Made by a program: the position numbers and the translations under genes
NCBI RefSeq assembly: GCF_044704955.1
Contig: NC_092008.1
Location: forward strand, 761,556 to 808,000
From: Pristiophorus japonicus
Lineage: Eukaryota
Length of the DNA: 46,445 nt
Direction of reading: 5' to 3'
Notes under the pieces: generated by a model
Told to the model about the DNA's origin: nothing
Database searches by the model: none
The model's input: the letters and a program-made list of their open reading frames with translations, nothing else
Shown here: positions 1 through 46,445 of the stretch, piece after piece
How the letters are laid out: every line of letters starts with the position of its first letter
Numbering within the stretch: the first letter of the stretch is position 1

Positions 1-97
1 AAGGAGTTTAGACCGACATCAGCCCCACTCCCTCGTCTCCTCTCACCCCCTCCCCGTCCGCCCCCCGCCCCGGGCGAGTTGCAGCCCGTCTCCGTAC

Positions 98-143
98 CAG
101 AGAGGTGATGTGTCCGTGAGGAACGTCGTCAGGATCTTCTTCC
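98..143 (-). CDS. NAA10: NAA10 coding exon 4 (N-alpha-acetyltransferase 10, NatA catalytic subunit); gene continues beyond window start
   Basis: Minus strand reads ag|G GAA GAA GAT CCT GAC GAC GTT CCT CAC GGA CAC ATC ACC TCT CTG|gt = (M)EEDPDDVPHGHITSL, as in vertebrate NAA10; 46 nt; phase matches exon 3. Confidence 0.96.
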
Positions 144-406
144 CTGAAAAAAAAACACACGTGTTTAAAATCAAGACGGCCGTGGACGGTGCGATGACAT
201 CGGGGGGAGGTTTATAAACACCCCAGGGTGCAGTGACTCAATGCCCCACAATGGTGGGGGAGGGGGGGGAGGAAAAGAGGGCTCCCGGGTCCCACTCTGC
301 GCCCCGCTAACGTTAGACGCACCTGCCCCCGTGGGGTACGGTGGATCATCATCGGACAACGGGTCACGGGGCGATGGGGACAGGCAGTCAGGAACTGAGC
401 CTCCGG

Positions 407-1130
407 AAGGGACAGGAGGAGGCCGTTCAGCCCCTCGAGCCTGTTACATTAGGGACAGGAGGGGGCCGTTCAGCCCCTCGAGCCTGTTACATTAGGGACA
501 GGAGGAGGCCGTTCAGCCCATCGAGCCTGTTACATTAGGGACAGGAGGAGGCCGTTCAGCCACTCGAGCCTGTTACATTAGGGACAGGAGACCGTTCAGC
601 CCCTCGAGCCTGTTACATTAGGGACAGGAGGGGGCCGTTCAGCCCCTCGAGCCTGTTACATTAGGGACAGGAGGAGGCCGTTCAGCCCCTCGAGCCTGTT
701 ACATTAGGGACAGGAGGAGGCCGTTCAGCCCCTCGAGCCTGTTACATTAGGGACAGGAGGAGGCCGTTCAGCCCCTCGAGCCTGTTACATTAGGGACAGG
801 AGGAGGCCGTTCAGCCCCTCGAGCCTGTTACATTAGGAACAGGAGGAGGCCGTTCAGCCCCTCGAGCCTGTTACATTAGGGACAGGAGGAGGCCGTTCAG
901 CCCCTCGAGCCTGTTACATTAGGTACAGGAGGAGGCCGTTCAGCCCCTCGAGCCTGTTACATTAGGAACAGGAGGAGGCCGTTCAGCCCCTCGAGCCTGT
1001 TACATTAGGGACAGGAGGAGGCCATTCAGCCCCTCGAGCCTGTTACATTCGGGACAGGAGGAGGCCATTCAGCCCCTCGAGCCTGTTACATTAGGGACAG
1101 GAGGAGGCCATTCAGCCCCTCGAGTCTGCT
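407..1130. repeat. 43-bp minisatellite derived from a CR1 LINE 3' end
   Basis: Tandem ACATTAGGGACAGGAGGAGGCCGTTCAGCCCCTCGAGCCTGTT running into reverse-strand CR1 3' sequence. Confidence 0.9.
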
Positions 1131-1530
1131 CCACCAATCAATGAGATCGTGGCTGATCTGTATCTTAACCCCAGCTACCCGCCTTGGTTCCATAACCCTG
1201 AATACCCTTCCCCAACAAAAATCAATCGATCTTAGTCTTGAAATTTCTAATTGACCCCCGACCGCGACAGTGTTTTGGGGGAAGAGAGTTCCAGATTCCC
1301 ACGGCCCTTTGTGTGAAGAAGTGCTTCCTGACATCACAAGTGAATGGCCGGGCTCGAATTTTAAGGTGACGAGCCCTTGTTCTGTACTCTTTCCCTCCCC
1401 CACCCCACCAGAGCAAAGTTTCTCTCTATCTACCCTGTCGTAATCCTTTAAGCATTGTTAATGCCTCGATTGGATCACCCTTAATCTTCAGTACTCGAGG
1501 GAACATAAGAAATAGGAGCAGGAAGCGTGG
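1131..1530 (-). mobile_element. CR1 LINE 3' fragment
   Basis: Minus-strand translation RTRARHLKIRARPFTCDVRKHFFTQRAVGIWNSLP, typical of the CR1 ORF2 C-terminus. Confidence 0.8.
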
Positions 1531-1658
1531 GAGGGGGCTGGTGTGGAGCACAAACCCCGGCACGGAGCGGTGGGGCCTAACAGCCCGTTTGTGGGCCGTA
1601 CACACTGCGGAATTCTCTGCACTTGAACCGATCGGACACGGGGCTGCCTGTCACTCAC

Positions 1659-1717
1659 ATTTTAGCCAGAACGTAGCCAACGATCTTTCCGTTCTCATCC
1701 TCGGCGATGTAAGAGAG
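1659..1717 (-). CDS. NAA10: NAA10 coding exon 3
   Basis: cag|CTC TCT TAC ATC GCC GAG GAT GAG AAC GGA AAG ATC GTT GGC TAC GTT CTG GCT AAA AT|gtgagt = LSYIAEDENGKIVGYVLAK(M); 59 nt. Confidence 0.96.
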
Positions 1718-1928
1718 CTGGATGGCGGNNNNNNNNNNNNNNNNNNNNNNNNNNNNNNNNNNNNNNNNNNNNNNNNNNNNNNNNNNNNNNNNNNNNNNNN
1801 NNNNNNNNNNNNNNNNNNNNNNNNNNNNNNNNNNNNNNNNNNNNNNNNNNNNNNNNNNNNNNNNNNNNNNNNNNNNNNNNNNNNNNNNNNNNNNNNNNNN
1901 NNNNNNNNNNNNNNNNNNNNNNNNNNNN

Positions 1929-2148
1929 CTGGGGGGGGGAGTGACCTACAACTGGGGGGGGAGGGGGCGTGACACGCCACTGGGGGGGGGAGGGGGCGTG
2001 ACCTACCACTGGGGGGGGGAGGGGGCTTGACCTACCACTGGGGGGGGGGGGCTTGACCTACCACTGGGGGGGGGGGGGGGGAGGGGGCGTGACCTACCAC
2101 TGGGGGGGGGTGCGGGGGGGGGGGCGTGACCTACCGCTAAGGGGCGTG
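1929..2148. repeat. G-run minisatellite (GTGACCTACCACTGGGGGGGGGAGGGGGC-like) beside N-gap 1729-1928
   Basis: About 7 degenerate units with long G tracts. Confidence 0.8.
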
Positions 2149-2386
2149 TGTACATTCACCTGCGAGCCGAGGCAGCGCGGTGGGCGTGGCCATGCCTGGG
2201 GGCGTGGCTCGGGCCATGCCCATAAAAGGCGGCGGCCGCGCGCACCTGGGCCGTCGCCTGGGGGCGTGGCTCGGGCCATGCCCATAAAAGGCGGCGGCGG
2301 CGGCAGCAGCGTGCGCGCGATGGCCGCCTGAGTCCGGCCTGTAAACCTGCGGGCCGAGGGCCGAGGGCCGAGCGGCTTCCACCCAC

Positions 2387-2407
2387 CCTGGCGTTGCGGA
2401 TGTTCAT
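2387..2407 (-). CDS. NAA10: NAA10 coding exon 1 (MNIRNAR)
   Basis: Kozak gccgccATG, then MNIRNAR and a gtgggt donor; matches the NAA10 N-terminus. Confidence 0.95.
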
Positions 2408-2529
2408 GGCGGCGCGGCTGTGTGGGCTTGCGGTGAGGCGTCGATGCTCTGTCCGTCCGTCAATGGCCGCTCTCTCTCTCTCTCTCCCTCAGCCCCCGGG
2501 TTTGAATCGCTCGCTCTCGCTCTCAGCGC

Positions 2530-3070
2530 ACCAACCGTACCCTCGCCGCCACCACGTGACCTCCTCAGCGCCCTTCCCATTGGCCTCACCCACCACCTGA
2601 CCCGCTTCGTCCAATCAGCGCCGCGCTCCGCCCCGATTGACATCCGCGTCGTCCAATCAGACGGCGGTGGGGTGGGGGGGGTGGGATCACCTGAGGGCGG
2701 GATCACAGCCCTGCGCCCGTCACCCACTCGCAGCCAATCCCAGGCCGGGACTCGCGATTGACAGCCCAGCCCGCCAATCGGGCTGAGAGTGACCGCGAAT
2801 GACAACGCGACGGACCAATCCGCTCTGAGGCAGCTCCCCCCCCCCCCACCAACCATTGACAATCGGCTCCGAGAGTGCGCCCTGATTGACAAGGTGAAAG
2901 ACCAATCATACGTCTAGCCTTGTAGTCCGCCTGGCAGCCAATCAGCAGCAAGTCCCTCTTTATTTTAACCCCGCCCACTCTTAAAGGGGAACTTTCTGTG
3001 AATTCAGGGGGAGCCAGTTGGAAGGTGGGGGGGAAGAAAATAAATCAGTCAGGGAATCTTCCGGAAGCCG
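2530..3070. promoter_or_regulatory. NAA10 CpG-rich promoter with a dense CCAAT-box cluster
   Basis: CCAAT at 2611, 2653, 2734, 2774, 2815, 2902, 2938; ATTGG at 2579; CACGTG E-box ~2553; CCGGAAG (ETS-type) at 3061; immediately upstream of the NAA10 ATG. Confidence 0.8.
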
Positions 3071-3296
3071 CTCCAGTGACTCCGCCCCCCCCCACAGTGC
3101 CGGAGGGGCGCCGAGCGAGGACAACCTCTGCCTCGGCGGTGATGCCGGCTGCAGTCGAACTGCCGAGCTTCGTCCGTACAGAATCAACACCGTCCCGGAG
3201 GGGGTCAACACCGAGGGTCGTCGACTCAACCCGGAAACTTCCCTCCTGCCTTTGACCCACTGCCCGGTCATGGGGGCACGGAGCTGGACTTCACAA

Positions 3297-4060
3297 CGGG
3301 AGGAGGCCGTTCAGCCCCTCGAGCCTGTTACATTAGGGACAGGAGGAGGCCGTTCAGCCCCTCGAGCCTGTTACATTAGGAACAGGAGGAGGCCGTTCAG
3401 CCCCTCGAGCCTGTTACATTAAGGACAGGAGTAGACCGTTCAGCCCCTCGAGCCTGTTACATTAGGGACAGGAGGAGGCCGTTCAGCTTCTCGAGCCTGT
3501 TACATTAGGGACAGGAGGAGGCCGTTCAGCCCCTCGAGTCTGTTACATTAGGGACAGCAGGAGGCCGTTCAGCCCCTTGAGCCTGTTACATTAGGAACAG
3601 GAGGAGGCCGTTCAGCCCCTCGAGCCTGTTACATTAGGGACAGGAGGAGGCCGTTCAGCCCCTCGAGCCTGTTACATTAGGGACAGGAGGAGGCCGTTCA
3701 GCCCCTCGAGCCTGTTACATTAGGGACAGGAGGAGGCCGTTCAGCCCCTCGAGCCTGTTACATTAGGGACAGGAGGAGGCCGTTCAGCCCCTCGAGTCTG
3801 TTACATTAGGGACAGCAGGAGGCCGTTCAGCCCCTCGAGCCTGTTACATTAGGAACAGGAGGAGGCCGTTCAGCCCCTCGAGCCTGTTACATTAGGGACA
3901 GGAGGAGGCCATTCAGCCCCTCGAGTCTGTTACATTAGGGACAGGAGGAGGCCATTCAGCCCCTCGAGCCTGTTACATTAGGGACAGGAGGAGGCCGTTC
4001 AGCCCCTCGAGCCTGTTACATTAGGGACAGGAGGAGGCCGTTCAGCTCCTCGAGCCTGCT
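3297..4060. repeat. 43-bp CR1-tail minisatellite, second array
   Basis: Same unit and orientation as 407-1130. Confidence 0.9.
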
Positions 4061-4084
4061 CTGCCATGTGACTGGGTCTGTGGT

Positions 4085-4173
4085 TCTCATATTGGACTGT
4101 TCAGCCACTTAAGGACTCACTTTTAGAGTGGAAGCAAGTCTTCCTCGATTCCGAGGGACTGCCTATGATGATG
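4085..4173 (+). mobile_element. RTE-clade LINE 3' tail
   Basis: GTGGAAGCAAGTCTTCCTCGATTCCGAGGGACTGCCTATGATGATG, matching the RTE 3' ends at ~41670, ~32500 and ~41870. Confidence 0.75.
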
Positions 4174-4210
4174 GAGGAGAGTGTTCTCAGTGCCTGGTTG
4201 CCACAGTGCT

Positions 4211-4562
4211 GGGATTAGCTATTCTGGCTCAGTATTGACCCCACGTACCATAACTTGACGGACAAATGGGAGACGGAGAGATGACGCAGTTCTGTTCAGA
4301 TGGGCCGAGGCACAGTGATCTTTGGAGGGTGTTAAGAAGGAAGTAACTCCCGTGAAATCCTGATTACCCTTGACCCAAGAATGGGGTGCCTTCACCTAAA
4401 GTGTCCAGAAAACTAGGTGTTCTTAGCCTGGCCATTGACGTCAAAGGGACACAGGGTCCCTTATCGTGACATTACAATTAAGAGATCATGTTTTGAACAT
4501 GGTGGCTGGGGGGGGCTGGGGGTGGGTGGGGGGAAGAGATAACTCTTCGAGTGCCGTATAAA
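4211..4562 (+). promoter_or_regulatory. Putative relic LWS opsin promoter (CRX/OTX-type site and TATA box)
   Basis: GGGATTAG (reverse complement CTAATCCC) at 4211-4218; TGATTA at 4361; TATAAA at 4557-4562, about 90 nt upstream of the exon 1 ATG. Confidence 0.55.
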
Positions 4563-4652
4563 GCCTCCCGCCTGTCTGCGGAGCGATGTGCAGTTCACGG
4601 TCTCGGGGGGGTGGGAGTCACCGCGATGAGGCCCGGCGATCGACGAGGGGAC

Positions 4653-4777
4653 ATGATGGGACCATGGGCTCTGGTGGCCTTTGTGACCAGGCGGAGGTAC
4701 AAGGAGGAGGAGGAGGAGGAGGAGGAGGAGGAGACGATGACCAGGACCAGCGTCCGCCTACACCAACAGCACGAAGG
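4653..4777 (+). pseudogene. OPN1LW: LWS opsin pseudo-exon 1
   Basis: MMGPWALVAFVTRRRYK(E10)TMTRTSV/[frameshift]/AYTNSTK(G), resembling the LWS N-terminus (W..A.FAARR...E.TR.S.F.YTNSN.TRG); phase-1 donor reads gcgagt rather than gtgagt. Confidence 0.8.
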
Positions 4778-4934
4778 GCGAGTCCGCAATATAAACCGCG
4801 TCCCAGTGAAGGGCCGCCCCCGCATCGCGCAGGCCGTCACGCGCTCTCGCCTCGCGGGGCGTGCTGCACAGAAACGGGGCCCAAGGTGCCAGCGTTTATG
4901 CTGCACTCCACCCTGCCCTGGGAATCGCTGGCAA

Positions 4935-5314
4935 GTCCAAGACGGCGAGGAGGATCGCCCTTCGTTTGGCAGCGATCTCGTTGGCCACAAAGTCGAGTCG
5001 CTCCATGAAGGCCTCCCAATCGTCCCCTTCTCAGCATTTCTCCAGGATGACAACAGTTCTCTGCATTTTCGCGTGATGGTTCGTTATCTCGTCGCCAGTT
5101 GTTATGTTCAGAATAAAGTAATGTAACTGAGTACTGTAGATGTCAGCAAGTGTGACCTTGGTCTCTTTTTATTCTAACTCCAGAGTGCTGGCACAGCATG
5201 GGGGGCCTGCTTATATACAGTGCTCCCAAGGGATGCTGGGATCCCTTGGGACTCTAACAGGTACGCCCTCTGGTGGTAGTATAATACTGGTTACATAGGG
5301 TTGCATACATAACA
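4935..5314 (-). mobile_element. Truncated Gypsy element: LTR (5100-5314), primer-binding site and gag start
   Basis: TGTTATGT...ACATAACA termini (215 bp), TGGCGACGAG primer-binding site, then decayed gag (ILEK..EGDDWEAF.ERL..FVANE..AAKRRAILL) homologous to the gag at 9697. Confidence 0.85.
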
Positions 5315-5408
5315 CCTAATTGGCCCTCGAAGGTGGTGGTGAGCCACCGCCTTGAACTGCTGCAGTCCTGTGTGGTGAAGGTGCTCCCACAGTGCTGTTA
5401 GGGAGGAA

Positions 5409-5638
5409 TAACCCTTGCCCCTGGACCAAGACCTCGCTCTGTCAAGCCCCGTGTGGTGGCTGGTGTGCAACGGTCACCCCATGTTAAAACAATCCACCCA
5501 CAGGCATCTTCCACCCTTCAGGATGTAGTTCAGGATCTGGAATATTAGGTCCTTCATTGAAACACCTGTGAACTCATCCCTTTTCAGTGTGGAAGCAAGT
5601 CATCCTCACTTCGAGGGACTGCCTATGATGACGATGAT
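5409..5638 (+). mobile_element. Non-autonomous element ending in an RTE-type 3' tail, nested in an older repeat
   Basis: Body matches 39215-39425; ends GGAAGCAAGTCATCCTC..GAGGGACTGCCTATGATGACGATGATG. Confidence 0.7.
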
Positions 5639-5827
5639 GTTAGGGAGGGAGTTCCAGGATTGTGACCCAGCGACGATGAAGGAACGGCCGATATATTTCC
5701 AAGTTGGGATGGTGTGTGACTGGGAGGGGAACGTGGAGGGGGTGGTGTTCCCATGCGCCTGCTGCCCTTGTCCTTCTAGGCGGGTAGAGGTCACGGGTTT
5801 AGGAGGTGCTGCCGAAGAAGCCTTGGC

Positions 5828-6355
5828 CTCCTAACTTGAGGAAGGACGTTCTTGCTATTGAGGGAGTGCAGCGAAGGTTCACCAGACTGATTCCCGGGAT
5901 GGCAGGACTGACATATGAGGAGAGACTGGATCGACGGGGCTTATATTCACTGGAGTTTAGAAGAATGAGAGGGGATCTCATAGAAACATATAAAATTCTG
6001 ACGGGACTGGACAGGTTAGATGCAGGAAGAATGTTCCCGATGTTGGGGAAGTCCAGAACCAGGGCTCACAGTCTAAGGATAAGGGGTAAGCCATTTAGGA
6101 CCGAGATGAGAAACTTCTTTACTCAGAGTTGTTAACCTGTGGAATTCCCTACCGCAGAGAGTTGTTGGGGCCAGTTCGTTAGATATATTCAAAAGGGAGT
6201 TAGATGTGGCCCTTACGGCTAAAGGGATCAAGGGGTATGGAGAGAAAGCAGGAATGGGGTACTGAGGGAATGATCAGCCATGATCATATTGAATGGTGGT
6301 GCAGGATCGAGGGGCCGAATGGCCTACTCCTGCACCTATTTTCTATGTTTCTATG
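5828..6355 (+). mobile_element. CR1 LINE 3' fragment
   Basis: LRKDVLAIEGVQRRFTRLIPGMAGLTYEERL...NFFTQ; (TTTCTATG)n tail. Confidence 0.9.
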
Positions 6356-6359
6356 AGAT

Positions 6360-8000
6360 CCCACCCTCTCCATTCCCCCCCATCACTGTCTCCTTCCATT
6401 CCTTTCTCCCCCATGTGTTTATCCAGCCTCCCCCTGAAATGCATCGATACTATTGGCCTCGAGCCCTCCCTGTGGCAGCGAGTTCCACATTCCCACCGCT
6501 CTCTGGGTAAAGAGGTTTCTCCTGAATTCCCCATTGGGTTTATCAGTGACTGTCTGATATTGGTGGCCCCCGAGTTCTGGTCTCCCCCACAAGTGGGAAC
6601 ATCTTCTCTACGTCTACCCCATCGAACCCCCTTCATAATCTTACACCCCTCCATCAGCTCACCCCTCAGCCTTCGCTTTGCTAGAGCAAAGATCCTCAGC
6701 CTGTTCAATCTCTCCCGCTAGTTGAAACGAACCCCACGTATCCGATTAAACAGACTGCAGTCCCTTTAATCACTGAAATTTCTTTCACTGCATAGTCTAC
6801 ACAGCTTTGATCGCCATGCTATAAAAAGGATATACAAGCACTAGAGCAGGTGCAAAAAAAGGATTTACAAGGATGATACCAGAACTGAGGTTATAACTAT
6901 CGGGGATGGCTGAACAGGCTGGGGATCTTTCAGGAAGAGCAGGAGTCGGCCATTCGGCCCCTCGAGCCCGCTCCGCCATCCAATCAGATCACGGCTGATC
7001 TTCGACCTCAACTCCACTTCCCCGCCCGATCCCTCGATTCCCCTCGAGTCCAAAAATCTATCGATCTCAGCCTTGAATATACTCAACGACTGAGCCTCCA
7101 CAGCCCTCTGGGGCAGAGAATTCCAAAGATTCACAGATTCCCGACAAAAGAGAAACATAGAAAATAGGTGCAGGAGCAGGCCATTCGGCCCTTCGAGCCT
7201 GCACCACCATTCAATATGATCATGGCTGATCATTCCCTCAGTACCCCATTCCTGCTTTCTCTCCATACCCCTTGATCCCTTTTTTCCGTAAGGGCCACAT
7301 CTAACTCCCTTTTGAATATATCTAACGAACTGACCCCAACAACTCTCTGCGGTAGAGAATTCCACAGGTTAACAACTCTGAGTAAAGAAGTTTCTCATCT
7401 CGGTCCTAAATGGCTTACCCCTTATCCTTAGACTGTGACCCCTGGTTCTGGACTTCCCCAACATCGGGAACATTCTTCCCGCATCTAACCTGTCCCGTCC
7501 CGTCAGAATGTTATATGTTTCCATGGGATCCCCTCTCATCCTTCTAAATTACAGTGAATATAAGCCTAGTCGATCCAGTCTTTCTTCATATGTCAGTCCC
7601 GTCATCCCGGGAATCAGTCTGGTGAACCTTCGCTGCACTCCCTCAATAGCAAGAATGTCCTTCCTCAGATTAGGAGACCAAAACTGAACCCAATATTCAA
7701 GGTCCTGTACAACCCTAAAGGCTGAGGGGTGAGCTGATGGAGGGGTGTAAGATTATGAAGGGGGTTCGATGGGGTAGACGTAGAGAAGATGTTCCCACTT
7801 GTGGGGGAGACCAGAACTCGGGGGCCACCAATATCAGACAGTCACTGATAAACCCAAATAAATCAGGCTCGAGGCGAATAGTATCGATGGATTTAAGGGG
7901 AGGCTGGATAAACACATGGGGGGGGAAAGTAATAGAAGGAGACGGTGATGGGGGAGATGGAGAGGGGTGGGAGTGGGCTGGTGTGGATCATAAACCCTGG
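6360..8000. mobile_element. Cluster of CR1 fragments in both orientations
   Basis: 7153-7700 is a minus-strand relative of 5828-6355; 6537-6672 and 7718-7856 are reverse complements; CR1 ORF2 C-terminal motifs. Confidence 0.8.
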
Positions 8001-8013
8001 CACAGAGCGGTGG

Positions 8014-8709
8014 GCCCAGTGACCCCTGGGTTAGAGAGAGAGAGGAAATCAGCCAGGGTTCCTGCTCCTGATCACTGCCCAGTGACCCCCTGAGTTAGAG
8101 AGAGGGGGAAATCAGCCAGGGTTCCTGCTCCTGATCACTGCCCAGTGACCCCCTGAGTTAGAGAGAGGGGGAAATCAGCCAGGGTTCCTGCTCCTGATCA
8201 CTGCCCAGTGACCCCTGGGTTAGAGAGAGAGGGGAAATCAGCCAGGGTTCCTGCTCCTGATCACTGCCCAGTGACCCCTGGGTTAGAGAGAGGGGAAATC
8301 AGCCAGGGTTCCTGCTCCTGATCACTGCCCAGTGACCCCTGGGTTAGAGAGAGGGGAAATCAGCCAGGGTTCCTGCTCCTGATCACTGCCCAGTGACCCC
8401 TGGGTTAGAGAGAGAGAGGAAATCAGCCAGGGTTCCTGCTCCTGATCACTGCCCAGTGACCCCTGGGTTAGAGAGAGGGGAAATCAGCCAGAGTTCCTGC
8501 TCCTGATCACTGCCCAGTGACCCCTGGGTTAGAGAGAGGGGAAATCAGCCAGGGTTCCTGCTCCTGATCACTGCCCAGTGACCCCTGGGTTAGAGAGAGG
8601 GGAAATCAGCCAGGGTTCCTGCTCCTGATCACTGCCCAGTGACCCCTGGGTTAGAGAGAGAGAGGAAATCAGCCAGGGTTCCTGCTCCTGATCACTGCCC
8701 AGTGACCCA
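8014..8709. repeat. ~60-bp minisatellite (reverse orientation of the arrays at 25.8-30.9 kb)
   Basis: Tandem CCCAGTGACCCCTGGGTTAGAGAGAGGGGAAATCAGCCAGGGTTCCTGCTCCTGATCACTG. Confidence 0.92.
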
Positions 8710-8910
8710 GTGGCAGTTTTCATTGTAAGTGCTGACATAGATCGGGAAAAAGGAAATGCAAGGAGCTGCATATATTTAATATATCGGAACAGATACCTCT
8801 CTCGCTAAACGGTCGGTAACCTCGAACGCTCCCATTAACGCTCCTTCTGGCCGCTAACTGAGGCGTTGGACCACCGAGAATCCAGCCCAATGCCTTTATT
8901 CCAACTTTCG

Positions 8911-9078
8911 GTACTGGCCATCTGGACTGAAGACGTCATGCGGGCCGGATATGTTCAGCGGGAGCTCGGACCCTGGCGGCCAGTCCTACATGATCACACT
9001 GACCCTCACCTGTGCCGTGTTCTCCTGTCGCCATCATCGTCACCCTGCTACTGACAAGTCTGGATGGCCAACCGAGCG
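8911..9078 (+). pseudogene. OPN1LW: LWS opsin pseudo-exon 4
   Basis: YWPSGLKTSCGPDMFSGSSDPGGQSYMITLTLTCAVF/+1/PVAIIVT/+1/CY*QVWMANRA|gtgag; acceptor reads tttcg instead of ag. Confidence 0.95.
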
Positions 9079-9453
9079 GTGAGCAAATAACTCTTTGCAC
9101 CTTCATCCACACATGGCCCCTCTCTGCGTCATCCCACTCAAACATGGCTCAGTCACACTCACGCAATCGCTCTCGCACTCGCACTCGTTCTCACTCAGAC
9201 TCACTCTCACGCATTCACTCACACACACGCACACAGACACACGCTCTCATATACTCATACACTCACTCACGAGTGTGTGTGTTTAGGTTGTGAGGTAAGT
9301 GTGTGCTGTAGGTGTGATTGGTGTAAGCGATGCCCGTGTGACGCAGTGTGACTGGTTCGATGCCCGTGTGATGTAGTTCGATGCCCGTGTGACGGTTCGA
9401 TGTCCGTGTGACGCAGTGTGAGCGATGCCCGTGCGAGGCAGTGTGACAGGTTC

Positions 9454-12400
9454 TGTTGTGTATCTGTAAAGCATGCACTCCCATATTCTGCCACCAGGGA
9501 GCGCATCCCCTGAAGTCCCAATGGATCCCAGCATTCCTTGCGAGCACTGTATATAAGCCGGCCCCTAAGGACTGTTCCTCACTCTGGAGTGTCTTACTAA
9601 AGACTGAGGTCACTGTTACTTTAACCTCCCTGCGTGCAGCCTCATCTGTGTTAGGAACACAATAACTTGCGACGAGTATACGAATCCAACGCAAAGATGC
9701 AGCAAACTGGGGGCATCCTGGAGAAGTTCTCGGAGGGTGAGGACTGGGAAGCCTATGTCGAACAGCTAGACCAGTACTTTGTAGCCAACGAGCTGGATGG
9801 AGAAGGAAGCGCTGCAAAAAGGAGAGCGGTCCTCCTCACAGTCTGCGGGGCACCGACCTACAGCCTCATGAAGAATCTTCTGGCTCTGGTGAAACCCACA
9901 GATAAGTCGTATGAGGAGCTGTGTACACTGGTTCGGGAGCATCTTAACCCGAGGGAGAGCGTGCTGATGGCGAGGTATCGGTTCTACATGTGCCAGCGAT
10001 CTGAAGGCCAGGAAGAGGTGAGCTATGTCGCCGAGCTAAGGCGACTTGCAGGACAATGTGAGTTTGATGGCTACCTGGAGCAGATGCTCAGAGACTTTTT
10101 TGTACTGGGCATTGGCCACGAGACCATCCTACGAAAACTTTTTGACTGTAGAGACACCGACCCTCAGCAAGGCCATTGCGATAGCACAGGCGTTTATGTC
10201 CACCAGTGATAACACCAAACAAATCTCTCAGCACACAAGCGCTAGCAATGTTCATAAATTAACTGGAACTGTGTTTGCAAGCAGAAATGTACAGGGCAGA
10301 AACCATGAGTCTGCAACTGCCAGCAGCCCTCAGGTGACCCAGATGACTCAGTCCCCAACAAAGGATGAATGCAAGGCAATTCACACCTTGTTGTCGTTGT
10401 GGAGTCTTCCATTCAGCCTATTCATGCCGCTTCAAAGGGTATGTTTGCAAGAGCTGTGGAACAATGCGGCACTTCCAACGAGCTTGCAGATGAGCTGCAA
10501 GCTCTGCAAAATCTGCTAACCACCACGTGGCAAAGGAAGATCGGTCCACGGTGGATCAAAGCAATTTCGAGCCTCAGAGAGAGGAGGCAGATGCTGAAGT
10601 ACACGGAGTGCACACATTTTCAACTAAATGTCCATCTATAATGCTAAGTATAAAATTGAATGACTTATCCGTAGCCATGGAACTGGACACTGGCGCTAGC
10701 CCAATCCATCATGAGTAAAATGATGTTTGAGAGACTGTGGTGCAACAAGGTATTCAGACCAGCCCTGAGCCCCATCCACACGAAACTGAGAACGTACACC
10801 AAAGAGCTCATCACTGTCCTGGGCAGCGCCATGGTCAAGGTCACCTACGAGGGCACGGTGCACGAACTGCCACTCTGGATTGTCCCGGGCAATGGCCCCA
10901 CACTGCTTGGAAGGAGCTGGCTGGGCAAAATCCGCTGGAACTGGGATGACATCTCACATGTCGATGAGGCCTCATGTACCCAGGTTCTTAACAAATTTCC
11001 TTCCCTTTTTGAGCCAGGCATTGGAAACTTTTCCGGGGCGAAGATGTGGATCCACTTGGTCCCAGAGGCACGACCCATTCACCACAAGGCGCGAGCGGTA
11101 CCTCACATGATGAGGGAGAGAGTGGAAATCGAGCTGGACAGGCTGCAACGCGAGGGCATCATCTCCCCAGTGGAATTCAGCGAGTGGGCCAGCCCGATTG
11201 TTCCAGTACTCAAAAGTGATGGCATGGTCAGGATTTGCGGTGATTATAAATCGTTTCTCGCTACAGGACCACTACCTAAGGCAGACGACCTATTTGCAAC
11301 GTTGGCAGGAGGCAAGACGCAGGAGCTGGAGGAGTCTTCGAAGGGCCTCACCTGCATCAACACACACAAGGGACTGTTCATCTACAACAGATGTCCGTTT
11401 GGAATTCGGTCGGCTGCAGCGATCTTCCAGAGAAACATGGAGAGCCTACTCAAGTCGGTTCCACACACGGTGGTCTTTCAGGACGACATATTGGTCACGG
11501 GTCGGGACACCGCCGAGCACCTATAAAACTGGAGGAGGTCCTCCGGCGACTGGATCGCGTAGGGCTGCGGCTGAAGAGGTCGAAATGCATCTTCATGGCA
11601 ACAGAAGTGGAGTTTTTGGGGAGAAAGATCGCGGCGGACGGCATTCGGCCCACAGATGCCAAGACAGAGGCTATCAGGAACGCGCCCAGGCCACAGAACG
11701 TCACGGAGCTGCAGTCGTTCCTGGGAATCCTCAACTATTTTGGTAACGTCCTACTGGGGTTAAGCACCCTCTTAGAGCCCCTACATGTGTTATTGTGCAA
11801 AGGTGAGAACTGGGTATGGGGGAAAAAAAAACAAGTAATTGCTTTTGAGAAAGCCCGAAACATTTTATGCTCCAACAAGCTGCTTATATTGTATAACCCG
11901 TGTAAAAGACTTGTGCTAGCATATGATGCGCCGTCGTACGGAGTCGGGTGTGAAAGAGGCATTAGCATGTGTGTTCGGGGTAAAGCAAATGCATCAGTAC
12001 CTGTTTGGCCTCAAATTTGAGTTGGAAACCGATCACAAGCCCCTCACATCCCTGTTCGCTGAAAACAAGGGAATAAATACTAATGCCTCAGCCTGCATAC
12101 AAAGGTGGGCACTCACACTATCAGCGTATAACTACACCATCCGCCACAGGCCAGGCACCGAGAACTGTGCGGATGTTCTCAGTCGGCTACCATTGCCCAC
12201 CACGGGGGTGGAAATGGCGCAGCCTGCAAACTTGTTAATGGTGGAGCAGCCCGCAGACTTGTTGATGGTCATGGAAGCGTTTGAAAATGATAAATCACCT
12301 GTCACAGCCCGCCAGATTAGGACTTGGACCAGCCAAGGTCCTCTGCTGTCCCTAGTAAAAAAACTGTGTACTGCATGGGAGCTGGGCCAGCATCCCCGTT

Positions 12401-13908
12401 GAAATGCAAGAGCCATTCAAGCCGTTCCAGCGGCGAAAGGATGAGCTGTCCATTCAGGCAGACTGCCTGTTGTGGGGTAACCGCGTAGTGCTACCCAGAA
12501 AGGGCAGGGAGACGTTCATCTCGGATCTCCACAGCACACACCCGGGTATAGTAATGATGAAAGCGATAGCCAGATCCCACGTGTGGTGGCCCGGTATCGA
12601 CTCTGACTTAGAGTCCTGTGTACAGCAATGCAGTGTATGTGCTCAGTTGAGCAACGCGCCCAGAGAGGCACCACTAAGTTTGTGGTCCTGGCCCTCCAGA
12701 CCATGGTCGAGGATCCATGTCGACTATGCGGGCCCGTTTCTCGGTAAAATGTTCCTGGTGGTGGTGGATGCTTTTTCAAAATGGATTGAATGTGAAATAA
12801 TGTCGGGAAGCACCGCCACCATTGAAAGCCTGAGGGCCATGTTTGCCACCCACGGCCTGCCTGACATACTGGTCAGTGACAACGGGCCATGTTTCACCAG
12901 TGCCGAATTTAAAGGATTCATGACCCGCAATGGGATCAAACATGTCACCTCGGCCCCGTTTAAACCAGCCTCCAATGGGCAGGCAAAGCGGGCAGTACAA
13001 ACCATCAAACAGAGCCTCAAACGAGTCACAGAAGGCTCACTCCAAACCCACCTGTCCCGAGTACTGCTCAGCTACCGCACGAGACTTCACTCGCTCACAG
13101 GGCTGCCCCCGGCTGAGCTACTCATGAAAAGGACACTTAAAACCAGACTCTCACTGGTTCACCCCAACCTGCATGATCAGGTAGAGAGCAGACGGCAGCA
13201 ACAAAATGTAAACGATGGTCACGCCACTGTGTCACGGGAAATTGATCTGAATGACCCTGTGTATGTGCTAAACTATGGACATGGTCCCCAGTGGATCGCG
13301 GGCACGTTGATAGCTAAAGAAGGGAGTAGGGTGTTTGTAGTCAAACTGGACAATGGACAAATTTGCAGAAAGCACCTGGACCAAACGAGGCTGCGGTTCA
13401 CAGACTGCCCTGAACAACCCACAGCAGACACCACCTTTTTCGAGCCCACAACACACACCCAAAGGATCAACGACACCACGCCGGACCAGGAAATCGAACC
13501 CATCACGCCCAACAGCCCAGCAAGGCCAGGCTCACCCAGCAGCCCCGCAGGGCCAACAACACGCCAGCCCAGCGAGGGCACAGCCAACACACCAGAACAG
13601 ACATTTGTACCGAGGTGGTCCACCAGGGAAAGAAAGGCTCCCGACCGCCTCACCTTGTAAATAGTTTTCACTTTGACTTTGGGGGGCGGGGGGGTGATGT
13701 TGTGTATCTGTAAAGCATGCACTCCCATGTTCCACCACCAGGGAGCTCATCCCCTGAAGTCCCAAGGGATCCCAGCATCCCTTGGGAGCACTGTATATAA
13801 GCCGGCCCCCAAGGCCTGTCCCTCACTCTGGAGTGTCTTATTAAAGACTGAGGTCACTGTTACTTTAACCTCCCTGTGTGCAGCCTCATCTGTGGTAGGA
13901 ACACAATA
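9454..13908 (+). mobile_element. Full-length decayed Gypsy/Ty3 LTR retrotransposon
   Basis: 211-bp LTRs at 9454-9664 and 13698-13908; target-site duplication GGTTC (9449-9453, 13909-13913); primer-binding-site-like TTGCGACGAG; G-rich polypurine tract ~13680-13697; domain order gag-protease-RT-RNase H-integrase. Confidence 0.97.
9697..13660 (+). pseudogene. Gypsy gag-pol, frameshifted
   Basis: gag (FSEGEDWEAYVEQL), zinc-knuckle-like Cys/His ~10390-10490, protease LDTGAS, RT FQDDIL, RNase H with internal deletion (SYGVGC jumps to KEALAC..ETDHKPL), integrase HHCC plus IHVDYAGP/VSDNGP. Confidence 0.93.
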
Positions 13909-13925
13909 GGTTCGATGCCCGTGTG

Positions 13926-14144
13926 ATGCAGCAGAAGGAGTTGGAGACGACCCAGAAGGCAGAGAGGAGGTGTCGAGGATGGTCATCGCCTACATCTTCT
14001 GCTGGGGTCCTCACACCTTTGCCATCTTTCCTGCCTTTAAACCCCTGTTCCTCCTTCCACTCGCAAGCCGTCGCCTTGCCCACGTACTTTGCCAAGAATG
14101 CCACCATCGACAACCCCGTCATCTACGTCTTCATGAACCGACAG
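13926..14144 (+). pseudogene. OPN1LW: LWS opsin pseudo-exon 5 (main part)
   Basis: [13 protein letters not shown]/-1/[24 protein letters not shown]/+1/[35 protein letters not shown]; retinal-binding Lys and NPxxY retained; donor reads tt instead of gt. Confidence 0.95.
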
Positions 14145-14297
14145 TTGGGCAACCAGGATCTCCTCGTCACTAAACAGCTTCCTGAGTTACCTCCCTCGCC
14201 CTCGCCCCCCTCCCTCCCTCCCTTTCCCTCTCCCACTCCTCCCTCTCCACCCCAACATGTCTGGGACACAGTCATTGATTGACATACCTCCTAAAGT

Positions 14298-14755
14298 GCA
14301 GAGGGAGCTTTACTCTGTATCTAACCCCGTGCTGTACCTGCCCTGGGAGTGTTTGATGGGACAGTGTAGAGGGAGCTTTACTCTGTATCTAACCCCCTGT
14401 ACCTGCCCTGGGAGTGTTTGATGGGACAGTGTAGAGGGAGCATTACTCTGTATCTAACCCCCTGTACCTGCCCTGGGAGTGTTTGATGGGACAGTGTAGA
14501 GGGAGCTTTACTCTGTATCTAACCCCGTGATGTACCTGCCCTGGGAGTGTTTGATGGGACAGTGTAGAGGGAGCTTTACTCTGTATCTAACCCCGTGATG
14601 TACCTGCCCTGGGAGTGTTTGATGGGACAGTGTAGAGGGAGCTTTACTCTGTATCTAACCCCCTGTACCTGCCCTGGGAGTGTTTGATGGGACAGTGTAG
14701 AGGGAGCTTTACTCTGTATCTAACCCCCTGTACCTGCCCTGGGAGTGTTTGATGG
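14298..14755. repeat. 65-bp satellite array
   Basis: Tandem GGGACAGTGTAGAGGGAGCTTTACTCTGTATCTAACCCCCTGTACCTGCCCTGGGAGTGTTTGAT. Confidence 0.93.
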
Positions 14756-14825
14756 CTCTGATGTCTCTCCAACGTCCAAAACGGAGGTCTCCTCAGTTTC
14801 CAACTCCTCGGTTGCTCCAGCCTGA
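14751..14825 (+). pseudogene. OPN1LW: LWS opsin pseudo-exon 6, 3' part
   Basis: DGSDVSPTSKTEVSSVSNSSVAPA*, the LWS C-terminus; the 5' part (FRNC...) is absent and satellite DNA abuts it. Confidence 0.92.
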
Positions 14826-15169
14826 GACATTGAGCGCAGGGGAAAGGTCTTATTCTGGACACTTTGCCCATTAGCCGGATTCCCCACGGCCAGCTGACGC
14901 TAAAGCTTCGAGAGTGTCCAACCTTGAAGGGGAGCCGTCATTTGAATAATATTGTAAACCTATAAAGGCTTTGCCCCCGGGCACTCGTGACCAAACGAGT
15001 CTCTGGGTGTCTTTCGTAACTAGCATTCTGTATCACCTGTGTCTCTGTGCCAGTGCTGTGTTTCCTTCAGTCCGTTTGCAGTCTCCTATTGCTGGTGTTT
15101 GGGGTAGGAGTGGACTCCTTTCGGGATCATCGACCCCTTGGTGTCCAGTCCCAGTTCCGCTCCACAGCT

Positions 15170-15830
15170 AGAATCCAGTCCGACACTCCCCTGGTGCCAG
15201 TACTGAGGGAGCGCCGTACTGCGCTGTCGGAGGGGCGGTACTGGGGGAGCGCCGCACTGCGCTGTCGGAGGGGCGGTACTGAGGGAGCGCCGCACTGCGC
15301 TGTCGGAGGGGCGGTACTGAGGGAGCGCCGCACTGCGCTGTCGGAGGGGCGGTACTGAGGGAGCGCCGCACTGCGCTGTCGGAGGGGCGGTACTGAGGGA
15401 GCGCCGCACTGCGCTGTCGGAGGGGCGGTACTGAGGGAGCGCCGCACTGCGCTGTCGGAGGGGCAGTACTGAGGGAGCGCCGCACTGTCAGAGGTGCCAT
15501 CTTTCGGAGAAGACATTAAACCGAGGCCCCGTCTGCCCTCTCGGGTGGATGTAAAAGATCCCGGGGCCACTATTGGAAGAAGAGCAGGGGGAGTTCTCCC
15601 CGGTGTCCTGGGGCCAATATTTATCCCTCGACCAACATCACTAAAACAGACGATCCGGGTCATTATCACATCGCTGTGTGTGGGAGCTTGCTGTGCGCAA
15701 ACTGGCTGCCGCATTTCCTTAACTCCAACAGTGACTACACTGCAAAAGTACTTTATTGGCTGAGAAGTTCTTTTGAGACGTTCGGTGGTCGTGAAAGTCG
15801 CTATATAAATGAAAGTCTTTTTTCCTTTCT
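15170..15830 (+). mobile_element. Deu-domain-type SINE (SacSINE1-like) with an internal 38-bp tandem expansion
   Basis: SINE body (GTAAAAGATCCC...GAAGAAGAGCAGGGGGAGTTCTCCCCGGTGTCCTGG...AAAGTACTTTATTGGCTG) preceded by 7-8 tandem units; family name from recall. Confidence 0.75.
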
Positions 15831-15859
15831 TTTCTTGTCCCTTCCGACTCTTACCTGCT

Positions 15860-16293
15860 GCCTGCCCCTTTAACCGTGGGGCCCGGGTGCCTGCCCCTTT
15901 AACCGTGGGGCCCGGGTGCTTGCCCCTTTAACCGTGGGGCCCGGGTGCCTGCCCCTTTAAACGTGGGGCCCGGGTGCCTGCCCCTTTAACCGTGGGGCCC
16001 GGGTGCCTGCCCCTTTAACCGTGGGGCCCGGGTGCCTGCCCCTTTAACCGTGGGGCCCGGAACGTGGGGCTCGGGTGCCTGCCCCTTTAACTGTGCGGCC
16101 CGGGTGCCTGCCCCTTTAACCGTGCGGCCCGGGTGCCTGCCCCTTTAACCGTGGGGCCCGGGTGCCTGCCCCTTTAACCGTGGGGCCCGGGTGCCTGCCC
16201 CTTTAACCGTGGGGCCCGGGTGCCTGCCCCTTTAACCGTGGGGCCCGGGTGCCTGCCCCTTTAACCGTGGGGCCCGGGTGCCTGCCCCTTTAA
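15860..16293. repeat. 29-bp VNTR immediately upstream of the UBL4A start codon
   Basis: About 15 copies of GCCTGCCCCTTTAACCGTGGGGCCCGGGT ending ~30 nt before ATG 16325. Confidence 0.92.
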
Positions 16294-16324
16294 GCCGAGG
16301 CCTGCCCCGCTCCTGGCCGCAGAG

Positions 16325-16372
16325 ATGCAGCTCAGCGTCAAACTGCTGCACGGCACCGAGAGCCGGCTGGAG
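16325..16372 (+). CDS. UBL4A: UBL4A exon 1 (ubiquitin-like protein 4A / Get5)
   Basis: MQLSVKLLHGTESRLE|gtgggg; 16 codons, like human MQLTVKALQGRECSLQ. Confidence 0.9.
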
Positions 16373-16374
16373 GT

Positions 16375-17130
16375 GGGGGAGAGACAGGGCCCGGGCCCGG
16401 GGAGAGGGAGGGAGAGGGCCCGGCCCGGGGGTACAGGGGAGAGGGCCCGGGGGTACAGGGGAGACCGGGGAGAGGGAGGGCCCGGGGGTACAGGGGAGAG
16501 GGAGAGGGAGGGAGAGGGAGAGGGCCCGGGGGTACAGGGGAGACCGGGGAGAGGGAGGGCCCGGGGGTACAGGGGAGAGGGAGAGGGAGGGAGAGGGAGA
16601 GGGCCCGGGGGTACAGGGGAGACCGGGGAGAGGGAGGGCCCGGGGGTACAGGGGAGAGGGAGAGGGAGGGAGAGGGAGAGGGCCCGGGGGTACAGGGGAG
16701 ACCGGGGAGAGGGGCAGGGCCCGGGGAGAGGGAGGGAGAGGGCCCGGCCCAGGGGTACAGGGGAGAGGGGAGAGGGAGGGCAGGGCCCGGGGGTACAGGG
16801 GAGACCGGGGAGAGGGAGACCGGGGAGAGGGAGGGCCCGGGGGGTACAGGGGAGACCGGGGAGAGGGAGGGCCCGGGGGGTACAGGGGAGAGGGGAGAGG
16901 GAGGGCCGGGGCTGGGGGAGGGGGAGAGGGGAGAAGGGCAGGGCCCGGGGGTACAGGGGAGACCGGGGAGAGGGAGAGGGCCCGGGGGTACAGGGGAGAC
17001 CGGGGAGAGGGAGAGGGCCCGGGGGTACAGGGGAGAGGGAGGGCAGGGCCCGGGGCTGGGGGAGGGATAGGGAGGGCCCAGGGAAAGGGAGAGGGCCCAG
17101 GGACAGGGCCCGGCCCGGGGCAGGTAGAGA
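16375..17130. repeat. G/A-rich composite minisatellite in UBL4A intron 1
   Basis: Modules GGGCCCGGGGGTACAGGGGAGA, CCGGGGAGAGGGA and (GAGGGA)n. Confidence 0.88.
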
Positions 17131-17707
17131 GGGACAGGAGGAGGCCGTTCAGCCCCTCGATATTCCGCCATTTAATGAGATCACGGCTGTCTGTGACCTA
17201 ACTCCATCTCCCCGCCTTTGCCCCATATCCCTTAATACCTTTGGTTAACAGAAATCTATCAATCTTCCATTTAAAATTAACTATTGCCATTTGGGGAAGA
17301 GAGTTGCAAACGTCTCCCACCCTGTGTGTGTCGAAATGTTTCCCAACTTCACTCCCGAAAGGTCTGGCTCTAACTATTAGCATCTGCCCCCTGGTCCTCG
17401 ACCCCCCGACCAGCGGAGATAGTCTCTCTCTCTCGATCCACCCGAACTGTTCCCCTCAATACCCTGAAATCTTCGATCAGATCGCCCCTGAACCGTCTCA
17501 ATCCCAGGGAATACGCCCCGCGTTTGTGTCACCTCTGCTCGTAATCTAACCCTTGGAGTGCGGGTGACTCCTGTCCTGAATCTCCCAACATTTAATCCTC
17601 TATTGTCGAGGCTTCTGCGGTTCGAGGGGCCGAATGGCCGAATCCTGCTGCTGTTTCTTGTGTTCTTGAGCGACCGCACCTCCTGACCCCTGACCCTTCC
17701 CTTTCAG

Positions 17708-17813
17708 GTGCCTGAGAACGAGACGATAGCCGCCGTCAAGGCCATCATCGCTGACAAGCTCCACATCCCCGTGGTTCAGCAACGACTGCTGTACAAGGGA
17801 AAGGCCCTGTCAG
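17708..17813 (+). CDS. UBL4A: UBL4A exon 2
   Basis: ttcag|VPENETIAAVKAIIADKLHIPVVQQRLLYKGKALS+G|gtaaag; ubiquitin-fold QRLLxKGK motif. Confidence 0.93.
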
Positions 17814-17842
17814 GTAAAGGAGTCTGCATTCACCCACGGGGA

Positions 17843-18326
17843 GGCCCCACGGCGCAGGGACAGGGCCCGAGGGCCCCACGGCGCAGGGACAGGGCCCGAG
17901 GACCCCTCGGCGCAGGGACAGGGCCCCAGGGCCCCACGGCGCAGGGACAGGGCCCGAGGGCCCCTCGGCGCAGGGACAGGGCCCGAGGGCCCCACGGCGC
18001 AGGGACAGGGCCCGAGGACCCCTCGGCGCAGGGACAGGGCCCCAGGGCCCCACGGCGCAGGGACAGGGCCCGAGGGCCCCACGGCGCAGGGACAGGGCCC
18101 GAGGACCCCTCGGCGCAGGGACAGGGCCCCAGGGCCCCACGGCGCAGGGACAGGGCCCCAGGGCCCCACGGCGCAGGGACAGGGCCCGAGGGCCCCACGG
18201 CGCAGGGACAGGGCCCGAGGGCCCCTCGGCGCAGGGACAGGGCCCCAGGGCCCCACGGCGCAGGGACAGGGCCCGAGGGCCCCACGGCGCAGGGACAGGG
18301 CCCGAGGGCCCCACGGCGCAGGGACA
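17843..18326. repeat. 29-bp GC-rich minisatellite in UBL4A intron 2
   Basis: Tandem GGCCCCACGGCGCAGGGACAGGGCCCGAG. Confidence 0.92.
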
Positions 18327-18339
18327 CCAGGGAAGGGGC

Positions 18340-19850
18340 CAACAACTCCATTCCTCTCCTGTCTGAGGCTGAACCAGACTGTTCGCAACCTCGGGGTCAT
18401 ACTTGACCCTGAAATGAGCTTCCGGCCACACATCCCGCGGCATAACTAAACCCGCCTGTTTCCCACCTCCGTAACATCGCCCGTCTCCACCCCCTGCCTC
18501 AGCTCATCCGCTGCTGAAGCCCTCATCCGTGCCTTTGTTACACCCAGACTTGACCGTTCCAACGCACTGCGGTCCTGGCCGGCCTCCCACATTCGACCCG
18601 ACGTAAACTAGAGGTGATCCAAAACTCGGCTGCCCCCGTGTCCTAACTCGCACCGAGTCCCGCTCACCCATCACCCCCTGTGCTCACTGACCCCGTGTCC
18701 TAACTCACACCCAGTCCCACTCACCCATCACCCCCTGTGCTCGCTGACCCCGTGTCCTAACTCGCACCCAGTCCCACTCACCCATCACCCCCTGTGCTCA
18801 CTGACCCCGTGTCCTAACTCACACCCAGTCCCGCTCACCCATCACCCCCTGTGCTCACTGACCCCGTGTCCTAACTCACACCCAGTCCCGCTCACCCATC
18901 ACCCCCTGTGCTCACTGCCCCGTGTCCTAACTCGCACCCAGTCCCACTCACCCATCACCCCCTGTGCTCACTGACCCCGTGTCCTAACTCACACCCAGTC
19001 CCACTCACCCATCACCCCCTGTGCTCACTGACCCCGTGTCCTAACTCGCACCGAGTCCCACTCACCCATCACCCCCTGTGCTCACTGACCCCGTGTCCTA
19101 ACTCACACCCAGTCCCGCTCACCCATCACCCCCTGTGCTCACTGACCCCGTGTCCTAACTCGCACCGAGTCCCACTCACCCATCACCCCCTGTGCTCACT
19201 GCCCCGTGTCCTAACTCACACCCAGTCCCGCTCACCCATCACCCCCTGTGCTCACTGACGTACATTGGTTAAACAACATCTCGATTTCAAAATTCTCATT
19301 CGCCTCTTCAAATCCCTCCTCGCCCCTCCACCCCTCCCTATCTCTGTAACCTCCTCCAGCCCCTACACCCCTCCCTATCTCTGTAACCTCCTCCAGCCCC
19401 TACACCCCTCCCTATCTCTGTAACCCCCTCCAGCCCCTACACCCCTCCCTATCTCTGTAACCTCCTCCAGCCCCTACACCCCTCCCTATCTCTGTAACCT
19501 CCTCCAGCCCCTACACCCCTCCCTATCTCTGTAACCTCCTCCAGTCCCTACACCCCTCCCTATCTCTGTAACCCCCTCCAGTCCCACAACCCCCCGAGAT
19601 CTCTGCACTCCTCTAATTCTGCCCTCCTGACCATCCCTGATTATAATCGCTCCACCATCGGTGGCCGTGCCTTCTGTTGCCTGGGCCCCAAGCTCTGGAA
19701 CTCCCTCCCTAAACCTCTCCGCCTTGCTCTCCTCCTTCAAGACGCTCCTTAAAAACCACCTCTTTGGTCACCTGCGCTAATTTTTGCTTATACGACTCGG
19801 TGTCAAATTTTTATCTCATAATACTCCTGTGAAGCGCCTTGGGACATTTC
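18340..19850 (+). mobile_element. L2-clade LINE 3' fragment containing 57-bp (18633-19257) and 37-bp (19330-19585) tandem expansions
   Basis: RNLGVILDPEMSF..HI, LIRAFVT.RLD.SNAL, IQNSAA.VLTRT.SRSPITP, GGRAF..LGP.LWNSLP motifs. Confidence 0.82.
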
Positions 19851-20910
19851 ATAGAAATTTACAGGGCAGGAGGCCATTCCGGCCCATCGTGTCCGCCCCG
19901 GCCGACAAAGAGCCACACGGCCCTCGGTCAGTAGCCCTGAAGGTTATATATAAACCCACGAACAATGACGGAAAGGCAAAGAGCACCCAGCCCAACCAGT
20001 CCGCCCCACACAACTGCGACACCCCTTACACTGAAACATTCCACACTCCACCCCAACCGGAGTCGTGTGATCTCCTGGGAGAGGCAAAAACCAGATAACA
20101 ACCCAAGCCAATTCAGGGAGAAAAAATCTGGGAAAATTCCTCTCCGACCCATCCAGGCGATCGACACTAGACCAGGAGATCACTCTGGCCGTATTCGATT
20201 CCCTGCAGTACTTACCGTTATATCTGCTCGGTCCAGCAAAAGGTCACCCAGTCTAATCCCAATGACCATCTCTAGGTCGTTTCGCTACGTTAAGAACATC
20301 AGAAACAGGAGCAGGAGTCGGCCATTCGGCCCCTCGAGCCTGCTCCACCATCCAATCAGATCGCGGCTGATCCGATCTTGGGCTCAGCTCCACTTCCCCG
20401 CCCGCCCCTTCACTCCCTTATCGCTCAAAAATCTGTCTATCTCCGCCTTAAATATATTCAGTGACCCAGCCCCCCACAGCTCTCTGGGGCAGAGAATTCC
20501 ACAGATTCACCAGAAGAAATTCCTCCTCCTCTCCGTCCTAAATGGGCGGCCCCTTATTCTGAGACTATGTGCCCCCTAGTTCGAGATTCCCCCACGAGGG
20601 GGAAACATCCTCTCTGCATCCACCCTGTCCAGCCCCCCTCAGAATCTGATACGTTTCGATAAGATCACCTCTCATTCTTCTAAACTCCAATGGGTACAGG
20701 CCCAACCTGCTCAACCTTTCCTCATAAGGCAACCCCCTCATCCCCGGAATCAACCGAGTGAACCTTCTCTGAACTGCCTCCAATGCAAGTATATCCCTCC
20801 TTAAATACGGAGACCAGAACTGCACGCAGTACTCCAGGTGTGGCCTCACCAATACCCTGTATAACTGGAGCAAGACTGCCCTGCTTTTATACTCCATCCC
20901 CCTTTGCAAT
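19850..20910 (-). mobile_element. CR1-family fragments (structured 3' region, then ORF2 C-terminus)
   Basis: GMEYKSRAVLLQLYRVLVRPHLEYCVQFWSPYLRRDILALEAVQRRFTRLIPG on the minus strand; CR1 tail motifs at ~19850 and ~20295. Confidence 0.85.
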
Positions 20911-20958
20911 AAAGGTGCTATATAAATGCAAGTTGTTGTTGTTGTGCCCCATGCCCAG

Positions 20959-21152
20959 ACGAGCACAGACTGACAGACTATGGCATCCGGCCCAACACCA
21001 AGCTGAACCTGGTGGTGAGACCCGTGGACAGGACCTCCCCTGACGGGACCCCGCAGGGCGGCAGAGCCCAGCCGTGGCAGCTTATCCTCGAGATCCTCGA
21101 GAAACACTTTGCGCCGGCGGACGCAGAGAAGGTTCTGGAACAGCTGCAGAAG
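20959..21152 (+). CDS. UBL4A: UBL4A exon 3
   Basis: ccag|(D)EHRLTDYGIRPNTKLNLVVRP...PWQLILEILEKHFAPADAEKVLEQLQK|gtaac; phase consistent with exon 2. Confidence 0.94.
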
Positions 21153-21289
21153 GTAACGCCTGGCGCACAAGCTTGCGGACCTTGCGTTGAAACCCGACTG
21201 GAGCCTGGTGCTGCAATTCTGGACAACGCAGTGCAGGCAGGGTGTGAGGTCAGGGTGCGGGACAGATTGAGCAGAATGGTCCCAGGGTG

Positions 21290-22036
21290 TGTGATGGGGC
21301 AGTGTAGAGGGAGCTTCACTCTGTATCTAACCCCCTGTACCTGCCCTGGGAGTGTTTGATGGGACAGTGTAGAGGGAGCTTTACTCTGTATCTAACCCCC
21401 TGTACCTGCCCTGGGAGTGTGTGATGGGACAGTGTAGAGGGAGCTTTACTCTGTATCTAACCCCCTGTACCTGCCCTGGGAGTGTTTGATGGGACAGTGT
21501 AGAGGGAGCTTTACTCTGTATCTAACCCCCTGTACCTGCCCTGGGAGTGTTTGATGGGACAGTGTAGAGGGAGCTTTACTCTGTATCTAACCCCCTGTAC
21601 CTGCCCTGGGAGTGTTTGATGGGACAGTGTAGAGGGAGCTTTACTCTGTATCTAACCCCCTGTACCTGCCCTGGGAGTGTTTGATGGGACAGTGTAGAGG
21701 GAGCTTTACTCTGTATCTAACCCCCTGTACCTGCCCTGGGAGTGTTTGATGGGACAGTGTAGAGGGAGCTTTACTCTGTATCTAACCCCGTGCTGTACCT
21801 GCCCTGGGAGTGTTTGATGGGACAGTGTAGAGGGAGCTTTACTCTGTATCTAACCCCGTGCTGTACCCGCCCTGGGAGTGTTTGATGGGACAGTGTCGAG
21901 GGAGCTTTACTCTGTATCTAACCCCCTGTACCTGCCCTGGGAGTGTTTGATGGGACAGTGTAGAGGGAGCTTTACTCTGTATCTAACCCCCTGTACCTGC
22001 CCTGGGAGTGTTTGATGGGACAGTGTAGAGGGAGCT
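21290..22036. repeat. 65-bp satellite array in UBL4A intron 3
   Basis: Same unit as 14298-14755, about 11 copies. Confidence 0.93.
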
Positions 22037-22087
22037 GGATACTGGCAGATTATTGGTCAGTTAAGCTGTGATTGATTGTGAACTGAT

Positions 22088-22950
22088 CTCTGTCTCTGTC
22101 TCTCTCTCTTTCTCCCCAAACTGTGTCTCTTTCTCTCCCCCTCTCTGTCTCGCTCTCCCCTGCTCGCTCTCTATCGCTCTTTCCCCCGCTCTGTCTCTCG
22201 CTCTTTCCCCCGCTCTGTCTCTCTCTCTTTCCCCCGCTCTGTCTGTCTCTCTCTCCCTCGCTCTCTCCTCCGCTCTGTCTCTCTCGCTCTTTCTCCCGCT
22301 CTGTCTCTCTCTCCCNNNNNNNNNNNNNNNNNNNNNNNNNNNNNNNNNNNNNNNNNNNNNNNNNNNNNNNNNNNNNNNNNNNNNNNNNNNNNNNNNNNNN
22401 NNNNNNNNNNNNNNNNNNNNNNNNNNNNNNNNNNNNNNNNNNNNNNNNNNNNNNNNNNNNNNNNNNNNNNNNNNNNNNNNNNNNNNNNNNNNNNNNNNNN
22501 NNNNNNNNNNNNNNNNNNNNNTCTTGCTCTCTCCCCCGCTCTCTCGCACTCTCCCCCGCTCTCTCTCTCTCTCTCTCTCTCACTCTTTCCCCCACTCTCT
22601 CGCTCTCGCTCTCTCCCCCGCTCTCTCTCTCTCGCGCTCTCCCCCGCTCTCTCTCTCGCGCTCTCCCCCGCTCTTTCTCTCTCTCTCTCTCTCGCTCTCT
22701 CCCCCGCTCTCTCTCTCTCGCTCTCTCCCCCGCTCTCTCTCTCTCTCTCGCGCTCTCCCCCGCTCTCTCTCTCACTCTGTCTCTCTCTCTCTCTCACTCT
22801 TTCCCCCACTCTCTCGCTCTTGCTCTCTCCCCCGCTCTCTCTCTCTCTCTCTCTCTCTCCCCCGCTCTCTCTCTCTCTCTCTCTCTCACTCTGTCTCTCT
22901 CTCTCTCTCTCTCACTCTTTCCCCCACTCTCTCCCCCTCGCACTCTCCCC

Positions 22951-22982
<32 letters not shown>

Positions 22983-23388
22983 TTCTTGCACTCTCCCCCG
23001 CTCTCTCTCTCTCTCTCTCTCTCTCGCACTCTTTCCCCCACTCTCTCTTTCTCGCACTCTCCCCCGCTCTCTCTCTCTCTCTCACACTCTCCCCCGCTCT
23101 CTCTCTCTCTCTCTCTCTCTCGCACTCTTTCCCCCACTCTCTCTTTCTCGCACTCTCCCCCGCTCTCTCTCTCTCTCTCGCACTCTCCCCCGCTCTCTCT
23201 CTCTCTCTCTCACACTCTCCCCCGCTCTCTCTCTCTCTCTCTCTCTCTCGCACTCTTTCCCCCACTCTCTCTTTCTCGCACTCTCCCCCGCTCTCTCTCT
23301 CTCTCGCACTCTCCCCCGCTCTCTCTCTCTCTCCCTCTCTCTCACTCTGTCTCTCTCTCTCTCTCTCTCTCACACTCTTTCCCCCACT
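22088..23388. repeat. (CT)n-rich low-complexity tract containing N-gap 22316-22521
   Basis: Near-pure pyrimidine strand with CTCTCCCCCG modules. Confidence 0.95.
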
Positions 23389-23536
23389 NNNNNNNNNNNN
23401 NNNNNNNNNNNNNNNNNNNNNNNNNNNNNNNNNNNNNNNNNNNNNNNNNNNNNNNNNNNNNNNNNNNNNNNNNNNNNNNNNNNNNNNNNNNNNNNNNNNN
23501 NNNNNNNNNNNNNNNNNNNNNNNNNNNNNNNNNNNN

Positions 23537-23631
23537 TGCGTCTGCTGAGCCTGGATGACATCGAGCGGATATCCACGCGAATCCTGCACCCGGATGTGGC
23601 GGACACGATGGAGCTCACGTTCTTGGACTAG
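23537..23631 (+). CDS. UBL4A: UBL4A exon 4 (5' end hidden in N-gap 23389-23536)
   Basis: RLLSLDDIERISTRILHPDVADTMELTFLD*, compare human RLTLDDIERLASRFLHPEVTETMEKGFSK. Confidence 0.92.
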
Positions 23632-23904
23632 GGACGGCGGCGGGGTCTGATTGCCGTTCCCGCCATCGCCCACTTCGTGCTGCTCATCACTGGTCGCCGC
23701 ACCATTGCGTCTCGCGGGCAGCGATGGCGAGCAGAGCGAGGACGCCTGAGCCCAATGTCGCAATGTTTACCGTCAATTATTAAATCCGTCAAACCCTGCT
23801 GGACGCTGAGCCGTCAATTTGTTTAAAATATAATCCCCGGGGCAGGCGGAGGTTGTGAATGAACGTGTCCCGTTATTCCGTTAATGTCGGCTGTGTCTCG
23901 CTGC

Positions 23905-25303
23905 CTCTCTCTCTCTCGCCTCCTAGTCAGACGTTCGTGGGTCCGAGCCTCCGCTCCAGAGTCTCGAGCCCCGACATTCCACCCGGGGCCAGTGCTGAGG
24001 GAGCGCCGCACTGTCGGAGGGGCAGTGCTGAGGGAGCACCGCACTGTCAGAGGGGCGGTACTGAGGGAGCCCCGCACTGTCGGAGGGGCATACTGAGGGA
24101 GCGCCGCACTGTCGGAGGGGCAGTACTGAGGGAATACCGCACTGTCGGAGGGGCAGTACTGAGGGAATACCGCACTGTCGGAGGGGCGGTACTGAGGGAG
24201 CGCCGCACTGTCGGAAGGGGCGGTACTGAGGGAGCGCCGCACTGTCGGAGGGGCAGTACTGAGGGAGAGCCGCACTGTCGGAGGGGCAGTACTGAGGGAG
24301 CACCGCACTGTCGGAGGGGCAGTACTGAGGGAGTGCCGCACTGTCGGAGGGGCGGTACTGAGGGAGCCCCGCACTGTCGGAGGGGCAGTACTGAGGGAGC
24401 ACCGCACTGTTGGAGGGGCAGTACTGAGGGAGTGCCGCACTGTCGGAGGGGCAGTACTGAGGGAGTGCCGCACTGTCGGAGGGGCAGTACTGAGGGAGCG
24501 CCGCACTGTCGGAGGGGCGGTACTGAGGGAGTGCCGCACTGTCGGAGGGGCAGTACTGAGGGAGCCCCGCACTGTCGGAGGGGCGGTACTGAGGGAGTGC
24601 CGCACTGTCGGAGGGGCAGTACTGAGGGAGCCCCGCACTGTCGGAGGGGCAGTACTGAGGGAGTGCCGCACTGTCGGAGGGGCGGTACTGAGGGAGCCCC
24701 GCACTGTCGGAGGGGCAGTACTGAGGGAGCACCGCACTGTTGGAGGGGCAGTACTGAGGGAGTGCCGCACTGTCGGAGGGGCAGTACTGAGGGAGTGCCG
24801 CACTGTCGGAGGGGCAGTACTGAGGGAGCGCCGAACTGTCGGAGGGGCAGTACTGAGGGAGCGCCGCACTGTCGGAGGGGCGGTACTGAGGGAGCGCCGC
24901 ACTGTCGGAGGGGCAGTACTGAGGGAGCGCCGCACTGTCGGAGGGGCAGTACTGAGGGAGCGGTGCACTGTCGGAGGGGCGGTACTGAGGGAGCGCCGCA
25001 CTGTCGGAGGGGCGGTACTGAGGGAGTGCCGCACTGTCGGAGGGGCAGTACTGAGGGAGCCCCGCACTGTCGGAGGGGCGGTACTGAGGGAGTGCCGCAC
25101 TGTCGGAGGGGCAGTACTGAGGGAGCCCCGCACTGTCGGAGGGGTGGTACTGAGGGAGTGCCGCACTGTCGGAGGGGCAGTACTGAGGGAGCCCCGCACT
25201 GTCGGAGGGGCGGTACTGAGGGAGTGCCGCACTGTCGGAGGGGCAGTACTGAGGGAGCCCCGCACTGTCGGAGGGGCGGTACTGAGGGAGCCCCGCACTG
25301 TCG
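23905..25303 (+). repeat. SINE head followed by a ~40-copy 33-bp minisatellite
   Basis: Tandem GTACTGAGGGAGCGCCGCACTGTCGGAGGGGCA, an internal segment of the Deu-type SINE. Confidence 0.9.
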
Positions 25304-25781
25304 AATATTGTTTCCGCAAGATTAGATTTGAATTTTGCCTCCTTCAAGCCCTCTGGTCCTGGTGTTCTGGACAGGGTGACAGAAGTTTAATGTCGCTCTA
25401 GCTCTGATCTAATCCCATGAACTCAACTGCTGACGAGACCGCGCCAATCCAGCAAACAACTTTGTTTCATCCTCCTTTACAAGTCCCGGGCCTCTCAGAG
25501 CAGGTGCTGAGATTCAGTGAGCGGCTTTGGGGCGAGCTTAGTCACTGCAACTCCTTCTCTCACCCTCCCCTCCCCACTCTCCCTCCTCCCCCGAGACGCT
25601 GGCTCTCAACCAGGTGTCGGTCGGTCTGTGGACACCAACCGACCTACACCCCCTCTGAAATCTCATTCAGGGAGGGTGGCTTTGTGCATGAGGCTGGAAC
25701 GTGTGTTGGCGAGCTGTTCGACTGCGGGGGGCATCACACACCTAAGCCCGATGTCCATTACACACACACACACACACTCAT

Positions 25782-27796
25782 TGGGCAGTGATCAGGAGCA
25801 GGAACCCTGGCTGATTTCCCCTCTCTCTCTAACCCAGGAGTCACTGGGCAGTGATCAGGAGCAGGAACCCTGGCTGATTCCCCCCTCTCTCTAACCCAGG
25901 GGTCACTGGGCAGTGATCAGGAGCAGGAACCCTGGCTGATTTCCCCCTCTCTCTAACCCAGGGGTCACTGGGCAGTGATCAGGGGCAGGAACCCTGGCTG
26001 ATTTCCCCTCTCTCTAACCCAGGGGTCACTGGGCAGTGATCAGGAGCAGGAACCCTGGCTGATTTCCCCTCTCTCTAACCCAGGGGTCACTGGGCAGTGA
26101 TCAGGAGCAGGAACCCTGGCTGATTTCCCCTCTCTCTAACCCAGGGGTCACTGGGCAGTGATCAGGAGCAGGAACCCTGGCTGATTTCCCCCTCTCTCTA
26201 ACCCAGGGGTCACTGGGCAGTGATCAGGAGCAGGAACCCTGGCTGATTCCCCCCTCTCTCTAACCCAGGGGTCACTGGGCAGTGATCAGGAGCAGGAACC
26301 CTGGCTGATTTCCCCTCTCTCTAACCCAGGGGTCACTGGGCAGTGATCAGGAGCAGGAACCCTGGCTGATTTCCCCCTCTCTCTAACCCAGGGGTCACTG
26401 GGCAGTGATCAGGGGCAGGAACCCTGGCTGATTTCCCCTCTCTCTCTAACCCAGGGGTCACTGGGCAGTGATCAGGGGCAGGAACCCTGGCTGATTTCCC
26501 CTCTCTCTAACCCAGGGGTCACTGGGCAGTGATCAGGAGCAGGAACCCTGGCTGATTTCCCCTCTCTCTAACCCAGGGGTCACTGGGCAGTGATCAGGGG
26601 CAGGAACCCTGGCTGATTTCCCCTCTCTCTCTAACCCAGGGGTCACTGGGCAGTGATCAGGGGCAGGAACCCTGGCTGACTTCCCCTCTCTCTAACCCAG
26701 GGATCACTGGGCAGTGATCAGGAGCAGGAACACTGGCTGATTTCCCCCTCTCTCTAACCCAGGGGTCACTGGGCAGTGATCAGGAGCAGGAACACTGGCT
26801 GATTTCCCCCTCTCTCTAACCCAGGGGTTACTGGGCAGTGATCAGGAGCAGGAACCCTGGCTGATTTCCCCCTCTCTCTAACCCAGGGGTCACTGGGCAG
26901 TGATCAGGAGCAGGAACACTGGCTGATTTCCCCCTCTCTCTAACCCAGGGGTTACTGGGCAGTGATCAGGAGCAGGAACACTGGCAGATTTCCCCCTCTC
27001 TCACTAACCAAGGGTCACTGGGCGGTGATCAGGAGCAGGAACCCTGGCTGATTTCCCCCCTCTCTCTAACCCAGGGGTCACTGGGCGGTGATCAGGAGCA
27101 GGAACCCTGGCTGATTTCCCTCTCTCTAACCCACGGGTCACTGGGCAGTGATCAGGAGCAGGAACCCTGGCTGATTTCCCCCCTCTCTCTAACCCAGGGG
27201 TCACTGGGCAGTGATCAGGAGCAGGAACCCTGGCTGATTTCCTCTCTCTCTAACCCAGGGGTCACTGGGCAGTGATCAGGAGCAGGAACCCTGGCTGATT
27301 TCCCCCTCTCTCTAACCCAGGGCTCACTGGGCAGTGATCAGGAGCAGGAACCCTGGCTGATTTTCCCTCTCTCTAACCCAGGGATCACTGGGCAGTGATC
27401 AGGAGCAGGAACCCTGGCTGATTTCCCCTCTCTCTAACCCAGGGATCACTGGGCAGTGATCAGGAGCAGGAACCCTGGCTGATTTCCCCCTCTCTCTAAC
27501 CCAGGGGTCACTGGGCAGTGATCAGGAGCAGGAACACTGGCTGATTTCCCCCTCTCTCTAACCCAGGGGTCACTGGGCAGTGATCAGGAGCAGGAACCCT
27601 GGCTGATTTCCCCTCTCTCTCTAACCCAGGGCTCACTGGGCAGTGATCAGGAGCAGGAACCCTGGCTGATTTTCCCTCTCTCTAACCCAGTGGTCACTGG
27701 GCAGTGATCAGGAGCAGGAACCCTGGCTGATTTTCCCTCTCTAACCCAGGGGTCACTGGGCAGTGATCAGGAGCAGGAACCCTGGCTGATTTCCTC
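25782..27796. repeat. ~60-bp minisatellite array
   Basis: Tandem TGGGCAGTGATCAGGAGCAGGAACCCTGGCTGATTTCCCCTCTCTCTAACCCAGGGGTCAC. Confidence 0.95.
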
Positions 27797-28520
27797 TACA
27801 CCCCTCCCTATCTCTGTAACCTCCTCCAACCCTCCGAAATCTCTGCGTTCCTCCAATTCTGCCCTCTCGTGCATCTCCTGATTATAATCGCTCCACCATC
27901 GGTGGCCGTGCCTTCAGCTGCCTGGGCCCCAAGCTCTGGAACTCCCTCCCTAAACCTCTCCGCCTCTCTCCCTCATTTAAAACGCTGCTTAAAACCCACC
28001 TCTGTGACCAATCACATCTGCCCGAATATGTCCTTATTTGTCTCGGGGTCGAATTCTGTCTGAACGACGCTGTGAAGCGTCTTGTGACATTTTACTACGT
28101 TAAATGCGATGCATAAATCGGTGCTGTTGTTATTGAGGGAGCGCGATTCACTTCAAAAGGACGTCAGTGACTGCTACCTACTTCAGCCCCTGACGTGATC
28201 ACCTTGTTTGTCTGCAGGTTCTCGGCCTGTTCATGTACGTGTTAAATAAAAAGCCCACAAGGACTTTGGTCTTGCTCCCAACATCCAGCGATGTAGTTAC
28301 TGATTGACAGAACTGACTGTTTCACTTTGACAGATTCTGTCTCTCACCCTCGGTGTGATTCGCCCATCAGCGGGACCGAAGTGTCAGCCATGGCTCAGTG
28401 GGCAGCACTCTCGCCTCGGAGTCAGAGGTTGTGGGTTCGAGTCCCCCTCCAGGGACTTGAGCACAAAAATCTAGGCTGACACGTCCAGTATAGTACTGAA
28501 GGAGCACCGTACTGCGCTGT
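27797..28520 (+). repeat. Duplicated block, copy 1 (L2 3' piece, unique DNA, SINE head)
   Basis: Nearly identical to 30929-31652 (offset 3132). Confidence 0.92.
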
Positions 28521-29411
28521 CGGAGGGGCGGTACTGAGGGAGCGCCGCACTGTCGGAGGGGCAGTACTGAGGGAGCGCCGCACTGTCGGAGGGGCGGTAC
28601 TGAGGGAGCCCCGCACTGTCGGAGGGGCAGTACTGAGGGAGCGCCGCACTGTCGGAGGGGCGGTACTGAGGGAGCGCCGCACTGTCGGAGGGGCAGTACT
28701 GAGGGAGAGCCGCACTGTCGGAGGGGCAGTACTGAGGGAGCCCCGCACTGTCGGAGGGGCGGTACTGAGGGAGCGCCGCACTGTCGGAGGGGCAGTACTG
28801 AGGGAGCGCCGCACTGTCGGAGGGGCAGTACTGAGGGAGAGCCGCACTGTCGGAGGGGCGGTACTGAGGGAGAGCCGCACTGAGGGAGCGCCGCACTGTC
28901 GGAGGAGCGGTACTGAGGGAGCACCGCACTGTCGGAGGGGCGGTACTGAGGGAGTCCCGCACTGTCGGAGGGGCAGTACTGAGGGAGCACCGCACTGTCA
29001 GAGGGGCGGTACTGAGGGAGCGCCGCACTGTCGGAGGGGCGGTACTGAGGGAGCCCCGCACTGTCGGAGGGGCAGTACTGAGGGAGCACCGCACTGTCAG
29101 AGGGGCAGTACTGAGGGAGCCCCGCACTGTCGGAGGGGCGGTACTGAGGGAGCCCCGCACTGTCGGAGGGACAGTACTGAGGGAGCCCCGCACTGTCGGA
29201 GGGGCAGTACTGAGGGAGTGCCGCACTGTCGGAGGGGCAGTACTGAGGGAGCCCCGCACTGTCGGAGGGTCGGTACTGAGGGAGTGTCGCACTGTCGGAG
29301 GGGCAGTACTGAGGGAGCCCCGCACTGTCGGAGGGTCGGTACTGAGGGAGCCCCGCACTGTCGGAGGGTCGGTACTGAGGGAGTGCCGCACTGTCGGAGG
29401 GGCAGTACTGA
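28385..29411 (+). mobile_element. tRNA-derived SINE head plus 33-bp tandem expansion (body missing)
   Basis: A box TGGCTCAGTGG and B box GGTTCGAGTCC, followed by 33-bp units. Confidence 0.85.
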
Positions 29412-30928
29412 GTGATCAGGGGCAGGAACCCTGGCTGATTTCCCCTCTCTCTAACCCAGGGGTCACTGGGCAGTGATCGGGAGCAGGAACCCTGGCTGAT
29501 TTCCCCCTCTCTCTAACCCAGGGGTCACTGGGCAGTGATCAGGAGCAGGAACACTGGCTGATTTCCCCTCTCTCTAACCCAGGGGTCACTGGGCAGTGAT
29601 CAGGGGCAGGAACCCTGGCTGATTTCCCCTCTCTCTAACCCAGGGGTCACTGGGCAGTGATCAGGGGCAGGAACCCTGGCTGATTTCCCCTCTCTAACCC
29701 AGGGGTCACTGGGCAGTGATCAGGGGCAGGAACCCTGGCTGACTTCCCCTCTCTCTAACCCAGGGGTCACTGGGCAGTGATCAGGAGCAGGAACCCTGGC
29801 TGACTTCCCCTCTCTCTAACCCAGGGGTCACTGGGCAGTGATCAGGAGCAGGAACACTGGCTGATTTCCCCTCTCTCTCTAACCCAGGGGTCACTGGGCA
29901 GTGATCAGGAGCAGGAACCCTGGCTGATTTCCCCCTCTCTCTAACCCAGGGGTCACTGGGCAGTGATCAGGAGCAGGAACCCTGGCTGATTTCCCCCTCT
30001 CTCTAACCCAGGGCTCACTGGGCAGTGATCAGGAGCAGGAACCCTGGCTGATTTTCCCTCTCTCTAACCCAGGGGTCACTGGGCAGTGATCAGGAGCAGG
30101 AACCCTGGCTGATTTCCCCTCTCTCTCTAACCCAGGGGTCACTGGGCAGTGATCAGGAGCAGGAACCCTGGCTGATTTCCCCTCTCTCTCTAACCCAGGG
30201 GTCACTGGGCAGTGATCAGGAGCAGGAACCCTGGCTGATTTCCCCCTCTCTCTAACCCAGGGGTCACTGGGCAGTGATCAGGAGCAGGAACACTGGCTGA
30301 TTTCCCCCTCTCTCTAACCCAGGGGTCACTGGGCAGTGATCAGGAGCAGGAACCCTGGCTGATTTCCCCTCTCTCTCTAACCCAGGGGTCACTGGGCAGT
30401 GATCAGGAGCAGGAACCCTGGCTGATTTCCCCCTCTCTCTAACCCAGGGGTCACTGGGCAGTGATCAGGAGCAGGAACCCTGGCTGATTTCCCCCTCTCT
30501 CTAACCCAGGGCTCACTGGGCAGTGATCAGGAGCAGGAACCCTGGCTGATTTCCCCCCTCTCTCTAACCCAGGGGTCACTGGGCAGTGATCAGGAGCAGG
30601 AACACTGGCTGATTTCCCCCTCTCTCTAACCCAGGGGTCACTGGGCAGTGATCAGGAGCAGGAACCCTGGCTGATTTCCTCTCTCTCTCTCTAACCCAGG
30701 GCTCACTGGGCAGTGATCAGGAGCAGGAACCCTGGCTGATTTTCCCTCTCTCTAACCCAGGGGTCACTGGGCAGTGATCAGGAGCAGGAACCCTGGCTGA
30801 TTTCCCTCTCTCTAACCCAGGGCTCACTGGGCAGTGATCAGGAGCAGGAACCCTGGCTGATTTCCTCTCTCTCTAACCCAGGGGTCACTGGGCAGTGATC
30901 AGGAGCAGGAACCCTGGCTGATTTCCTC
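29412..30928. repeat. ~60-bp minisatellite array (second copy)
   Basis: Same unit as 25782-27796. Confidence 0.95.
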
Positions 30929-31652
30929 TACACCCCTCCCTATCTCTGTAACCTCCTCCAACCCTCCGAAATCTCTGCGTTCCTCCAATTCTGCCCTCTC
31001 GTGCATCTCCTGATTATAATCGCTCCACCATCGGTGGCCGTGCCTTCAGCTGCCTGGGCCCCAAGCTCTGGAACTCCCTCCCTAAACCTCTCCGCCTCTC
31101 TCCCTCATTTAAAACGCTGCTTAAAACCCACCTCTGTGACCAATCACATCTGCCCGAATATGTCCTTATTTGTCTCGGGGTCGAATTCTGTCTGAACGAC
31201 GCTGTGAAGCGTCTTGTGACATTTTACTACGTTAAATGCGATGTATAAATCGGTGCTGTTGTTATTGAGGGAGCGCGATTCACTTCAAAAGGACGTCAGT
31301 GACTGCTACCTACTTCAGCCCCTGACGTGATCACCTTGTTTGTCTGCAGGTTCTCGGCCTGTTCATGTACGTGTTAAATAAAAAGCCCACAAGGACTTTG
31401 GTCTTGCTCCCAACATCCAGCGATGTAGTTACTGATTGACAGAACTGACTGTTTCACTTTGATAGATTCTGTCTCTCACCCTCGGTGTGATTCGCCCATC
31501 AGCGGGACCGAAGTGTCAGCCATGGCTCAGTGGGCAGCACTCTCGCCTCGGAGTCAGAGGTTGTGGGTTCGAGTCCCCCTCCAGGGACTTGAGCACAAAA
31601 ATCTAGGCTGACACGTCCAGTATAGTACTGAAGGAGCACCGCACTGCGCTGT
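30929..31652 (+). repeat. Duplicated block, copy 2
   Basis: About 3 substitutions relative to 27797-28520 seen by eye. Confidence 0.92.
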
Positions 31653-32491
31653 CGGAGGGGCGGTACTGAGGGAGAGCCGCACTGTCGGAGGGGCAGTACT
31701 GAGGGAGCGCCGCACTGTCGGAGGGGCGGTACTGAGGGAGCGCCGCACTGTCGGAGGGGCAGTACTGAGGGAGAGCCGCACTGTCGGAGGGGCGGTACTG
31801 AGGGAACGCCGCACTGTCGGAGGGGCAGTACTGAGGGAGCGCCGCACTGTCGGAGGGGCAGTACTGAGGGAGCGCCGCACTGTCGGAGGGGCGGTACTGA
31901 GGGAGCGCCGCACTGTCGGAGGGGCAGTACTGAGGGAGCGCCGCACTGTCGGAGGGGCGGTACTGAGGGAGCGCCGCACTGTCGGAGGGGCGGTACTGAG
32001 GGAGTGCCGCACTGTCGGAGGGGCAGTACTGAGGGAGCCCCGCACTGTCGGAAGGGTGGTACTGAGGGAGTGCCGCACTGGCGGAGGGGCCGTACTAAGG
32101 GAGTGCCGCACTGGCGGAGGGGCAGTACTGAGGGAGTGCCGCACTGTCGGAGGGGCGGTACTGAGGGAGTGCCGCACTGTCGGAAGGGTGGTACTGAGGG
32201 AGTGCCGCACTGGCGGAGGGGCCGTACTAAGGGAGTGCCGCACTGGCGGAGGGGCAGTACTGATGGAGTGCCGCACTGGCGGAGGGGCTGTATTTCGGGA
32301 TGAGACGTTAAACCCCCCACAAGGGGATGTAAAAGATCCCACGGCCACTATTTCGAAGAAGAGCAGGGGGAGTTCTCCCCGGTGTCCTGGGGCCAATATT
32401 TATCCCTAAATCACCAAAAAAACAAATGGTCTGGGTCATTATCATATTGCTGTGCGCAAATTAAGCTGCCGCGTTTCCCACATTACAACAG
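31517..32491 (+). mobile_element. tRNA-derived Deu-type SINE with an internal 33-bp expansion
   Basis: A and B boxes, about 19 tandem units, then SINE body (GATGAGACGTTAAACC...GAAGAAGAGCAGGGGGAGTTCTCCCC). Confidence 0.85.
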
Positions 32492-33530
32492 TCATCGTAG
32501 GCAGTCCCTCGCAATCGAGGAAGACTTGCCTCCACTCTAACAATGAGTCCTCAGGTGGCTGAACAGCCCAATATGGGAGCCACAGTCCCTGTCACAGGTG
32601 GGACAGACAGTGGTTGAGGGAAGGGGAGGGTGGGACTGGTTTGCCGCACGCTCCTTCCGCTGCCTGCGCTTGGTTTCTGCACGCTCTCGGCGACGAGACT
32701 CGAGGTGCTCAGCGCCCTCCCGGATGCACTCCCTCCACTCAGGGCGGACTGGTCTTTGGGCCCAGGGACTCCCAGGTGTCGGTGGGGGATGTTGCACTTT
32801 ATCAGGGAGGCTTTGAGGGTGGTCCCTGTAACGTTTCCTCTGCCCACCTTTGGCCCACTTGCCGTGAAGGAGTTCCGAGTGGAGCGCTTGCTTTGGGGAG
32901 TCTCGTGTCGGGGGGGCCATGCGGACAATGTGGCCCTGCCCAGCGGAGCTGGTCGAGTGTGGTCAGTGCTTCGATGCTGGGGATGTTGGGCCTGGTCGAG
33001 GACGCTAACGTTGGTGCGTCTGTCCTCCCGGGGGATTTGCAGGATCTTGCGGAGACAGCGTTGGTGGTATTTCTCCCGCGACTTGAGGTGTCTACTGTAC
33101 ATGGTCCGTGTCTCTGAGCCATACAGGAGGGCGGGTATCACTACAGCCCTGTAGACCATGAGCTGGGGGTGAGGTACCTACTGTACATGGTCCATGTCTC
33201 TGAGACACACAGGAGGGCGGGTATCACTACAGCCCTGTAGACCATGAGCTGGGGGTGAGGTACCTACTGTACATGGTCCATGTCTCTGAGCCATACAGGA
33301 GGGCGGGTATCACTACAGCCCTGCAGACCATGAGCTAGGTGGTGGATTTGAGGGCCTGGTCTTCAAACACTCTTTTCCTCAGGCGGCCGAAGGCTGCACT
33401 GGCGCACTGGAGGCGGTGTTGGATCTCGTCATCAATGTCTGCTCTTGTTGATGAGAGGCTCCCGAGGTATGGGAAATGGTCCACGTTGTCCAGGGCCGTG
33501 CCGTGGACCCCGATGTGACTGGGGGGGCAG
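32492..33530 (-). mobile_element. RTE-clade LINE 3' fragment with an internal triplicated segment (~33090-33340)
   Basis: MVYRAVVIPALLYGSET.TMYSRHLK..EKYHQRCLRKILQI..EDRRTN; C-terminal CPTCDRDCGSHIGLFSHLRTH zinc finger. Confidence 0.9.
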
Positions 33531-33589
33531 TGCTGTGCGGTGAGGGCAGGCTGGTGGAGGATCGACTGCTCTGTGGGGAGGGTGTGGAG

Positions 33590-34100
33590 GCCTTGGAGAG
33601 GGTGGAGGGGAGATTGTCCAGACTGGTCCCGGGGGGATGAGGGGGTTCAGTGACGGGGGGAGACTGGAGGAGCCGGGGTTGTTCTCCTCGGAGCAGAGAA
33701 GGTTGAGGGGAGATTGAATCGAGGGGTTCGAACTGATGAAGAGTTTTGATCGAGTGGATCGGGAGAACCTGTTCCCCGGGAGCAGGAGGGTCGGGTAACC
33801 AGAGGGACACAGATTGACGATAATCGGCGATGGAACCAGAGGGGGAGATGGGGAGAATGTGTTTACGCAGCGAGTTGTTGTGATCGGGAACGCGCTGCCT
33901 GAAAGCTCGGTGGGAGCAGATCCAATAGTAACTTTCAAACCGGGGGAATTGGATAAATACCTGAAGGGGGAAAATGTGCCGGGGCTGTGGGGAAAGGGCA
34001 GGGGGGAGTGTGGGACTGATTGGGTCGCTCTGTCACAGAGCCGGCACAGCACGGGCTCCATGGGCCCAATGGCCTCCTTCCTGTGCCGTCTGATTCTGTG
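33590..34100 (+). mobile_element. Old CR1 LINE 3' fragment
   Basis: Degenerate LERV..RL.RL.PG and NVFTQRVVVIGNALP motifs. Confidence 0.75.
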
Positions 34101-34524
34101 ACCCTGGAGCACAAGCTGATAACACCTGAAGATAAGTCACTAAATATATTTACCCACAACTATTGGCAGCTGTTTCGGAAGTGTTGACATCAGTACGCAC
34201 AGGGGGCCGTCAATGATTCATTGGCCGATGAACCAGTGACATTGGTGCTGTCGCTGCTGGAAGTCTCGTTTAACGTCACTCCCCGAGCTGCCAGCGGACA
34301 GGAACGGTTGTTTGTTGTGTCTGTGCTAAGGTGTGTGTGTCGATCCGCTCTCCCACTGGGCGACCCGGGGATGGGCCACTGGGCCGTCAGCGCGGAAACT
34401 GGAGCGCTCCCGCAACACCAGGAATTCACCGGGGACTGGAAGGCGAGAGGAAGGTGGGAGTGGGTAGAGGAGGAGAGAGAGGGACAGAGGGGAGAGGGAG
34501 GGCAGAGAGAGAGAGATGGAGATA

Positions 34525-35150
34525 ACATAAGAACATAACAAACAGGAGCAGGAGTCGGCCATTCGGCCCCTCGAGCCCGCTCCGCCATCCAATCAGATCG
34601 CGGCTGATCCGATCTTGGGCTCAGCTCCACTTCCCCGCCCGCCCCTTCACTCCCTTATCGCTCAAAAATCTGTCCATCTCCGCCTTAAATATATTCAATG
34701 ACCCAGCCCCCCACAGCTCTCTGGGGCAGAGAATTCCACAGATTCACCAGAAGAAATTCCTCCTCATCTCCGTCCTAAATGGGCGGCCCCCTTATTCTGA
34801 GACTATGTGCCCCCTAGTTCTAGATTCCCCCACGAGGGGGAAACATCCTCTCTGCATCCACCCTGTCCAGCCCCCCTCAGAATCTGATACGTTTCAATAA
34901 GATCACCTCTCATTCTTCTAAACTCCAATGGGTACAGGCCCAACCTCCTCAACCTTTCCTCATAAGGCAACCCCCTCATCCCCGAAATGAACCGAGTGAA
35001 CCTTCTCTGAACTGCCTCCAATGCAAGTATATCCCTCCTTAAATACGGAGACCAGAACTGCACGCAGTACTCCAGGTGTGGCCTCACCAATACCCTGTAC
35101 AGTTGCAGCAGGACTTCTCTGCTTTTATACTCCATCCCCCTTGCAATAAA
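34525..35150 (-). mobile_element. CR1 LINE 3' fragment
   Basis: FIARGMEYKSREVLLQLYRVLVRPHLEYCVQFWSP; very similar to 20290-20910. Confidence 0.88.
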
Positions 35151-35371
35151 GACAGAGACAGAAATAGACACAGAGAAACAGAGACAGACAGGGGAAGGGA
35201 AAGAAAGAGGCAGAGACACAGAGAGAGACACAGACAGAGAGAGAGAGACACAGACAGAGAGAGAGAGACACAGACAGAGAGAGACACACACAAACAGAGC
35301 AGAGAGAGAGACAGTGAGACAGAGACAGAGACCGACAAAAATCACAAAGTCCAAACTCTGTGCATTGAACA

Positions 35372-35377
35372 TTTATT
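35372..35377 (-). terminator. Putative polyadenylation signal of the KLF15-like gene
   Basis: AATAAA on the minus strand followed by GT/T-rich sequence, 2.1 kb past the stop codon. Confidence 0.55.
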
Positions 35378-35844
35378 AAAACAATTCCTTTCACAAAAAA
35401 TACAGCAATCAGATAGCTTCACAACTCAGTCAGGAAACACCACGTGAATAAAGCACATAGAAACATAGAAAATAGGTGCCGGAGCAGGCCATTCAGCCCT
35501 TCTAGCCTGCACCGCCATTCAATGAGTTCATGGCTGAACAGTACGGTCCCAGCTAATGAAGATGTGCAGACCCCTCACAAGTGGTCACACGCTGACAGCC
35601 CTCGGGTACAGAGAGTGCACGGTCAAATATTAACTTCCAGCACAATTCCCGTCTCTCCTGTCACTCATTGTTGCTGCCTCTCCGACTTCACTGATCCCGA
35701 CAGATTTATCGTATCCACAGAGCCAGCGACCCTTTCAGTGCCCGCACAGACCAACCCGCCCCCGACCCCTCGGGACAGGGGCTATGGGACCCTCAGTCTA
35801 TAGGGCAACGGGACAAACCAGTCCATGAGAGACCCCCTCAATCG

Positions 35845-36790
35845 ATTTATTTTCTTAGTTCCTGGGATGTGGGCGTCGCTGGCCAAGGCCGGCATTTCTT
35901 GCCCATCCCTATTCGCCCCGTGAGAAGGTGGGGGTGAGCCCCCTTCTTGAACCGCTGCAGTCCGTGTGGTGAAGGTGCTCCCACAGTGCTGTCAGGGAGG
36001 GAGTTCCAGGATTGTGACCCAGCGACGATGAAGGAACAGCCGATATATTTCCAAGTCGAGGGATGGTGTGTGACTGGGAGGGGAACGTGGAGGGGGTGGT
36101 GTTCCCATGGACCTGCTGCCCTTGACCTTCTAGGTGGGTAGAGGTCGCGGGTTTGGGAGGTGCTGCCGAAGAAGCCTTGGCGAGTTGCCGCGGTGCATCT
36201 TGTGGACGGTGCACACTGCAGCCACGGTGCGCCGGTGGTGGAGGGAGTGAGTGTTGGAGGTGGTGGAGGGAGTGAGTGTTGGAGGTGGTGGAGGGAGTGA
36301 GTGTTGGAGGTGGTGGAGGGAGTGAGTGTTGGAGGTGGTGGAGGGAGTGAGTGTTGAAGGTGGTGGAGGGAGTGAGTGTTGGAGGCGGTGGAGGGAGTGA
36401 GTGTTGGAGGCGGTGGAGGGAGTGAGTGTTGAAGGTGGTGGAGGGAGTGAGTGTTGGAGGCGGTGGAGGGAGTGAGTGTTGGAGGTGGTGGAGGGAGTGA
36501 GTGTTGGAGGTGGTGGAGGGAGTGAGTGTTGGAGGTGGTGGAGGGAGTGAGTGTTGGAGGCGGTGGAGGGAGTGAGTGTTGGAGGCGGTGGAGGGAGTGA
36601 GTGTTGGAGGTGGTGGAGGGAGTGAGTGTTGGAGGTGGTGGAGGGAGTGAGTGTTGGAGGTGGTGGGGAGCGTGACCCATCGAGCGGGGCTGCTTTGTCC
36701 TGGATGGTGTCGAGCTTCTCGAGTGTTGTTGGAACTGCAACTCATCCAGGCAAGTGGGGAGTGTTCCCTCACACTCCTGACTTGTGTCTT
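35845..36790 (-). mobile_element. LINE 3' fragment (CR1/L2 group) with a 25-bp tandem expansion at 36233-36666
   Basis: SQSWNSLP motif; tandem GAGGGAGTGAGTGTTGGAGGTGGTG; same family as 5320-5825. Confidence 0.75.
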
Positions 36791-36883
36791 GGCGATAGGG
36801 TAACAGAGGCTGTGGGAACCCCAGCCTGTGGGGAAATTGGAGAGACGATCGACTGGACATGACGAGGGTTGACCTGTGCGAGA

Positions 36884-37276
36884 TCATCATCATCGGCTAT
36901 CCCTGGGAATCGAGGAAGACTCGCTTCCACTCTAACAATGAATCCTGCGGTGACTGAACAGCCCAATACGGGAGCCACAGTCCCTGTCACAGGTGGGACA
37001 GACAGTGGTTGAGGGAAGGGGAGGGTGGGACTGGTTTGCCGTACGCTCCTTCCGCTGCCTGCGCTTGCTTTCTGCACGCTCTCGGCGACGAGACTCGAGG
37101 TGCTCAGCGCCCTCCCGGATGCACTTCCCCCACTTAGGGCGGGACTGGTCTTTGGGCCCAGGGACTCCCAGGTGTCGGTGGGGATGTTGCACTTTATCAG
37201 GGAGGCTTTGAGGGTGGTCCCTTGTAACGTTCCCTCTGCCCACCTTTGGCTCGTTTGCCGTGAAGGAGTTCCGAGT
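36884..37276 (-). mobile_element. RTE LINE 3' fragment in the KLF15-like 3' region
   Basis: CPTCDRDCGSRIGLFSH motif and (GAT)n tail. Confidence 0.88.
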
Positions 37277-37513
37277 AATGAACGCAGTCGGTCTGTGCTG
37301 ATTATTAAGGCGACCCGTCTATTGGTATGGGATGGCGGGAGGGGGGGGGGTCTTCTTTCTCGGAGAGGTGCCCCTGTAAACTGCCAGGCAGCACGACAAT
37401 CCCAAAGTCTGTATCCGACGTCCTGTGTTCAGGACGGTACGCTTCCGTCTCGGAGAGCAGGCGCCGTCTCCTCCTTCGTCTAGACGCGAGGGGCGGCAGC
37501 GAGGGGCTTCGGG

Positions 37514-37729
<216 letters not shown>

Positions 37730-37804
37730 TCAGAGCGGGCGAGCGATCGGAAACTAACACCCCCCCCCACCCCCACATTCTACCCCCTCGAGCCCCACGG
37801 ACAC

Positions 37805-39056
37805 CGGACGCTGAATTTGCTGGAGTTCTTCGAGGATGTAACGAACAAGGTGGATAAAGGGGAACCAGTGGATGTGGTGTATTTGGATTTCCAGAAGGCA
37901 TTTGATAAGGTGCCACGTGAAAGGTTACTGCACAAGATAAATGTTCACGGGGTTGTGCGGTAATATATCAGCATGGATAGAGGATTGACTAACTAACAAA
38001 AAATCGTGAGTCGGGATAAATGGGTCATTCTCGGGTTGGCAATCAGTACCTAGTGGGGTGCCGCAGGGATCAGTGCTGGGTCCCCAACTATTTACAATCT
38101 ATATTAACGACTTGGAAGAAGGGACTAAGTGTAACGTAGACAAGTTTGCTGATGATACAAAGATGGGAGGAAAAGCAATGTGTGAGGAGGACGCAAAAAA
38201 TCTGCAAAAGGACATAGACAGGCTAAGTGAGTGGGAAAAAATTAAGCAGATGGAGTATAATGTGGGAAAATGTGAGGTTATCCACTCTGGCAGAAAAAAA
38301 TAAAAAACTAATTATTATTTAAATGGAGAAAGATTGCAAAGTGCCGCAGTACAGCGGGACCTGGGGGTACTTGTGCATGAAACACAAAAGGTTAGTATGC
38401 AGGTACAGCAAGTGATCAGGAAGGGCCAATGGTATCTTGGCCTTTATTGCAAAGGGGATGGAGTATAAAAGCAGGGAAGTCTTGCTCCAGTTATACAGGG
38501 TATTGGTGAGGCCACACCTGGAGTACTGCGTGCAGTTCTGGTCTCTGTATTTACGAAAGAATATACTTGCTTTGGAGGCAGTTCAGGGAAGGTTCACTCG
38601 GTTGATCCCGGGGATGAGGGGGTTGACTTATGAGGAAAGGTTGAGGAGGTTGGGCCTCTACTCATTGGAATTCAGAAGAATGAGAGGTGATTGTATCGAA
38701 ACGTGTAAGATTATGAGGGGGTTTGACAAGGTGGATGCAGAGAGGATGTTCCCACTGATGGGGGAGACTAGAACTAGGAGGCATGGTCTTAGAATAAGGG
38801 GCCGCCCATTTAAAACTGAGATGAGGAGGAATTTCTTCTCTCAGAGGGTTGTAAATCTGTGGAATTCGCTGCCTCAGAGAGCTGTGGAAGCCGGGACATT
38901 GAATATATTTAAGACAGAGATAGACAGTTTCTTAACCGATAAGGGGGCGGGCAGGGAAGTGGAGCTGAGTCCATGATCGGATCAGCCATGGTCGTATTAA
39001 ATGGCGGAGCAGGCTCGAGGGGCCGAATGGCTGACTCCTGCTCCTATTTCTTTCTT
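37805..39056 (+). mobile_element. CR1 LINE, RT region to 3' end, decayed
   Basis: VDVVYLDFQKAFDKVP, GVPQGSVLGP, KFADDTK, RPHLEYCVQFWS motifs with stops and frameshifts. Confidence 0.95.
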
Positions 39057-39064
39057 ACGTAGAA

Positions 39065-39425
39065 CCGTCCCGCACAGACAGACCTTGGAAGGACGTGATC
39101 GGGGCCCAGGAGAGGCCGAGGGCCCGGGGGGCAGCACGGGCCCAGCCCACACACTGTGCGATATGTTGTGTGCACTGGGTCCGTGCAGCAGAGCTGGTCT
39201 CCAGTCCTCCTGGTTAACCCTTGCCCCTGGACCCAGACCTCGCTCTGTCGAGCCCCGTGTGGTGGCTGGTGTGCAACGGTCACCCCACGTTAAAACAATC
39301 CACCCACAGGAACGTTCCACCCTTCAGGATGTAGTTCGGGATCGGGAATATTAGGTCCTTCATTGAACTCATCTCTTTTGGCGTGGAAACAAGTCATCCT
39401 CGTTTCGAGGGACTGCCTAAGATAA
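39065..39425 (+). mobile_element. Non-autonomous element with an RTE-type tail
   Basis: Longer copy of 5409-5638. Confidence 0.7.
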
Positions 39426-39786
39426 TGGGACCTTGGAGCGCAGGTCCACAGATCCCTGAAGGTAGCAGGCCAGGTGGATAAGGCGGTTAAGAAGGCACAT
39501 GGAATGCTTGCCTTCCAGGCAGTGAGTTCCCCCCCAGACCCCCACCACCCTCTGGGTGAAGACATTTCCCCTCAAATCCCCTCTAAACTTCCCCCCAATT
39601 ACTTTCAATCTCTGCCCCCTGGTTGTTGACCCCTCTGCCAAGGGGAACAGGTCCGTCCTATCCACTCTATCCAGGCCCCTCATCATTTTATACACCTCAA
39701 TCTGGTCTCCCCTCAGCCTCCTCTATCCCAAGGAAATAAACCCAGCCTCTCCAATCTTTCCTCGCAGCTAAAATTCCACAGACCTG

Positions 39787-40512
39787 GCAACATCCTGGTA
39801 AATCTCCTCTGTACCCTCTCCAATGCAACATCCTGGTAAATCTCCTCTGTACCCTCTCCAGTGCAACATCCTGGTAAATCTCCTCTGTACCCTCTCCAGT
39901 GCAACATCCTGGTAAATCTCCTCTGTACCCTCTCTAGTGCAACATCCTGGTAAATCTCCTCTGTACCCTCTCTAGTGCAACATCCTGGTAAATCTCCTCT
40001 GTACCCTCTCAAGTGCAACATCCTGGTAAATCTCCTCTGTACCCTCTCCAGTGCAATATCCTGGTAAATCTCCTCTGTACCCTCTCCAGTGCAACATCCT
40101 GGTAAATCTCCTCTGTACCCTCTCTAGTGCAACATCCTGGTAAATCTCCTCTGTACCCTCTCAAGTGCATCATCCTGGTAAATCTCCTCTGTACCCTCTC
40201 CAGTGCAACATCCTGGTAAATCTCCTCTGTACCCTCTCCAGTGCAACATCCTGGTAAATCTCCTCTGTACCCTCTCCAGTGCAACATCCTGGTAAATCTC
40301 CTCTGTACCCTCTCCAGTGCAACATCCTGGTAAATCTCCTCTGTACCCTCTCCAGTGCAACATCCTGATAAATCTCCTCTGCACCCTCTCCAGTGCAACA
40401 TCCTGGTAAATCTCCTCTGCACCCTCTCCAGTGCAACATCCTGGTAAATCTCCTCTGCACCCTCTCCAGTGCAACAACCTGGTAAATCTCCTCTACACCC
40501 TCTCCAGTGCAA
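39787..40512. repeat. 38-bp minisatellite grown from a CR1 ORF2 segment (ALERVQRRFTRML)
   Basis: Tandem GCAACATCCTGGTAAATCTCCTCTGTACCCTCTCCAGT, flanked on both sides by colinear minus-strand CR1 sequence (~39520-41160). Confidence 0.92.
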
Positions 40513-41159
40513 TCACATCCTTCCTGTAATGTGGTGACCAGACCTACACGCAGTACTCCAGCTGTGACCAAACCAGTGTTTTATACAGTTCAAGAACAAC
40601 CTCCCTGCTCTTGTATTCCATGCCTCGACTAATAAAAGCAAACATAGAAAATAGGAGCAGGAGTCGGCCATTCGGCCCCTCGAGCCTGCACCATTCAATA
40701 CGATCATGGCTGATCCTCTATCCCAACACCATATTCCCGCTTTCTTCCCATACCCCTTGATGCCTTTTGTGTCTAGAAATCTATCTGTCTCCCTCTTAAA
40801 TATATTCAATGACGTGGCCTCCACAGCCTTCTGTGGGAGAGAATTCCACAGGTTCACCTCCCTCGGAGTGAAAACATTTCTCCTCATCTCGCTCCTAAAT
40901 TTCCTGCCCCGTATCCTGAGACTGTGTGAGCCCTTGTTTTAGACTTCCCAGCAAGTATTCCGTATGCCTTCTTAACCACCTGATCCACCTGGCCTGCTAC
41001 CTTCAGGGATCTGTGGACCTGCACTCCCAGGTCCCTCTGTTCCTCTACACTTCTCAGTGTCCGACCGTTCAATGTGTATTCCCTTGCCTTGTTAGCCCTC
41101 CCCAAATGCATTACCTCACACTTCACTGGATTAAATTCCATTTGCCTATTTCCCTTAGC

Positions 41160-41706
41160 AGAATCCCCCGGGAGGACAGACGCACCAACGTTAGCATCCT
41201 CGACCAGGCCCAACATCCCCAGCATCGAAGCACTGACCACACTCGACCAGCTCCGCCGGGCAGGGCCACATTGTCCGCATGTCCCCCCAGACACGAGAGT
41301 CCCCAAAGCAAGCGCTCTACTCGGAACTCCTTCACGGGCAAACGGGCCAAAGGTGGGCAGAGGAAACGTTACAAGGGACCACCCTCAAAGCCTCCCTGAT
41401 AAAGTGCAACATCCCCACCGACACCTGGGAGTCCCTGGGCCCAAAGACCAGTCCGCCCTCAGTGGAGGGAGTGCATTCGGGAGGGGTGCTGAGCACCTCG
41501 AGTCTCGTCGCCGAGAGCGTGCAGAAACCAAGCGCAGGCAGAGGAAGGAGCGTGCGGCAAACCAGTCCCACCCTCCCCTTCCCTCAACCACTGTCTGTCC
41601 CACCTGTGACAGGGACTGTGGTTCCCGTATTGGGCTGTTCAACCACCTAAGGACTCACTTTAATAATGGAAGCAAGTCTTCCTCGATTCCGAGGGACTGC
41701 CTCTGA
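41160..41706 (+). mobile_element. RTE LINE 3' fragment
   Basis: EDRRTNVSILDQA, PSIEALTTLDQLR, CPTCDRDCGSRIGLFNHLRTH. Confidence 0.9.
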
Positions 41707-41857
41707 TAAACCACCTGATCCACCTGGCCTGCTACTATCAGGGATCTGTGGACCTGCACTCCCAGGTCCCTCTGTTCCTCTACACTTCTCAGTGTCTGAC
41801 CGTTTAATGCGTATTCCCTCGCCTCGTTAGCCCTCCCTCCTCACAGATAAGGCGGTT

Positions 41858-42220
41858 TATCGTAGGCAGTCCCTCGGAATCGAGGAAGACTTGCTTCCAC
41901 TCTTAACATGAGTCCTCAGGTGGTTGAACAGTCCAATACAGGAACCACAGTCCCTGTCACAGGTGGGACAGACAGTGGTTGAGGGAAGGGGAGGGTGGGA
42001 CTGGTTTGCCGCACGCTCCTTCCGCTGCCTGCGCTTGGTTTCTGCACGCTCTCGGCGACGAGACTCGAGGTGCTCAGCGCCCTCCCGGATGCACTTCCTC
42101 CACTCAGGGCGGACTGGTCTTTGGGCCCAGGGACTCCCAGGTGTCGGTGGGGATGTTGCACTTTATCAGGGAGGCTTTGAGGGTGGGTCCCTTGTAACGT
42201 TTCCTCTGCCCACCTTTGGC
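41858..42220 (-). mobile_element. RTE LINE 3' fragment, inverted relative to 41160-41706
   Basis: Reverse complement of ~41345-41705. Confidence 0.9.
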
Positions 42221-42337
42221 AGGGGGTCAACCACCAGGCGTTTGCCGGTGGGCGGGATATTTGACTGCAGGGGGCGTCACGGCCCAGCCCCCCTCAACAC
42301 CGATCAAACTCTTGCTTTGGGCCAGTGGTCCTCTTAC

Positions 42338-43107
42338 CTCCAGTCACAGCCGAGCCAGGTACACGCGAAGGGCTTCTCCCCGGTGTGTCGCCGCGTGTGG
42401 GCCTTGAGGTGGCTGTTCTTGCTGTACATCTTGGCACAGCCCGGGTACGCGCACTTGTGCACCTTCTGGAGCTCGGGGCGGGCAGCGGCGGCTGGGCACC
42501 CCAGCCTGGGGGCCCGGTGGCAGGCCTGGGCCTGGGCCGAGAGCTTGGCGGCGATGCGGACGAACTGGCGGGGGGGCGGGGCACAGGGCAGGGCCTGGGG
42601 CACCAGGCTGTAGGTCTGACCCTGGATGCTGACCAGCAGCTGGGAGGCCAGCCCCCGGCCTTCCCGCAGCTGCAGGACCAGGGGGGGGGGGCAGCAAGCG
42701 GCCGGGGTCTTCTGCTCCCCGCCGCCCGCCCGCTGCGCCGCCTCCACGGCGGCGCGCCGAGGCTCGAGCTGCTCCGCCGGGCACGGCGAGCTCTCCTCCG
42801 CTCCCAGCTGGGCCTCCGGGCCGGCCCGCCCCCTCAGCGCCAGGCCCGCGTGCTCCAGCAGGAACTCTTCAATCTCGTCCAGGGTGGGCTGGAAGAGGCG
42901 CGAGGGCCCGGGCAGCGAGTCGGGCAGCTGGCGGTCGGAGCCCGGTTGCTCGCACGACGCGGCCTGGGAGAGCAGGTAGTCGATGAAGCCCTCGCCGGGC
43001 CCGGGGCCCTCGCGCAACGGGGAACTCTCGCCGGAGCTGTCGCTGCTGTACTCCCAGAGGGGCTGCTGGACCCGGGCGCACAGGCTGGGGCAGCCGTAAT
43101 AGAACAT
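42338..43107 (-). CDS. KLF15-like main coding exon (acceptor before 43137; first ATG at 43107)
   Basis: KLF15-type motifs [41 protein letters not shown], then [40 protein letters not shown](R)|gtaag. Confidence 0.93.
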
Positions 43108-43251
43108 CGTCACCCAGCGGTAAACTCCAACGCAATCCTGGGCAGGTCAGGGGCAGGGGCTGGGGGGGGGAATGTCGTCTTGTCTCGCAGAGATGGCGAT
43201 CCGCACTCGATTCGAACCTGCCGATCAGACGCACAGAGTTAGATCCGACTG

Positions 43252-44155
43252 ACACTCCCAGGGCAGGTACAGCACGGGGTTAGATACAGAGTAAAGCTCC
43301 CTCTACACTGTCCCATCAAACACTCCCAGGGCAGGTACAGGGGGTTAGATACAGAGTAAAGCTCCCTCTACACTGTCCCATCAAACACTCCCAGGGCAGG
43401 TACAGGGAGTTAGATACAGAGTAAAGCTCCCTCTACACTGTCCCATCAAACACTCCCAGGGCAGGTACAGGGGGTTAGATACAGAGTAAAGCTCCCTCTA
43501 CACTGTCCCATCAAACACTCCCAGGGCAGGTACAGGGGGTTAGATACAGAGTAAAGCTCCCTCTACACTGTCCCATCAAACACTCCCAGGGCAGGTACAG
43601 GGTGTTAGATACAGAGTAAAGCTCCCTCTACACTGTCCCATCAAACACTCCCAGGCCAGGTCCAGGGGGTTAGATACAGAGTAAAGCTCCCTCTACACTG
43701 TCCCATCAAACACTCCCAGGGCAGGTACAGGGGGTTAGATACAGAGTAAAGCTCCCTCTACACTGTCCCATCAAACACTCCCAGGGCAGGTACAGGGGGT
43801 TAGATACAGAGTAATGCTCCCTCTACACTGTCCCATCAAACACTCCCAGGGCAGGTACAGGGGGTTAGATACAGAGTAAAGCTCCCTCTACACTGTCCCA
43901 TCAAACACTCCCAGGGCAGGTACAGGGGGTTAGATACAGAGTAAAGCTCCCTCTACACTGTCCCATCAAACACTCCCAGGGCAGGTACAGGGGGTTAGAT
44001 ACAGAGTAAAGCTCCCTCTACACTGTCCCATCAAACACTCCCAGGGCAGGTACAGGGGGTTAGATACAGAGTAAAGCTCCCTCTACACTGTCCCATCAAA
44101 CACTCCCAGGGCAGGTACAGGGGGTTAGATACAGCGTAAAGCTCCCTCTACACTG
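43252..44155. repeat. 65-bp satellite array (reverse orientation) in KLF15-like intron 1
   Basis: Reverse complement of the unit at 14298 and 21290; about 14 copies. Confidence 0.93.
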
Positions 44156-44262
44156 CTCGTTCTGGCTGAGATCTGCAGCCTTGTCACGATCGGTGGCCTG
44201 ACTACCCCCCGCCCGTCCAGGAGATTTCCTGGTATCCGTTTGACCCGCTGACGGGGGTTTAC

Positions 44263-44610
44263 CTGAGCCGCTGGCCCAGGGCAGGGGTGCGATTCACTGT
44301 TGGCCTTCTCGGTCGGGGGCTGGGCGGGTGATCACCGGGGCACGTGGCCCGGGCTCGGGACAGCACGCGGGGACAGGAGACCTCCGCGGGGCGCTGGAAT
44401 CGACGCCTCGCTTCCTGTGCTCCTCGCGCAGTCTCGGTCGCTCCTCCCGCAGTCTCACTCTCCCTGTACTCTGCGAGTGGAATTCCTGAACCTGTTCACG
44501 TTGCTCCTATTTAAAGAGCCCTCGCCCTGCCTGGGGGGAGGGGTGGGGGCGGCCTGGCTCAGGGCGAGGGCGAGTTCAGGGCCCGACATGCAACCCAGCC
44601 CCTCATTGGG
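44263..44610 (-). promoter_or_regulatory. Putative non-coding exon 1 (~44263-44480) and promoter of the KLF15-like gene
   Basis: CAG|GTAAAC donor at 44263/44262; TTTAAATA TATA-like at 44508-44515; GC box ~44540-44552; CCAAT ~44605-44609; CpG-rich. Confidence 0.6.
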
Positions 44611-44739
44611 CCAGGGCTCAGCAGTCGGCTGGAAAGCATTGCAAGGCCCGGTTAATGTGTAACCACTGCTCCCAGAGTCACTCGGCAAATAACAACAGGG
44701 TTCACGTCTCATCAAACCCACGTACTGTTCATCAGACAT

Positions 44740-45092
44740 CGCCTTTCGTAACCTCGCGACCTCCCGCAGCGCCTCACAGCCAAGGAAGCTCTTTTTTTTG
44801 TTGATGAAAGGCGGCAGCCAATTTGCGCACAGCAAGCTCCCACAAACAGGCAACGTGGTAACGACCCAGATCGTCTGTTTTTTGAGTGACGTTGGTCGAG
44901 GGGTATCTATTGGACACAGAGAGAGAAACAGGGAGCATGTGAGCGAGCAAGAAAATAGTGGGCCCCAGGACACCGGGGAGAACTCCCCCTGCTCTTCTTC
45001 CAATAGTGGCTGTGGGATCTTTTACATCCACCCGAGAGGGCAGACGGGGCCTCGGTTTAATGTCTCATCCCGAAATACAGCCCCTCCGACAG
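44740..45092 (-). mobile_element. Deu-type SINE body
   Basis: Reverse complement of the SINE body at 15490-15800 and 32285-32490. Confidence 0.8.
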
Positions 45093-46445
45093 TAAGTCAT
45101 GGCAGGACAGCTCGGTCACGTGATATGCTCCTCCTGTACCATGTGGGAACACGGGGACAACACCAGTGTCCCTGACGACTACATGTGCGGGAAGTGTGTC
45201 CACCTCCGGCTACTGACGGTCCGCGTTGCGGAGTTGGAGCTGAAGGTGAATTCACTCTGGAGCATCCACGATGCTGAGAATGACATGAGTATCACGTGTA
45301 GCGAGTTGGTCTTACCGCAGGAGAAGGGTCCACAGCCAGATAGGGAATGGAAGACCAGCAGGAAGAGTAGTGCAAGGAAGGAAGGGGTCCCCTGTGGTCA
45401 GCCCACTGCAAAACAGATACACTGCTTTGAGTGCTGTTGAGGGGGATGACTCATCAGGAGCGGGCAGCAGCAGCCAAGTTCATGGCACCGTGGCTGGCTC
45501 TGTTGCACAGGAGGGCAGGAAAAAGAGTGGGCGAGCGATAGTGATAGGGGATTCAATTGTAAGGGGAATAGATAGGCGTTTCTGCGGCCGCAACCGAGAC
45601 TCCAAGATGGTATGTTGCCTCCCTGGTGCAAGGGTCAAGGATGTCTCGGAGCGGGTGCAGGACATTCTAAAAAGGGAGGGAGAACAGCCAGTTGTTGTGG
45701 TGCACGTTGGTACCAATGACATAGGTAAAAAAAGGGATGAGTTCCTACGAAATGAATTTAAGGAGCTAGGAGCTAAATTAAAAAATAGGACCTCAAAAGT
45801 AGTAATCTCGGCATTGCTACCAGTGCCACGTGCTAGTCAGAGTAGGAATCACAGGATAGCTCAGATGAATATGTGGCTTGAGCAATGGTGCAGCAGGGAG
45901 GGATTCAAATTCCTGGGGCATTGGAACCGGTTCTGGGGGAGGTGGGACCAGTACAATCCTGACGGTCTGCACCTGGGCAGAATCGGAACCAATGTCCTCG
46001 GGGGAGTGTTTGCTAGTGCTGTTGGGGAGGAGTTAAACTAATATGGCAGGGGGATGGGAACCAATACAGGGAGATAGAGGGAAACAAAAAGGAGGCAAAA
46101 ACAAAAGACCGAAAGGAGATGAGGAAAAGTGGAGGGCAGAGAAACCCAAGGCAAAGAACAAAAAGAGCCATTGTACAGCAAAATTCTAAAAGGACAGAGG
46201 GTGTTAAAAAAACAAGCCTAAAGGCTTTGTGTCTTAATGCAAGGAGTATCTGTAATAAGGTGGATGAATTAACTGTGCAAATAGATGTTAACAAATATGA
46301 TGTGATTGGGATTACGGAGACGTGGCTCCAGGATGATCAGGGCTGGGAACTCAACATCCAGGGGTATTCAACATTCAGGAAGGATAGAATAAAAGGAAAA
46401 GGAGGTGGGGTAGCATTGCTGGTTAAGGAGGAGATTAAGGCAATA
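45093..46445 (+). mobile_element. CR1 LINE 5' part: ORF1 (45099-46041, frameshifted; zinc finger/leucine zipper plus SGNH esterase) and start of the ORF2 endonuclease; runs off the window
   Basis: CSSC..W...DYMCGKC; VIGDSIVRG, CLPGARV, VHVGTND, DGLHL; ORF2 LCLNARSI, DVIGITETWL, RKDR..GKGGGVALLV. Confidence 0.93.

Follow-up and report, generated by a model that had tools for sequence, protein, structure and literature searches.

Cetaceans carry LWS pseudogenes and have rod monochromacy, as set out in the available text of PMC3630094. The loss of the red-cone opsin gene LWS that we describe here is a known kind of event, of which whale LWS pseudogenes and the cone-gene decay of Greenland shark and skate are examples. 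Shark opsin losses have so far been argued mostly from absence, and claims of LWS loss were questioned by a reviewer of PMC12361510 for having no synteny. Why a given cone opsin is lost was left open in PMC11886822.

In this study we analyzed a window of 46,445 nt (the whole stretch of DNA under consideration) from the shark Pristiophorus japonicus. The evidence argues strongly that an opsin remnant in this window is the single, broken copy of LWS, set in a neighborhood like that of human Xq28, in an animal that likely has rod-only vision, its RH2 and PDE6C being broken as well.

Results

The remnant lies on a 12.4-Mb contig between NAA10 and UBL4A, flanks that had been named in a sequence-only reading of this DNA and whose identities were borne out by a downstream exon match for NAA10 (E 3e-17) and by detection of the ubiquitin and Tugs domains of UBL4A (Table 1). 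Further NAA10 exons lie at 1661-1726, at about 98-145 and upstream of the window, and the last UBL4A exon ends near 23631. An extended block of 166,445 bases, used also for the exon-profile searches, holds FCH-domain, NAA10, UBL4A, Pcc1, LEM, GlcNAc-epimerase and GDI genes. UBL4A, LAGE3, EMD and GDI1 are genes that we take to belong to human Xq28. The block around the remnant matches Xq28, placing it, by comparison with human, in the conserved LWS neighborhood; ARHGAP4, NAA10, RENBP and OPN1LW lie there on a single 508-kb segment (PMC5041540).

Table 1. Features in and around the LWS remnant (window coordinates)
Feature	Position	Strand	Remarks
NAA10 first coding exon	2387..2407	-	translation; head-to-head with opsin remnant
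CRX-like hexamers	4212 and 4361		candidates, presumed from motif
TATA-like hexamer	4557..4562	+	candidate, presumed from motif; ~95 nt upstream of opsin ATG
LWS pseudo-exon 1	4653..4777	+	frameshift near 4755; expanded GAG run; GC donor
Gypsy-family fragment, truncated	4940..5283	-	LTR piece and gag start; occupies expected intron 1/exon 2 continuation
LWS pseudo-exon 4	8911..9078	+	acceptor lost; two +1 frameshifts; TGA 9052
Gypsy LTR retrotransposon	9454..13908	+	at 5' edge of exon 5; split over several frames; RT, RNase H and integrase domains
LWS pseudo-exon 5	13926..14144	+	5' end scrambled; two frameshifts; 12-nt in-frame deletion; donor lost
65-bp tandem array	14295..14755	+	in place of exon 6 acceptor and 5' half
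LWS pseudo-exon 6 tail	14751..14825	+	includes stop codon
UBL4A coding exon 1	16325..16372	+	left out by chimeric join
UBL4A exon 2	17708..17813	+	acceptor pairs with pseudo-exon 4 donor
UBL4A exon 3	20959-21152	+	

Lesions were called by frameshift-aware alignment against three shark and ray LWS proteins, and splice sites were read directly. Four colinear exons (1, 4, 5 and the tail of 6) are retained, in the correct order and ending at the residues expected of the six-exon LWS structure, a layout with an extra 5' exon for which standard reference boundaries are assumed. The alignment reproduced the four exon intervals of the sequence-only reading, which had also counted at least five frameshifts and an in-frame TGA; five frameshifts were found, at indel positions whose exact placement depends on the alignment, and the TGA is present at 9052, where it is a substitution or an indel by-product, again according to the alignment. 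The splice-site damage listed in that reading was likewise seen, the exon 1 donor at 4778 being GC in place of GT, the exon 4 acceptor CG and the exon 5 donor TT. The two shifts in pseudo-exon 4 fall near 9023 and 9045, and its GT donor at 9079 is undamaged. Pseudo-exon 5, whose frame is shifted by -1 near 13965 and once more within about 14018-14036, still encodes the retinal-binding lysine. Red-type tuning states are kept at Y277 and T285 and altered at S197 and T308. The remnant has no intact frame for the seven helices and lacks a working set of splice sites, features of a functional LWS pigment gene, and it probably makes no pigment.

Exon profiles run over the 166,445 bases recovered exon 1 (E 0.0023), exon 4 (2e-20), exon 5 (8e-17) and the exon 6 tail (7e-13), and alignment scores for exons 1, 4, 5 and 6 were 63, 213, 214 and 97 versus resampled maxima of 37, 35, 35 and 30 (30 resamples each). 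A processed pseudogene was excluded, since introns with splice-site remains separate the exons at a syntenic site. The GC donor was also considered as a transposon junction and rejected, as the Gypsy fragment begins only at 4940, beyond a single-copy stretch at 4778-4939.

The proposed LWS class was upheld by phylogeny. In a tree of 37 sequences and 191 columns that included RH1, RH2 and pinopsin and was built without SWS1 and SWS2, the remnant grouped inside chondrichthyan LWS (UFBoot 100) and not with RH1, RH2 or pinopsin; its position within the LWS clade had support of 14-15, with no firm place among sharks. All four exons scored best against LWS, and the match to PDB entries favored LWS (E 5e-14) over SWS1 (E 0.42). 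The remnant branch is long, at 0.45 versus at most 0.15 for the other chondrichthyan LWS sequences (n=14). As a protein-level proxy for lost constraint, invariant residues were replaced at 13/101 sites in the remnant versus 16/1152 in a pool of 12 LWS sequences from rays, carpet sharks and lamniforms (p 7e-8; Heterodontus and Callorhinchus excluded), a test that is unspecific, with chimaera LWS2 giving 10/111 and the Heterodontus model 11/102.

Exons 2 and 3 left no detectable remnant to exon profiles across the 166,445 bases (best E 5.7 and 2). A stretch just past exon 1, 4802-4843, scored 32 and 30 as an exon 2 remnant, values equalled in 0/60 and 1/60 resamples; we treat it as chance, as it was picked post hoc and is much more diverged than exon 4. 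Repeat-derived sequence makes up 89% of 4780-8910. The Gypsy element at exon 5 (~4.5 kb) has LTRs at 9454-9664 and 13698-13908 that are identical at 198 of 211 positions, and a 5-bp target-site duplication; the 5' end of exon 5, where it inserted, is destroyed as well, a lesion additional to those noted earlier. The 65-bp unit of the tandem array is found again at 21287-22036 and 43252-44155. The earlier description of decay in situ, with no clean deletion, thus holds for the lesioned exons still in place and fails for exons 2 and 3 and the 5' half of exon 6, which are deleted, and for the site of transposon insertion.

Contigs from sequencing runs were compared with the assembly over exon 4. 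Its lesions were seen in three of four runs, two of these from a second study: the DNA run X1, possibly from the source sample, had 0 differences across 8836-9150, X5 had one substitution and no gap across 8715-9081, and X6 had 0 differences across 8925-9081; X7 lacked exon 4 coverage. Because they recur in contigs of the second study, the exon 4 lesions are not assembly errors. The verification of lesions in reads covered exon 4, where it succeeded. This scope, together with the GC-rich, repeat-dense character of the locus, is what could be said for a functional LWS disfigured by assembly or sequencing errors. That reading is already refuted for exon 4, and given the absence of whole exons and, at the exon 5 boundary, the presence of a 4.5-kb element bearing a target-site duplication, we regard it as having virtually no chance of being correct.

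Searches of the assembly for an intact LWS elsewhere found no second copy among the candidates scored (the best 112 of 462 and the best 150 of 169). LWS is hard to assemble, as seen from several shark models placed on short contigs of 51 kb, 57 kb, 110 kb and 304 kb; GC-rich micro-contigs can be missing from assemblies, and in the chimaera LWS is present as two genes (PMC11886822). The remnant might on these grounds be a dead duplicate of an intact gene that the assembly missed. However, no second LWS exon appeared among the scored candidates, the remnant is placed within the syntenic block, flanked on either side by a housekeeping gene, on a contig of 12.4 Mb, and PDE6C is mostly deleted, which would leave a cone opsin without its effector enzyme. 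A dead duplicate is accordingly a very improbable reading. The idea of a unitary LWS pseudogene, put forward in the sequence-only reading, withstood the three refutations named there: it is supported by the tree, by the exon 4 lesions in reads and by the absence of a second copy among those candidates.

Further visual genes were examined in the assembly. RH2 is broken by a TGA in exon 2, a 15-nt deletion and the loss of the exon 3 acceptor and the exon 4 donor. PDE6C is represented only by residues 731-835 of 851, corresponding to the last three exons, in 190 kb without N; a further PDE6C candidate at C1:336 Mb was not PDE6. No SWS-like locus was present among the top hits of the genome search or in the 166-kb block, where an RH1/RH2/pinopsin profile found no SWS2-like remnant either. 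RH1 is intact, with five open exons and canonical splice sites, and carries serine 292, a change of -10 nm (PMC11886822). Among the loci scored in this assembly, all cone opsins are absent or broken and RH1 is intact. The background offered in the sequence-only reading, cone monochromacy with LWS or RH2 kept, does not fit a genome with a broken RH2 and a largely deleted PDE6C.

Within the cone cascade, as covered by PDE6C, GNAT2 and CNGA3, decay is only partial: GNAT2 retains eight open exons whose splice sites are canonical, and CNGA3 has its large last exon still open. Cones could therefore persist after the death of LWS by pairing GNAT2 and CNGA3 with rod opsin or rod phosphodiesterase, and vision would then not be strictly rod-only. 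Against this stand the lack of an intact cone opsin in our searches, the deletion of most of PDE6C and differences of GNAT2 from GNAT1 at conserved-looking positions. Moreover, expression in the pineal or elsewhere could keep GNAT2 and CNGA3 open, and a pinopsin-like gene looks open. Persisting cones seem unlikely to us, although less so than the other alternatives weighed in this report. With LWS, RH2 and PDE6C all broken, the gene complement indicates that Pristiophorus japonicus likely has rod-only vision, GNAT2 and the last CNGA3 exon being still open.

The order in which the two cone opsins were lost is suggested by small indels, of which LWS has 6 in 587 nt and RH2 1 in 1050 nt (p 0.01); replacements of invariant residues do not separate them (13/101 in LWS, 17/224 in RH2, p 0.15). 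Shark substitution rates are higher near the ends of small GC-rich contigs (PMC13100897), and the LWS remnant is situated near such an end. In view of this location we lean only slightly toward LWS having been lost before RH2.

In contig X6, the pseudo-exon 4 donor (9078) is joined exactly, at GT/AG, to the UBL4A exon 2 acceptor (17708), in frame. The join occurs in this single contig, which continues for 13 letters past the junction, an end that is unique within the window and matched in 0/100 shuffles. X5 ends at the identical base with seven unseen letters left over, DNA run X1 reads past the donor unjoined, and no RNA label is on record for X5-X7. No RNA run was among the matches listed; neither this nor the missing exon 4 coverage of X7 is evidence on expression. 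The join likely represents low-level read-through splicing: transcription would still cross the locus at a low level, the sole surviving good donor pairing with the first good acceptor that follows it, and the resulting RNA would likely be functionless. The exactness of the join, the preserved frame, the unique end and the stop of X5 at the same base are also what would be expected if UBL4A had co-opted pseudo-exon 4 as an alternative first exon, functional and regulated, with an in-frame ATG at 9064 replacing the first 16 residues by five new ones. But contig depth is low (5.9 and 8.6), the join is absent from X7, the in-frame ATG comes after five others, the encoded protein would be missing the beginning of its ubiquitin fold, and exon 4 bears a lesion load equal to that of exon 5. 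The identical join could also arise at the junction's 4-nt microhomology, through template switching or a deletion in DNA. Co-option is thus quite improbable; if true, it would yield a shark UBL4A isoform with a new N-terminus, or UBL4A output tuned via upstream reading frames.

Discussion

We propose that a habitat of dim, blue light, as hinted by RH1 S292, may have relaxed selection on cone vision, and that neutral decay of LWS would then have followed, probably lasting tens of millions of years. A readable remnant between housekeeping genes provides an anchor with which the NAA10-UBL4A interval of any shark or ray assembly can be inspected; lesions shared across species would count and date LWS losses directly. 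Because LWS and RH2 are both datable fossils within one genome, their order of loss is testable.

The read-through join offers a small example of a dead gene as the possible seed of a new exon. Read-through (cis-spliced) chimeric RNAs of adjacent genes are a known class, and as there an upstream internal donor is joined to exon 2 of a downstream gene on the same strand. The upstream partner here differs in being a dead opsin, and the papers found on this class do not mention opsins.

We found no shark LWS pseudogene in print in the literature searched; RefSeq already flags a damaged LWS model in Heterodontus francisci, the red-sensitive opsin-like XP_067881752.1, labeled LOW QUALITY PROTEIN. 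Like the remnant, this model looks damaged: it lacks exon 1, its exon 3/4 junction is altered and it has the invariant-residue changes given above. It appears to be a pseudogene. It differs in keeping exons 2 and 3 and in having none of the remnant's listed replacements in common, and Heterodontus has an intact RH2 model.

The little skate and the small-spotted catshark also have no functional LWS (bioRxiv 10.1101/2025.07.30.667746; PMC11979771), and in the little skate cone cascade genes are pseudogenized too. In the available text of these studies, LWS is not recoverable or lost, without a remnant, whereas remnant and flanks are readable here; the skate study, unlike the present locus, has no flanking anchors in that text. 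The Greenland shark likewise has broken RH2 and PDE6C and an intact RH1, but gnat2, cnga3 and cngb3 are reported as pseudogenes there, in contrast to the open GNAT2 and open last CNGA3 exon of the present genome; lws was searched for, and the text available reports no remnant (PMC12770505). With cetaceans, the locus shares LWS inactivation in place in dim blue-light marine animals with RH1 as the sole visual pigment (PMC3630094). The shark event is independent, the second lost cone opsin is RH2 here and SWS1 in cetaceans, and decay in the shark has advanced to exon loss and transposon insertion.

Identity and Decay of the LWS Remnant

The red cone opsin (LWS) remnant on the plus strand between NAA10 and UBL4A is a real feature of this genome. 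Frameshift-aware alignment to named shark and ray LWS proteins recovered the four exons and the lesions claimed in the sequence-only reading: five frameshifts and a TGA at 9052, with a GC donor 3' of exon 1, a CG acceptor 5' of exon 4, and a TT donor 3' of exon 5. Exon 5 also carries a 12-nt deletion. The exon 4 frame matched solved LWS/MWS opsins with E values of 5e-14 to 1e-13, compared with 0.42 for SWS1 and 0.59 for rhodopsin. For exons 1 and 6, tblastn was weak (best E values, 8 and 0.04), exon profiles were clear (0.0023 and 7e-13), and each exon scored above 30 of 30 resamples. Exon profiles found no remnant of exons 2 and 3 within the 166,445 bases surrounding the locus; there was likewise none among the scored candidates across the 5.9-Gb genome (best 150 of 169; 43 matches), where the top match, at 50% identity, was to other opsins.

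In sequence comparisons and the tree, the opsins of this genome clustered with shark and ray sequences. The LWS class proposed from sequence was borne out by a tree of 37 sequences and 191 surviving columns, built without SWS opsins, in which the remnant fell within chondrichthyan LWS (UFBoot, 100; branch, 0.45), with poor support for its position inside the LWS clade. Identity was 64 to 74% to 14 chondrichthyan LWS sequences, 59 to 66% to 9 other LWS sequences, and 36 to 43% to RH1, RH2, and pinopsin. Invariant residues were altered at 13 of 101 positions, versus 16 of 1,152 pooled over 12 functional LWS sequences (a set without Heterodontus and Callorhinchus), and by its sequence the remnant appears to have lost constraint.

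A check for an intact LWS elsewhere found none among the scored candidates: the exon 4 query matched only exon 4 itself, and a full shark LWS query gave no second LWS (108 matches; best 112 of 462 candidates scored), its matches being other opsin loci and unrelated receptors. By sequence, we take the opsin on contig C16 to be pinopsin and that on C3 to be VA-like.

The exon 4 stretch was present in six of seven listed sequencing runs from two studies; four runs were compared, over exon 4. Contig X1, from a DNA run that is possibly the source sample, showed no difference over 8836-9150, nor did X6 over 8925-9081; X5 differed over 8715-9081 by a single substitution, without gaps, and exon 4 lay outside the coverage of X7. 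The exon 4 lesions are present in three of the four runs compared (X1, X5, and X6). The X5 substitution, T to A at 9040 within pseudo-exon 4, is either a polymorphism or an error (depth, 5.9).

Coordinates of the LWS remnant and other features (bare positions refer to the window; C and L numbers denote contigs and stretches of the P. japonicus genome)
Feature	Location	Strand	Remark
LWS exon 1	4653-4777	plus	
LWS exon 4	8911-9078	plus	
LWS exon 5	13926-14144	plus	
LWS exon 6 tail	14751-14825	plus	
C2H2 zinc-finger gene	37517-43146	minus	inside Xq28-like block
NUDT16-like gene	L036:4536-5057; L037:2076-2336	minus	between NAA10 and FCH-domain gene
RH2 locus	C17:95519073-95532971 (L032-L034)		
PDE6C remainder	C3:296036361-296037114 (L217)		three terminal exons
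GNAT2-like gene	C13:35831965-35904760 (L126-L133)		8 open exons
CNGA4-like last exon	L165:94-1869	minus	

Genomic Neighborhood and Invading Repeats

Neighboring genes were identified by comparing 28 hand-picked frames with Pfam, of which 14 matched. Upstream lie an FCH gene, the NUDT16-like gene, and NAA10; downstream lie UBL4A, identified separately, and the zinc-finger gene, Pcc1, LEM, GlcNAc epimerase, and GDI. In humans, UBL4A, LAGE3, EMD, and GDI1 are located at Xq28. ARHGAP4, NAA10, RENBP, and OPN1LW are carried together on one human Xq28 segment, according to an excerpt of PMC5041540. The start of NAA10 is only 2.2 kb from that of LWS (2407-4653). This gap held no trace of SWS2, which adjoins LWS in bony vertebrates, and has no room for it. 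The zinc-finger gene, which we take to resemble KLF15, is possibly a paralogue absent from mammals by loss.

Repeats account for 89% of 4780-8910, the first of them a Gypsy fragment in reverse orientation at 4940, and a 65-bp satellite has supplanted the first half of exon 6. A 4.5-kb Gypsy element with RT, RNase H, and integrase domains adjoins the 5' edge of exon 5; its 211-bp LTRs differ at 13 sites (K2P, 0.065), and it has a 5-bp target duplication. Scaled to a shark dS of 0.061 to 0.111 for a split of ~50 million years (PMC13100897, in excerpt), this divergence would place the insertion roughly 30 to 50 million years ago, sampling error alone being about plus or minus half. The insertion may be later than the first LWS lesion. 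A degenerate minisatellite flanks it at 9326-9453 and 13909-13925, ending in the first exon 5 codons; it may have arisen before the insertion, through duplications at the boundary of intron 4 and exon 5. Minisatellite units of 33/38, 43, 61/62, and 65 bp recur over 408-44155 in separate arrays, in different introns and both orientations, as if mobile.

A Join between Exon 4 and UBL4A

The 170-nt contig X6 follows exon 4 to 9081 and then runs into 13 letters whose only occurrence in the window is in UBL4A exon 2, at 17711-17723 (0 of 100 shuffles). The join fits a splice from a donor after 9078 to an acceptor before 17708, skipping exons 5 and 6 and UBL4A exon 1. The X5 match also ends at 9081, with 7 letters left over, and X5 contains intron 3 sequence, as expected because the exon 4 acceptor is dead; X1, from DNA, continues unbroken past this point. 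The join shows 4 nt of microhomology, which allows a DNA deletion or template switch as its source; runs X5 to X7 are not on record as RNA, and contig depth is low. We consider spliced RNA the likely source. The join keeps the frame of an ATG at 9064, preceded by five upstream ATGs, and a functional role for the product is very improbable. Transcription could start from the former opsin promoter, from the NAA10 promoter, which lies head-to-head with it, or from intronic repeats.

Other Visual Genes

The states of RH2, RH1, PDE6C, GNAT2, and CNGA3 were taken from the assembly. RH2, whose exon 1 is 88% identical to Heterodontus green opsin, is on this reading a pseudogene: exon 2 contains a TGA, 15 nt have been lost in frame, the exon 3 acceptor reads GG, and the exon 4 donor reads AT. 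It has S292, as does chimaera RH2. RH1 has five open exons, canonical sites, and S292, a blue-shifting state according to an excerpt of PMC11886822.

A cone-type PDE6 query returned whole PDE6A-like and PDE6B-like genes and a third locus, best matching cone PDE6C, with residues 731 to 835 only; no further PDE6C exons were found in 190 kb free of N. A gene that we take from its motifs to be RBP4-like starts 27 kb upstream. The C13 transducin gene is presumably GNAT2; replacements at GNAT1-conserved positions (F to V before the DVGG motif, D to N, and E to G) were seen, and it is possibly under relaxed selection. The CNGA4-like last exon extends into an open Q/A/T repeat of ~450 residues.

Decay of the cone cascade may be incomplete: the open GNAT2 exons and an open large CNGA3 exon count against full decay of the cone system. 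Rod-only vision is, in our judgment, likely. Under dim light, selection on cone vision would have relaxed and LWS and RH2 would have decayed, an account whose observed part is the lesions, deletions, and insertions; either gene may have been lost first. Both cone opsins can be read as ruins in a single genome.

Comparison with Known Cases

The literature searched, much of it as excerpts, contained no account of an LWS pseudogene in a shark; the pseudogene box of Fig. 2d and the LWS synteny of Supplementary Fig. 5 in PMC12361510 lay outside it. RefSeq tags the Heterodontus francisci LWS model (XP_067881752.1) as low quality, 11 of its 102 invariant residues are altered, and it is likely a second shark LWS pseudogene. 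The value of the remnant described here is that it anchors synteny and can be dated as a fossil. Among known cases, as described in the portions of the sources consulted, whales combine LWS pseudogenes with rod monochromacy (PMC3630094), cone genes have decayed in the Greenland shark (PMC12770505) and little skate (bioRxiv 10.1101/2025.07.30.667746), and LWS is lost or unrecovered in catshark, skates, blue shark, and silver chimaera (PMC11979771; PMC12361510; PMC12952989).
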